From assembly GCA_050084515.1 (NCBI GenBank), contig CM114271.1, positions 36,456,001 to 36,520,000 of the forward strand: a stretch of DNA of 64,000 nt. Direction: 5' to 3'. Below the pieces are notes generated by a model. It did no database searches and was not told where the DNA came from. It saw only the letters and a program-made list of their open reading frames with translations. The DNA comes from Blasia pusilla (taxonomy: Eukaryota). The translations under genes were made by a program, and so were the position numbers. Positions 1 through 64,000 of this stretch are shown here, in pieces (within the stretch, counting starts at the first letter, position 1; each line of letters opens with the position of its first letter).

Positions 1-1210
1 CAATAGAAGCAACGCTAGATATATCAACAAACTTCATCTGGAATAACTTGCTCAACATTGCCATAGAATGAAGTATGTCACCCAGAAAATATAAAATGTA
101 AATCATTTTGAAGGACTTTAACCTCTTTAGAAGATGTGAAGCTACCCCATCATCTTCCTTGGGGTTCACAATAGAGAAGTAGACCATGATCGATTCTAAA
201 CTATCACATAAAGAAGTAACGGCTTACCACCTGCTAAGCTATCTGACCTTCTGATAACGTTTCATGACTTTCCTAGAATCATTTAGCTCTTCTTGTAGAG
301 AAGAAAGACCACACTTCCTCTTAGAACTCTTCTTGAAATAAGATGCAACACAATTCAAAATGTTATCCACCTCATCACTAAGTTCCTTGCACCCTAGACT
401 CTTTGTTGCTGCAAGAGCAGCTAAGTTTGTCCGGTGTGCCACACAATGGACGATTGTCATGTAAGGATTAACATTCCTCTTCAAACGGGCACTTAATCCA
501 TTCCTAGTACCTACCATAGTGTTGGCCCCATCAGACCCAAAACCAACCATCTTCTCAAAATCCAATTCCCATTCCTAAGTAAGGATACTAAACAATCTGA
601 AATGGACTCGGCATCCTTGTTCTCAACCTTGATCAATCCTAAGAAGGTGCACACTTGACCTTCATCAAGGTAAGTGACAAAGGCAACGAGGTGTCTTGTT
701 ACCGATATGTCAGTGGATTCATCTACCATTATTCCGTAAAAGGGACTAAGTCTAACCCTAGCTAGAAGCAATCTTTGAATTATCAAACTAATACATATTA
801 TCATATATGCACATGTCTTGTCATCTTGATACATCGACTTTGTGAGCATCATAGATCCAGATTTGAGTAATGCACAGAGACCAGGGAATGAGGAAAATGC
901 AACATTATACTTAGCCATGAAGTATGCTCCTCGAAATAGATTAAGCACCGCTAAATCGTAGTTTCTATTGGTGCTTGCAATAGCTTTCTGAAGAGTTTTT
1001 CTACCACTATACTGAGCCCAAGCCAGCTTTTTATGTTCCTTGGATTTACCATGGTCTATGAAGGCAGAAATCTTCACATTGATGGCTCCAGATGTGGCAA
1101 ATACAGATTTCCCTCCTGAGTCCTTGCACACTTTACAAAATACCCTCCCCGTGTGAGGCTCAAATTCAATCCATTCAAAAGCTTGATTCCTCTTGTTCTC
1201 TTCAATCTTT
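1..1210 (-). pseudogene. hAT (ZNF862-like) transposase, copy 1, frameshifted; runs off the window start
   Basis: ORFs 511-1131 and 239-565 carry GIMVDESTD, GSDGA, HCVAHRTNLA and KRYQKVR(W) motifs, colinear with the hAT copy at 12710-14948. There is a frameshift near 560. Confidence 0.9.
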
Positions 1211-1260
1211 GAAGTGGTCAGATCAGAAGGAGAATCTATCTCCTCACATGAGTTGGTAGA

Positions 1261-1745
1261 GGGAAAAACTGCTCACCCTAACATATAACCCTAAAACCAG
1301 ATTGCAATGTTGCCAACAAACTAGTAAAGCCCACTTCAAGGAATCCAAGCTTCCAATGAGAGGCTCAGAAAACTTCGAACAAAGAGCAATGAGCACTGAG
1401 AGCAGCGAGGAGTAAACAGTAAACACAATGACAAGCCTGAAACGAGGCGCCGAGGACGAGCGAGCAACGAGGCGCCGAGGACGGCACACGAGCATGTGAG
1501 GAGATAGATAGAGTTTTTCCCTCTACCAAAGGAAAAACTGCTCACCCTAACAATACGAAAGGAAAAACCAGATTGCAATGCTGCCAACAAACTAGTAAAG
1601 CCCACTTCAAGGAATCCAAGCTACCAATGAGAGGCTCAAAAAACTTTTAACAAAGAGCAATGAGCACTGAGAGCAGCGAGGAGTAAACAGTAAACACAAT
1701 GACGAGCCTGAAACGAGGCGCCGAGGACGGCACACGAGCAGCGAG
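1261..1745. repeat. Tandem duplication (~270-bp period) in the 5' non-coding part of hAT copy 1
   Basis: GGAAAAACTGCTCACCCTAACA occurs at 1262 and 1531, and GCCCACTTCAAGGAATCCAAGC at 1330 and 1600. There is an internal ACGAGGCGCCGAGGACG sub-repeat. Confidence 0.85.
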
Positions 1746-2249
1746 GACGGTGAGGAGCAGTACGATAAGCAGCAAGGAGGCTTAGGACTGAGGAGTCTCC
1801 GAGAGTCCGACGAGCATTCATGAAGGATTCGAAGGAGAGAGGAGCAAATGGGAGTCGAGTTGCAAATGCCTCGACCCCTACTCCCCTGGGCCCTTGGACC
1901 CTGACTCCCTCTCTCCCGAAATGTGAACTGCCGCGAGTGCTGTGAGATCATCCGCACCCTAGAAGGGATGGCTGGATGAACGCTGCCCCCTTATCCACTC
2001 CCCTCTTGACACCTGTCGGGGCCGATACCTCCTTCCCCCTATCGGAAAATGCTTACACCCTTCAACTAGTCTCGGTTACGCTGCCGGGAAATTCCAACCG
2101 GTTTCCTCAAAACGGCCGGCGTTTGTGACTTGAAGCAACTCACTTCCAACGATTCCTCATTCCTGTTCAATTTCGTCCCGGGCCAGAATCACGTCCATCG
2201 GAAAATCTCAAATTTTGCCGGCAGCCTTTACAAAGGATGCCGGTACTGT

Positions 2250-3355
2250 CCGGGCTCTTTTCCACTTCAGTCTTCACTCACAGCTTGTAGAGATTCCCTT
2301 CGAGTCGAGGCCAGAGCCGTTCTCCCCACTTTCTCCTCCCTAGTTACCTCCGGTCAGTCTGGGCTCCAATCTTCCTTGATGGAAGCCCACTTTGAGGCAG
2401 TTTTTAGAGGCACTATGTCTGACGGGAATATCCTCATGGAGGTTAGGGCCGTATTCGCTCTTGCTCCGAAAAGGGGGCAGGCTCATGGGTAGGGGCGCGC
2501 CCCCTTCTCCAGGCTTTCCGTATCGCACCACTTACCTATACCACAGCGATGTGGTTCCGCTTGGGCCTCCCCCAACCATCGGTGGTTGGTTCGACACACT
2601 GCGAGTGTTGCCGGAGCCTGGATCCACTTGGTGTGCATTTGGCACGTTGTCCAGTTGGGGGTGAGAGGATAGCCACTCACGATGCAGTGCGGGATATCAT
2701 GTTCAGTATTGCTCGAGAGAGTGGCTTCCATGTGCAGAGAGAGAGGCACTACTCCATGCGGGATTCCCTTATTCGTGTTGATCTCTACATGACACGAGAG
2801 GCTGAGGTGGTGGTGGCGGACGTGGTAGTCACAGATCCTACGCGAGAGGCAGTGCGAGCCCAAGTGGTGGCCCAAGGGCGAATGCTACAAGGAGCGGCGG
2901 CGGCGGTGAAGAAGACACACATCTACAGTCGACTTCACGAGGGACACATCTTCATCCCCTTGGCCATAGAGATGTATGGGGCTATGGGGGAGAGGTTCGA
3001 CTCGTTCCTTACGGACTGTGCCCATCATCTCCACTCGAGAAATGGGTTGTCCTTAGCTACTGCGATTCTCTATTGTAGGCAGCGGGTCTCCATAGCGTTG
3101 CAGCGTGCCCAGGCTAATGGGCTTTTGCGGCGGGCTCAGGCTGTGGGAGACGCCGACGCTAGAGGCCCACTTAGTAGTAGTCATAGCTCTCTTGTTATTG
3201 CTGATATTGTCTCTGCTGTTGGTGAGTTTCGTCGTCAGGGGGACAATGCCCCCTCCTTCCTTTTATGGTCTTGTTATGGTCTTTGTTTTGACTCATTGAG
3301 TCCCCCTCTTTTGTACTTCCGATGGTTTTCATCACTCGTTTTTATCCGGTGCATC
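2250..3355 (+). mobile_element. 5'-truncated CRE-like non-LTR retrotransposon (C-terminal zinc knuckle + restriction-like endonuclease)
   Basis: Translation gives RIRSCSEKGAGSW..., FRLGLPQP, CEC...DPLGVHLARC...RIATHDAVRD, RVDL...VVADVVVTDP, KK..Y, FIPLAIEMYG and RVSIALQRAQA, typical of the C-terminus of RLE-class (CRE/NeSL) LINE ORFs. The 5' boundary is approximate. Confidence 0.75.
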
Positions 3356-3827
3356 CGATTCAACCGGACCGGTATCATCCATACTCTCGTCCAAATCTAA
3401 CTCATCTGCACATCCGGAAGTTTCTTACACGCTCGGCAGTCTAGCACAAATCGTACGCCACAAGATATTTCACACCTGGAATCCCGGATCAGACCTGTAC
3501 CTCGTGATTTGGTCCGCGTGCGTGTGAAAATTCTAATGGCATTGCTGCCAGGAAAGTCCGCTAACTGCTACGAAGTACGAACACTACAATATTGTATAGA
3601 ACTGTCGGAAAGTTTGAGACTCGGAGCGTCGTCTGACTCGTCTTGTTGTGGAATCGGCTGAGCACGTGTTTCGTCCTTATAATGCTCCTCGACTGCCATC
3701 AAGGCTAGGCTAGTGCCGGTGCCGGCATTCCTGGAAACATCTACACACGGATTTCGAAAATTTATGAATAGATTTAAAATTCGGAATCGGGTAGAAAACC
3801 ATAATATAATAATAGGGCGTCTCACTT

Positions 3828-4350
3828 GGAGGCTGTCAAATTTTGAACGTCCTCCGTAAAATAGAGACGCTTTCTTTTATTTATGTTGAGAGATTTCGTA
3901 ATTTCAAGGCCTGCGACTTAAACAAACACACACAAATATGCTTTGGACTTTCGGCAGTAGGAGATGCCACTTGAACACACACAAACATGTTTTGGACGTC
4001 CGGCCTCAACAGTATTCCACCCAAGCACGGAATTTGGCCAAATACATAGTTATGGCTTCGTACGTCCGAGCGTAAGATGCGTTTCTCGGAGGCTGTAAAA
4101 TTTTAGACGTCCTTCAAGCTCTTGACCATAAAATAAATAGAGACGGCTTCCATTTATGTCTGAGGAAAGTTTATATTGAGAGATTCTGTAAGTTTGAAGA
4201 CGTCGATTTAAATACACATGAATATGTTTTGGACGTCCGGGCCGTAGGAGATGAGCGTCCGCCTCCAACGGTAGCCCGCACCCGAGCACAAAATTTGATC
4301 ATATACAGAGTTATGGCTTCATACGTCCCACCCTATGACACATTTCTGAG
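3828..4350. repeat. Degenerate tandem dimer, ~260-bp unit
   Basis: GGAGGCTGT(C/A)AAATTTT occurs at 3828 and 4088. AAATAGAGACG, TTTGGAC...GTAGGAGATG and AGTTATGGCTTC(G/A)TACGTCC are each repeated ~260 bp apart. Confidence 0.7.
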
Positions 4351-6514
4351 ACGCCCTATTGTGAAATATTGAGGAAAGTGTGGGGGGACGTCATAATTAA
4401 ATCTTCAAACTAGGTATACTCCAGGGTAAGAGTGAATTTTCCGGACAGTATTAGAGGTATGTCCAATAGATGAGGTTTGGGTGCTACGATACAAGTTTTA
4501 GGAGCTTCTATATTAATAAAATCAAAAGAGGATTGGGTTTGGGAACCTTCCTCTTAAGCCCTCCCACGTTCAGGGTTTGGGAACCCTAAACCTGTCCACA
4601 CGTAGGTTTTTTTAAGCCTTCCCATGTTGAGATGTGTAAAGAATATTTAATTAAGTGCTGGCAGAATACTAGTGGGATAAAAAACCGAGCACCCAATGAA
4701 ATTCTTGTGGGAGAAGACAAAAGACTTGTCATTTCTCAAAGAAATACTGGCAGTAAATGGAAAAGTAAAAAACACCTCACCACAACCATAAGAAGTAGAG
4801 AGAGCGAGCCCAAAGGCTTACGTAGGTGTTGAAAAAAACTGGATAGAAAAGCCTACCCCTACCATCAAATAGGCGGCTTGTGTCATGAGGGACACATCAG
4901 CATCAATTTTTTTAGAAGGAAAAGTATGTTTTTAATTAAATTTGTAGCATCACAAAATATGTCATAAAAGGTAAAGATAGATGAATTTATGCAATATCAA
5001 GAACTAGAGGGATCCAACCCACTAGTTAGATTTTAGATATACAAATTACACAATCGGATGTAAGACTAAATTTTATGATTGAATACGGTATTTAGTTTAT
5101 TTAATTGTACGTTGGTGATAGCAATATATATACGCATAATAGTTGTTGCACCTTGTGTAGTAGAGTAGAGAGAATATCAATACAAAATGCCTCAAATCGT
5201 GGAAGGTCGGATGTGGATGCTTGTAGGTCGAGGATGACTTGCTATGGAAGGGGGTGACTTGTATGGAAGGGGGTGACTTGAGTGTCAAAGTCCCTAGGTG
5301 AATTATCCTCTGGTTTGACCTCATTTGGAACTATTTTTTAGAATTTAAAACTTTGGTTTAGTTCTCTCTTTTTTCTCAATTGATTTTCATTTTTGGAAAA
5401 TTCCAAAAAGGTAGCATGTGTGGACCTAAACCTAGGAGAGAGCATGGGGAATGGAGAAAGCTTGGAAAGCTTATTTTCTCCCTACCGAACCTCCTTCTTG
5501 AACCTTACACCTGAGTGCAGACCCCCGTGCAGTTGACGATTCGTCCCACTAGCTTACCAACAATTCACGGAGTCCTACATGGGGCTCTATTATTTATTTG
5601 TAGAAGTTTTCTCTAATTACCTGCCCGAACCTCTTGCCCGCTGGTCTCACATTAAATGCAAGACCACGGCAATCTAAGGCATTAAATTTTCATCACCAAA
5701 TTTTGCAATAGGTTTTAGAGTAGAATTGCCCAAATACGCTTGAGCGGAGTAGGATAACACAAGCTAGAGGATATTGAACTTGAGAGTTATAGTATAGTCT
5801 CAAATTTATGATGGACAAAGTATAATATAATGAAATTGCAAATAGGAGAAAATAGGAAAAAATTTCTTCATAAGGTTTTTTCTAAATCTTTTTAGTTTTT
5901 CTAAAATGGGCTTTATCCTCAAATTTGAGGATTTCTAAGAACCTTATGAACTTACATTTTGGGACGTTGCCTCTTTTATTTTAATAAAGTGGTCCCCACA
6001 ATTTTATGAGCATCCCTCTAGTCCTAACGTCATGGCTGACCATGATCCACTTTATGTGGCCGACTGCAAGCATTAATTTCCTTAAGGGCATGCAACAAAA
6101 AAATATTTTCATATTTAAATTCCAAAGTCCCCCGGCGTAGAGCTAGGTTAGAGGCTTGGGGTCGTTCCTCCGGAGGGCTAGGCTGCCCGTGTTCAAGCTA
6201 CCCCTTTATCGCCTGTTGGCTTATTATGACTTCTTAAGGCTCCCGGGAGTGAGCTGTAGCCGGAGATTCTGGCATGCCGCCCAAACACCAAGACTCGGAC
6301 CAGGTAACCATTGAACTTGAAGACCAGGATTGAGTCTGGGCTATGACGACATGATGAACCTCATAAGTGAACACCAGCCATCACCCAAACATGAGTCGCC
6401 GAGATCCGGGTTGCAAGTCACCAAATCCAGGTTGAGAGTCGCCAAGATTCAGGTTGAAAGGTCCAGGTTGCGAGTCATCAGGGTCGAGTACTAGAGAGTC
6501 ACGTTTGAGAGCTA

Positions 6515-6637
6515 GGGGGGGGAATGCCCCCTTCTTCCTTTTCTGGTCGTGTTGTGGCCTTCAGGTTTTGACTCTTTGAGTCCCCCTCTTTTGTACTTCC
6601 GATGGGTTTTCCATCACTCGTTTTTATCGAAGTGCAT
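6515..6637 (+). mobile_element. Severely 5'-truncated copy (3' UTR only) of the CRE-like element
   Basis: Matches 3238-3355 (TTTTGACTC.TTGAGTCCCCCTCTTTTGTACTTCCGATGG...CATCACTCGTTTTTATC...GTGCATC). Flanked by the imperfect direct repeat TTTGAG(AG)CTAG, a probable TSD. Confidence 0.75.
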
Positions 6638-7569
6638 CTTTGAGCTAGCCCTGATGAGTCCAAGTCGGAAACCCGAGTCCTTGATGATCAGATCAAGTCA
6701 AGAGAGAACCGTCGCTATCTCAAGTTAGTGATGGGCTAGAATGAGTTAGCGCGACGCTAACTCACAAGGCCGCTAGAACCGCTGCCAAGGCTGCGGCGCG
6801 TCTAGAGTCGGTAGGCGTATGAGGGTGAAACGCGGGATTCTCGTGGAACGCTGTGCGAGTGAAGATAGGGCAGGCGGAACGCCGCCAGTACTCGCAGCAC
6901 CCGAACACGATAACCTGCGTGTACAGGAGACGTACGCCCGCAACTAGGAGCGTGAGAAACGAAACCACCGCGCATCAGCCCAAGGGTCGGACGAGAGTCA
7001 AATGCGCTATAAAGCCCACATGGAGCATCAAACGCGGGGCGTTTTGGGAGCACTTTGTTGCGTTGGAAAGAGGAGAACGCTCTTGTTGCTTGGTTGCACG
7101 CACTCAAAGCTCAAGAGGAGCTCCCAGCGTTGAGGTCGGAACGAGAGGGGGTCTGTGTAGATCGTTTAGTCGTGTGTTTGCGGATCAGCTCTAGGATTGA
7201 GTTCGAGTTGATTTCTCGAGGCAACGCCGTGTTTGGGAGACGTGTTGAGTGCCGAGGTCCTACTTCCCAAGGGGGAAGACTGAGCCCACATCGACTTCCT
7301 ATGAGTGGAGAGCGTTTGGCAGGAATGTGAGTAGTTAGATGCCAGAGCTAGTTTTGGAGATTAGTGGCATCGCGGAGGATTGCAGTAAACCTAGACCAAT
7401 TTCTTTGGTTTGTTGTTTTTTTGTGTTTCCCCTGTGGTTTGCAGGAATCCCCCGCGACATGAGCCCCACTCTCTCCACACGTACCTTTCCTACCTGCCAA
7501 AATTCTACAACTGAATTGTGGTGGCCCTCGAATCCAAAAACGTAATCTTGAGGCTTGCATGATCGTTAT

Positions 7570-8130
7570 CACTATTCCCCCAAATTTTTTCAGTTATGTG
7601 TATGCGTGTGGGAAAGGAAAAACACAACTGTTACACTACTCCCCCAAAATTCTTCAGCTATGTGTATGCCTATGGAAAAGGGAAAACACACTATTCCCCC
7701 AAAATTGTTCACTTATGTGAATGCCTATGGAAAAAGAAAAAAAGACATGATCCCCCCAAAATAGTTCGGTTATGTGTATGTCTATGGAAAAGGAAAAACA
7801 CACTATTCCCCCACAATTTTTCGGTTATGTGTATGTCTATGGAAAAAGAAAAAAGCCTTATTCCCCCAAAATAGTTAAGTTATGTGTATGTGTATGGGAA
7901 AGGACAAACACATTATCCCCCCATTTCTTCACTTATGTGTATGTCTATGGAAAAGGAAAAAAAAATTATTCCCCCAAAAATAGTTAAGTTAAGTGTATGC
8001 CTATGGAAAAGGAAAAACACACTATTCCCCGAAAATTGTTCAGTTATGTGTATGTCTATGGAAAAGGAAAAACACGCTTTTCCCCAAAATTGTTCGTTTA
8101 TGTGTATGCCTGTGGAAAAGGCAAAACACG
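7570..8130. repeat. Minisatellite, ~59-60-bp unit, about 9-10 copies
   Basis: The consensus is close to TTATGTGTATGTCTATGGAAAAGGAAAAACACACTATTCCCCCAAAATTGTTCAG, repeated head-to-tail. The repetitive ORFs here are by-products. Confidence 0.9.
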
Positions 8131-9381
8131 CTCGAATGACGTCACTCATGTCATGAGACGTGAGTAGGGGAAATTTCGTGAGTGTCACTCGACCAAATTG
8201 TCGTCTTTACTCTCCCCATCTCACTGGTCGTCGTTAACTTGATGTGGTGCAGGTGGAGACCGTGGAGTCTCGGGCGATCAAGTTGACTTGGTCGGGAAGA
8301 ACGAACAGAAACTCCCTGTACGTGGAGATGCAGTCTGTTAAATGCAGTCTGTATGAGGAAGTGGTACGAGTAGAGGGTATATGGACTTGTCCTCGGCTTC
8401 CGGGGAAAATATCTATGAAAGGAATGGCGGAGAAGAGAAGATTCATCGCTCTTTCCTCGTCAAAAACGAGATTTCGTGTGCTATGGACTCCATAAGAAAC
8501 GAGTTTTAGTTTTCCGACTCCAGCCATACTATGGCTGTGAGCCTACCACGCTTTTGTAAAGTTAGCGCGTTAAACTGGAGGATGTGCTCCCCGAACCCGA
8601 GATCAGAAAAATGTAGCGGCGTTGTTATTTTCGGCGAAAAGGTACTAGGGGAAAGAGTTGGAGACTATATTCCATTCGAAAAAATGAGGAGCCAGGAGGG
8701 CGGAGAATCTAGGCACCTACTCGTGCATTTGGTGGCCGTATACATTCGGGAGATTAGAGGATTGACTTCGACGTTAGACTCGGTCGGCGATGGTCGGAAG
8801 GTCCACGTACCTTTGAAAGATCGTTTGTTCTGAAAATCGCTTGAAATCGGATTCATGTCTGTATCTTCGGTCTGCACTGCACGTAACCCTTCGATCGTCT
8901 GCAGCCGACCGTCGCTCTGTCGGGGAAATCTGCACTCAGGGTATACATGTAACAGAGTTTTTGTGGCTTCCACTTTCGAATCGTTGTACTGTTCAGGTGT
9001 ATGAGTTGCGTCCTCAGCAGCGCGGAGGACCGCCTGCAGTCGCAGTGCGCATCTCCAAATTGATTGAAGGCACAGACACCAGCGTTCAATTTCTTCAGTT
9101 ACGGTGAGTCGACGTTGATCCTTGGCTGGCTGGCTGGCTGGCGGTCTGCGTGAGATTGTGCCTGCAATTGTAGCGTCATCGGTTGTTCTGGATTTGCGTT
9201 TCCACGCCCTTAAGTTAGAGGATTAGGATCAAGATGAAGGTATGATCGGAGTATGTATGCGGAGCAGTCTGATCTTACAGCCGCCAAGAGCTGGGAGGAC
9301 GCACTGACAGTTGACAAAATTGCAGTGTCGTGAAGTGAGGATAGCGGCACCGCGAGCATTTCCTACTTGATTCGCGTGAGG

Positions 9382-11232
9382 ATGGGCACGAACACGGGGC
9401 CGAGGAGGTCAGCGATCGAGCAGGATCATGTCGTAAGAAGGCGCAAGTCGAACGTCGTGGTCGTCGCCATGGTTTTGGCGATGATTCCCTTGGTCTCAGC
9501 GCAAGAACCTACTGCATCCGGCTCCTGCTCTGCGGCGAATCCGTGTTCGCGCGCGAGCAGTCCTTGCTGCAGCTCATCCAGTTTTTGCGGGTCCGACTCG
9601 AACTATTGCGGCTCGAATTGCGTTCCGGCGAACTCCTTCAAGGGCTCTTGTTCTGTTGCGCCAGGGAGCTCGGCGTCGGTTCCAGACACCTCATCATGTG
9701 CGAGCGATCCGAACAGTTGCGTAGAAGGAGCTTGCTGCAGCAAATCCTATTTTTGTGGATTTGACAGTGATCATTGCGGAGCGGGATGCACCGGTGGGGC
9801 TTGTGCGAACAAGAAGCCGCCCCTGAGCACCGGTGCTGTTATCGGGATCTGTTTGGCTAGTTTCGTCGTTATTTCCGTGCTCGTTGGTGGATCGGCGTAC
9901 GCTGCCAGGCGGCGCCACAAGAAAAACAAGGATCAATCCGAGGGTTTCATCGTGAAATACTCGTACAGAACCATCGCGGCGGCCACGAGAGATTTCGCCA
10001 CTCCGCTGGGGAAGGGTGGATTCGGAGAAGTCTTCAAGGGTACTCTCAATGACAACACCGAAATAGCTGTGAAGAGACTGCGCGTGACGGCGAATGAAAG
10101 TGCAAATGAGCAGAAGCCGAGGCATGCGAGCAGCGCGTGGCCATGGCGTCTCTCGTCCGTCTTCCGTAAGACCGACAATGCCTCCGCAGTCGAACTGAAC
10201 AGCTACGAGGCGGAAATCGACGCCATGGGGCGCGCTCGTGTGAGCCACGTGAACCTCGTCACGCTCAAAGGATACTGCTTCCGGAAGGAAACGAACGAAC
10301 GTTATCTCGTGTACGAGTTCGTGCCTAACTGGACGCTTGCGGATTGGCTTTTCCAGCCGCGCAAACCTGACACCTATTGCCTCCATTGGGACAGGCGGAA
10401 GGAGATAGCCTACGGCGTCGCGAGAGCGTTGGAGTATCTGCACAAGTCGATTTCGAAGAATCACGCTATCATTCATCTTGACATCAAGCCAGAGAATGTT
10501 CTCCTGAATAAGGATCTCACGCCGAAGGTGGCGGACTTCGGCTCCGCACAGATCCTGCTCAATATGAGCGAGATAAACGTCGCAATTGTGGGCACGAGAG
10601 TGTACAAAGCTCCTGAACTGCAAGACACACATTCCAAGGCCTCCGTCAAATCGGACGTCTTCAGTTACGGGATTGTTTTGCTGGAACTGGTCACCGGACG
10701 TAGAGTGTGCACCAAAGAAACCAACGAATATTTGCCTTTACTGGCTGCCCAGGCGGCAGAGAAGGGATCACTTCTCAAAATTGTCGATAAGGACTTGGAG
10801 ATGAGCACGCAGCCAAACAACCTGAGAGTGGAAGCAATCAGATTCCTTCGGGTTGGACTTTGGTGCGTGCAGCAGAATCCGATAAACAGACCTGAAATGG
10901 GAGAAGTGATTAACCTTCTGAATGGTGCCAAACTCGCCAAGTTTCCGGTCAACGACAAAAGTCCCGACGGATTGGAAAGAGAACTGGAGGAATTGGGGCA
11001 AGCTTTGCTGGGCAGGGGCGTCTGGCATCCTACAGACACAAGTGCGACGACAACTCGAACGGCCGGACCAACAGCTCGATCCGAGATCTTCAGCACAATT
11101 CAAGATCCCAGGGCTCAAGATCTCGAGGCTCCGAGGACGTCCCGGACTAGTGCCGGACTACAAACCAGCGGACTCCGCCAATATGACGATCCGCTCCTGG
11201 GGAAATACGGAAGTAGATCCGACAATACGTGA
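9382..11232 (+). CDS. Intronless receptor-like kinase with two hevein/CBM18-type chitin-binding repeats, TM helix and non-RD Ser/Thr kinase
   Basis: Hydrophobic signal region VVVVAMVLAMIPLVSA; Cys repeats CCSSSSFCG..NYCGSNC and CCSKSYFCG..DHCGAGCTGGAC; TM GAVIGICLASFVVISVLVGGSAYAA followed by RRRHKK; kinase motifs GKGGFG, IAVK, HLDIKPEN, DFG, APE and DVFSYG. The first ATG is at 9382. Confidence 0.92.
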   Translation: MGTNTGPRRSAIEQDHVVRRRKSNVVVVAMVLAMIPLVSAQEPTASGSCSAANPCSRASSPCCSSSSFCGSDSNYCGSNCVPANSFKGSCSVAPGSSASVPDTSSCASDPNSCVEGACCSKSYFCGFDSDHCGAGCTGGACANKKPPLSTGAVIGICLASFVVISVLVGGSAYAARRRHKKNKDQSEGFIVKYSYRTIAAATRDFATPLGKGGFGEVFKGTLNDNTEIAVKRLRVTANESANEQKPRHASSAWPWRLSSVFRKTDNASAVELNSYEAEIDAMGRARVSHVNLVTLKGYCFRKETNERYLVYEFVPNWTLADWLFQPRKPDTYCLHWDRRKEIAYGVARALEYLHKSISKNHAIIHLDIKPENVLLNKDLTPKVADFGSAQILLNMSEINVAIVGTRVYKAPELQDTHSKASVKSDVFSYGIVLLELVTGRRVCTKETNEYLPLLAAQAAEKGSLLKIVDKDLEMSTQPNNLRVEAIRFLRVGLWCVQQNPINRPEMGEVINLLNGAKLAKFPVNDKSPDGLERELEELGQALLGRGVWHPTDTSATTTRTAGPTARSEIFSTIQDPRAQDLEAPRTSRTSAGLQTSGLRQYDDPLLGKYGSRSDNT

Positions 11233-11983
11233 GTCAACGTTTCCTTCCATCGTCCTCTCTAGATCCTTGCCTGTCACAGACTGTCATGTGCTTGAATTTG
11301 GAAACTTCGCACTTCAAGCTTTAGGTTTGCTGGATACGGATTTGGAGATTTTGCATTTCAACCGGCCGAAGCATGCGCGTCTCAGACTCATATTCGGAAC
11401 CGTTTCCAACATGCTCTCTAACGCGCCTTCCGTTATATCACTCTCTAAAGGAGCGATTACACCAAATCATCCGCGCATCAATCCGTGTGATCTGCCGCTA
11501 AGGATCCTGCGCCTGCTAGACACGTCCGTCAGTTATGCATTCAATTTGAAACGCACGGCCGCACCTTCTGAGCCTTTCCCTCGTTCCTCTGCAGATGGGA
11601 TGGCGTACGTTAACTAATCCGCGCCAATTTCGGCGAGGACATCACGACTCACGTCGCTCGCAGCGTTCAAGAGCGAGCTCACTCACGACGGACTCCACCT
11701 CGACAATTTTGCCGAAGAGAAAACTCGGATTACACTATCCGTCACTCGGAACCCGCAGATTCGATGCCAACGGCAGGCGAGCGAGACTAGGCTCCACGAC
11801 TGGTAACTTCGGAAGTTCAGGTCGCATCGAAGATCCATTCATCTGCCGAGACTTAGCGCTATCCGTCCCCCATCCTCTTCATCTCTTCGCAGCTCACCGT
11901 ATGAATCGTGCGGTGAAGTGGTTCTTCCCTTCTCGAAGAAGTTGCATGTGTGTACACATGCCCGTGGGGCAGACAAGAAAACA

Positions 11984-12064
11984 TTTGAATTCTGGGCAGC
12001 AAGAAAAAAAAAAGACACTCGCATTTAGGGCAGCAAGAAAAACACACTTGAATTCTGGGCAGCA
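11984..12064. repeat. Short imperfect tandem repeat (~30-35 bp)
   Basis: TTGAATTCTGGGCAGCA occurs at 11985 and 12047, with an intervening GGGCAGCAAGAAAAA copy. Confidence 0.6.
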
Positions 12065-12199
12065 TGTTGATACTGTACACTAGTGGATCCGACGCAGGAG
12101 TTAGATAATGGTTATTGCTATTATGAGGGAGTTTGAATCAGGGTTCGGGGAGACAGGCGATTACTGGTAATATGTATAGTTACCCCTTTTTTTTCTTAA

Positions 12200-15100
12200 G
12201 TCATCGGCTCTAGCTGGAAATTTTTATTATCCAGGTTCATTTTCTGGTAAATTTCCATTTTAATCCGTGAAATTCCGAAAATTAAAAAATTTCCGGGCCG
12301 AATTTCCCTCTCGATTCACGGTCACCAACGAGTTTCCGGCTTTTTTTGCATTCACCGGGAAAAATCCGGCCGTTGAAATTTTCGTCAGTAAATTTTCGGC
12401 TAGCAAGTACGGTAGGAAGATTTTCAGCCAGCAAGCAATGTCCTCTCTTTCCCATTCATTCACTATCATCACTCCAACATTCTAAGCAACCCGACTTCCA
12501 ACACTCTACAAAAATTCAACTTCAAAGACCTCATGTCACTTGGTAATAAATCACATATCATTTAGTAAGATATCCTTGGCATGAGTTGAACCTGGTCCCT
12601 CCCACAAGTTGGGAGCCAAGGATCCTCCCCCTCTACAATACTTGGAGCTCCAAAGCTCCAAGTATTCTAAAAGGGCCCTACAAAACCAACAAATCTAAAT
12701 CAAAACATCCTACTTTATAGAAACTCGAGTGTTGTCTCCTTCTACCTCTACTTCTACCTCTAAAGACAAATATTTTTTTGGACTAGCAAAGATATATCTA
12801 AAATGAGCAAAATTTTTCCATAACACAACAGACTCATCCAACAAGTCCTCGTAATCAGAGGAAGGGCCTTCTAAGGAAATCCTCAAAACAGCATCTAAGT
12901 ATTTTGTAGACAACCTATTCCGAGATTTGCTCTTGATCATATTTTGAATGGAGAAAGCTCTCTCGCAAATAGCAGTACTCACACATTGGACTCTAGCAAT
13001 ATTTGCTAAAATCAACAAGTTTGAAAACTTACATTGCAAAGAGGGACTCCAACTTACCATAGCCCATAGGTCCCTAAAGTTGCGATCCTTCCACTCTGTA
13101 GTAGCCATCAGTTTGAAAGACTGAAACTCATGTTTCACAATAGGAGAGTTAATCAAAACAGGTTGCAACTGACCTCTAAGAGGTAATTGGGCTCCAAAGA
13201 AACCACACAAATCATCTAAATCTTTACAGCCCCAACTATTCAATCCCACCTGTCTAGAAGGCATGTGTAAGGGGTTTAGAATTTTCATTGCACCAATAAG
13301 ATGGTTATCTCAAAATCGATCTTGCAAAGCTGAACATACACTTTCAGCAAACCTTTTCTGAAAAAATAATGCAGCCTCCAGATCCCTACATGTGCGATCT
13401 CAAGACATCTCTATACTATGGAACATTTTACCCCTTATCTCAGACTGTAAACGTCAAAGATAGCCACCCGGAGGCCCAAAATCAGGTAAAATGTGATAAC
13501 CTGTGTCTTCAGAGAAGGTCGATGCATTCAAGTCATGTGTTTCCATCACAAAAATTCATAGTGATGGAAGATATCTTGGAATTAACAATGCTTCCTATAG
13601 TGCTAACATCCACAAACTTGTACTGGAAAATCTTGCCCAAATTTGCAAGCATGGAAAGGATATCAGCTAAAAAATATAACTGATAGATCATTTGGAATGA
13701 TCTTAACTTGTTAAATAAATGAGCAGCATTCCCATCATCCTCTGACGGATAAATGTCCCTAAAGTAAATCAACACCGATTCTAGAGAATCACACAATGTG
13801 GAAACGGCTTGCCATCGAGATAACCAACGTATTTTATGGTATCTCTTCATCACTCGCTTGGAATCATTGAACTTTTCCTGCAAAGTGGACATAAGTGTTC
13901 TCCTTTTGGAGGACCTCCTGAAGTAACCAGCAACATAATTGAGAATGGAATCCACTTCACTAGAGATTGCCTTGCAATCAACAACTTTCGCAGCAGACAA
14001 AGCAGCAAGATTTGTCCTATGAGCGACACAATGAACAGATAGAATATAGGGGTTCACCTTTTGCTTCATTTGTGAAGCTACCCCTGTCTCGCTACCTACC
14101 ATTGTCGAGGCACCATCAGAGCCAAAGGCAACCATTTTGGATAATTCCAACCCTCCATCCTTGATGAGTTGTAGCAACATTTCAGTAATAACGTTTAAAG
14201 ACTTTGACTCACACTGAAGTAATCCGAGAAAACAACACTCTGCCTGTCCGTCTTGAATGAAAGTGGCAAACACAACTAAATGACCAGTAACAGATATGTC
14301 TGTGGACTCATCAATCATAATACCAAAAAAGGGAGAAGCCTGAACTCTTGAAAGAGTTCTTCTTAGCAAGACTTGGCTGATGAAATAAGACATTTCGCTG
14401 CAACTCCTTTCATCATGATAAAGATCTCTTGTAATAGGTGCGTTTACAGAAAGAAATAACTTACACAGATTGGGAAATTTCAGAAATGGCATAGCCTCCT
14501 TCGCAAGGAAGTATGCACACTTGAACAATGTTAGGAGGGCTACTTCACAGGTCTGGTTTGTGGTCGCAATGGCCTTGGCCATCGACTTCTTACCTCCATT
14601 AGCAGCCCATGAGAGCTTGATATGCTCATTGGACTTGGCGTGGTCAGTGAACGCAGAGACTTTGCAATTAATTGCCCCATCTTTAGCAAAAGCACTCTTC
14701 CCCTTCCCCTTCCTACAGACTTTAGAGAAAATCCTACCAAGACCTGAATCATAATCAATCCAATCATACATTGAGTACAGCACATCCTTCCACGCAATGC
14801 AAACTTTTTCAAGTAAGGATCCACTACTACCTGACGTAGGTTGTTCATCTTTATCATCGGATGAGCCAGATAATGCAATAATATCTGGCACATCGTTTCG
14901 AGGTCCCTTATCTAAGAATGAACTCATCGTCTTTTGTCTCTTGGCCATAATAACCAATGAACTAGATATGCACGTGAATCAATCTGTCTAAATGAACCCT
15001 AAATCAGACAACGTTTATAGAAGCAAATTCACAACAAAGGCTTGTGCAAAGCTAGTACAGAGAGGTAGTTATGGAAGAAATGCAACATGCGTAGATCTCC

Positions 15101-16707
15101 GAAAGCTTCAAACTCATTCCCCAAGAAGATTTCCAAATAGTGGAAGGAGGACTTCCAAATAGTGGGCACTAGGTAGCGCTTGAGTGGTTCTCGAGGAGTC
15201 ATAAACTCAGCCGAATCTGCATAGTAACAAAAACTGAGAACGAAAATTGAGAACAATTGAGCGGACTCACAAAGCTGCGCAAACACGGCAGAGATGCCGG
15301 CACTTTAGAACTTCCTTAGAGCCGGACTATCATGAAGCCAGGAAGCTAAGAGAGAAGGCACCGCTGCCGAGTCTAGGAGAACAACCTACGGAGTCACGGA
15401 GCCCAACCTGGAGAACAGCCTAGTCCCGAGCTCAACAAAGCTACGGCTTTGTAATGAAGAGCAGTTGCAGCTAGCCGTGGAGCTCCCGAAAGCCAAAACT
15501 TCCTAACTACAAACACAAGTTGCGGATTTGGGGAGCCAATGCAGAAGAGCAACGAACTGAAGACAGTCTATGGAGCGGAGAGAAAACAAGCTGGGAAGCG
15601 TACAAATATGTTGCACACATACAAACTCGCAGAGTCTAAGAGAAGACCACTTGCTTCAATGCAGGTTTGTTGTGGACTGCTTCGAAGTCAGCAATGAGAA
15701 AATGATGATCAGTTGTGGAGAGGGAGGAGTCTAGACTCTAGAGCGTAGCAAAAATCTATGCATCATCGAGCGGCAACAGAGTCGGGTCCTTCTAGGAGAA
15801 TCAGAGCTGCGGAGAGACGGGAACTTGGAGTTTGGGGAGCAGCGAACTGAGCAGAGTCAGGGAGTGAGAAGTCCTGACTCGAGCGAGTATCTGTGTTGCG
15901 CAACTGAGCGAGTATCAACGTCGCCGAGCAGCAATGGAGTCGAAAATTTTGGATCCTTCGGGGAGAGGTAAAGTTGCGGGCCGTGCGGGGAGTCGGAGAG
16001 AGGAGCAACAGACTGAGCGGAGTCGGGGAGAGAGCAGCGAGCGGAGCGGAGCGGGGAGAGAGCATCAGATCGAGTAGAATCACGAACAGAATCGAAGCTA
16101 TGGAGAGTGCGGGGAGTTGGAGCCTCGGAGTCGGGGAGAAAGCAGAGGAGTCGTAGAGAAAAAAGTGAGGAATGAGCTCGGGAGGGCTCGGTCTGAGGGT
16201 ACTACCCCATGGCCCCACATGCTTGTCACCCAGCGGCCCCAGCCGTGTCGCCTCTGCCTTCCCGTCTCGGGCTGCCCCTCCAAAATCTTCTGTTGAAGCC
16301 GTTGGATTTGAGTCGAACGGCTACAATCTTAGGAGAAAGAGTGACGGGCTAGGGTTTGAAATCCTTCCCCCAAATTTGACGGTGACAATCTGCTATGCCT
16401 TTGGAATTCTCATCCAACCATCAGCTGTCTCCTCCAATCCCCTTTGCCAGGTAAGCCTTAAAATAGCCGGCCATCAAAATTCAAATCGGCACTATTCTGG
16501 GAGGCTCATTGTAGGGAGCCTTCGGTTTCTGCTGATTTCAAACGGACGGCGGCTATATCCCGACGACTCTCTGCCGGAATGGGGATACTTTCCGTCATTC
16601 CTCTAGTAGCACCGTCACTTGCCGGATTGGCCCTGTCACTCATCGGAAACCCTGCCGGAACTTTGCTGACCCAAACGGAAAATCGCAAAAACTGCCGGCT
16701 AGCACTA
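12200..16707 (-). mobile_element. hAT DNA transposon, copy 2 (boundaries approximate)
   Basis: Contains the transposase pseudogene. Both flanks have CCGG/CGGAAA-rich subterminal sequence. The right end CGGAAAATCGCAAAAACTGCCGGCTAGCACTA resembles CGGAAAATCTCAAATTTTGCCGGCAGCC at ~2200-2228 of copy 1. The left TIR and TSD were not identified. Confidence 0.5.
12710..14948 (-). pseudogene. hAT (ZNF862-like) transposase, copy 2, near full length
   Basis: MAKRQKTM start, IDESTD, GSDGA, HCVAH, IRWLSRW and C-terminal dimerisation domain CERAFS. There is a +1 frameshift near 13550 and in-frame TGA stops downstream. Confidence 0.92.
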
Positions 16708-18215
16708 CTCGTGACCCAGGATCTGTGAAAACATTGGTTTGAATTGGTCACGCATGATGTACTTTAGTACTTGGGTTAAAGAAAGACGCAAGTATAGTTT
16801 AGACCATGCAACACCACTTTTCTCCATGTAATTGATGGGATTTATTTATGATGGATCTTAAGTGTTTTTCTTGTTCACGGCTTAACTGTATTGTCATGGA
16901 TAGTCTATCACTTCAATTATGACGCTAACTTCTCCCACTCTCACGGTAGATGTAGTCATTTTCATCATGTTATTCATACACACCCAATGTACTCTCTATA
17001 ATCTTCTTGTCATCTCCTAAATTTTCCCACTCATCCATTACTTAGTTTATTTGAAAGTGCCAAGAAGAAAGACATGGAAAAACAAGACGCGGGAGTTGAA
17101 GGACCAAGTTGCGCAATCATATACAAGGTTGGTTGCTAATTGAATGGTTTATAAATTTTGTTGAAGCATGTGAAGGGCAAGGTCTGGGGAGGTTTTTAAT
17201 TTTTGCAAACAATATCCAGGTAGTCTTAAAGTAGGTTGGAGTTTGAAAGTTGGAGGTCGGTGGTGGCCGGTAATAGTAAAAATGGAGGGCGAAAAACTGA
17301 GTTTTTTTTTCTGCACTCGGTCAAAATCCAAATTTTGATTATTTCTTCGGATAATTTTCTGACTATCCTAAAAGTTGTCTGGCTAAGTTCTCGCTGATTT
17401 CAATATAGTCAATGAATTTTTTGGGGTCCCTGTTTGCTTTCTCCATTCATTTCTTCTTTAGTGCTTGTTCTATATCTGATTTCTTAACTCCTTCAAGTTT
17501 GAGAACTTGGGGAATTAGAGAAGCAAGCATAACACTCCTCCCTTCTTGCTTTCAAACAATTTTGCAAGGGTACATTTAAAACTGAATTTCACATTTACTA
17601 AGGAGATCCTTGTCACGAGTTGAACCTGGCCATGCCTCCCAACAAGTTGGGAGCCAAGGATTTTTCCCCTTCAGAATACTTGGGGCTTTAAGGCTCCCAA
17701 ATATTTTGAAGGGGCTCTAAATCTAAACAAGAATGCATAACTTATTTCAAGAAGACAAGTCAATAGAAGTCGTAACGCCTTCAACTTCTACTTGAGGAGA
17801 AAGATATCTTTATGGGTTAGCATACATGTATCTGAAGTTGGCAGAATTTTTCCATAGAACCATAGATTCAGCAAGCATATCCTCATAATCAGTACTAGGG
17901 CCTTCTAAAGCAATTCTGAGAATAGCATCTGAATGCTTACTACCTAGGCTATTCCTACATTTACTCTTTATCATGTTCTGAATTGAGAATGCTCTCTCAC
18001 AAATTGCAATGCTCACACATTGAACCCTCGCAACATTAGCCAACACCAGCAAGTTTGCAAACTTGCATTGTAAAGCTGGACTCCAACTCACCATTGCCCA
18101 TAGATCCTTGAAATTATGATCTTTCCACTCAATTTTTGCCATCGACTTGAAGGATCGGAATTCCTGCTGACAGCAACAACATTTATGATAGAAGGTTGCA
18201 AATGCCCCTTCAGTG

Positions 18216-18694
18216 TGTCACATCTGAGTAGCCGATAGGCCGAGATCTATCGTGGATAGGGCGTAGGAGCCAGCGGACTATCTTGAGTGTAACTTTGTCC
18301 CACAGTGTCGGATGAGGTTGAGGATAGGTCCATTGTGTCAGGAACGTCGTTTTTTATGACTTTCATGTTGAGGTCTTTTACAACCGGGTGACTTGTTGAC
18401 CAGGTCACTGCCCTGGTAACTTTGTCTTGTATGAGTTACCAAGGGAAGGGCTATTTTTAGGGGAAGAGCCTTTTGGCTCTTCCCAACCTATATAAGAGAG
18501 GAAGATGGCTTTCCTAAGCCATCTTTCTCATGTTGGGCCGTTGGAGCACCTCCCTTGTATGTGTGTGAGCTAGGACTAGGGTGCTAGCGTCCGGATTCCT
18601 TGATAGCACAGGGTGGACGAGGCTCGATATGCCGATGTAGATTAAGGAGTGGAGTTTTAGGCCGGGTGTGCCCTTTTTACTACTCTTTATTTTT
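18216..18694 (+). repeat. Terminal repeat A1 (~479 bp), contains TATA box
   Basis: Near-identical to 27258-27734, with TATATAA at 18489-18495. It is not followed by a B repeat. Confidence 0.93.
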
Positions 18695-20039
18695 ACATGA
18701 GAAAGATGGCAGGGGGCTGGTGGGAATTCGTTGTTTGCAGGTAGGCAAGCGAGTTGCCTTGGTCCGGAGCCCCTGGAGACGTGTGTGTGACGTTGTGTGT
18801 CATTTTTTCTGTTCGGAAGGCCGTGGGCGGACGCGCTGTCCGTTTTTCTCAGATTTTGCTGGTGCGGATTGATGGGGGACAACAGCCGAGTGTAGCGTGT
18901 GGTGGGGCGTCGGGTGTACGCAAGTAAGGGTGTCGAGAGAGAAGGAAAGGGCAGGTTTGGGTCTTGCAGCCGCCGGGGGGCTGTCAAGTAAAGGCGGCTA
19001 GGTTAGGTCGCGAAAGCTAGAGTTAGGTCGCGGACGGCAGGGCGCGGACAGCAAGGCGCGGACGGCGCCTTCCCCCCCCTCTCTCTCCCCCGAGGTGGGA
19101 GGCGCGCATAGGTCGCGCCCCCAGCGCATTTAGGGCCCAAGGGGCCCGTGATAGGCCACGGTCCAAAGTTTCCCCCCCCCCCCTCCAACGTGGTAGGAGT
19201 GGATGCAGTTGTAGCGAACGCGGTGGGCATGGGCAATGTGAGGGCAGGGAGGATGTCGACGTGCTGAGTGATTGGCAAGCTGGACAACGGGCGTGACATG
19301 TTGTTTTTGGGGCGCGACAGGGCATTGCGAGAGTTTACGATGGAGGGGCAGTGTGCATAATGCCGACGGGTTGTCCGCATCTGTTGACGGGAGGATCGAC
19401 ATGTTGGTCGAGGGGAGTGTTATGTGGCGGAGATTGTCATATCATGTGGAGGAGTGCATATTGACGGTGCAGCAGGTTGGAGGGCGTGATCAGGTTATCC
19501 ATTCGAGTCCCTTTTCCCGCACTTGTCGTGTGTGATTGAGAGTGCTGGGTATCGGGTAGTAGCTGGTGCTAGATGGGTGCAGTGATGGTGACGAGTGTAG
19601 ATTCTTTTCATGTGTAGCATGTTGGTGGATATACGGCGGTTGCCGAGTAGGGGTCACGTGTATGACCCGAGAATGTGTCGCTAGGTTAGGTGAGTCAGTT
19701 GGGAGGCTCATGGTGAGCCCGAGTGTTGAGCGTGCGTGAGGTCGGGTATGTCATCACGGGATTGACGTTAGCATAGGTGAGCTAGTGAGGCGTGTGGGAG
19801 ACTCTCAGTGAGTCTGAGTGCTTGAGCGGGTGAGACAGGATTTGTCATCACGGCGTTCTTCTAGGGTTCGGAAGAACGGGGTAGTGCGAGCAGTGGTAGT
19901 GGTGTGACACGGAGTGGAGTGAGATACCGAGGGGTTACCAGTGAGGAGCTCCCTCGACATCCATCCGTGACTGGATCGTCATCACTGGACACTGGGTCTG
20001 GTGACGAGATCACCGAAAGAGACAGTAGTACTTGGCAGG

Positions 20040-21100
20040 AGATGGACGACATGGGCCATCGGGGCATCGTCATTTTCGGTGCAATGGGCACCATCGACTT
20101 AGATGATTTCATCCAGGAGTTCGACACATGGTGCGACTTCCAGGAGATACGGACCGACACGGTTCAACCCTTTCATGGCATGGAAGGGGTTGTTCCAAAG
20201 ATTTGGAGGGTCCTCCGATGGATGACTACATGGAGTTTCGATCACTATATTCAGTAGAGATCGATGACCTGGAGGATGTATCTTGGGCTCAGGGAATGTG
20301 TCCACTAGTGGTCGCGAGGCATATGATGGGATTGTGAGAGGAGAGAGACCCACACTATCAGCCCAGGAGACTAGATGGAGAGGAGGGCAAAGTGAGACAG
20401 GCGATATGGCGAGACCTCTCGGTGGTAGAGGGCCACCCACTTTAGCCCACACGGTGGAGTTCTTCCGGCAGTTGGGGAAGAGCTACCAGGGCGTGCATGC
20501 ACCGACAAGCTGAAGAGTCTCAGGATTTTCAGCGACGATCGGGTGAGAGTCGAGAGAGGCCTTCACACGCATGAGGAGGCTGATCATTGCTACGTTTGGA
20601 GTGATCGAGGCGCAGCCATCCAGATTGGTCTGGGTTCGGACCGAGAACTACGGAAGAGAGTCCGAGATGCGGTCTTGATTCACACAAATGGAAGCCCACA
20701 TTGAAGGTGATCTTTGAGTTGTCGAGCGTATTGAGCTCAACATGAGTGAGGAGCGGTAGTGACCGCTGGATTTTCTCGAGATACGACGGGTCCCAGCGGC
20801 GGTGACCCCACAAAGTGCCACCGAGCACCGATACCACGGAGCGGGCAAGTGTGCCTAGAGAGCAAGCGGGTACCGTGAGCCTATTAGGCAACGACCGCAC
20901 CTACATATGTTGCCTGCAGTGGACCGATGTGGTCTTGTTGGGCGTGTGGAGGGGCCCATAGGCAGAGAGGCGCCACAAGCATGGGGAGAGGATCACGGCG
21001 CCTCCAATTGCGCAGAGAGCCACGAGGATGGCCCCACCACAACACCTGTGTGACCATTGCCCAGATATGGTCACACTAGGGATAGATGTTTTGACCTTCG
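20040..21100 (+). pseudogene. gag-like region with CCHC zinc knuckle (frameshifted)
   Basis: DLDDFIQEFDTWCD near 20095, and C-D-H-C-x-RYG-H-TRDR-C at ~21049-21089 with a 1-nt frameshift. Confidence 0.65.
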
Positions 21101-22729
21101 CCGAGGGGCACGCCCGTCAGGTAGGCCGAGGGCCTGGGGCGGCCGCCCTGGAGGAGGTCGGGGAGTTCTTCTGGGCGTGGTGGTAGAGGACCACCACCAG
21201 CCAGAGGAGATGGAGCAAGAGCACCAGAGCTGGCGCTTCTCTCACGCATCGATCAGTTGGAGCAGAGGATTGTTGCCATGACGATGATGCGGCTTAGGGA
21301 AGGCACGGAGCTCGGCGACTAGTGTGACTCGGTCTCTACCTCTTACCCACGACCGGGTGAGGATCTCGCCAATATGGGATTCATGTGTAGTGCAGCCCAG
21401 GTTGAGGCAGTTGCAGGGGTGACTCGAGGTGCTGCGTGAGGCACCGAGCCATCGAGAGGTGGAGTTGAGATTGACCCACCAGAGGGGACCGATGGGCGGC
21501 AGCCAGGGTTCCCTGATCGTTCACATTGTCGGAGGCACTACACACACCATCGATGGTGCCTCGACAACCAGCGGTGCCTCTGATTCGAGGCACCTCGTCG
21601 GCGTCACGAGGAGTTGGAGTGACAACTCCTATGCCGGCTCGAGTGGAGTCGTGTCGACTATAGTGTTGGAGGTGGCCACTAGAGTGAGTCGACTCGCTAT
21701 TTTCCGCCTTAGAGTTGGCGGCGTTGGGAGTTGGACCGGTGAGGTGTTCGGTTGGGCGCCACGTTGTGTGAGCGTGGAGAGATGAGCGCTTCTTGTTCAG
21801 AGGTAGTTGAGGAGGTGGTGGACTTGCCCTCGAGCCGGTGCTTGGGGCGTTCCCCACGAGTCATGGCATCGCGCGGCGGCAAAGTTGGTAGATATGCCTT
21901 TCGACCGGCCATAGAGCGGCAAAGTGGTGACACTGGAGTAGTGTTCTTTGGATAATCGAGCTAGAGTATTTCGCTTGGTTAGTCGGAGGGGACAAGATAT
22001 ACCACCCAGTAGCGTCCCTACTTGATTCAGAGCGCAACCCTTGATGTTAGGGAAGGCGGCGTGTTTAGCATTGGGGTTCGGAAGGCCGACATTGAGCCTT
22101 GTCCCTTCCAAATACATACCTCGATTGGGGGCGTATCACCCACTCAGTATATGACTCGACAGGAGATTGTTGTGAGAGTCCAGCCAGAGCATGCGACGGA
22201 TAGTGCTATGGTGCGCACACGCGTGCGATTACGACACCCGGTGAGTTATGCGATGTGTTGGTGGGGAGTCTGATGTTATATCCCCTAGATTCATCCTTGA
22301 CCGGGAGGAGACCGTTGCTTATCGGCCAAGATGGCGGTCAGGTGACGGTCGGATGAGTCAGTTACCCGTGCAGTTTGCGGGACGAGGTGGTCGATCACGA
22401 GGCGAGTCTGTGACCACGTTGGCGGCTTTCACAAGTAGTGTTAGCTGGCCAGGAGAGTTGTTGGAGGGGAACGCACATGCGGAGGATGTCCTAGTAGCGG
22501 ATAGTCCCACGGAGAGACAGGCCATGGCGGGTGTCTCTTCCCATGTTAGCGATGCCTCTTCACCATTATGGGGTACGACTCGAGAGCTACAGAGGAGTGC
22601 CGACGACCTCGTGAGGCAGGCGTGGAGTCATGTTTTTATCCTAGAGCAGCGAGAGTCACGTGGCGATCGGGCTCTTGGAGTGGAGACGATGACCCCACTA
22701 GATACCACACATTGTGTGGCGGTGCCTGA

Positions 22730-23680
22730 AGGAGGGTGTTAGGGTGTTGGATCTCTTTGAGGGATTAGCACCGGATTGGCCGCCATATTGCGGCGGGCAT
22801 ACGGGTGCATCATACCTTTATGTGGAGAGAGATGAGACCCGCGCGGCGAGTATCATTACGCCACGTGGCGAGGTTGGTCCAGAGGTATCCGAGTTGTTGT
22901 CGGTATCTGCAGATGACGGGATACCAAAGATACGCTATCCGCCGACATATCTTTGGTGGGAGCGCAGATCTCGGATAGAGTTGGCACCATTCATTTGGTG
23001 ATTCTTTGGATCGCCATGTTAGGGTCATTCATCACTGGCCGAGGATTTGGATTACGGGATCCGAGGTCGGGATGTTTTGGGAGATCTTCGCGAGTAGTAC
23101 AACACTTGCGGGAGAGTCGATATGTTCTCCAAAGATACATTTTGGAGAACGTGCGTTGTTGGGAGATACTCGTGCACGTGTGATGACGAGTGTATATCGT
23201 GTGAGTCTGGTTGGGACCTTTGTGTTGTTAGATGCAGCGAGAGTTGGGTCACGTGCCCATCGCCCACGATCGTGGTGGACGAACCTAATACCATCGAGAG
23301 GTACCGAGTCAAGCCTACGTTGGAGTCAGAGAGCACCACATCTCACAATGGATGCTATTTTGGACTCGGGCGTCGATCTCGGTGGTGACACGCTGATGAT
23401 AGACCACCGTTGGCCACGGCCAATACGGGTGGGGGAGTTGAGGGCAGCCTTACCTCGTTGGTGAGCTTCCCAAAGCATCCCATGCCTTTTGTCGGGAGGG
23501 CGGGCATGATTTGGGATGAGGTGACCGGAGTATTGGAGGAGCCTCAGCAGATGATGAGCGAGCGAGCGCCATGGGGTTCACTACGGTACTACGGGCGGTG
23601 CCGAGGGATGATTGAGGCATCATGGAGACAGTGTTGGGGCGGCGATGGACCTCAAGCTGTCTCACATGGATAGTCACCTA
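22730..23680 (+). pseudogene. DNMT3-like cytosine-5 methyltransferase domain in retrotransposon copy 1
   Basis: Motif I VRVLDLFEG, motif IV GSPC*G (to 23022), motif VI YILENV, motif VIII DAARVGSRAHRPRSWWTNLIP, and motif IX/X remnants at 23535-23670. Several frameshifts. Confidence 0.85.
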
Positions 23681-24059
23681 GGTATGGCGGCAGAGACGGA
23701 TGCGAGTGTCATCCATCCGTCACGTCCACGAAGTTGGATCACGCCTCACGTGGTCTGAGGCATTGGTGGGGCGAGACAAGGAAAGATAGGCACCCATGGA
23801 CTTCTGGGGACGTCGTTCGAGCGAGAGAGTGCGGCGGCTAGAGTAGCACATGTTCATTTTTTGGATGTGGAGCATGGTGTAGGAGGTCGAGTGGAGTGGT
23901 CATTTGCGGAGGTGGCTAGGGGTTGCTATATAGCAACCAAAGCCGGAGGTTGCGTCCTCTCCGAGTGAGGTCACGATGGAGACTTGGGAGCTGTGATAGG
24001 TCTCAAGTTGATAGGAGAGAGAGACGGCAGCGAGTTCATAGGTTTCGAGAGGGCATGTC

Positions 24060-25420
24060 GGTTGTTTTGCCTTGAGATGAGAGACTTGGGTACGCTGTTG
24101 AAGGGTCCCGGGATACGGATTGAGTTGGCTAGTGATACGCCGATCTTTCCTCGACCCTACAGGTATTCTGATATGGAACGAGCCTTGATTTACAGCAGGA
24201 GTCAGGACTTGTTGGAGGGAGGACTTGTGGAGTTATCACATGGGGAATATGCATCCGCGCAGTCATGTCGGCAAAGAAAGGATATGTATGGCAATTGGAC
24301 GGATAGGCGGATGTGTGGAGATTACCGTCCTATCAAGCGATGACAAGGTCAGATCGGTATGCCATGCCTACTCTCGAGGAGATCTTTGATGCGGTAGGGC
24401 ATGCAAAGATCTTGATACTTTAGATCTCGTCTTTGGCTATCATCGCTTCCCTATCAGTTGGAGGACAGGAGAAGACAACGATTCAGGGGATAGATCGGTT
24501 CGGGAGAGATTGCTTGTATCGATGGCGGTTCTTACCATTTGGGTTGAAGAACGCGCTGCTGGAGTTTCAGAGTGATGGATAGGATTCTGGGTGGCTTGGA
24601 TTTTGTACAATGTTACATAGATGATATTCTTATCTTGATTCCACGGTTGAGGAGCATGAGCGACACTTGGAGGAGGTGTTTCGGCGATTGCGATTACATG
24701 GACTGAAGTTACATCCGGCAAGTGCACATTCTTTCAGGAGCAGATTGAGTACTTGGGACACACCATATACCCGAGTGGGTTAGGCGTTCAGTGACGAAGG
24801 TAGAGGCTATTGCAGATTCCACGCCCTCTGGATGTGAGTCGAGTCCGAGCATTTCTTGGACCGGCAAACTTCTATCGACGGTATGTCAAGGGTTTTAGTG
24901 CGATCGCAAAGTCTTTGACCTTGTTGATGAGACTTGATTAGGTGTGGTTGTGGGGAGATGATCAAGAGCGAGCATTTCAGAGTGAAGGACAAAGTTGACG
25001 TCCTCACCCATTTTACAAAGACCGTTAGGGTCGCCCATTCGATTACATACAGTTGGAGCATGTTGGGTCTAGGAGCAAGTGCTTACTCGGAGGGATGACA
25101 AGGAGAGGGAGTTTGTTGTGGCTTACGCGAGCGATCGAACAACATTGCAGAGGCAAAATGCACAGCTCCTACGAGGGAGAGTGCTTGGTGCGGTGTGGGC
25201 CGTGGCACATTTTAGGTGCTATTTATTCGGCAACCCTTTCACACTTATCACCGATCATCGGCCCGTTGAGGTGGTTGATGGAGTCCGACAAGCTTACGGA
25301 AAGCTTGCGGTGGGCTCTATTACTACAGGAGTATGAGTTTGAGGTGGTTCATAGGCCAGGTTGGCTGAACCAGGATGCGGATGGGTTGAGTCGTAACCCA
25401 TGTCCGAGTCAGAGAGACGT
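24060..25420 (+). pseudogene. Reverse transcriptase + RNase H of copy 1 (frameshifted)
   Basis: RPYRYSDMERALI, RMCGDYRPI, PFGLKN, CYIDDIL (~24612-24633), VVAYAS, SYEGEC, LITDH and DADGLSR. Confidence 0.9.
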
Positions 25421-25779
25421 CACGGGAGCTCGATGGCACGGAGAGAGTGATGAGGAGATGGTGTCTGGTTGGCATGCATCTGCCTATCTTTGTTGGTTGA
25501 CTATGGCAGGTCAGCCACAGATGATGACTCCAGTGGTGGGATTGGATGATGAGTCTTTGGATCCGGAGGTTGGTGAGGAGGCGACAGGTGATCGTGATAT
25601 CCATGACGACGTGGAGGTTGTGGAGTTCTTGCGCACTGGCGTCATTGCGAGCACAGTGAATGCTAGGGAGCGGGATCGGATCCTACAGAGAGCCAAGAGG
25701 TTCAGGTGGGAGGGGACTCACATTTTGCGGGTATGGGGAGATGGTAGGATACGAGTGGTACCTCATCCTTCCCAGCGAG

Positions 25780-27040
25780 CACGTGTAGTGCGACATGCCC
25801 ATGAGGAGTTGGGACATTTCGGAGTAAAGCGTACTTACAGCTTACTCCAGGTTCAATATTGGTGGGGCGGCATGCATACTGGGGTACAGCAGTTTGTGGC
25901 CAGATGTATGGTATGTGACAGAGTGCGAGCATCCTTCAATGCTCCCACTCCACGGTTACATCCTTTGCCGATTATGGGTTTAGGTTATCGGTGGAGTTTA
26001 GACTTTGCGGGACCTTTGCCATTGACAGGGCGTCATCATAGGTACGTGTTGGTCATGGTGGAGCATTTCTCCTTGTGGATAGAGTTGGTGGCACTACCAG
26101 ACAAGGCGAGCAAGGGAACAGCTTATGCGTTTCTAGATTGTGTGCTTAGTCACTTTGGTGCACCGGCGGAGGTGTTGACTGACCAGGGTACCGAGTTCAG
26201 GGGAGAGTTTTAGGCCTTGTGTGATCAGGCGCTGATATATCACCGCACCACGTCCAGGGATCATCCTAAGGCGGATGGATTGGCGGAGAGAGTGGTACAG
26301 ACGGTGAAGAGAGGATTGCGCAAGTATGGCTTGCAGCGGGGACAGTTGAGGGAGTGGGACCTACAGTTGCCATGGTTGGCTATGGGTTATTGCTTTAGTT
26401 GGGAGGCATCCTTGGCGTCATTTTCACCGTAAGTTTTGCTCTTTGGGAGAGAGCCAGATTTACCTGCAGCGATTCGACGTGACATGGCGGAGGTGTTAGA
26501 TCTTGATGATCCAGATGTGTGGGTGCAAGCATGTTCTCAGAGGGCAGAAGTTTTTTCGTAGAGTTATGCCTATGGCCTTTGAGAACTTAGCTATTGCCCA
26601 GCATAGAGATACATTGAGGTACGCGACCATTCGTGGAGGAGGTTATAGTCCAGGGATTAGGAGGTTTCATCCTGGAGATTACGTGTATTTACAGCAGGCG
26701 GCACTCACGACGCTAGATGTCACTGTAGGGCGCACGATCCTACGTGTGCGCGAGGTATTACCGACCGGAGTCCTCATGTTGGAGGGACGAGATGGTATGG
26801 TTTGGAAGGATCATGTGTGCAATTGTGCGCCATGTCATCTTCCGAACGTAGATGGGATGGTGGATCCGAGCTTGGTAGTGGTACCTGCAGGCTTGAGGTG
26901 TATGTTGTGCGGATTTGCGAGGGGTGCAGCCACCATGTTGGTATGTGATGGTTGTTCTCGAGGGTGGCATATGTCATGTCTGACCCCCCCCCTCTTGATG
27001 TGGTTCCCACGGAACCATGGATGTGTCCGAGATGTGTATA
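25780..27040 (+). pseudogene. DDE integrase followed by C-terminal PHD finger (copy 1)
   Basis: HHCC zinc domain (HEELGH...CMVC), core WSLDFAGP / VLTDQGTEF / GLAERVVQTVK, then PHD CMLC...LVCDGCSRGWHMSCLTPPL...WMCPRC. A few in-frame stops. Confidence 0.92.
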
Positions 27041-27106
27041 GGGTAGTAGGTCATGTTAGAGAGATGTGATATTTTCTATCTGGAGTTAGGAGGATCCAAC
27101 TGCCAG

Positions 27107-27117
27107 CTAGGGGGGCG
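27107..27117 (+). other. G-rich polypurine-tract-like motif immediately before B1
   Basis: CTAGGGGGGCG directly precedes B1. The same TAGGGGGGCG motif precedes B1 in copy 2 (59082-59091, -). Confidence 0.7.
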
Positions 27118-27255
27118 GTTGTGTGATCTCCATGTATATGTATGAGTTGATTTTTGTACATGTGTGGATCGACCCGTGTGTGGGGAAGATCGGTGTTGTG
27201 TGGTGTAGATGTGACAAGCGATGTATGTTGTGTAGCGATATGTATGCGCACGACA
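27118..27255 (+). repeat. Repeat B1 (138 bp)
   Basis: Three mismatches versus 27735-27872 by eye. Ends CACGACA and is followed by GT and then TGTCAC (start of A2). Confidence 0.93.
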
Positions 27256-27257
27256 GT

Positions 27258-27734
27258 TGTCACATCTGAGTAGCCGATAGGCCGAGATCTATCGTGGATA
27301 GGGCGTAGGAGCCAGCGGACTATCTTGAGTGTAACTTTGTCCCATAGTGTCGGATGAGGTTGAAGATAGGTCCATTGTGTCAGGAACGTTGTTTCTGACG
27401 ACTTTCATGTTGAGGTCTTTTGGCCTTGGTGACTTGTTGACCGGGTCACGCCCCTGGTAACTGTGTGCGCAGCAGTTACCAAGGGAAGGGCTATTTTTAG
27501 GGGAAGAGCCTTTTGGCTCTTCCCAACCTATATAAGAGAGGAAGATGGCTTTCCTAAGCCATCTTTCTCATGTTGGGCCGTTGGAGCACCTCCCTTGTAT
27601 GTGTGTGAGCTAGGACTAGGGTGCTAGCGTCCGGATTCCTTGATACCACAGGATGGACGAGGCTCGATATGCCGATGTAGATTGAGGAGTGGAGTTTTAG
27701 GCCGGGTGTGCCGCTTTTACTACTCTTTATTTTT
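27258..27734 (+). repeat. Repeat A2 (~477 bp)
   Basis: Copy of 18216-18694. Confidence 0.93.
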
Positions 27735-27872
27735 GTTGTGTGATCTCCATGTATATGTATGAGTTTATTTTTGTACATGTGTGGATCGACCCGTGTGTGG
27801 GGAAGATCAGTGTTGTGTGGTGTAGATGTGACGAGCGATGTATGTTGTGTAGCGATATGTATGCGCACGACA
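27735..27872 (+). repeat. Terminal repeat B2 (138 bp)
   Basis: Copy of 27118-27255; ends CACGACA immediately before TSD AGTG. Confidence 0.93.
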
Positions 27873-29587
27873 AGTGGTAACTCAAATCCAAAATGTACAC
27901 ACAACTCTTATATATCCTTACATCTCCAACTTATGAGTCCTACTTGTCTAGAAGGCATGTGCAAGGGGTTCAAGATTTTCGTTGCACCAATAAGATTATT
28001 GTCTCTAAATTGATCTTGCAAAGCTATACAAACACTCTCGGCATAACTCTTCTGGAACAATAGAGCAGCTTCTAAATCCTTGCCTGTGTGATCCCTAATC
28101 ATGTCTATAGTATGGAACTTCCTGCCTCTAATTTCATACTGTAAGCGTCTGAGATAGCCACCTGGAGGTCCAAAGTCCGGTAGAATGTGGTAACCTGTTA
28201 CCTGTATCCTTTGAAAAAGTAGATGCATTCAAGTCATGAGTTTCCATCACAAAATTAAGTAGCAGCAATCTCACAGCTAACAATGCTGCCAATTGTACTT
28301 ACATCAACAGATTTGTACTCGAATTTCGTGCTTAAGTTAGCCAACATAGAAAGAATATCAGCCAAGAAGTACAATTGATAAATCATACTGAACGATCTTA
28401 ACTTGTTATATAAGTTTACAACATTCCCATCATCTTTTGAAGGGAAAATGTCCCTAAAGTAAGTTAAAACAGATTCTAGTGAATCACACAAAGTGGATAT
28501 AGCTTGCCATCGTGACAACCATCGGATCTTATGATATCTTTTAATGACTCTTTAGGAGTCATTCATCTTCTCTTGTAGAGAAACTAGAACAACTTTTCGT
28601 TTACATGACCTCTTGAAATACCCTGCTACAGCATTGAGAATAGAATTTTCTTCTATGGAAATGGATTTGCAATTACTTGCTTTAGCAACTGTGAGAGCTA
28701 CAAGGTATGTCCTATGAGCAACACAATGCACTGAAAGAATGAAGGGATTTACCTTTTGCTTCAATTGTGAAGCCATCCCATCTTGGCTCCCTACCATTGA
28801 GAAGTCTCCATCTACCCGAAACCTACCATTCTAGAAAAGTCTAGCCCCCCATCTTTAAGTTACTTTAACAAACTATTAGGGATAGCATTAGAACACTTAG
28901 ACTCGCAGCGAAGCAATCCTAAAAAAAAACACTCTGCTTGACCATCTTCTATGAAGGTTGCAAAGGCTAGCAAATGCCGTGTAACAGATATGTCAATAGA
29001 TGCATCAATCATTATTCCAAAGAATGGTGACGCCTGAACCCTAGCAAGGGCCCTTTTGAGCAGAACTTGACTTATACAAAAACACATCGCATTGCAACTT
29101 TTCTCATCATGGTAAAGATCTTTAGTGATAGGTGCATTCAGGGAAAGCATCAGCTTACAAATACCGGTGAACTTCGAGAGAGGCATGGCCTCCTTCGCAA
29201 AAAAATATGCACACCTAAATAAAGCTACCTCACATGTTCGATTGGATGTAGCAATAGCCTTGGCCATGGAAATTTTTTGCCTCCATTAGCTACCCAAGCT
29301 AACTTGATATGCTCATTGGACTTTGCATGATCAATGAAGGTAGACACCTTACAATTAATGGCACCCTCCCTAGCAAAGACATTCTTGCCTTTGCCTTTTC
29401 TACAGATATTACAATTAATTCTTCCAATCAAAGAATCGAAGGTGATCCAATCATACATGATGTACCAAACATCCCTCCAGGCTTCTCGATTTTTCACAGC
29501 TATGGATACATTGCTTCCTAATGTACTCTCCTCTTCCTTCTCATCAGATGATCTTGACAAAGCTATGATCTCTGGTAAAGCCTTGGG

Positions 29588-30623
29588 TGTCACAGGCCTA
29601 CTCTCCTTGAACGTTAATCTTTGATATTGCGGAAGTATGCATTCAGAAGGTCACGCTCTCAACATTGATCTGCATCCAAACACACACTTTGGTTAGTTGG
29701 TTCTTGATCAATCAGCGGGCTAAATTTCTGAGTTCTCGTCTCAATCTCTCATCAAGCTTAACCTTCCTAGTTTCGCGGCTTACAACACAGGCAAGTCTCG
29801 AAAGACTTGGGCCAGACATTCAAGTCGGTTCAAGAACCTCAAACGGCATTCCGTGCCTGGCTATTCCAACTGTCCGATGGACATCCAATGAGTCCCTAGC
29901 CAAGACTCACACAAAATGGATCACGGGTCAAAATCCAAGTGTGGCGTACAAAGTCCACTCCCTTGGATTACGTTTGGGTTTCGAGTGTTTCGAGTTCCAA
30001 CGCCAAACTCCTGTTCCATCCCGTGCCCTTGAGACGTCGTTTGGTGCTTAAAGTGGGGTTCTTATTCCAAGACATCTTGGAGAGACTCCCCCTTACGAGT
30101 ACTTCTGGCGATCTCCGGGGTCCCCCTAACTTTAGGGAAAGACAGTCAGGCCCCTCAAATTGACCCTCAACCCGATTGCTCTCTCGGTCGTTTTCGGCCA
30201 ATATCTCAGCCTGTACTTAAGTGTTTGCTGAGATCTTTGGTGCGTTGGAAGCATCAAGAGATAAGCTTTCCAACAGCGCCTTATTTTTTTCAAACTCATG
30301 TTGGGGCTAAATGTTATGGTCCAAATCACAGTCAACTTCCCCAAACACTAGTCATGTTCCAAATTAGTTCTCATCTCTTTCGCAACCAACCTTCCAAGAC
30401 TCAACTCATCTCAAGTCTTGGTTCGCATTTGGTCTAGGTTTCCTGGTTGTGACCACTAATGCATGAAACACACAACCCTATTACGCGTTTCGTCTCTTGG
30501 AATTTTCCAAGAGACCTTCCAAAAGCCTCTCCAAAGCGCGATCATTGTAGTGTGAGTCCACTTGAGTTTTGATGTTCCGCTTGGCGCCTATTTGGTGTTC
30601 ATTTGGTTATGAGGGTCACGACA
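29588..30623. mobile_element. Solo LTR (~1036 bp) inserted in the 5' end of hAT copy 3 transposase
   Basis: Ends are TGTCAC...GTCACGACA with 5-bp flanks TTGGG / TTCGG (one mismatch). Removing it restores the frame EVP|KALPEIIAL, homologous to GPRNDVPDIIAL in copy 2. Confidence 0.8.
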
Positions 30624-32638
30624 TTCGGGACCTCCTTGCATAATAATTCAATCATAGTTCTCTATCTTTTGGCCATTGCTACAAATGGATAAGATAAAAT
30701 GAGGATGGCAGGTTCGGGATTGGGAGCTTCTTGGAAAGTTTCGAGTTAGCAGGTCTCATGCGCATGTATAACTATACTACGCGCAAGATTACAGTTGTGA
30801 GGAAAGCATGTTACATGAATTTAGAACCATCCATCCCAAACTCGGTGCAAAGCCAAAGATAAGTAACCCTACAACCACGATTTGAAGAAAAACATTGAAA
30901 CCTACATGCAGCAACAGCAACAACCTGCCAATGTGAAATGAAATGGAAATCACAAGGCCTCAAGAGCAACAGACATGAAGGAGAGTTTAGGGTAAAATCG
31001 GGAGACAAGCTTCACAAAAGGAGCGAGAGTCAAGAGAGCATCCCAAAATCGCAATAGGGATAGTCGAAGTTCAAAGGGAAATGCAAAGCAGGAAGAAGCA
31101 TCATAATAACAAGAGGAGGCGATTATGTGGGGGGTTCAGGATGGTAGCGCAGGGTCCAATCGCATGTCAACGACTCATAAGAGGAGCAAAGGTAGCAAAA
31201 AAGGGACCCACGAGTCTCCAAGGGAGAGGTTAGGGTCACCACAGCTTCGGGCATCAAACATGAGAGACTAGCCCCACGGCAGCAACGCAATGTAAAATGG
31301 CATGACAAATACCAAAATTTCTTACCACAAGAGAGAGTTGAGCTCAATGAGTAAATGCACATTGAGGCAGATCTTTGAAGATGGGAGAACAAGGCAGAAC
31401 CCGAAAGACTTAACACTCTGAGAGTGTGAGGTTGCAAGAGGCGGGGAGACTCCCAACTCACCACTCCGCAATTGATTACAAAGTTCCAAATGTGGCAAAC
31501 TCGCGGATGGCTACGGATGAGTGGAAAATGCGAGTAGAGGTTGCGGACCGAGTGCGGAGTCCACATTCTAGACCCTGCATAAGAGAAAAAGATCCAAAAT
31601 CAAATGTCCCCTACATGTGAGGAGAAGAAGTCCAGAATCAAGACTCTGGAGAGTCGTATCAAAATAGCTCAATAGCTTTGGAAGCATCGTGCTACAATTG
31701 AGAGCTAATTCAGAAGAGAGTGCTACAACATTGCAGCAAGACTCGCAAGAGACTCAACATCAATAAGAGAACTACACAGCAATATAGGAGCCGATTAGGA
31801 ATTAGACTGTCGAAACAAAAGAAAAATGGAACCAACCAAACAATACGAGCAATACAAAGCTTGGAACTCAAGAGAACTACTCAACAATACGGGAGCCGAT
31901 TAAGAAGTGGACTATTGGAACAAAAACTAAATGCAGAGCCGCGAAACAACAAAAAAAAATATGAGCCACGCAACAAAAAAACAATATTGAGCAACAACAC
32001 GAGATTTAGGTGGCATGTTGGAATAATGGAACACAAAAATAATACGCGCTTCAACCATGGAACAGCAATACAAGGCCATGGGCTCCAAAGTTAGAACTCT
32101 AGAGTCTAGAGAGCCACCACCCGCGGGAGAAGGAGGATGCAAGGAGCATGGAGTCGAAGCGAATGCAACAATGAACCCAGGAGAGTCCCTCTAGGGGGGG
32201 CTCCGCCCTAGCCCCCTTGAGCTACCCCGCAACCCCACCTATCATCTAGCCCTCCGATCCACCATCGGACGGCGTATACTAATGCCAAAGTTGGGCCCTC
32301 ATGATTCTATAGCTAAGATTACGCCGTCCCCCTTGGCTGAAATCTATCTATTCATTCTCGGTTTTTTGGCTCCCCATTTAGGTGTCAGCCAATTTCCGTC
32401 AACCAGAAATTGCTAAACGCAAGAAAACCGGAACCCTCCCTTCTATACGTTTAGTTGTCGTTTCAACCGTCCGGTTCTAGTACTATTCCGGCATATGCGA
32501 GAAGCTCTTGTCAGATGTTGATTACACTCTTTCAGACATCGGAAACTCTGCCGAAGATTGTCATCTTGGGATGGAAATTTCAAAATTTTTCCTACTAGGG
32601 TTACTCGTAACCTCGGATATATCTCCCAATATATCTTG

Positions 32639-32718
32639 AAGCTTGAAAGATTCAAGATGTTTTTCCCACCCTAAACCTTGGTAAAGGGTGGGAAAAACAT
32701 CTTGAATCTTTCAAGCTT
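32639..32718. repeat. Perfect 34-bp inverted repeat with 12-nt loop
   Basis: AAGCTTGAAAGATTCAAGATGTTTTTCCCACCCT (32639-32672) and its exact reverse complement (32685-32718). Confidence 0.95.
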
Positions 32719-34359
32719 TGGGTAACTTCTCCTTTGGAGGACAACATCTTCTCAATGTAAGATATGGTTGGCAATCCCAAGCTAACCCCTTGGGAGGTTG
32801 AGAATTGTCCACCATGGCTTCCATACCTCTAGGATGCACTTTGTGTCCTTTCGATGAAGAGCATGAGATCACAAGGAAGGGTACAAAATGAAACCATTCC
32901 ACCACCATTTCTTTGGGCAACTAGTGGTTGAGCAATAGGTTCCATTCTTGTTTACTTTTTTTCTCACGTATTAACATTCTGACTGCTTTTCGACATATTG
33001 AATATTCACAAGTTGGTTCCATTATACGCTCTGATTGACAAGGAATAGGATGGCTACTCCATTCGATGTATGGTGAACATTCCCAATTGTACTTGGATAG
33101 ATATAGAGAGCTGCTTCTTGGAGGTCAAGAAACATTGTAAGAGTGTTTCTTCAAACCGTGGGACCTCATATATATTGGATCTCATGACTATAAGTGGTGC
33201 CATCAAAAGTGGCTTGGTACTTGGGGAGAAATATCCTAGCATTGAAGGGTGAAGATGTGCAAGGAGGCCAAGATGGCTCATGACATGGCATCCGAACTAC
33301 CTAAGGACATCTCCTCCACAAAGGCGTGTACCGAGTGAATAATTTCCCAACACTAGGTCGACTGAAAAAATCAATGGAATCTTTAACTCACCATTATAAA
33401 TAAGGTGTTTCTGTACTAGCTTCTTCAACCTGTTACTAGGTCTCGAAAGTTCATGTGGCCCTAGTATCTATTTAACGGAGAAACCCCACCGCGACCCCAA
33501 TATCTTTCCTCTCGACCAATCATAGCCCACTAGGTGGTGGAACCTTGTTGCGCTTTTGTCTTTGGTTCCCTACAACATATTGCATTGACAACTCCCGTGC
33601 CCAACTTTTGTTTGGAGCTTTGAATGTTGCGAAAAGATTCAAACTAGGAGTGAACTTTCTTAGATTCAAGAAATTCCCTTTTTGCAACAGCTTGGTATTA
33701 AAATAGCCTTTGTATATTGTAACCTTGATATGTGTTTTTAACTTGTTGATGAATGCTCTAACCTTGATGATGAATGTTGTAGAAATGAATTGAAGAGCAC
33801 GATTCTACCCAATTGGTGTTGCAGCATAATCTTATGAGGATCCAAGGGGAAATTGCAGCTGCAATAAAGGGGGTAATTGTGAGTACAAACAAGGCATGGA
33901 TATGGGAGTTACATCCACGACATTGACTTACTAAGTTTCAGCCAAATTGGGGGTGTGGCTACTCATTGCAAGAGCCCATGATTCTAGAGATTTGAAAATT
34001 CTCCTTTACGTCCTTTGTGCTCATTGTCCCTACTTCTTGTGCATTGAAATGACTAGAACAATTGGATATATTTATTTCAGAGGGTTTGAGATCTAGAGAG
34101 AATCACTGCGTCTCTTCAACAATCTCTTACCTACAGGGAATGAGAAATAAGTTTGGACAAGTGTTGAGCCATATATATACATATTTGGTCTACTTCCATC
34201 CCTCTGCTTGTCACTTCAACAACTTCTTGCATGTGTAGGTTCAGGGAATAACAAGCAAGTTTCTCACGAGCACCACAAAATCACTTGGGGGTGTGCCAAG
34301 GAAGAAAGCCAAGGAAGAAACCAAATATCTATGGAAATAGACCAAAAGGGGCAAACATA

Positions 34360-35492
34360 ATGACCAAGGATTTCTTCTCAACTAGCCTAGTGTATGATGA
34401 TACGGTTTTTAGATGAAAGTTTTGAATGAGATGATCTCTGTTCCTCCGCACACAAGATGAAGCTACCTTAAATGATATCTAGTTTTTCAGAGGAGATATG
34501 CCATTAGTTAGCTTGGATTGAGTACCTCTTCAAAGGTGGTGGTTGCCAGCCATATGTTGGCAACCACCACCTTTTAAGAGGTGTCGATGAGTATTGTCTT
34601 ATAGGAGATAGTAGTATCATAGTACAGTCAATCTTGCCTTGAAGAGATTTTGCAATGTGGCGATCTCCACGTTTGGAGCACACTTTTCCAAAAGTTTGTC
34701 AACATTTGACATTATAAAGAAACTAGTTGTGAATGAGGCTGAAGGTTTCTGAAGCATTTTGGGATACTTTGATTGTATGCACTAGACCAAGAAGAATCGT
34801 CCTTTTGCTTAGCAAGGGAAATTCCAAGATAAGCAAGAAAACCGCTCTATTATACTCGAAGCTGTAGTAGATCAGTCGCTGAGGTTTTGGCATGCTTTCT
34901 TTGGCTTGCTAGGATCAAACAATGGCATCAATGTCATTGATAGACCCCCTCTCTAATGATATGGATGCTCAATAAGATCACTCCTTAGTTGATAGATCCC
35001 CAACATGTTAAAAAGGTTTCAATTCTGTGCAACCTTATCATCTAAATGGTCATGAGTATTCCAAGTGTTATTTGCTAAGAGAATGGATGGTCTTGTTTTG
35101 TCCAAACTATTCATGAACTGCAAGGGGAAAAATTGCAATGTTTTTTCCAAAATGCAAGAGTCAACACATAAGGATGTAGAGCATGCATTTGGTGTGTTGC
35201 AAGCTAGATGGGCCATTGTGCATAACCCATGTGAGCCTCAGATGTGGGCTTTGGGACCAAGTAACAATACAGAAGGTGATGCATTGTTTTATCATCCTCT
35301 ACAGCATGATTGTGGAGGATAAAAGAATTAAGTAAATCCACCACTTGAGCAAGTCCTCATGTAGCACTTTTGGAGACTTTATACCTTCTAGGAGCTTATG
35401 AGAGGCACTAGCGATATTGAGGATAATGCTACCCACTACCAACTAAGGAGTGATCTTATTGAGCATCCATGGAGTCAGAGAAACTAGAGGTG
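34360..35492 (+). pseudogene. PIF/Pong-Harbinger DDE transposase remnant
   Basis: Degenerate FDCMH*..KN.P.A*QG, SIILEAVVDQSLRFWHAFFG..GSNNGINVIDR, KDVEHAFGVLQARWAIV and HYQLRSDLIEH motifs; many stops. Confidence 0.85.
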
Positions 35493-36967
35493 AAGCTCTG
35501 TATCTAGAATTTTTTTTAATGTTTTTTTGCAATAATGGGATTCATATGTTCATTTCACATCAATGAGGTCATGAGAGCCTAAGGTACTCATGGTGTAGTA
35601 GTCATGTAATCTAGGATGTAACTACAAGCTCCTTGGACAAATATTTTTGCAATACAATAAAGTGGCTATGTTGTGTTTTAATTTTATATTGAGTGTCGGA
35701 AGTAGATTTGTGAAGTAATATCTCACTCTCTATGAATGATCAGAATGTTTGTGGGTACGTGGAGAGAGTTTGAGTAAGAGGACTTGCTCTCTCTTCACGG
35801 TTTGTAACTAATTCAACAACTCTGGGTCAATTTCTCTCACGCCCTATCATTAAGGTGCAAAACAAGAAGGATTTAGATTGTTGTTCTCTTGTGCCGACCT
35901 CTTCCCTGGTTGGAAAGTATTAGAGACGGGTTGATGTCGAGAGGTACGAATTCCCAAATCCACGAAACTTGTTGTACTAGAAGTTATGTTTGAAGAATTT
36001 TCCCTCCCTTTTTCAGCTTTAAAACCTACAAAAAAAATAAATCATTCTTTCATATAATTTGGCCATTCCACTTGAATTGAATCTCTTGTATCAAAAATCT
36101 CATTTGTGAATCATCTATCATGCATTTTCATTTCTCTGTATGTTCCATATATGCTAAAATATTTCCATTATCCTTCTTGTGTGTGCAACATAGTTAAACT
36201 CCTTTAAAGGCCCGTGTGAAGAGTTTGTCATGCACCATTTTATGTTGTGAATCTATAATCATGTGAGTTAATAGTTTATCTATGTACATAGTTTGTTGTT
36301 GGATAAATTGGCATTGTCTTCTTACTTCCGATCTCGAAGCAAATTCCTAGACCTTCTCACTATTATGAGGAGTTTCCTGGACCAGATCAACAAACCTGAA
36401 TCCTAGCTAGATTCACTCCACATCAACATCTAGCCACAAAACCAAACTTGTGTCTCAAACACCACAAACCCGAATGTCAACTTTGTGAGTCTCTAATAGA
36501 GAATCACGACAATCACGAAGCAGCACTTGAACTTTATTTTAAGAAAATTTGGTTCCAAAACTCCTGCTCATGACACGTAGTCCTTCCTATAATACAAAAG
36601 CTCAATAATTACTTGTGGAGACTTCAAACTAGCATGGATGGGATGATGGAAGCCAAGGGATCCATGAACTCCAAAACGGTACGTGTTGCTCCAACCAAGA
36701 ATGTCTTTGTGACTAGGTGGTGCCCATATATTCTCCATTGATTTGCCATTGAGGGACAGCCCTAAATTGTGTTCCCTTGGTGTACTTTATTGTGTCATCA
36801 ACCCTTTAATAATCTGCACCTCTTGTGTCCTTCCCAAGCTCAAGTATTCTTGGACCTCTTCCCAAGGAAGTGAGCATTCGGCGGAGTGAAGACCATCAAT
36901 GCATGTTGTTCACGTGAAACCTAAGTCATTTCATAAGTCGCTGCAGCAAGTTCAGTCGTGGTTCGCC

Positions 36968-37500
36968 TTAGACTGTAAGGTGAGCCCACCATCGTGGGCA
37001 GCCATTTGCCTTGCATCTCACTTTACTAATTTCGAGCGTGTTGGCCCTGTAGCTACTCTTGAGAAGAGACGGGAGGAGAATTTCCATCAATTGGGGCATG
37101 TGTAGATTGGTCAGATTGATCAATTTAAGGGGATGATCTCTTTGCAGTAGTAGGTTTTTGGGGTTTTTGTGGCCCATATAGGTACTTTCTTTGAACAATT
37201 CCCAACAATTGACAAAAGTAGAGCTTTCTTGCTTTAGACTCTTCAAACAATATATTTCACAAGCCTTCTTGAGTTTGTCCTCATCATTGCATCCACTCTC
37301 TTATAAAGCTTCAACCTGAGAGTACGCACTAAAAAATTTAGCAACATCGACCTTGATAATTGACCATTAGTCTCCAACAACCACCATGGCCTTTCTCCAA
37401 AATGTGGTGGACGGTTGTGGTTGTATTGTTGGGAGATGCTCTCCCAAAATTCAGTATTCTTTTGACTTGTGCCTATGACGGGGTCTTGAGAGATGTGAAA
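36968..37500 (-). pseudogene. Harbinger/Pong accessory Myb/SANT-like DNA-binding protein remnant
   Basis: GTSQKNTEFWESISQQYN, W.IIKVDVAKF.SAYSQV, SGCNDEDKLKKA.EIY and TFVNCWELFK. Convergent with the transposase remnant. Confidence 0.65.
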
Positions 37501-39226
37501 GTATGACTTGCATAGTTAGATCTCTTCATCTGCACTAAAATTCTTACCCTTTTTACAATTTGCTTGTATTGGCCATGGAAGTACAATTGAACTAAATGAC
37601 ATGAGCAAAAGCCGAGATCAAATAAGAAAACGATGTCACAAAGAGAGTAGAAATACCTGCACAATAAGATTCTAAATCACATGTATGTTTGCACCCTCTC
37701 TCAAGCAATCAACCTGTTATCTCAAGCTTTGTGAACTAGATGCCTACAAGGTGGATGAAATACACCTATTTCTCTCTCCAAGGTTCCAATCACCACTTTC
37801 TCTCTTTGTAAGAAAATATGTGATTAGAGATGAGAGAGAATATGTCCATTCTCTATCACCGACACCAAGTGTGAGGATTTCCACATGCCAATGAGAGCAT
37901 GGAGAATCCCTACTACATATTGACTCCTTGTGCGAGAACTTGAACAGTAAAGTGATGGCCTTCTTTACTCATACTCTCTCGCCCATTGAGAGAATGTATA
38001 CCTTCACCCTTCCAAGATTTATTTCTTTGACAGGGCTCGAAGTCAATTCATATATGTATTATAAGCAACAATGGAATCTGATGAAAAGCAGTTGATATCA
38101 TACCTCGCATCATGGAGTAAAGTCTTTCACTCATTTAATTTGGAGAATTGGGTGACACACTTTTGCATTCCACTGTCACAGCCTAGCAGAGGTTCCATAT
38201 TGAATCAAACTTCGACCTCTCCTGCTCGATGTGGTTGTCATGCTGCAATCTTCGAGAATGGGAGAATTCTGAAGTGGGGGCCAGGTGGAGTGCACAACCC
38301 ACTTTGTGTAGTGCAATGTAGACGCCCTAACATCCCAATCCCAACCCCTACTTTTGGAAAACCCTCAAATCTAGGGGCCCTTGGTTCAATGCAGGTGGTT
38401 CCAATAATTGCTCAAGCAAGGTCGAGGCGAGTTGTTGAGGACATTCCTACATATAAATGAGTGTGCATTAATCATCCTACCTTGGCACAAGTCCATGAGT
38501 TGCATATGATTCATTGAAGGGTCTCTCGTGCACCTAGCAAAAAGTCCAGGATAACTTGTAAAAGAAGGCTATTGGACTCCAACATGATGACTTGGAACAT
38601 GCGAGTTGGAAAATTTAGAGAGTTCTTTAGACTTCACAATTCCGTGCTCCCAGAAATAGCCAGAACCAACAGTGAAAGTTGAACTATTAAAACTAGATTA
38701 TGTATATGGAGATGAATGCCCAATTCTTTTGGTTCTTGTAGATTGTGAGTGAGCTATGGACATGAGCTCAAGTTTGTCAAAATCGAACATACTAAGGAAA
38801 GTGTGCGTAGACTTTCCTTCAAATTTTGTTTTAGGCTATGATATCAGAGCCTATCCTTCTTTGGACCCCTGTGGACAATCAATCAAGTCATGCATTCATT
38901 CATTCTCTAAGAATCTCCATATGATGCCACAACAACAGAAATATCGCATTCTAATTTCAAACCCAATTAACTCCTTTCTCGAGATTTCCATGCCAACCAT
39001 CCAGACAAGTACATTAACTTTGAATGCTCTGGTTTTCAACAATAGAACAGAGCTGATTTGAGGTAGGGATATGCTTTCTGCACCACTTTCTAAGAGGCAC
39101 GCACTACTACCTAAAATCAGCTCACTTGCAGAAATCCAAAATGAGTTTTTGAGGTTTAATGACAAAACAGAGGTATACAAAGAAACAGCTTTCATCCAGG
39201 TAAATTAGATTACATGGTTGCAACGT

Positions 39227-42200
39227 TCAAAATGACACATTCTTGAGAACTGCAGCTCCAGCTGAAGCCAGATTTGCTGCCCGGTTGCTTCCAAAGTCCT
39301 TGCGATTAGATTCTCGAGCTATGCGGCTCCCGAACTACAACACCAAAAGCAATGAAGCAGATGAAAAGGCAGGCAACTTCTGCCAAAAGTTCTCAGATTA
39401 ATAGATTAGTGTCGATGTCCAGAAAGAAACCCCAGGAATCAAGGGATCCATAGTCAGCAAGGGATGAAAACCTACAATTAGGTAACATGATAACCTTGGT
39501 AGCAGCTGCCATAGCCTGGGTAAAAATTAAGACAGGAATTTCATGAGGTGGTTAAGGTTCATATCCACCTGAATTGCACGTTTGGGAAGCGATGATGCTC
39601 CCTTCAATCCAAGAAGAAGTGCCACCTACAAAATATTCAAATTTTTAAATCCCATACAGACAAGCTTGTGAAGTATTAATTTTCTCAAGCACCACTAGTG
39701 AGTACTATCATCTGTAATTTGCCAAACATCATCTGCAAATGCTGAGAAAGGTCCATCTTGCATGATTGGAATCAGACCTAACATAGGAGATTACAGCTCA
39801 TGTGAGTGGCTTTTTCAAAGTCAAACAGATCACCCCAATTGAACGTAAGAACTTCGAACTTGACTCAAAGCACAAACCAGGGATAGCACCAAAAGGAAAA
39901 TACTTGATTTGCAACCTGTCTAAGTATCTGCTTGTCTCCAAAGCCGGCAGGTTGCTGCAGATTCACAACATCCCAGAGTGGAAGGCTAAGAAGTGTTTCC
40001 ACCACAGCCTCATCTAAAAACGGAAACCTTGCCTGTACAATTTACAAAAATAAGAAAACATTACTGTAAAACTGCCAACAACCCTGCTTCCCAGCAAGTT
40101 TGTGAGAAAAGTATTACACCCAATTCATACAGATCACGAATCTCACAGGTAAGACTGACTCAATGCCTTGTGGATGACAAGTGCTTATCATTTTGGACCC
40201 AGTAAAGATGTGGGCATTCAATAGTAAGGTTCACCACAGATAACTGGCTGCAGATTTACCGACATACCTCTTTACCATGATCAGAAAGACAACGATCATC
40301 TCTGCCTAGATTTCTTTTCCAAATTCTCTGGAAGTCTAGCTTCATTTCTGCTTCCAAAGACTCCCACCTTTATGGAACCAATACATGAACAATACCTATT
40401 AGATCTACGTGAGTCACTATCAATATAGCTGCAAACACCACTGATCTTCAAGGATGTGCAGAAAGCTATCTTGTAAATCAAGTCAGTTTGTGTTCATACT
40501 GCTAAAATAAAGAAAAATTTCTTCAAGTAGATAGTGAAAGCCTACTAAGGACTTGAGCCATAATGCTACATGTGCTAACACATTGACATCGTGCCCTCAT
40601 TGGTGTGACTCCTAATTCCACTTAAATACCCACACTTAGAAACAATTTAATGGCCCCGCAATTTAGTTCTTTCTTGCTTAGTAAATCCAGTAGTCATAGT
40701 GAAGAAACAAAAATATTAAAGGTGAGCAGAAAAGTTAACAGGACCAGAACCTACCCTCCTAGTTTGAACTTCGTGCGGTGACGACCATAGCCTCCACATT
40801 GTTCATCGGCTCCACTACCAACCAATAGAACACGTGCCTCTGACTTTACTCTGCCATGTCCCTCAGTAGCAACACTTGCCCATGTTTTGGTTTCAAGGGA
40901 CTCTGCTTCTTGTTGGCTGAAAGTTTGAGAAGCAATATTACCTTCATCTGCTTCATCGTGACAAGTGGTTGTAAGTGGTGATAAGGTCTCATGTAGATGA
41001 CCGCTACCACTAGCAGCCAGCCAAAGAGCTGTCCCTATGTTTAAATCCTACGACAAATCAATGTGAAGCCAATTTAGGAACTTGTCATCCTGGCCAAAAA
41101 TCTCTTTTCTTCTCATGCAACCAGAAAGTTTCACCATCAACAACACTCAGCTAGCTCTCAAAACCAACCATAACAGCTAGGGCACTAATTTCTGCAGTCA
41201 TTTGAGGCATACCGTGACCCAAGTAGGTGCCTTGAACTTCACGCGTCCTCTGGATATTAAAATCAAAACTTCATACTTAAGAAAAACAGTCGAAGGTATT
41301 CAATTGTATCTACCAACAAAAAAAAACTTTCAAGTTCACTAGTTTGGGAGCGATGGTGCAATCAGGACCACAAAAATGCATTAGATTACATACCATATAG
41401 GTCTTGGATGGACAAATGAGTGAAAGCAGACGATCACGATATGATGTAAGATTTGACAACTCTGCATCAATTTTGATCAATCTCCACCTGAATTGCTCCG
41501 ACCAGTAACAAGTGTTAAGGGAGCTCAGGAATGATGCGTGATTGCACAAAAGCTTCTTCCTATCCAGGGCTGAATGAAATTACTAGATTTCAAATTGTAC
41601 TTCAACCTGGATAGGGGTTGTACCTGCGCAGTGGGAATACCTCTTGAAGCTCAATTACTCCTGAGATTGCAGTGATCCTATCTGGAGCACGTTCTCCTTC
41701 AAAGCTTACATTCAGAAGGTCAATGCTGCCTGGATCCAAATGGCATTCGAGACAATCTTCAGTTATTTCAAGCATTTTACCAATTTCATAATTTGTCAGA
41801 TCCGACAGAGCAGTTGAGAGGCTCATCTAGATTTCAGCTGACAGCATACAAAAACCTGTTATTATTTCATTCCTTCCAAAATCACTATGATCTATCATTT
41901 CTCGTGTAAAGAGACACAACATCAGCCATCAGGAACATCTCCTAAAACTGACTGCACAAGAACCCCAATGCACATTCAATTATCTTCAGTCCCTTCAACA
42001 TTGAGACTACTTACAGTGAGGCTCAACAAACTCATCTGAAATTGCGGCCAAAATCATTGAATCCAACCCTCCTGAAAAGAGCACAGCTACTGGTGCGGGT
42101 GAATCCAAGCTACTTGATTTAGTGCAACTGTTGCGGGAGTTCACTGATTCTGATGAGCCCTGCTTTCAAACCCAGGAAATACTGCAATAAGGTTAAAAAT

Positions 42201-45200
42201 TACCTCCACATGAGAAACTTCAAAGTATTAACAAAAGTAGGGAGCCTTGGTAATTCTAGACTCTGGTAGATGGCTAATGATAACCACCAGAGCCCCTAGA
42301 TTCAAATAGGGCCTTTCCTCGTCCTTTCTAAAACAGTAATTCAACATGCAAACTTGAGATTGTATGCAAAAGTCATTGTGTGAGGGTAGAAAGTTCATCA
42401 TTCAGAGTTAGATGCACGTCCGCTGGACAAGAGAGGACTTTGACATTCAAACACGGAGGTTGTCTCACCCAAGATATATTATCTTCAACAAACCTCTCCA
42501 CCTCTAAATAGTCGTGTGAAAAATTTCAGTTGGTTTGGACTATTTCTGGAAGCATCACATTGTATTTTGCCAGTGTATGTCGTGACATGAGAGTGAAAGG
42601 GAGACCTTTACAATCCTTTTCTAGAGTCATGTGGCATCTTTCCTCACCAGCTTTCTTTTTAGTAAGTAGGATGACTGTGGCAACCAACAAGGTTCATTAT
42701 GTGATGGCGTGAAGAATATGACTTACCCACTCTCTGCTAATATTTACTGTCCTCCTCTGGACTGCTTGGCGCAATGCAGCAAGCACACGCTCTGCAGAAG
42801 ATGGCTCTTTGACTCCTTCCTGATCATAACTTTCTTGCTTACTCGAGAACTGAAGAAAATCACTTCCAGCCATATTTTGGCACTTATCTTTGTTAACGGA
42901 ACTTTGCCTGCCTATGATTTCATCTTTGTGTTCCAATTCTTGCATATTCTTTGTGCCAAAGGATTCATCACTCTTGCCCTGGTCAGCATGAGTGCAATCA
43001 CCTGAGCTTCCTTTCCGAGGATTTATTTTACACCTTTCCCAAGCAAGCAACCTTTCCAGCAGTGGATCCCGCCAGCTATGTCTTTGAGCCCGTCCTCTAA
43101 GGTGCCGCTGTCCTAGGATTCCAGCTGCCTCTCCTTTCTCAGATGGGTCACTAGCATCAAAAGTCGATTGTACAGACATCTTTTCTACTGACTCACCTTC
43201 ACTGATGCCATCAAATGTGATGCTGTAAATTCCACAATCCAACTCCTCCCAATACCTGAATGTGCCTGGAGTCTCAACCCCCATATGATGAGCTTGCTCA
43301 CTGGACTCTAACTCCACACTTTGAATGTGATTTAACTCATTTAATGCTGCCAGCCTGGATGAGGGAGCAGATTTTTTTTCACAGGATTTCACGACAGGAG
43401 CAACTGATGTAAGGAGAAAACGGGGATCTTCTGGTGAAGGCTTGTGAACCAGGAGACTCCGTCGCCCTATTGCATCTCGTCCAAACCATAATGTTCGAGA
43501 TGCTGCCTGAGTCACATATTCAAACACAAGTTCATTACACCCTCCCAATAAAGTTCTCCATCGTGATCCAGGCTTACAAAATCACCTACACGTACAGAGT
43601 ATTACAATGGCCTTCTTTCCATTTTCCTAAGGTCATTAAACCCTAAGCAGATACTCAAGTATGTGCAAGCATAGCTTTCTCTATGAGACTACTCACAAAC
43701 AAAATCTGCTGCTTATCTCGCCATGGGCATAAAGAAGTTTTCTAGAGGCACCCCGAGATCTGAAAACAATCCAGAAGAGTTGAGTGACGGGGAGCTTCCA
43801 AGAAGTAAAAGGCTAGAACTGCTTGAAACAAGCTTGTTGCCCATTACAAACCTGCCAGTAAATAATAGCCCATGGCCCTCTCAATCTTGATAGAACCTCT
43901 GGAACACTTTGTTGAGGTTCTTTCAAGGCATCCATAAGAACCTCCGTGTCATTCTCGTGCGCCTTCACAGTCAAACCTCCAAAAACTTCACCTGTTTTCC
44001 AATTGCTAGGTAATCTCAGCAAACAAGATCATTACTGGCAAATTCTACGTTCTTAGAAGAGCTGTTCTCACTTTTGGAACATCTTTCGTGACTCAGCATG
44101 TATTACAAACCTCTGCGCTAAACTTGTCCAGAGTGCTATGCAGTCATTTCACAAATGGCAACCACCTATCACTTTTGTGCTTAGCTTCTTAAAGAGTCAT
44201 TCGGAGGAAGCTGAAGACTAGTTCCAGCATTTGCCTCAAATTTCCGTTGGTGGAACTTGTGACGAAATGAACATAGTAGTTAAGGGTAGTGCAGTTACCC
44301 ACCATTGAAGACGAGCAAATTACCACTCGTATCTTTCAGTGGCTGTTCTACTGGATGATCGCCTCGTAACTGCAAAGTAGCACCAACAAAATCAAGCCTT
44401 CCGCGGCAGACACCGTCAGACAGTTGATATTGCTCACTGCCAATTCCAATGCTTGTCTCCCGCAAATCGCACTTTTCTCTTCCGTCCTCAGCTTCGCAGC
44501 TTGAGACAGTGGAAGCACCGCTCTGTTCACAAACCTGAGAAGCTTCATTAGCAGCAGGGACAGAATGTGCAGCTTCCCACGTGTCAATATGTTGGCTCAC
44601 TGGCCCAACATGGAGTATCTGCCCACCTACATGATCAGGACCCCGGCGCTCTAGAGGCTTGCAGAGATCCTCTACGGTCGGACGAGCTGTTTTCGAAACC
44701 TGCCACAGGTTTCAAGGTAAGCCCCTTCAATTTAGCTGACAATTTTCTCAATTGTACAGCAATCGTACTCAGGGTATTAGGGACAGATATAATTATTTTC
44801 CACACCATAAAAAAAAAAGCTGCAAAATTTCCCGAGTGCTAGTCGATTTCGAGTAGCTTTACGAACACCAATCGCAAACTGTGCTCAGATTTACCCCACT
44901 GGCAAGACTTCCCTAGCAGACGGAACTGGTGCCTGCAATCTGCCAGACAATTCAGATTTTTCTTGTTGTTTCAAAGATCTTGTTTCTGCTACAGATTGCA
45001 CGCACCAACTAGACGTGATGGCGCAAGTTATCAAAGGCACTCTGTATAACGATTGGAAATGAAACAATCCACGTCCACTTAAGCGTGAGGACTTCCAAAT
45101 TCTTCACAACTGCCTAACCGATATGAAACGAATACAAGTTCAGAATAGCTAGATTTTCAGAAGGCTCGCATGGCTATCCAACTAACCTCAAGAGCTCTTT

Positions 45201-45288
45201 CGCAAGAACAACCAGAAAATTCGAGTTCTTCGGACGCCAAATGTCCTCCGATGACGACACCAGATATTATCAAGGCAATGCCGCACAT
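39227..45288 (-). CDS. ASNSD1: Asparagine synthetase domain-containing protein 1 (multi-exon; outer coordinates given)
   Basis: Start [10 protein letters not shown] (N-terminal Cys of an Ntn amidotransferase), [94 protein letters not shown] and KRAIQFGSRIA. Canonical GT-AG introns at the junctions checked. Confidence 0.92.
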
Positions 45289-46200
45289 TCTTCCCAGTGA
45301 CGCTACACCAATTGGTTTCAATCAGCGACTGGCAATCCTTTCTAATCGTTCCCGAAGCCCCGACTGCATGCTATGAAGACGTTCCTCCGATTCCCATTCG
45401 TAATCGTTCGAAGCCATTTGTGGCCAATACACGATCGATTCAGTGGCCAATTGGAAGTCAATCCTCCGAATAGTTGGCGAACTCATACGACGCTAGATTC
45501 AGTCTTCAGAGGCTCGAATTATCATGCCATAGTTAAAATAATATTTTCCCTCATAGTTAGAAGTGCGGAGTATGAACTTTGGAGCGGGGATCGTAGTCAC
45601 TCGGGTTCTAAGAACCGTCCATGTTGATGAAACCAGGACGAGAAATAGTAGTTCAGACTAACTCCGATTTCCTGCAGATACCTCGTCGTGATCTCCAGAG
45701 TTTTACCAATTTCCAAAGAGAAAAAGAAGACAGCGGAAGAATAATTGTGCGTCTCTTCACAATCCTTCACTGCGGTCTATGGATCTTTGTATCCTAGAAA
45801 ATCCAACCCAGGCAAGTAATCGATTAGTAACCCTCGGATTTCTCACGCACGCTCGTCCACCGCTGTTGCCATCTGAGTACGAGGATGAGGGAAATTAGAC
45901 AAAGTACACAAACAATCGCTGCACGGCTTTCCGCAATTCCATTGACGAATTGGACTTCCCTCCAAATTTAGTTCATTGCTTGAGATTGGATCCCAGCACA
46001 ATTCAGCACACGCAGACCCGCTCAAGCGCTCCGGTTAGGCTTGACCGGGAACGACACTGTAACAATAAAATATCTTATTACTAGAACATAACACCATGAC
46101 ATGTGCTCCGGTCAGGCGCATGAGTCACTGGAGACAGCTTGAGTAAGAACTTCTTAAACCGGGAACTGCTTGAATCGTTTCGCGCGTGAACCCCAGGTTT

Positions 46201-46263
46201 TAGGGTTTAGAGACATCGGCCTCTTCCACGCTCGATACTGCACGCCATCCACATTTAGGGTTT
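46201..46263. promoter_or_regulatory. Two telo-box motifs (AAACCCTA) in the shared divergent promoter region
   Basis: TAGGGTTT occurs at 46201-46208 and 46256-46263, upstream of the METTL6-like ATG. Telo-boxes are typical of plant translation/RNA-processing gene promoters. Confidence 0.5.
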
Positions 46264-46414
46264 AAGGTTCTACAAGAAGCCTTCGTTCTAGCGCAACGAT
46301 AGTAGATTTGCGTAGTGGCACGATTAGATTCCAGGTCGGTGTGCACAGATTTCTGGCTTGGGGTTCTTTGTTATTGTGCTGCTCCTCCAGTTGTCTAGGA
46401 GAGAGTATTCGGAA

Positions 46415-49400
46415 ATGGAGGCGGGCGGCGGAAGTCTGATGTGCGCGTCCAGAACCGACGGTGCTGCCAGTGCTTTTTACAGCAATGATTTCGACTGGGA
46501 GACTTTGCGGGCTGAGACTGAGAATTCAAGGCCTCCCGAATGTGAGACTGTAGGCGTCTTTCCATGACTCCCTTGCGTACTAGAGACTAGGGGTGGAAGT
46601 TTCTTGCCGTCCACATCGATTGGTCTTGGTTTCTCGTGATCCGAATATTTTAGGGCATGTAACAGATAAGCTCCCAGCGGTCATTGGCTCGCACCCTTGG
46701 TCTGTGTAAGATAGTGGTTGGATTGCTACCTAACTCGCACAATCTAAGTGTTAGTGAGATGGAGCAGACTCGTCAATCAGCCATGTGGCATCAGTGTCAC
46801 AAATCTACCTCAGGAAGTACCGTAGGCTTGTTTCTACGGTGTGGAGTCAGAACCTTGAGATGGCTTGGACGCCGAGACATCGTATTAGTTTTTCGCCATC
46901 TAGACTATACCTTAGCAATCACGTGTCAGTCCCAGAATCTGTAATCATGTCCTCATTTCCTGGTGGAACTCTGGTGAAGACCCAGACCTTAATGTCGCTT
47001 GCCTTCAAGATCACCAGGGTCCTTCAAAGCTGTGATGTAACCAATTTCCCGAAGATGAGGCTATTGCCGGTGAAATCTAATCTTCGTGAGAATCTGAGCT
47101 GAAAGAGCATCCTGTTTTTGAGTTTCCCAGCTTGCCCTCCTTACCCTTGTCAAGCTCTTTAGAGGCTTCTAGCAATTTACATGTTGTGAGCCTTTGCGAA
47201 CTCATAGAGTGCCTACCCTATGATCACTACCCTGAAGCCTAGGGCCGAATGAACCTCTTCCAGCTGCAAGGTACATCAAATCATTGAGCTAGAAATAGCT
47301 GGATAAGAGTTATCTCAAGACATGTAAGGCCTTGGTTAAGGCCTAAGACGGAGGCGGTGATGAGAACCAAGTCAAAGGAGGCAAGATCCTATGAAGGTTT
47401 ATTTGTTTTAATTTCTGAGCCTCCTGGTTCTACCAACTAGGAACCGTCTTTCCTGCCATGAATATCGTACGGGTTCCTCTGAAGGGCCGTTAGTGCCGTC
47501 TCGGACACTATCACGATTCGGCAGAATTTCCACTCGTGGTAAGAAGCTGTCATATCTGGGATCTACAGTTGAAAGCATTTTTGCAAGAGTAAAGGAATGC
47601 CGATCCTATTATTGAGGAATGTTGTTTCTGTATCTCCATGCGCACTGAGTACACACTTTACACATGGTTTTTCCATCTTTGCATCCACTGTATCGGAATG
47701 CATATCTTCGGAGTGAAGATAGTACGATGTGTAATGGCTGTGAATATTTCCTGCCCGTGTCTCTGTGTCTCATTGCTCCCTGGCGTAAAGCGTAAAACCC
47801 TTCCTTGGTGGTAAGGGTCTCGTTAACCTTCTACTCCAAGCAGACTTGCGCGGACGGGAGTCGGAACGCCGGGGTTGTCACTCGTACTCACTTCCCGGGC
47901 CTACTATGATCCTCGCCTATGGCTCGCTCCCTGTCACGTGCAAGTATTTCACCCCAAATATGAGACTAAAACGTTGCATGTGCAAGCGAAATTCTCTTAC
48001 TAACTTGGTAGAGAACGTCATAAGGTTGCGACGAATGGCAATGAGACCAATGAAGAAGACTTCCACCGACAGGAGAGACTGGCCTACTTGCCGTCGCATC
48101 TCAACCTTGCTGCTTTACTTGTAGTCTTGACCTCCCTTCCCTCTCGAGCAGTTTGCTGTTGTGGCTTTTATATAAATTCTACTGTCGCTCTTCACTATTC
48201 CAGAATGTCTACCACCCTGTTCGAAACTGAACGGGCGTAGTATGGGCTTTTGGAAACGTCCAGATCTGAGCACTTCCGATAAACATACTGTTTCGAGTTC
48301 ATCAATTTTGCTTCGATTCACGAGATCGGTGTAGGCTTTGTAATCACGAAATGTCATGATCTGCAGGACGGTCCGAAAGTCGACATAGGAGCGAGGGACT
48401 CCAATGAGGAAGCCGGAACACCCACGTATTCGACGCATGCATGGGAAATATTCCACAGGAAGCACTGTAAACATCTGTTTTTTAAAGTATGACGAAGGTT
48501 TGAGAAACGCTTTCATTGACCTCCACAGAAGGGAACCTGTCCCATTTTTGGAATACTAGAAGCAGGGAAATGTCCTTCATAGGAAACCGGTGTAGCGTAC
48601 TCTGAGGTTGGGAAGTTAAACTGAACGGATCCCATGGTGGATACCCACTCAGGAGCGACGCTACCTGGTCAAGGAGTTTCCTGAGCTGGGTCTTGGAGGA
48701 GAGGGTACAAGAATCTTGGAGGTCGGTTGTGGCTCTGGCAGCTCTCTGGTGCCAGTGTTACGGTATGTGAAAGATCATCACTTCTGCTCCTCTGTGGATA
48801 CTAAGAGACCTCCCTGTCCACCAAGAGCGAGGTTTCCATCTTGACAGATCATGAGCACTCACGATAGAGCCTGTGGACAGATGTACAGTGTACTGAAACT
48901 GCAGGTTTGACAAATGACAGTGTGAAGTTGTATTCTTTCCAAGGAAACAGTTCTGAGTGTTGCACCTCTTAAAAGATCTCGGAATTGATTTTGAGCAAGA
49001 CTGTCTCATAAAAGGCCCTGATCTGATTGTTTTATGTGGGCCAGGGCAAACACAAATGCAACCGTGTATGGTTGTGATTGCAGTACTTCTGCACTGGAAA
49101 GAGCAAAACAGTTGGTGGAAACTCAAGCTGGCCTTGATGAAAACCAGATTCAATCCTTCAAGTCCTTTCAATGTGACATATCGAAAGAAGCCTTTCCTGC
49201 ATGGCTCTCCTGTCCAGGAATTGATATCGTCATGCTGGTGAGCTTCTAAACACCTTACCAACCACTACTTGACACAAAAACTTAAGCAACAATTCAAGCC
49301 TTAGGTATAGTCATCGGCAGAGTTTTTTGCACTCCATTGGCTAGAGTCGCCTCAAATGAAATTCTCTTAGCTCCTTGAATTATCAGGTTTGTAGACTTTT

Positions 49401-50812
49401 AAGTAAGAATTCAAGAGAATTTTACTCTTTGTCCGCCAGTGGCCTGAGGACAACTCCTAACTTACATGAGAAGGCCTTGTTTAAACCAAAGGGTGGTGGT
49501 AGAGCCGGATTGCTTGTTTGCATTCACGCAAAGATGTGTCAGAAATTTGGGAAGTACAATGTGTCACAGTTTGATTTTACATACCTCCAGGCTATTGTAA
49601 CGGAGAGTTTAGACTATCTTGGAGCTGTTGTGGACAGTGTCCAGTTAACAAAGAGAATGTGAAATTGCTGGAATAGTCCTTTACAAATTTAATGAGATGT
49701 CTTAGCTTAGGAAGCTTTGTGAAGCCGAACTGAACTGAGGTCTTTACCTGCTGACTAATTTCACTTTCTGTAGATTTTTACTCTTTCTGCCATTCCCTTG
49801 GAAAGTATGTGTCATGCATTGAGAGAATGTGCTTCAATTCTTCAACCGGGGGGCTGCCTGCTATTCCGAGACTATGGTATGATTTCAGTCACTTATAGAT
49901 TGTATTTCTTATACATTGACTTGAACTTCCGAGCTCAGATTCAGGAATATTTGCTGAAAATAGTTCTCAGAAACCAGAAGTATTCAAAGTAGGATCTCTA
50001 GTACTACTGTGGCACTGACGTAGATTGTAATACTCCTGGTGTCATCTCCGACCTCTCTGCAAAGAAATTAGATCGATGACTAGAAACTGTACCTGTACTG
50101 TGCAGGTCTTTATGATATGACCATGCTGAGGTTCCCTTCATCACAAAAGATAGCAAAGGGGTTGTATTTCCGGAAGGACGGCACCCTTTCTTACTTCTTC
50201 AGTCTAGAATTTGTGAGGGAGCTTTTCACCAGTGCAGGGTTGGTTGAGGTAGAATTCTTTCCTTCTCAAATCAACTATTTTCTTGGGATGACTGGTCTGA
50301 GGCCAAGAACTTGTCATGGATGGAGGCTCAGGCCGATTTTATTGTAAATGGAGAGCGTAATTGCATCTGCTGTGTTCTAAATGCTTAATGAAGGATTGTG
50401 AGCCAGAAGTTACGAGAACTTAATTTCAACCCTTCAAATTGATAAGGTAGATCCAGGATTTTACTTCCGTATTATGAAGTGCAAGGACCTAGCCTTGTAA
50501 AACTAGTGTTCAACACTTAGAATTACTCTCAAGCTTAGAATTTTATGTGCCAGATGAAGTAATCTTGCACCATGAGATGTCTTTCGTATGTCAAGTGAGG
50601 TGCATGAATTGAGTGTCTGGTCGATGGTCAGTTTGAGCCATACACTGGGCTGATGGATGACCTGAATCGAATCTCTTTCGATGTGGGTGCAGGAAGAACT
50701 TCATTATTGCTGTGTCCAAATAGTTAATCGCCGAAAGCAGGTATCAATGAAGCGTGTCTGGGTCCATGCCAAGTTCAGGAAGCCTGAGGTTCCAATGTCC
50801 TCTCCATTGTAA
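46415..50812 (+). CDS. METTL6/Trm140-like tRNA N3-methylcytidine methyltransferase (multi-exon; outer coordinates given)
   Basis: Exons encode FYSNDFDWETLR, AWEIFHRKH..LFFK, ERRYLVKEFPEL..ILEVGCGSG, VYGCDCS, IFTLSAI..LQPGGCLLFRDYG, LYDMTMLRF..DGTLSYFFS and NRRKQVSMKRVWVHAKFRK, ending in TAA at 50810-50812. Confidence 0.9.
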
Positions 50813-52209
50813 GCCTGAAGGGCTGGTTGGAAATGGTATAGCTAATGCACGAGCAGGAACCTCAACAAGAGTCATGGAGTGGCACTTCCCTCTGAACCAT
50901 TTGTGTTGTATTTAAGGATGTATGTGAATATGCATACCAGGGGGCATCCAATCCTTTTCTGTCTGGAGAGAAGGGAGTTTTGCATCTAGTAACTCGTTAG
51001 GATCCTGCCCCAAGTTGTGTCCACAGATATGCAGTCACTTCAACTGTGGTTTAAAACGACCCGTCAGGATACACTAAGTGAATGGCTCTGGGTCAGAATC
51101 TGACTCACAAATTCCTCCAAGCGATTTGACACAACCAGTTACCCGAGTATTCGAGAGTCAACATCAAGAGCCAACGTAGTTATTATTATTAGCCATTGTG
51201 GAACTTTGATATGGAGTACAAATGTGGTTGGTCGCTTACGTTATGCATATCCCCCAATTAGGGGAGGGAATTTAGAAGTAGACCTGGCCGCACTGAAGTC
51301 CCTGATAGGGTATTTCCACAATTCAGGTGAATGTCCAGAGATCGAGGTCATGAATGGCATGCGAAGCATTTCTCTAGAGCTTCATTGAAGCGAAAAGTAT
51401 CATGAGTATAGAGAGTCATTGAGGCAGAAAGTCTCATGGGTAGGAAGAAAAGTAATGGAGGGGATGGACGGATGGGCATCTTTTTTTAATATTTTTTATA
51501 TTATTATTGGAGTCTTTTAGAAATAATATTATTGGAGAGTGTCTTTTTTATTTGCAAACACTTCTTTGCTGCTTAGCATGTTGTAGTCTAGTAATGTTGT
51601 TGTTTAGCACCAAGCAAATGTTTCTACTTCTACAGAAATAGATTTTGATAGAAATCTTTTCACTCCTCTGCATAGTGGAAACTAGTGGACACTCATGTGC
51701 AAGTCCTCAAGCCGACCTCCTCACACCACCGGATCTGCAACCCTATCCGACACATGAGTAAATCCCACTGGCCCCAAATCCACTTACCAGTGTAAAGCAG
51801 GGAATGGAATTTACCTTTCCATCGCAACCATTGCCTTTATCTCAGCATGTTCTTCCCAAGGTCTCGGAGCCAAACACCCACCAAACCCTAGTGTGCAACC
51901 GCCTAGTCGACACGAAAGTCAAGGTATGCCGAAACCCAAATTGTCATGTTGGATTTACCATTCGAGCGTCACTTCGTAAAATGTAAATGAAGCCCAAAAT
52001 TTCCATCCAACAACTCATTAACACTTCCAACGAATTGTGTAGAAAGTAGAGTACTGGATGTGCAGACTATGTGAGCTCCTTAGACTTTCATACATCCTAA
52101 CAACACATTTTGCCATCGAGGAAAACTTTAAATCACGCGTTGAAGCACGCAAAAGACGAGTCGCATTGCTCAACTTATGTGGTGAGTACATGGTTGAAAG
52201 CTGATTTTT

Positions 52210-52870
52210 TGGTGGTGTGCAGTTGGCACGGTGTCCAGACGGGGATGAGAGGACAACCATTCACGATGCCGTGCGGGATATTATATTTTGTGTTGCTCGG
52301 TAGAGTGGCTTCCATGTGCCAAAGTAAAAGCACTTTTCCATATAAGATTTCTTTATCCGTGTTGATCTTTACATAAGTGGTGGTAACGGATGTTGTAGTG
52401 ACAGATTCTATGTGGGAGGCGACGCGAGCCCAAGTGGTGGCATAAGGGAGATTGCTACAAGGAATGGCGACGGCGGCAAAAAAGACCCGCATTTATAGTC
52501 AACTTCATGACGCACATCGATTTATCCCCCAGCCCTTGAGATGTATGGAATTATGGGGGAAAAGTTTGACTCATTCCTTACGGATTGTGCCCATCGTCTC
52601 CACTCAAGAAATGGGTTATCCTTAGCCAATACGATTCTTTATTGTAGGCAACGGGTCTCCATAAGTTTGCGAGGCAAATGAGCTTTTGCGACGGGCTGAG
52701 ACGTCAAAGTTAGAGGCCCATTTAATAGTAGCCATAGTTTTCTAAGCGTTATTGATATCGTCATTACTGTTTGTGAGTTTCGTTTCTCTTCGGGCCGGTT
52801 TTGACCAGGAGGTTTTTTTCTTTACGCACCCTCCTTTGTATTCCATGGGTTTTCTATTCAAGTTTCTATT
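52210..52870 (+). mobile_element. Older, decayed CRE-like non-LTR fragment
   Basis: Colinear with 2630-3340 (CACGATGC.GTGCGGGATAT, GCGAGCCCAAGTGGTGGC, TTGACTCATTCCTTACGGA, TATTGTAGGCA.CGGGTCTCCAT). Confidence 0.8.
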
Positions 52871-55000
52871 AAAATATATATTTTCTCATTCCCGACCCGG
52901 GATGGATCTGAGACCGACTTCGTAGACATGTCATCTCCGAAATAAGATGGAACGCAACGGAAGGGGAGGCGGATGTGAGGGGATGGGTACGTGACAGTGG
53001 ATACGAGGGACCGCGACGTGTGGTCGTGAGTTGCTGGTGGACGTAACTATCATCATATCATCCACCGCCATCCCGACGAATGCGACGGACCACGTGGAAG
53101 CCCACCATCGTCGCCGTCGCGCCAACCCGGACTCCGGCGTCTCCCAGCTCCCGCCACCCAGCCAGCTAGCATCGCGTGGCGAGCAGCTACGGCAGCTGCT
53201 GAACCCGTGAGGGCAAGCCAAAGAAAGAAAACGCGAAAGGAGGAGGTGGCGCCTTCCTTCCTTCCTCCCTCCCTTCCTAGCCCGTAGGAGCTCAGTCCAG
53301 CCAGCGCCGGTGATTCTGGGCTATTCGTACCGTTCGGAACCTCGTGTGGAGACCTAATTCGTTCGTCCCTCAAGCCGCGAGGGAGCTTCTATGGTCTATG
53401 GACAGGAGGTCCGGACTGATTTGTGAGGCGCGTGCGTTGTGGCTACGATTCGGAACCCGATCGGTCTCTCGCTGCTGCTGCCTGTGATCGATTGGATCGG
53501 CAATGGAAGCGGAATCACTGTCGCCGTCACACAGGTTTGTGCGTGCCTTTGTCCGAGTGAGGGCATTTCATCGTCGCGTCCTCTCTGTTGCCAGCGAGTA
53601 ACAATTGGGGGGGGGGGGGTTAATTCTTCGCCCATGGCGGGTCTAATTTGAAGTCGTTGCACTTTCCGGTATAATCCATTTCCAGAGGGAGATTGGGAAC
53701 CGGCCAGGAAGAGGAGAATTTTCTTCGGAATCGGAAATCAGTTGCTGCCTACGGCTGCTGCAAGCCGAGGGAGATTTCGATCCTGCTCGTGAGACGAGGC
53801 ACGATCCTCCCTGGAGCAAAAGGTTTATGCTCTACCGGTAGAATTGGCTAGCGGAGGACATCGACCCGCGTCACAACACGAGACTTTTCGTGAGAATCTA
53901 ATGGAATTCTCTCCACCTCACCCGAGTGAGATGTCGATCGCGCCTGCGAGCGGGGGACTCCTCACCCGGGAACCCTCCCAGCCCTCTTCTCGCTTGGAGT
54001 GCAACGATGAATCCCAGGATCTTTCTCTTTCTCCGCCGGTGTACTGGGGCGACGCATCCTTTCCCCGCCAGCGCAAGCCCCCGAGCCAGAATTCTTCTAA
54101 TCATGTGAGTGAATGCAAACTCTGTTACTACGTCCACGCCTTTCCAGGACTCCTGCATTCCTACTCCTACGGTGAACCATCATTCCTTCAAGCGAATCCT
54201 GGGATCTAAACAAGCGGATATGTACTAGCTGCTTGATACCATCTACTCCGCCGCTCCCATCCAAACTAAAAATTCCCCGGAAAGGTACGAGGAGAACCAT
54301 GACTCCTACTCGTGGAAACCATACATGTGCTAGATACCTACCATCTACTCCCCCGCTTCGATCCCATCTGCAAAATCCACGGCAAGCTATGGAAGAAACA
54401 GAACGTCGCATAGGCCGAAGCAGTAGTGCACACTGCACATCCCCAAGCCTCCGTCGCCGTCGCAACCCTGTAACGAAAACCAAGAACGCAACAGAACATG
54501 GTGGCACTGGCACGGCCCTCGAGAAGAAGATGTGCACGAATCAGCATCTGTGCACATCCATGATCCATCGCTGAGATATCCGCGAATTGGATCGGGCACC
54601 TGCGACAGGCTGTTACTGTTCCCCGTACCCGCGATGACCGGTAACCCCGGTGAGCTACGAAACAAACTGCAGGTAGTTATGTCGTTTTCAGCTTTCACAG
54701 GGCACCCGCGATTCCTGTCTTCGACATCAACTGCTTCCCCGATTCCGTTCCATATGTAAGTAATTGGTGATTGAGGAAAGAAAGAAAAGCAGTTCTGGTT
54801 TAAGTTCAGCGGATGGATTCCGTTCCTCACCTAATTTAGGAATGAGAATCAGTTAGGGCTTAAGTTGAGTTAAGGGAATCAAATCAGGTTCCAGTTGAGG
54901 GAATCAGTACGGAACCCGTGGACAGCGTGGGGTTGGTTTTCTTAGGGGTCCGGTCTAGATGACACCCGCCCGTCACGGAGATGGTTGCATATTTAAGTCG

Positions 55001-55033
55001 TTAGTTAGTTATTTATTTATTTATTTATTTATT
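55001..55033. repeat. (TTAG)n/(TTTA)n microsatellite
   Basis: TTAGTTAGTTATTTATTTATTTATTTATTTATT. Confidence 0.8.
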
Positions 55034-58000
55034 GCCCAGCTTTAATTTACACTATGGTATTTTGCATCAAAGAAGCTACTTGAATTTAAGCCAACTGACC
55101 TTAGGGTTTAGGGCAGGTCCACCCCCCACTACAGGTAAGTGGGGAGGTCCTTTCTTTCGGGTGGGAGGTCCAAAATAGGTTCTTTTAAATATTCATGTAT
55201 TTTCTAACATGCCTTGTATTTCCACGGTAAATTATAATCTTTTGTAAGGTTTGGTAGAAGCTTTTACGGCAAAAGTAAATGGAAACTGGGAAAGGAGAAT
55301 TAGAGCATTTCATTCAAAATTCTAGTGGGATGAGCGATACTGCAATGTGTCCTACGACCGAGAAGATGTAAGAACCCTAGGGGGTGATAAAGATCACCCC
55401 GGGTAGAATCGCCCAGGTGAAGGTGTCATGCCCAGGACTAGCCCCGATTTCACTATGGAAGAAGATTTGCAAGGAGACTTATTGAAGAGTCCGGAACTAC
55501 TTTGGAAACGCAAACCCTCATATTTATGATCAAAAACTGGAAGGAAAAAGGTATAGCTGGGAATTTGGAGCTTCCCGGGAGTACCATATCGGGAAGCTGA
55601 GGAGCTACCCATTTCTGAATCGACAAAGCCCCGCTTGGCCAATTTCGAGTGCCCAAGAATCTCCGGATAGGGGGATCTTTGAAACCCCCTATTGTGGTGG
55701 TGGGGCACTCCTCTATTGAGTTTAACGGAGTTTTCCGGTCACCTTGGGGTCCCTCTCTCGGAAATAAATCTTGCTAGTATAGGGCCTTCGGGTGGAGATG
55801 CGATGAGAGTGAGAAATGAACCTAAAATTTTCCCATTGATATTTTCCATCATGGGACCTCCAGAATTCACCTAAATGTTCTTCATTTAGTACGGATAAGA
55901 AAATACATAGCTGATAAGAATTTTAGAATTTATATTTTTCTTTAATTATGTTATTCTTTTTTATCCATTTATTCTATTATGGAAGATTTATGTAGTATTA
56001 TATCCATCCATTCAATATTACTTCTCATGGATATAAAACACTGCATGAGTGTCACATGCTTTTGTTTTCAATGGTAAATTTTATTAATTTACAGATTTTT
56101 TACCTTTTCGCATGCAATTCTTTTCAAAATGTTAATTCCTTTCTTCAACCATTGAATTCTATTGTATCCATTTTCTGTCAAAAAAATTTATTTATCTTAT
56201 CATCCAAATTATTAACTCGTGCACTAAAGGTTTTTATTTTAGTCTAACTAATCTAATCATTAAGTCCCACGAATTTAAAAGAAGTTATCCTCCACACTAT
56301 TATTTGGTAGAGGTTGGGTGGTGGGAGGATAAGTTAAGCCACTAGATTGGATGTTCCTATGCATGTATGACACATTCAATGCTTTTATCTAACTGATAAT
56401 TTAAATAATATTTAATTTCATTAAATGAAACCTAAGAATAGAATAACAATGTGTCTCTAATAGAGTTTTATTGTTCTAATTTTAATGATAAAAAAAACAC
56501 CCATTTTTATAAAATTGGAGAGATATCTATCACCCCAGAAAACTATATGTGTATGAATGGAACATCCATTCCATAAGAAGTTTTTATGGCTTAACTTACT
56601 TTACTACCTAGATGTTTTCTTAACTAATTTTAGATCATTGCAATTGAATTAGCCTTAAAAGTAGGAGTAATCTTCCCAAATGTTTCAAGGAATTTAAGAT
56701 TAATGGTGCTAAACAGGAATACTTATCCACTTGTAGAAATTTTCTCTTCTTATTTTTCCCCATAGACCATAACTGGCTTAATACTTCACAAAAAAATTGA
56801 CAAATTATAATTATGAGGAATTTTTCTCATATCACTTTCTTAGTCTTTTCTCAATGTTTTACATCTCTATCTTTTTCATGATCATTTGTTCCCCAAAATT
56901 TTGTGACAAAGACATGATGCATACATATTATAAAGTTATGTATTCTTTTATCGCGAGATTCTAACAATGCCAAAGATGACAACTTGATATTGTAGATAAA
57001 AGAGAATTGTTCGAGGATCGCCTCTATTTGTGTGAATTAAACACTATGTTGAGTCTATATGATACATGACTAAGAAAATTTGACTACATGGTTAATGAAT
57101 AGTCATCCCAATCAAACAAAAAAAATTGGACTATATTACTTATCCTCCTCTATCAAAGTTGCATTGCACTATTAGTCATCCCCAACCACTCGACATTGAA
57201 TGCACGAAAGTGCACGCTCAGATTAAGGGTACGGTCCAAGGAGCGACATGCGTATGGGCAGGATGTGGGCGCGACATGGGCCTAGCCTAAGCAGGCCCAC
57301 TGCGGACTAGTTTGCACCCTAATGCATGCTTAATTTTGGCTTACAAGGGCTATGTGGGAGCAAGGAGGGCAGGGTGCGGCATGGTTGCAAAAAGGGGACA
57401 TGGACTCAAAAGTCTAGACATATCCACAAGCATGGATTGCAAGAGATGGGACCTATACTTATAGTTCATGATGGAAGGTAGGGCAAAGGCAAGTGGGGCA
57501 AATTCTCCTCGAGCAATTAGAGAGGAGGGAGGAAAAAACGAGAGAGTATGGAACAAGAAGACAAATGGGGGGGAATGATAAGGGGAAGATGGGGCCCACA
57601 TGGACAAGTCCTTCCACAAGACAGACATAAGTCCGCATACATGAACATATCCGCGAACTTGGAATTTTCCACATGCAACCTTGGGATGAGGGCTTAGACT
57701 CAAATTAGATTGGGAGGTTTTAGGCCAGGCGCCGATCCCCTAGGTATGGGTGCAGGCTTAAGCACAGGCCTCGTGTAGGTTGAGGCACAAGTAGGGGTGA
57801 GCTCTAGTTACGGATTGTTCTAGAGGCCAAGTGATTGGTACTTATGGATGGAGAGGAAAGGGGAAGATTAAATACTAGGGTGGTTTTATTAGAGAATAGG
57901 TTAATTGCAAATAAAGTTAGATGAAAAAGTTAGGTTAGTTGAAAAAGGATTGGGATAAGGACTGAGGAGAAAAATAAAGATTCGCTACATGCTTATTGGA

Positions 58001-61000
58001 GGTATTGGTTTAGGCATTAATAGTAAGTGGGGGTAGATGAGAAAAAAATTGCATGTGAATTCATTTCCTTCCATCCTCCCCTTTGTAAACTTGCTCATTT
58101 TTAGTATAATCTCACTCCTCTCTCCATATCACCCTCTCTCTACTCTTTTTTCTAAGTTTATTTCTCCATAGATAGATGAACTTGATAAGTAAGAATATGT
58201 TTTGTCACTACATAACCCTGATAATTTAAGGTATCTTGGTTATCTAGATTAGCATATTGATCTTTCATGTTCATAGTGGGTGTTCCAAGGTTCCTATTGG
58301 AGCATTCACAAACAATATATGGTGAAATTTGCATAAAATTTACAGCTTGATGTATCTAATTATTGAGCATGTAGGATTGTAGCAAATTACCCAAATGTTG
58401 TTTGGATGGGGTTAGTATCTACTTGTAGTCATGACCAAGCTAGAGAACTCCAACAGATCATGAAGGAACATTGGGAAGATGTACATATTGAAGACGAATG
58501 TCGTGCAAATCCACATCGTCATACAACATACATCGCTGACATACCATACTCACATACATACATAACATAGACGAGAGCATCCACAAACACAAGTGTACCA
58601 CAACTGAAATATGTGAAAGACCTACTATCATAAAACACATATAGAATCACATACAATCGAGCCAAACCCACTCCACGATGGGAGAATCCAGGTCGAAGCT
58701 TGCGGGAACCACCATAGCCAAGAGCTCTACTCACTACCAAGGCTAACTCCCAACGCAACAGGCTCAACTCAAAGAACTAACTCTTCTTTGAGTGCACTCC
58801 ACACTATATCCTCCAACCTAAGAGCGGGCCCTATTGGAAAAGTCACCCTCAATTGAGTAACCCCCAACCCTATGTATGAAACTGCATCTCTACCTAGACA
58901 CTACGACCCTACATAAGGTATGGCCTCTACTAGCACACTATACTCTACGACATAATCCGTATGGTCATGACAATTGTCGTGCGAATCCACATCGTCATAC
59001 AACATACATCGTTGGCATACCATACTCACATACATACATAAAAGAGACGAGAGCATCCACAAACACAAGTGTACCATAACTCGCCCCCCTAACTGCCGGT
59101 TAGGTCCCTCTAACTCCCAGGTAGCCCTATACATCTACTACATGCTATACACCTTTTTGGGTGCACGAATCACAAGGCCGGGTGCTAGGTTGCCCCATCG
59201 TTAGTCGCCTATCTGTAATCCATATCATGCAAAGATCAAGTCATCTACCTCTCTAAGTACATCGAGGACAAATCCACCTTCCAGTGGGAACAACATCCAT
59301 ATGTGGAGTCAAACACATCATGTGACAACCCCTAGAACACCGTTCACACACCAACAACATGACACCAACTGTTGCACCAATACTGACGAAGGAGTAAGCT
59401 CTACGTATGCTTTACCCCAAAATGTCCCAACTCCTCATGGGCATGTCACACAATGCGCTCTCTCTGAGCCAAATGCGGCACTACTCGTACTCTACCATCC
59501 TCCCACATACGGAGAATATGTGTTCCCTCCAATCGATACCTCTTAGCACGTTGAAGAACATGGTCTCGCTCCTTGGCACTCACTATGCCTGGCACCCTAC
59601 TGGTCCATAGGAACTCCAACACCAACGCATCATCATGAATATCACGTTGATCCGTATCACCATCTCCAACCTTAGGATCAAGGTTGGCCATCTACCCCTC
59701 GACTACAAGAAGATGTCATGTGGTCCTCCATACTAAAGTCCACCCTAACCAACATAAAAGGCGGATGCATGCCAACCTGGCACCATCTCCTCATCAACCT
59801 CGCCATGCCATCTAGCCCCGATTGCATCCTCTTGGCTAGTACATGGGTTCCTACTCAACCCATCAGCATCAAGGTTGGCAACTCCAGGTCTATGTACCAC
59901 CTGGAAGTCATACTCCTGTAAGATAAGAGCCCACCGTGCAAGCTTCCCTGTAAGCTTGTCATACTCCATCAACCACTTGAGCAGCTAATGATCAGTAACA
60001 AGGGTAAATTGTGTGCCAAACAAGTAACACCTAAAGTGTGCCACAGCCCACACTACTGCCAAGCACTCTCCCTCATATGAACTGTAGCGCGACTCCGCTG
60101 CATTATTCGAACGACTTGCATAGGCCACCACAAACTCCATGGGCTCATCATCATGTTGTGTCAACACCGCTCTAAGTCCCAACCTACTCCAATCAGTGTG
60201 TAACTTAAATGGATGCCCTCTGATAGGTCTCCTCAAGATAGGCGCCGCCACCAACTGGGCCTTGAGCTCCATAAAAGCTCTCTCTTGATCATCTCCTCAG
60301 TGCCACTCTTGATCTGATTTCAGCAATTGGTTCAAAGGCTTTGCCATAGCACTAAATCCCTTCACATACCTCCGATAGTAGTTCGCCAATCCCATGAATG
60401 CCCGAACTCTACTCACATCTATCGGACGCGGAATAAGTGCAATAGCCTCCACCTTTGCTTGCTGAACTCCCAAACCACCTGGATAGATCACATGACCCAA
60501 GTACTAAACATCCTCATGGAAGAACTTACACTTTCTTGGATGGAAACGTAGACCATGAGCTTTCAACCGCTCAAACACAATCTGCAAATGTATCTGATGC
60601 TCCTCCACCGTGTTACTAAACACCAGGATATCATCAATGTAACACCGAACAAATCCAACCCTGCTAGGATCCTGTCCATCATTCTCTAAAACTCGGCAGG
60701 TGCATTCTTCAACCCAAAGGGTAAGAATTTCCACTGGTACAAAAAATCCTTGCCATGAGAGTTGACACCCCAAAATGTTGTCTTGGCCTTGTCACTCTCC
60801 TGAATCGGCAATTGATGGTATCATGCCTGAAGATCCAAAGTATTGAAAATCTTTGCCTATCCCACCACATCAAAGATCTCCTCAGGTGTATGCATGGCAT
60901 ACCTATCGGCCTTGGTTTGCCGATTGATAGGACGGTAATCTCCACACATCCGCCTATCCGTGTAGTTTCCATGCATATCCTTTTTAGCAGGCATGACAGT

Positions 61001-61569
61001 GGCTGATGCATACTCTCCATGCGACAACTCCACTAATCCAGCCTCCAACAGGTCCAACGTCCTACTCTGAATCAGGTCCCTCTCCATATCACTATATCGG
61101 TAGGGACGACGGAAGATTGGCGTATCACTAGCCAAATCAATCCGTATACTGGGTCCAACCAAAGCACCCAACTCCTTCATGCTAAAGGCAAAACAACTCC
61201 TGTAAGCACGTAGGAACTATGTCAAGCGTCGTTTCTCACCTCCCGTAAGCTTGGGCCCAAGTAATGGCTCCCAAGTCTCCTCCATTGGCATACTAGAGGG
61301 AGAGGACGATGCCATTGGCTGCTACGCAACCCCCTCACAAGATGGTACACCCTTAGCTATACCATCATCTGAGCAAATAACTCCTCCACCAGCATGAGCA
61401 ACCAACTCCACATGCCCAGCCATTACATCCCATTTACTCCAAGGATGCAAAAAACTACTCTCCTTGCCCCCAGCCGATGCCTCTACCGTCCCGGTAGCCA
61501 TCGAGCTCATCACAAGGGGTGGAAGACCCACAGACATAGTCCAAAGTCGACGCTACTCGGCCATACCAA

Positions 61570-62521
61570 GACTCAAAATCCAAGTCAAACAATTCAGGTC
61601 CATGGCCTGACCCAACACATGACGTCGTGAAGCCTCAGAAATGGAAGCAACCGCTGTCACACCAATAGCAAATCCCATCACACGCTCTCTCTCATCAGCG
61701 TTAGGCTCCACCAACTTTCACACTTGAGAATCCCATACAAGCCCGGGACCATCTTCCTTGAAGGCATGTGACGAGGGAAAACTCACAAATGTGGGTAGTG
61801 CCATCCTAGGCTGGCCCACACGGTTCACCACTGCCATGGATGACCGATCAATAACCCTCACCACCTGATAAAGTCGCCCAGTATCCAAGATACTATCCAC
61901 TGTAAGGCAAGGATCCCGATGCACTACATCATATGCTCGACTTAGAACCTCCCTAGGCAACAACTTTGTCCACCACAAGCGTGGACGATGTGCACGCAAG
62001 CCAACTCGCACTGCATCCAACAACACCGTTGGTCCAATCCAAGACCGCACCTCATGAACACTCGCGATCATCCGGGTCCGAGTGTCACCCAACAATGGAA
62101 CATTCTCCAGAATGTAAGTAAGAGCATGTGCCTGATGAACCTAAAGATGTCGTAACACCCATAACATCTCCCAAAACAATCGAGACCTAGGGTTGTGTAA
62201 TCCCTCACCACGACCAGCACGTATATGACCCTAACATGGCCATCCAGCAATCACCAAATCCACAGGACCAACCCTCTCAAGGTTCGGCGCCCCCAACAAT
62301 GCAATGTGTGACGGCAAAGCACGCTGGTACCCACGAATAGCTGATGGCGGCAACAACTCAAGATATCTCCATATCCACTGACCAATATGTCGGGATGAGA
62401 CTCTCTGGGCCGTCTCATCTTGCTCCACATACACGTATCTCCGCACAGAAATACCGGCCTGCAACACTGTAGCCAAACCCGTGCTAATCCCACTAAAGAG
62501 ATCTAACACACAAATTCCCTC
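61570..62521 (-). pseudogene. DNMT3-like cytosine-5 methyltransferase domain in retrotransposon copy 2 (in frame with protease; only point stops)
   Basis: ICVLDLFSGISTGLATVLQAGISVRRYVYVE (I, II), GPVDLVIAGWPC*G (IV), RLFWEM, YILENV (VI), DAVRVGLRAHRPRLWWT (VIII), ERERVMGF...T (IX) and RRHVLGQAMD (X). Confidence 0.92.
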
Positions 62522-63988
62522 CGGCGGATACTGCCATACAATGGGTGTAGTATCCAAAGGGGATAACCCAACTGGACCAGAAGTAGGAGTCCTCCGTGGG
62601 GCCTCCTCTTCCTCGTGAGGTATAACAGCCTCACACCAAGCCTCCTGCACTAGGCGATCAGCCTCCTGTCGTAGTGCACCGCCTGAACTCCAAAGTGGCA
62701 CATCCAACGATGAGGATGCCACTGCTGCAAAACTAGGGACCTCCTCTACCTCCTCATGCACAGGAGAATCCATAGCAGAAAGATTACCCTCCAAAAAGTC
62801 TCCTGGCCAAGTGACTACTCCACTAAAACCAGCCACAGATGCTAACACCGTTGGGGAAGACCCTCCTAGTCGAGCCCCATAAATAAATCTCACAGGAACG
62901 TGGCTCATACGTCCATCCCTAGACTTCCAACCAGGTCTATAAGACGCTGTCTCAGTCCAGTAGTCCATCTGAAAACCCATAGGGTACAATATTGCTCCTC
63001 CAACTAGTACATCATACGACTCGGCTGATGTGACCACTACACCTGCTCCCAACCGGGAGCTATCAGTCGCATGATCTGGTCTCAACTGTACAAACAACTT
63101 CTCCCATGTCATGAATTGAGATCTATCATTGGCTCCTGCAAGTGATGTTTGAATCTGTAATGGGCAAGGCTCAAGCTCTGACCTCCGAATACCCAAACCA
63201 ATACATGCCGCCTTTCCCAACATCAAAGGTTGAGCACCAGAGTCTAACAAGACTCTATCTGGTCTATACACATGTCCTGTAGGACTCACCAATCGGAATA
63301 TCCCACTCCGATTGTCCAACATACATACACCAGGTATAAGCCTCTCACAATCAATGGCTGGTCGGACTGGTAATGCATCCATCTTTGCCGTTGCTGCGTG
63401 CCAAGTAGCACTGGTACTCAATACTACATCTGACATAGAGGGTCGCTCCACAGCAACACCCTCATCCACCTCAGCACGTGTAGCAGTAACACCCCCAAGT
63501 TCACACAACGTGGCTGCTAGCTGAAATATAGCAGCTAAGTCAACTCCTAAAGCCATCAGCTTCGTGGCCGAAAACAATGGGGATCCCAACACTGAAGTTT
63601 CCATCCGCAATACTGCACTGGATGCTGCATCCGTGTCTACTACACGCGATGTAGATGCCTCAGTCCCCATTGTCGGCTCAATAGGTTGCGTAGGAACCAT
63701 GGATGGAGTCCTAAGCATCTCAGACAACAAGAATGGCTGGGGAAGCCTAGCCTGCCTCCCAGCCTCACCCCTATGTGGGTCCAACTCCACAGTAGCACAA
63801 CGTGGCTCTGACGCTTGAGTGGCTCCTCTTGTAATTGCAGCTGATGCCTCAACCTGTGCTGCACTTGCCATATAAGAGAGATCATCCCCTCCATAAGAGG
63901 TGGAAGCCCCTGCTCCTGAACCTGATCTATGCTGGATACCAGCCATAGTAGCCACCTTCTGCTCCAACTGCTCAATCCTGGCAGCCAT
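62231..63988 (-). CDS. Open polyprotein segment: gag C-terminal linker, aspartic protease and N-half of DNMT domain
   Basis: 585-aa ORF with RVLLDSGAQP and YDVLVGG (retropepsin motifs), running without interruption into MTase motifs I-IV. Part of a probably defective element. Confidence 0.8.
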   Translation of the reverse strand: MAARIEQLEQKVATMAGIQHRSGSGAGASTSYGGDDLSYMASAAQVEASAAITRGATQASEPRCATVELDPHRGEAGRQARLPQPFLLSEMLRTPSMVPTQPIEPTMGTEASTSRVVDTDAASSAVLRMETSVLGSPLFSATKLMALGVDLAAIFQLAATLCELGGVTATRAEVDEGVAVERPSMSDVVLSTSATWHAATAKMDALPVRPAIDCERLIPGVCMLDNRSGIFRLVSPTGHVYRPDRVLLDSGAQPLMLGKAACIGLGIRRSELEPCPLQIQTSLAGANDRSQFMTWEKLFVQLRPDHATDSSRLGAGVVVTSAESYDVLVGGAILYPMGFQMDYWTETASYRPGWKSRDGRMSHVPVRFIYGARLGGSSPTVLASVAGFSGVVTWPGDFLEGNLSAMDSPVHEEVEEVPSFAAVASSSLDVPLWSSGGALRQEADRLVQEAWCEAVIPHEEEEAPRRTPTSGPVGLSPLDTTPIVWQYPPEGICVLDLFSGISTGLATVLQAGISVRRYVYVEQDETAQRVSSRHIGQWIWRYLELLPPSAIRGYQRALPSHIALLGAPNLERVGPVDLVIAGWPC

Positions 63989-64000
63989 AGTTGACTCTGT

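Follow-up and report, generated by a model that had tools for sequence, protein, structure and literature searches.

A Ty3/gypsy retrotransposon lineage with split direct repeats may integrate through a site inside its LTR

We describe a lineage of Ty3/gypsy retrotransposons, in Blasia pusilla, with split direct repeats in the order A...B-nn-A-B, where nn is a 2 bp spacer. The layout characterises the lineage and is no isolated case; it calls for a replication or integration step foreign to ordinary LTR elements. The accepted view of LTR retrotransposons and retroviruses is that linear cDNA integrates by the LTR tips. On balance, we favour a different route for this lineage. Integrated copies would be circular permutations of an ordinary cDNA, with integrase using a site inside the LTR where the end of B and the start of A abut.

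Results

The window, meaning the whole stretch of DNA analysed, is 64,000 nucleotides of contig CM114271.1 (assembly GCA_050084515.1). Copy 1, on the forward strand at positions 18216 to 27872, has the layout A1...B1-GT-A2-B2. It lies between 4 bp target duplications, AGTG, at 18212-18215 (from flank alignment and empty-site reads) and 27873-27876 (from flank alignment). Repeat A1 (18216-18694, starting TGTCAC) is 94.4% identical to A2 (27258-27734) over 479 nt. The UG-rich repeat B1 (27118-27255) is 97.8% identical to B2 (27735-27872) over 138 nt. GT separates B1 from A2, and there is no B after A1. Our repeat comparison thus reproduces the repeats, spacer and duplication described in a first-pass annotation of the same DNA. 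That annotation also proposed that the insertion realigns with a paralog once the element, and one AGTG, are removed. The flanks are indeed colinear with the paralog at 12950-13420 (321 of 434 positions identical, with one 1-nt gap upstream). Unoccupied paralogous sites are evident in 11 raw Hi-C reads, bearing the same species label, that connect 18212 to 27875. The junctions, for which raw read support had been called for, are covered by raw reads and contigs from four runs. At the right terminus, formed by B2, 2113 and 2225 raw reads exit the end of B into unlike, heterogeneous sequence (agreement 0.33 and 0.35). Read depth is low between 18771 and 19484, which marks a subfamily-specific stretch. 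B1 includes the start of A in inverted form (27207-27216), and its last 39 nt, ending CGACA, are conserved across the family. Loose read ends occur before 27217, and analysis of raw reads revealed no position where many molecules begin or end.

Copy 2 is on the reverse strand. Its 3' end (59092-58499) consists of a polypurine tract, B1' (59080-58975, 106 nt), AT, A2' (58972-58605, 368 nt) and B2' (58604-58499, 106 nt), followed by TTCG. Hence, the B-A-B ending noted previously is correct, while the lengths given for it (107, 367 and 107) become 106, 368 and 106. The interior (59093-64000), cut off by the window edge with the 5' end lying past it, encodes reverse transcriptase (RVT_1 match), RNase H, an integrase remnant and a PHD finger, with an open frame for protease and methyltransferase at 62234-64000. 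The integrase core is absent and there is an internal deletion. Both window copies have many stops and frameshifts. Similarity between the two is only about 70%, yet the end of B and the start of A are conserved.

To survey the lineage we used 177 relatives in metagenome contigs, from which 80 loci were kept. The first-pass annotation had suspected a family trait, and this is borne out by copy 2 and by the metagenome loci. The primer-site motif follows 27 of 32 upstream A copies, five are unclear, and B follows none. In seven loci whose two ends both lie within the contig, the full A...B-nn-A-B arrangement was found. Where both ends are readable, target duplications are 4 bp (12 of 15 perfect, the other three with one mismatch). 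The predicted duplications are present at all of these sites; the B-A-B ending predicted alongside them is not universal, and a shorter A...B form also occurs. Of 34 B ends, 25 continue into flanking DNA and nine into nn-A. At least once the shorter form was produced by deletion: two loci, L042 (B-nn-A-B) and L062 (single B), share one insertion site. Note that the B of L062 is no clean chimera of B1 and B2. A tree test detected no age difference between the layout forms (p = 0.78), with duplicate loci confounding this comparison. The longest open frame among the 80 loci is 545 aa and all copies examined are dead. In homolog searches, the nearest named relatives are from bryophytes.

The coding region of copy 1 is decayed. 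It begins with a 5' untranslated and gag-like region (18711-21900), with homologs named CCHC or gag by their sources. Next, all with approximate bounds, are an aspartic protease region (21900-22300; identified by likeness to copy 2, in which the frame has a DSGA motif), a DNMT3-like cytosine-5 methyltransferase domain (22750-23700; ILENV motif at 23139) and a frameshifted reverse transcriptase (24100-24900; YIDD at 24614). Gypsy-type RNase H (24968-25291; Pfam RT_RNaseH, E 1.1e-11) precedes an integrase with one internal stop codon (25767-26267; Pfam Integrase_H2C2 and rve). The latter retains the H2C2 zinc domain and, by eye, the D, D-35-E triad. A PHD finger (26899-26994), also found in copy 2 and in distant intact relatives, forms the C-terminal end of the polyprotein. 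For the copy 2 methyltransferase, the best solved relatives are DNMT3A, 3B and 3C chains (from E 3.2e-11, about 3e-11 for DNMT3A). The PF00145 score of this decayed copy is 19.4 bits, under the cut-off of 22, which homologs pass. Neither the methyltransferase nor the PHD finger was remarked on in the first-pass annotation.

The order of protease, reverse transcriptase, RNase H and integrase, with a gypsy-type RNase H, is that of Ty3/gypsy elements, with the methyltransferase inserted between protease and reverse transcriptase. Target-site duplications within the 4-5 bp expected, a primer site adjoining the end of A, and a polypurine tract adjoining the start of B, also fit this class. The earlier assignment to Ty3/gypsy, with a DDE integrase and target duplication, therefore stands. 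Note that two identical LTRs do not bound the integrated copies, which are A...B-nn-A-B or A...B instead; identical LTRs (B-nn-A) would exist only in the cDNA. A Dnmt3-type methyltransferase within Pol, combined with DIRS-like repeats, is characteristic of Gypsy-DNMT3 elements, and both features are present here. Complementarity between the primer site and the predicted transcript 5' end is shared with the Tf1/sushi and Tcn1 groups; the chromodomain that those groups have at the integrase C-terminus is replaced by the PHD finger. The sequence of copy 1 places it, as a dead copy, in a high-copy Ty3/gypsy lineage whose domain order is protease, DNMT3-like methyltransferase, reverse transcriptase, RNase H, DD35E integrase and PHD.

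The putative primer-binding site is the 16 nt adjoining the end of A1 (18695-18710). It is perfectly complementary to 18518-18533, the predicted RNA 5' end and self-primer, approximately 30 nt past a candidate TATA box (18488-18496, found by eye; the A2 counterpart is at 27528). Among 1195 control 20-mers the longest such match was 10 nt. The metagenome locus L025 has the same arrangement, including the TATA-like box about 30 nt before the primer segment, and its 16-nt complement has a different sequence (maximum 10 nt in 1166 controls). When the RNA of copy 1 is folded, the 5' end pairs with the primer site (-76.2 kcal/mol, z -3.9) and none of 200 shuffles is equally stable. These observations point to self-priming of the Tf1 type, from a predicted transcript start. 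Since A1 contains the TATA box and this start, it would comprise part of U3, plus R-U5, of the cDNA LTR. A polypurine tract containing G6 adjoins B1 in copy 1 (27106-27117), copy 2 and the related loci, except three with internal deletions. Because this conserved tract adjoins B1, the cDNA LTR should be B-nn-A. Hence, the primer site and polypurine tract are placed as in a conventional self-primed gypsy element, and reverse transcription looks ordinary. The 'hybrid replication strategy' proposed in the first-pass annotation is right in that one step is unusual; 'hybrid' overstates this, since only the choice of ends for integration departs from the norm.

The end of B and the start of A are abutted, in copy 1, at 27246-27267, with the spacer GT at 27256-27257. 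This is a candidate site for integrase recognition and cleavage. All 11 junctions have a 2-nt spacer (GC and AT four times each; GT, AC and TC once each). With GC or AT a perfect palindrome is retained, and the GT, AC and AT spacers can each be derived from GC by one or two C>T or G>A changes. The site was thus probably, in ancestral form, a 10-bp palindrome. Among RNA reads, which show a strong sense-strand bias, 41 span the end of B, spacer and start of A.

A second junction, between the end of A and the start of B, is direct at 8 of 10 sites. At L013 it contains 17 nt and, in addition, the final 3 nt of the polypurine tract; at L055/L023 it has 4 nt besides a primer-site copy of 9-10 nt. 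Similarly, a Logan contig from run X1 passes from the A end, through 9 nt of primer site and a further 6 nt, to the B start. In retroviral 2-LTR circles the U5 end is joined to the U3 start, sometimes with primer-site or polypurine-tract letters between. By analogy, the A/B borders resemble 2-LTR circle junctions, and the A2/B2 border of copy 1 would be a U5 end joined to a U3 start.

These features can be combined in one scheme. Transcription would start within A, about 30 nt past the TATA box. By pairing with the 16 nt after A1, the initial 16 nt of the RNA would prime the minus strand, as in Tf1, and the polypurine tract next to B1 would prime the plus strand. This priming would yield a cDNA of the form LTR'-interior-LTR', where LTR' is B-nn-A. 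Integrase would then bypass the LTR' tips and act at the internal site, where the B end (..GCACGACA) and A start (TGTCA..) face each other across 2 bp; ancestrally, this would be GACA-GC-TGTC. If a single site of this kind were hydrolysed in the normal way, 3' of each CA, the break would have a 2-nt stagger and so yield two processed ends. Note that cleavage here is suggested solely by where integrated copies end. Beforehand, the end of A would be joined to the start of B at the cDNA tips, in the manner of a 2-LTR circle, so that the daughter retains the whole downstream LTR'. Opening the junction beside the primer site would produce A-PBS-interior-PPT-B-nn-A-B and a 4-bp duplication. Shorter A...B copies would derive from this form, at least once through B/B deletion.

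The two junctions of a symmetric 2-LTR circle are equivalent. The mirror form, A-B-nn-A-interior-B, should therefore be as frequent as A-interior-B-nn-A-B. Against this, it accounts for 0 of 32 upstream ends, compared with eight sites of the other form. This leaves two options: a substrate other than a symmetric circle, or collapse of mirror copies by recombination between their two close A copies. The missing form is readily explained if no closed 2-LTR circle is made. In that case, the ends and integrase site would be as above, and the A/B border would be created by reverse transcriptase, with the plus strand switching to the opposite end of the cDNA when its template runs out, or else through joining by the host once integration has occurred. 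With such an asymmetric substrate, only A-interior-B-nn-A-B can form. Aberrant border letters (the primer-site copy, the polypurine-tract tail and the short, templated-looking, repeat of L013) suit template switching and end joining equally. However, with no more than one letter in common between the end of A and the start of B, the jump would have to work efficiently with no homology to guide it. Furthermore, no sequence feature accounts for synthesis stopping at the junction, although the inverted A start inside B is a candidate. We consider this route unlikely, and that of joined cDNA tips remains our preference.

Replication of the DIRS kind is less plausible again, and we regard it as improbable. 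Here, an RNA running from part of A1 to B2 would carry the internal B1-nn-A2 as a bridging template from which the ends are rebuilt. The A...B-A-B form, or a circle of one unit, would be the direct cDNA product, with integrase simply replacing tyrosine recombinase. The split direct repeats, A1...B1-A2-B2, are those of PAT, Ngaro and TOC-type elements (PMC4157794, PMC7192593 and, in PMC5890265, the legends of Fig. 1e and 4c). Yet the primer site at the A end, and polypurine tract at the B start, are those of a conventional LTR element with B-nn-A as LTR. Moreover, an A2/B2 border copied from RNA should gain no primer-site or polypurine-tract letters, and some borders have them. Nor was the recombinase found: Phage_integrase had no match at E <= 0.01 across six frames of copy 1, or at E <= 1 across three of copy 2. 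Target duplications were present at 15 of 15 sites. Finally, rearrangement of an ordinary A+B or B+A element in this copy, or misassembly, is almost certainly wrong, decayed as both window copies are and internally deleted as copy 2 is: the layout recurs in copy 2, nine independent metagenome loci and, according to a printed figure legend, Klebsormidium; B follows none of the 32 upstream A copies; four runs cover the junctions; and exact target duplications bound A1 and B2.

Discussion

The combination of DIRS-like repeats with gypsy domains, considered undescribed in the first-pass annotation, is in print. It is noted, in a figure legend that gives no mechanism, for KnitGypsy-Dnmt3 of Klebsormidium nitens (de Mendoza 2018, PMC5890265). 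Hence, the hybrid layout is not new. By that description, KnitGypsy-Dnmt3 has a gypsy-type Pol enclosing a Dnmt3-type methyltransferase, and A-coding-B-A-B repeats, as here, in a different host plant. Our protein searches returned no Klebsormidium-named proteins among the homologs, and literature searches found no follow-up of the 2018 remark. A 2026 preprint uses the name 'Gypsy-DNMT3' for elements of streptophytes. What we add is the self-priming complement, the polypurine tract and B-nn-A LTR, the conserved abutted-end site and borders resembling circle junctions.

Other known systems share parts of this arrangement. PAT, Ngaro and TOC1-type elements, of the DIRS order, have the same split direct repeats, but use a tyrosine recombinase and lack a DDE integrase, whereas the present element has an H2C2 and DD35E integrase and 4-bp target duplications. 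Self-priming from the transcript start is described for the Tf1/sushi group and plant Tcn1 chromoviruses, with Tcn1 present in mosses (Neumann et al. 2019, PMC6317226). As described there, these have ordinary LTRs and a chromodomain, in contrast to the PHD finger, methyltransferase and permuted ends of our element.

Retroviral 2-LTR circles are regarded as dead ends, with a junction of abutted LTR tips. In our proposal, by contrast, the abutted-end site within the LTR is the reactive one, and the tip-to-tip junction has a passive role. In bacteria, DDE enzymes act on two element ends abutted across 2-3 bp in IS3/IS911 circles and IS30/IS21 tandems. Those are DNA transposons without reverse transcription, and we claim no relation by descent. 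A stronger version of our proposal, advanced tentatively, is that the lineage integrates only via the LTR-internal palindrome, from tip-joined cDNA (a 2-LTR circle or equivalent), making the joined-end intermediate obligatory. We know of no integrase that needs an internal site. Similarly, to our knowledge, an obligatory joined-end precursor of integration has been shown for no LTR retrotransposon or retrovirus.

The proposal makes three predictions that can be tested: the cDNA is self-primed and has B-nn-A LTRs; the integrase site is a palindrome with 2-bp spacing; and the tip-to-tip junction bears the marks of circle junctions. In practice, LTR finders that seek two identical terminal repeats will misdraw, or miss, such abundant elements. 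A whole lineage, distributed across bryophytes and numbering thousands of copies in this genome, has ends inside the LTR defined by its own primer site and polypurine tract. If our reading is true, split repeats of the DIRS type can arise without a tyrosine recombinase. If confirmed, it would provide a mechanistic link between integrase and tyrosine-recombinase retroelements, and revive circular or joined cDNA as a productive intermediate.

Structure of the two copies and their insertion sites

The element at window positions 18216-27872 on the forward strand, called copy 1 here, begins with repeat A1 (18216-18694). It ends with B1 (27118-27255), the dinucleotide GT, A2 (27258-27734) and B2 (27735-27872), all in forward orientation. 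The A repeats are 94.4% identical over 479 nt and the B repeats are 97.8% identical over 138 nt. No B-like sequence was found after A1. The repeat positions, and the order A1...B1-GT-A2-B2, are as the first-pass annotation had proposed. The same annotation held that the hAT-like gene interrupted by copy 1 can be realigned with its paralog, and this is also the case. The tetranucleotide AGTG is found on both sides of the whole unit and, once the unit and a single AGTG are taken out, both flanks are colinear with the paralog at 12950-13420 (321/434 identical, one 1-nt gap). Eleven raw reads, from a run labelled as the same species, connect 18212 to 27875 and represent unoccupied paralogous sites. 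The paralogous hAT-like genes are 70-79% identical and are located at 12950-14421 and at 17810-18215 plus 27873-29115, the latter being split by copy 1. The hAT dimerisation domain scores 20.3 bits, slightly below the Pfam cut-off of 21.4.

Copy 2 is a diverged relative on the minus strand (58499-64000), with an interior 67-72% identical to that of copy 1 and a 5' end beyond the window. On the minus strand, its visible end reads polypurine tract, B1' (106 nt), AT, A2' (368 nt), B2' (106 nt) and TTCG. Hence, a second B-A-B 3' end with other repeat lengths, as claimed previously, is confirmed. A repeat pair at 1293-1729 was considered as another such end and rejected. Elsewhere in the window, 7620-8144 is occupied by a tandem array (period ~55 nt, seven overlapping 139-nt copies, 62-84% identity). 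A dispersed direct repeat of ~320 nt (2629-2959 and 52213-52529, 77-80% identity) is probably another repeat family.

Both copies encode gypsy-type enzymes and a methyltransferase

Pfam searches identified a gypsy-type RNase H, an integrase H2C2 domain, an rve core and a PHD finger in copy 1, and RVT_1, RNase H, an H2C2 remnant and PHD in copy 2. The copy 1 integrase retains D, D-35-E, a triad identified by eye in the translation. No tyrosine recombinase was detected in a six-frame search. A cytosine-5 methyltransferase domain, overlooked in the first-pass annotation, sits between protease and reverse transcriptase (RT). In copy 2, an open frame of 589 residues contains the DSGA motif of the protease and, after it, methyltransferase motifs. 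Read-through of this stretch gives matches to solved chains of DNMT3A, 3B and 3C, the best at E 3.2e-11. The ENV methyltransferase motif is still present in copy 1. Numerous stops and frameshifts mark both copies as dead.

The split-repeat layout is a family trait

A scan of metagenome contigs produced 177 relatives, from which 80 loci were kept; A and B could be mapped, by matches, in 43 of these. Upstream copies of A (n = 32) are followed by the primer-site motif in 27 instances, are unclear in 5, and are never followed by B. Downstream copies of A (n = 10) run into B in 8 instances; in the other 2 (one site), a primer-site copy and 4 nt separate A from B. Among 34 B ends, 9 run into a 2-nt spacer (nn) and A, and 25 into flanking DNA. 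The complete order A...B-nn-A-B was seen in 7 loci (six sites) having both ends on the contig. A single terminal B was found in 15 loci (14 sites), 7 of which are complete A...B units. Target duplications of 4 bp surround copies of both kinds (15 sites: 12 perfect, 3 with one mismatch). These loci, with no upstream A seen to run into B and nine B ends joined to nn-A, bear out the earlier proposal that split repeats are a family trait. In raw reads from the window's species, the B end runs into heterogeneous sequence (2113 and 2225 reads, agreement 0.33 and 0.35). Only the final 39 nt of B are common to most subfamilies in raw reads. All copies seen, including those in metagenome loci, are dead.

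Two metagenome loci, L042 (B-nn-A-B) and L062 (single B), have common flanks, 95-98.7% identical, and an identical duplication. They are the same insertion site and, therefore, deletion between B1 and B2 does happen. The other single-B copies may all result from deletion, or some may have integrated from one-LTR forms. Terminal branch lengths of A...B and A...B-A-B copies did not differ in an age test (p = 0.78), a comparison confounded by loci sampled twice. A chimera test, comparing the single B of L062 with B1 and B2 of L042, gave a mixed pattern. Note that the element interiors at this site are 91% identical, less alike than the flanks; change in the element has therefore run several times faster than in the DNA around it.

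Abundance, expression and nucleotide bias

Raw Hi-C read depth, taken from about 1 in 100 of the run's reads and summed over both mate orientations, ranged from 413 to 3850 over the element and was 31 and 41 over the flanks. Since the depth is far above that of the flanks, there must be very many family copies. RNA reads, from a run chosen by species label, are almost exclusively sense reads (up to 20.3, versus at most 3.3). Of 2050 places at which raw family reads of sequencing run X18 differ, 1246 are C>T or G>A changes. The coding strand is strongly enriched in G and T: GC skew is +0.19 to +0.27 for copy 1 (18000-28000) and, on the forward strand, -0.22 to -0.26 for copy 2 (58000-64000), with flanks near zero. 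This skew may be native to both copies or may result from strand-biased deamination.

Reverse transcription is predicted to be self-primed

The 16 nt directly after A1 (18695-18710) are a perfect complement of 18518-18533, a segment ~30 nt past the TATA box at 18488. For control 20-mers from the interior (n = 1195), the longest complement to A1 was 10 nt. At L025, a metagenome locus of copy 2's family, a segment ~31 nt past a TATA-like box is complementary to the 16 nt after A1, and the sequence differs from that of copy 1; controls (n = 1166) gave a longest complement of at most 10 nt. The A2' repeat of copy 2 contains the matching self-primer segment. The predicted fold of RNA spanning 18518-18712 (-76.2 kcal/mol, z -3.9) pairs the 5' end with the primer site. 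The arrangement is like that of Tf1/sushi elements, from which self-priming is known, and of plant Tcn1 elements, for which it is predicted (PMC6317226). No tRNA genes are found in the 64-kb window, and the self-priming match makes the question of a tRNA primer moot. In both families, a copy of the primer-site sequence lies just past the TATA box (window 18502-18525; A ~150-181 in metagenome loci), ahead of the self-primer segment, with which it can form a small hairpin.

A conserved polypurine tract containing G6 adjoins B1 in copy 1, copy 2 and the metagenome loci, except for three loci with internal deletions. Because the primer site adjoins the A end, and the polypurine tract adjoins the B start, the cDNA LTR is expected to extend from B start to A end (B-nn-A).

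A model for generating split repeats

Integrated copies begin at the A start (TGTCA) and finish at the B end (GCACGACA). Inside a cDNA LTR of the form B-nn-A, these two sequences would adjoin across the spacer, which is 2 nt in all 11 junctions (GC 4, AT 4, and GT, AC and TC once each). With GC or AT, a perfect 10-bp palindrome is formed; starting from GC, one or two changes of the type C>T or G>A suffice to give GT, AC or AT. We propose that the cDNA tips, A end and B start, would be joined first. Hydrolysis 3' of CA on each strand of the site where B end and A start adjoin would then create a 2-nt staggered break, with two ends that integrase could join to its target. If the joined cDNA were opened at the junction beside the primer site, the product would be A-interior-B-nn-A-B, and the daughter would keep the whole downstream LTR.

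At 8 of 10 sites, A and B meet directly. At locus L013, the border contains 17 nt together with the final three letters of the polypurine tract and, at L055/L023, a 9-10-nt primer-site copy plus 4 nt. Similarly, in a Logan contig of sequencing run X1, from copy 1's family, 9 nt of primer site and then 6 nt lie between A end and B start. Inserts of primer-site or polypurine-tract sequence occur at retroviral circle junctions and are expected where cDNA tips are joined. The resemblance of the border inserts to such joined-tip letters argues that the border is made anew in each cycle, rather than copied from RNA.

A symmetric 2-LTR circle also predicts the mirror form A-B-nn-A-interior-B, which was seen at none of the 32 upstream ends. 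The substrate may be asymmetric, owing for example to a plus-strand jump between cDNA ends; alternatively, mirror forms may collapse quickly via their two close A copies. Long 5' flaps from blocked strand displacement yield only A...B and were dropped. Priming at the A start, an A+B LTR with loss of the 5' B, and rolling-circle plus strands did not reproduce the observed order and were also dropped. Immediately ahead of the conserved 39-nt tail, B contains the A start in inverted form (27207-27216 versus 27258-27267; B ~65-77 in metagenome loci). This inverted copy matches at 10/10 positions in copy 1, and about 11/13 in the other family, and covaries between families. This feature is outside every model proposed here.

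Relatives and previous descriptions

Protein relatives named by source are all from bryophytes (Marchantia, Sphagnum and Calypogeia; several with PF00145), except for P0110, filed under a bacterial MAG. Distant metagenome proteins of 1800-2200 residues contain methyltransferase, RT, RNase H, integrase and PHD in a single frame. In distant intact metagenome relatives (P0084-P0105, alignment A3), the methyltransferase lies between RNase H and integrase, rather than between protease and RT as in the window's group. This difference in position means that, in a single gypsy lineage with PHD, the methyltransferase has either moved or been acquired twice. Like P0110, contigs L081 and L082 are filed under bacterial MAGs; no terminal repeats were found on these two contigs. 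This group of contigs, with titles that give Minisyncoccia, Cyanobium and Spirochaetia, encodes gypsy-DNMT polyproteins that are intact and have lengths of 2152 and 3265 residues. Eukaryotic DNA placed in bacterial bins is their most likely source. Viral contigs searched for relatives gave weak methyltransferase-like matches only, and no Klebsormidium-named protein was among matches of the element protein searches.

A gypsy element of Klebsormidium nitens, with Dnmt3 inside Pol, was described by de Mendoza et al. 2018 (PMC5890265), and a figure legend in that paper already records DIRS-like repeats on this element (KnitGypsy-Dnmt3). Within the literature searched, the name KnitGypsy-Dnmt3 occurs in no further paper, and 'Gypsy-DNMT3' is used, in passing, in a single preprint. 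Hence, the claim that the layout was undescribed does not stand, since the legend reports DIRS-like repeats together with gypsy domains. The first-pass interpretation, of a novel hybrid replication strategy, survives in part: a step beyond the ordinary LTR cycle is needed, but the layout is not new. We file the element as a member of the known Gypsy-DNMT3 kind, in another plant group than Klebsormidium. A literature search, covering mainly titles and abstract openings, turned up no pointer to another integrase-bearing gypsy element with split direct repeats, and no mechanism for the layout. What is new here is a specific, testable account of how Gypsy-DNMT3 elements get DIRS-like repeats.

Follow-up and report, generated by a model that had tools for sequence, protein, structure and literature searches.

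Cytosine methylation is ordinarily directed at transposons, and a transposon that itself bears a methylating enzyme presents a paradox. For the plant lineage, the accounts consulted here provide a single example in print, from one alga. Retrotransposons carrying a DNA methyltransferase (DNMT) were reported from dinoflagellates and from Klebsormidium (de Mendoza et al. 2018, Nat Commun 9:1341, PMC5890265), as the earlier note on the present locus had correctly stated. The Klebsormidium element, KnitGypsy-Dnmt3, has the repeat layout A-coding-B-A-B (Fig. 4c legend, PMC5890265). In yeast the Klebsormidium domain produced no methylation, but human DNMT3B also failed in that assay, for which reason the authors withhold a verdict (PMC5890265); within the literature searched this is the only published test of any Gypsy-DNMT3 domain. 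Later papers use the term 'streptophyte Gypsy-DNMT3', and a literature search that included PMC5890265, PMC12344493, PMC11982613 and 10.64898/2026.05.21.726589 found no report of such elements in bryophytes in the texts retrieved.

Here we describe two related elements in a 64,000-nucleotide stretch of Blasia pusilla DNA (the window), copy 1 on the plus strand and copy 2 on the minus strand (Table 1). Our preferred reading, to which we assign a probability of roughly 0.55, is that the window contains the remains of two divergent elements from a single Ty3/Gypsy-type family of the KnitGypsy-Dnmt3 kind, and that the methyltransferase predicted for live copies would most likely act on their own cDNA. 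Elements of the Gypsy-DNMT3 kind are already published in the accounts cited above, and the novelty claimed in the earlier note was overstated; what the present data add to the account in PMC5890265 is a land-plant (bryophyte) host, bryophyte relatives, constraint at the level of the protease, transcribed paralogues and a second lineage.

Table 1. Features of the two element copies, in window coordinates (PPT, polypurine tract; RT, reverse transcriptase).
Feature	Positions	Strand	Remarks
Copy 1, entire element	18216-27872	+	9,657 bp; termini TGTCA...CGACA
Copy 1, repeat A1	18216-18694	+	94% identical to A2 (27258-27734)
Copy 1, DNMT domain remnant	22695-23690	+	every motif recognisable; three frames, many stops
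Copy 1, RT and RNase H remnants	24029-25310	+	
Copy 1, integrase	25767-26201	+	H2C2 zinc-binding domain and rve core (Pfam)
Copy 1, C-terminal PHD finger	26899-26994	+	
Copy 1, 3' end	27105-27872	+	PPT 27105-27115, B1 27118-27255, 2-nt spacer, A2 27258-27734, B2 27735-27872
Copy 2, 3' end	58493-59094	-	PPT 59094-59082, B1 59081-58969, A2 58968-58606, B2 58605-58493
Copy 2, linker ahead of integrase	59375-59691	-	similarity to copy 1 ends at 59375
Copy 2, RNase H	60000-60293	-	
Copy 2, RT	60516-61273	-	frame change near 60650
Copy 2, in-frame stop shortly past DNMT domain	61553-61555	-	
Copy 2, DNMT3-like C5-cytosine methyltransferase domain	61574-62515	-	motifs I-X in a single frame; motif reading, Pfam, phmmer
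Copy 2, in-frame stop 3 in domain	61718-61720	-	
Copy 2, in-frame stop 2 in domain	62141-62143	-	
Copy 2, in-frame stop 1 in domain	62231-62233	-	codon that directly follows the motif IV catalytic Cys
Copy 2, aspartic protease segment	62999-63262	-	D-S-G at 63244-63236; open frame common with DNMT start

In copy 2 the methyltransferase motifs follow one another in non-permuted order (I DLFSGIS, IV GWPC, VI ENV, VIII RAHRPR, IX ERERVMGF, X LGQAMD), from 62515, where the motif-I segment (ICVLDLF) begins, to 61574, where the motif-X segment ends, and they share one reading frame with the upstream D-S-G protease segment, the RT lying downstream. The earlier note had read this order and frame correctly, as it had the location of the domain, in each copy, after the protease and ahead of the RT, and its placement at the same point of Pol in copy 1 (at 22730-23680 by its estimate). 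The search with PF00145 that it proposed, run on a copy 2 translation read through stops with X, gave a match at E 3.8e-5 and 23.7 bits, above the gathering cut-off of 22 bits; relatives score 30-46 bits, and single stop-free pieces gave no Pfam methyltransferase match at E <= 0.01. What did not survive is its description of the domain as complete, since copy 2 contains three internal stops and one just beyond, and copy 1 is frameshifted with many stops, at least three frame changes being needed to read its domain. A stop is also present in copy 1 at the codon matching the first of those in copy 2. Both copies in the window are thus pseudogenes, dead and incapable of enzyme function.

The affinity of the domain was assessed against solved chains by sequence, profile and fold. 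A phmmer search of the PDB with copy 2 found DNMT3A at E 6.3e-13 over query residues 16-320, a match well outside what chance would give, and ranked DNMT3A/B (6e-13 to 1e-12) ahead of DRM (3e-5) and M.HaeIII (0.21), whilst a profile built from 11 relatives gave DNMT3A 2e-19, DRM 7e-12, M.HaeIII 6e-6, DNMT2 1e-4 and DNMT1 0.5. The AlphaFold model of one relative (P0002, pLDDT 91.3) likewise retrieved DNMT3A/B/C chains as its best Foldseek matches (E 1e-19, TM by target 0.80-0.85). By these sequence- and model-based rankings the domain is DNMT3-like, nearer to DNMT3 than to DRM, DNMT1, DNMT2 or the bacterial enzymes, which upholds the view of the earlier note that it resembles DNMT3 and not DRM. 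Host DNMT3A, 3B and 3C (6f57, 6w89, 8tci), the top sequence and structure matches, share its catalytic-domain fold and motif order but are only 20-23% identical to the family domain, which is about 45 residues longer than DNMT3A between motifs VIII and IX (phmmer alignment). Host DNMT3 proteins also carry PWWP and/or ADD modules before the catalytic domain, whereas the family domain has neither and is flanked by protease and RT, the sole zinc finger in Pol being the PHD finger at its far end. The plant enzymes DRM1 and DRM2 (4onj, 7l4c) belong to the same DNMT3-related superfamily, and they can be aligned with the domain over its N-terminal half (query 12-137); DRM is, however, circularly permuted, the alignment is partial and the scores are far lower, whereas the family domain keeps the order I-IV-VI-VIII-IX-X.

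The remainder of the two copies places them in one family of Ty3/Gypsy type. Pfam gave no match to the copy 2 protease stretch even at E <= 1, and its label rests on the D-S-G motif together with homology to a relative (P0304; 37% identity, E 4e-66) whose matching stretch is Pfam Asp_protease_2. Copy 2 lacks the integrase core and the PHD finger. The order of Pol, protease-RT-RNase H-integrase with a DDE (rve) integrase, is that of Ty3/Gypsy elements, and the Gag-Pol of the family runs from gag through protease, DNMT3-type cytosine methyltransferase, RT, RNase H and DDE integrase to a PHD finger. Copy 1, which is inserted within a hAT-like element, is bounded by a 4-bp target duplication (AGTG at 18212-18215 and 27873-27876). 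The two copies are 62-72% identical in DNA, with differences at 36, 27 and 51% of codon positions 1, 2 and 3, respectively; this comparison was made by counting differences at each codon position because frameshifts in copy 1 preclude dN/dS. Separately, 154,191 contig pieces of a DNA run (X1) match the stretch, which marks it as repeated, the figure not being a copy number.

The two identical LTRs expected of a Ty3/Gypsy element were not found; in copy 1 and in a further locus, L069, the repeats are instead split as A1 ... B1-A2-B2. TG...CA-type termini and a 4-bp duplication occur in both of the complete elements examined, copy 1 and L069 (TGTCA...TGACA, duplication CATA), and a polypurine tract precedes the 3' repeats in copy 1, copy 2, L069 and L012. 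The internal B1-A2 junction reads as 3' end, two nucleotides and 5' end in copy 1, copy 2 and L012, and is less clean in L069. The ends of the family are direct repeats that are split, in the order A1 ... polypurine tract - B1 - A2 - B2; the termini are of TG...CA type, and the target duplication measures 4 bp. Such DIRS-like repeats, with a junction resembling joined element ends, in company with a DDE integrase, may point to an unusual replication cycle.

Relatives were found at E-values down to 1e-171, those with names coming from Marchantia, Calypogeia, Riccia, Sphagnum, Closterium and Scenedesmus; no Klebsormidium protein was among the named matches, most matches being unnamed, and cluster look-ups on 30 proteins gave Scenedesmus and Closterium but likewise no Klebsormidium. 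Homologues with an open domain are present in Marchantia, Calypogeia and Sphagnum records, Marchantia polymorpha gene models included, and 109 metagenome stretches were confirmed out of 228 pattern matches. These data bear on whether the locus is an accident, be it a fragment of host DNMT3 lying alongside or within a retrotransposon, a chimeric assembly or a set of chance motifs, as the Pfam blank on single stop-free pieces might suggest. Against this, two copies as diverged as those described above agree in the frame and location of the domain, which also occupies the same Pol position in Marchantia and Sphagnum gene models. An accident of the locus is scarcely credible on these grounds, and is refuted by the E-values of the relatives, the gene models and the confirmed metagenome stretches.

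Within the family a second lineage was found in which the domain is placed between RNase H and integrase (FastTree, unrooted tree of family members only). A tentative extrapolation from these sequences, which we hold with more doubt than confidence, is that Gypsy-DNMT3, instead of being a peculiarity of Klebsormidium, could be an old green-lineage clade, in two lineages distinguished by the position of the enzyme, which bryophytes continue to transcribe and which encodes an active de novo methyltransferase.

Conservation and selection were examined across the family. In 146 distinct full domains the catalytic Cys is kept in 140, the ENV Glu and the motif I Gly in 145 each, and the two Arg of motif VIII in 141 and 140, whilst the Pro preceding the catalytic Cys is Glu in 56. 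Between copy 2 and 10 loci, dN/dS is 0.20-0.36 for the DNMT domain and 0.22-0.34 for the protease, as against 0.35-0.51 for the gag end and the linker following the DNMT domain; an eleventh locus, L054, gave 0.08 with dS saturated, and the stop-free pairs of L005 or L012 with L054 gave 0.15-0.16. [quoted passage not shown] Most family copies are nevertheless dead: 80 metagenome loci yielded 40 full single-frame domains, of which only 3 are free of stops, and near-identical pairs (45 pairs, dS < 0.1) have a dN/dS of 0.86, which fits decay following insertion. On the points by which the earlier note had proposed to judge its own reading, the domain was present in every related locus retrieved, deep dN/dS was well below 1, and the catalytic Cys and Glu were kept.

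The same data speak to the possibility that the domain has been retained as a non-catalytic module, binding DNA or SAM or serving as a spacer in the polyprotein, with no methyl transfer taking place. The substitution of Glu before the catalytic Cys is in keeping with this, as is the negative yeast result for the Klebsormidium domain (PMC5890265), although the failure of human DNMT3B in that assay (PMC5890265) detracts from the latter. However, the residues needed for catalysis only (motif IV Cys, ENV Glu and the Arg-x-Arg of motif VIII) persist in 140-145 of the 146 domains, and the domain is constrained as the protease is. We consider a purely non-catalytic role unlikely, and favour an enzyme that is catalytic in live copies.

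Evidence of expression comes from raw RNA reads of three runs with the same species label, aligned to the window. Depth in the three runs is 20-225 over 58638-64000, as against approximately zero in the flank (57000-58400), and first mates lie on one strand at more than 10:1, the sense direction assuming the usual convention for stranded libraries. Reads at least 99% alike to the window number only 19 of 3739, 11 of 3860 and 8 of 4009 in the three runs, and the reads at 61555 all differ from copy 2, as do the transcripts, by a single base, at the RT frame change of copy 2 (60650). The transcribed members are paralogues of the window copies, with a strong strand bias. With the open-domain homologues of Marchantia, Calypogeia and Sphagnum, these paralogue reads bear out the suggestion of the earlier note that the lineage persists in a land plant. 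A joint was also observed in RNA, at which reads step back 289 bases within repeat A2 (4, 10 and 5 reads in the three runs).

For live copies we propose that the domain, either freed from the polyprotein or working inside it, would act as a de novo C5 methyltransferase. Its most likely substrate would be the double-stranded cDNA of the element itself, modified before it integrates or as it does so, and fresh insertions would then already be methylated on arrival; the PHD finger may contribute chromatin reading at the target. The sequence data would in themselves fit cDNA, flanking host DNA or RNA equally well as substrate. An active enzyme could be directed not at its own cDNA but at host DNA near the integration site or elsewhere, or at RNA, with a role in target choice, in damping host responses or in gene-like CG marking after insertion. 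The best solved relatives of the copy 1 PHD finger are the histone-tail readers DPF3, DPF2, KDM5, AIRE and UHRF1 (E 3e-6 to 1e-3), an indication that chromatin is contacted in preference to naked cDNA, and methylation of RNA is raised by de Mendoza et al. for a LINE-borne enzyme (PMC5890265). The fold and motifs are, however, those of the DNA enzymes (DNMT3) and not of the tRNA enzyme DNMT2 (2e-19 versus 1e-4 in the profile search). A target other than the cDNA seems to us possible but doubtful, and methylation of the element's own cDNA remains the preferred reading.

If the more doubtful extrapolation to an old clade with an active enzyme is correct, part of the methylation on new insertions in liverworts and mosses would be laid down by the transposon itself in place of host DNMT3, DRM or CMT, and neighbouring host DNA would perhaps also be methylated by the transposon enzyme. 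In bryophytes the family is both plentiful and transcribed, Marchantia polymorpha among them; this species is genetically tractable, and its open-domain gene models make self-methylation, its sequence context and its effect on silencing directly testable. There is also a warning for annotation, in that Gypsy-DNMT3 elements can raise the number of 'DNMT3' genes counted for a bryophyte genome above the true figure.

Among known elements, the chromoviruses (Ty3/Gypsy) carry a chromodomain after the integrase; the present family likewise has a chromatin reader C-terminal to integrase, but this is a PHD finger. SymbioDIRS-Dnmt3 of Symbiodinium, considered together with elements of DIRS/Ngaro/PAT type, is similar as described in its A-coding-B-A-B repeats and in having a DNMT3-type domain in Pol, but these elements use a tyrosine recombinase, whereas the present family has a DDE integrase (Integrase_H2C2, rve), TG...CA termini and 4-bp duplications. 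The closest counterpart is KnitGypsy-Dnmt3 of Klebsormidium nitens, compared here by its published description and irrespective of the domain's place in its Pol: it too has a non-permuted DNMT3-type domain within a Gypsy Pol ORF, Gypsy domains with a DIRS-like repeat layout, purifying selection on the domain, and genomic copies that are mostly silent or dead (PMC5890265). A PHD finger belongs to the present family, whilst the term 'PHD' has no occurrence in the main text of PMC5890265. The acquisition of the domain is framed there as having occurred 'in the K. nitens lineage' (PMC5890265), whereas the elements described here reside in a land plant.

In copy 2, an open frame of 589 codons, cut on its 5' side by the end of the window, contains a D-S-G aspartic-protease segment followed by the beginning of a C5-methyltransferase domain. 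Motifs I to X of this domain all lie in the frame of the protease (see table), with zero frameshifts across 338 codons, and therefore the span 61570-62521, placed between protease and RT by the earlier note from the sequence alone, is correct. The same note's description of the methyltransferase as complete cannot be upheld, as in-frame stops interrupt the domain of copy 2, whilst that of copy 1, at the same place in the element, is scattered across three frames and contains numerous stops; in both diverged copies one stop stands directly after the catalytic Cys codon. Both copies are pseudogenes. Stops apart, copy 2 deviates at one position conserved at 90% or more (Asn to Lys, after motif VIII).

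Read through with X at the stops, the copy 2 domain narrowly passes Pfam PF00145 (23.7 bits against a cut-off of 22) and matches the entire DNMT3A catalytic domain (query 16-320, E 6.3e-13); its stop-free pieces, scanned alone, gave no Pfam match. The copy 2 protease likewise has no Pfam match of its own, and aligns at 37% identity (E 4e-66) to a relative in which the corresponding stretch is Asp_protease_2. When a profile built from 11 relatives was searched against all solved chains, DNMT3A ranked first (E 2e-19), followed by DNMT3C (6e-17), DNMT3B (2e-16), DRM (7e-12 to 2e-8), M.HaeIII (6e-6), M.HhaI (1e-5), DNMT2 (1e-4) and DNMT1 (0.5). For P0002, a stop-free relative 77% identical to copy 2, an AlphaFold model (pLDDT 91.3, pTM 0.89) retrieved DNMT3A, 3B and 3C chains first with Foldseek (E ~1e-19, TM by target 0.80-0.85, identity 20-23%).

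Positions of the features in the window
Feature	Position	Strand	Remark
hAT-like element	511-1272	-	further copy
Tandem array	7570-8144		~55-nt units, roughly 10 copies, 62-84% identity
632-codon frame	9334-11232	+	intronless
hAT-like element	12559-14888		unbroken copy
hAT-like element, halves	17592-18154, 27898-29650		host of copy 1
Copy 1, whole insertion	18216-27872	+	9,657 bp
Copy 1 A1	18216-18694	+	
Copy 1 DNMT domain	22695-23690	+	three frames
Copy 1 stop after catalytic Cys	near 22990	+	
Copy 1 PHD finger	26899-26994	+	after integrase
Copy 1 polypurine tract	27105-27115	+	after coding part
Copy 1 B1	27118-27255	+	then 2-nt spacer
Copy 1 A2	27258-27734	+	
Copy 1 B2	27735-27872	+	
Copy 2 3' end, B1-A2-B2	58493-59094	-	
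Copy 2 open frame	64000 (window end) to 62231	-	589 codons
Copy 2 motif I, DLFSGIS	62503-62483	-	protease frame
Copy 2 motif IV, GWPC	62245-62234	-	same frame
Copy 2 motif VI, ENV	62107-62099	-	same frame
Copy 2 motif VIII, RAHRPR	61996-61979	-	same frame
Copy 2 motif IX, ERERVMGF	61693-61670	-	same frame
Copy 2 motif X, LGQAMD	61615-61598	-	same frame
Copy 2 in-frame stop	62233-62231	-	after catalytic Cys
Copy 2 in-frame stops	62143-62141, 61720-61718	-	inside domain
Copy 2 in-frame stop	61555-61553	-	just past domain

Across 146 domains the motif IV Cys is kept in 140, the Glu and Asn of ENV in 145 and 139, the two Arg of motif VIII in 141 and 140, and the Gly of motif I in 145; Pro precedes the catalytic Cys in 77 domains, and Glu does so in 56. 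JGI metagenome contigs yielded 228 pattern matches, of which 109 were confirmed and 80 fetched; the full domain lies in one frame in 40 of these 80 loci, and only three of the 40 (L005, L012 and L054) are stop-free. Nei-Gojobori dN/dS was 0.24 and 0.21 for copy 2 against L005 and L012, and 0.15 and 0.16 for L054 against the same two loci, with a median of 0.55 over all 818 pairs. The ratio drops with divergence, from 0.86 at dS < 0.1 (45 pairs) through 0.24 at dS 0.4-0.8 (37 pairs) to 0.16 at dS > 1.5 (39 pairs), the pattern that constraint on live lineages, followed by free decay of inserted copies, would produce. By region, comparison of copy 2 with 10 loci gave 0.20-0.36 for the DNMT domain, 0.22-0.34 for the protease, 0.41-0.51 for the gag end and 0.35-0.48 for the linker after the domain; against L054 the domain value is 0.08, with dS saturated. 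Differences between copies 1 and 2 fall at 36% of first, 27% of second and 51% of third codon positions. L054 also carries a 2,163-codon gag-Pol frame (321-6809) with only two in-frame stops, one (3192-3194) just ahead of the DNMT domain (3222-4232) and the other (4509-4511) slightly past it, which could reflect either chance decay or programmed read-through.

Three raw-read RNA runs, which bear the species label of the best DNA match, were mapped to window positions 57000-64000 with a likeness threshold of 85%. On the dominant strand, depth was 20-225 over 58638-64000, 6-10 over 58404-58637 and approximately zero over 57000-58400, and first mates lay on the plus strand by more than 10:1 so that, by the usual convention for stranded libraries, the RNA would be minus-strand, the sense of copy 2. 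Only 19 of 3739, 11 of 3860 and 8 of 4009 mapped reads were at least 99% alike, and because these are so few the RNA is attributed to paralogues and not to copy 2 itself; at the stop position 61555 all RNA reads differ from the window. Transcription of the family, via paralogues of copy 2, is thus shown for the organism of the RNA runs. Where reads and copy 2 differ, transitions at which the window has T or A predominate (T>C at 89-93 places, A>G at 65-70), which fits decay by cytosine deamination. At 58651-58939, inside repeat A2, 4, 10 and 5 reads of the three runs jump back 289 bases; a tandem or circular form may exist in paralogues.

Copy 1 is a whole insertion with termini TGTCA...CGACA, flanked on each side by AGTG. 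Its domains run, in order, from gag and a protease remnant through DNMT, RT and RNase H to an integrase (Integrase_H2C2 and rve) and a PHD finger. Copy 2 extends beyond the window on its 5' side and ends at ~58493; it changes frame within RT and RNase H and is without integrase core and PHD finger, its similarity to copy 1 ending at 59375. Because their DNA identity is only 62-72%, the two copies are assigned to different subfamilies. The PHD finger of copy 1, whose best solved relatives are the histone H3-tail readers DPF3, DPF2, KDM5A/B, AIRE and UHRF1, holds the position at which chromoviruses carry a chromodomain. The sense strand of both copies has more G than C (skew +0.19 to +0.27 on the plus strand over 18000-28000, -0.22 to -0.26 over 58000-64000 for minus-strand copy 2), which differs from the remaining window.

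The ends of copy 1, of the unrelated metagenome locus L069 and, at its 3' side, of copy 2 are split repeats and not two LTRs. In copy 1, A1 and A2 are 94% identical, and B1 and B2 98%; L069 has the same layout (A at 6141-6477 and 14894-15230, B at 14775-14889 and 15230-15344) with a 4-bp duplication, CATA. The internal B1/A2 junction, '...GACA + 2 nt + TGTCA...' in copy 1, copy 2 and L012 (14875-14900) and less clean in L069, reads like the 3' end of an element joined to its 5' end. Such repeats coexist with a DDE integrase, termini of the TG...CA type and target duplications of 4 bp.

Copy 1 is hosted by a hAT-like element, both halves of which, the second as far as 29575, match an unbroken copy; several copies, with zf-C17orf113 and DUF4371 frames, lie in the window, as does a tandem array. 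The product of the 632-codon frame combines a hevein-type chitin-binding module with an RLK-type kinase and may be a chitin-sensing receptor kinase. Its best relative, from Marchantia paleacea, has both of these domains (43% identity at 82% coverage), and the other named matches are all land-plant receptor kinases. The window comes from a land plant, probably a bryophyte.

A word-based search returned 174 proteins of similar length (E <= 1e-3), those named including Calypogeia fissa, Marchantia polymorpha, M. paleacea, Riccia sorocarpa, Sphagnum troendelagicum and S. tenellum, and 30 longer proteins (E <= 1e-10), including Sphagnum fallax and 17 M. polymorpha gene models. One of these models, Mp_4g09160 (1278 residues), joins gag, CCHC and protease to an open DNMT domain that shares 72% identity with copy 2. 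With exhaustive HMMER searching, cluster representatives numbered 1926 at E <= 1e-3 but 171 at E <= 1e-30, many of them in proteins of 1000-3400 residues; among 30 matches examined, the names were Scenedesmus sp. PABB004 'pol' and Closterium NIES-53, -54, -65 and -68, the remainder being unnamed metagenome proteins. Neither vascular plants nor Klebsormidium occur among the named matches, although most matches are nameless and absence is not implied.

BLAST probes for RT, RNase H, integrase and PHD, run on proteins that contain the domain, showed it alone in 213. In 17 it precedes RT or RNase H, which is the arrangement of the window, in 62 it follows these and precedes integrase, in 16 it stands directly before integrase, and in one only a PHD finger follows it; the full order RT-RNase H-DNMT-integrase-PHD occurs in 36 proteins of these last groups. 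The 146 distinct full domains were placed in an unrooted FastTree, where a branch with SH-like support of 94 comprises 85 rows, the Scenedesmus proteins included. No row of this branch carries the domain ahead of RT; it follows RNase H in 56, precedes integrase in 12 and has an unknown placement in 17. The 10 rows in which it comes before RT all fall outside this branch, and copy 2 belongs to a starred set of 19 rows that also comprises Marchantia, Calypogeia, Sphagnum fallax and unnamed proteins. The branch of 85 rows is a second, larger lineage (e.g. P0132, P0144 and P0191, the Scenedesmus 'pol'), in which the DNMT3-like domain lies between RNase H and integrase and a PHD finger usually forms the C-terminal end.

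The elements are members of the published Gypsy-DNMT3 kind, as the earlier note had rightly recognised. De Mendoza et al. (2018, PMC5890265) describe the Klebsormidium nitens element KnitGypsy-Dnmt3 as an 'independent acquisition ... in the K. nitens lineage', put its Ka/Ks below 0.2, report that its domain produced no de novo methylation in yeast, in an assay in which human DNMT3B also failed, and propose cDNA self-methylation for DIRS elements. For the family of the window elements, methylation of their own cDNA would be a putative mechanism. Citing that work for DNMT3 in 'streptophyte' retrotransposons, a 2025 MBE paper (PMC12344493) names the families 'LTR Copia and DIRS', and a 2026 preprint (10.64898/2026.05.21.726589) 'Gypsy-DNMT3'. 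No published report of such elements in liverworts or mosses was found, subscription journals and supplements lying outside the scope of the search. What is added here is modest: land plants join the known hosts, the domain shows signs of constraint and the family of transcription, and a PHD finger and a further position of the domain in Pol are described. As far as the legend to Fig. 4c of PMC5890265 describes it, the repeat layout of KnitGypsy-Dnmt3 is the same A1-B1-A2-B2 arrangement, and this shared, odd layout is, besides the DNMT domain itself, the main reason for filing the window elements with KnitGypsy-Dnmt3.
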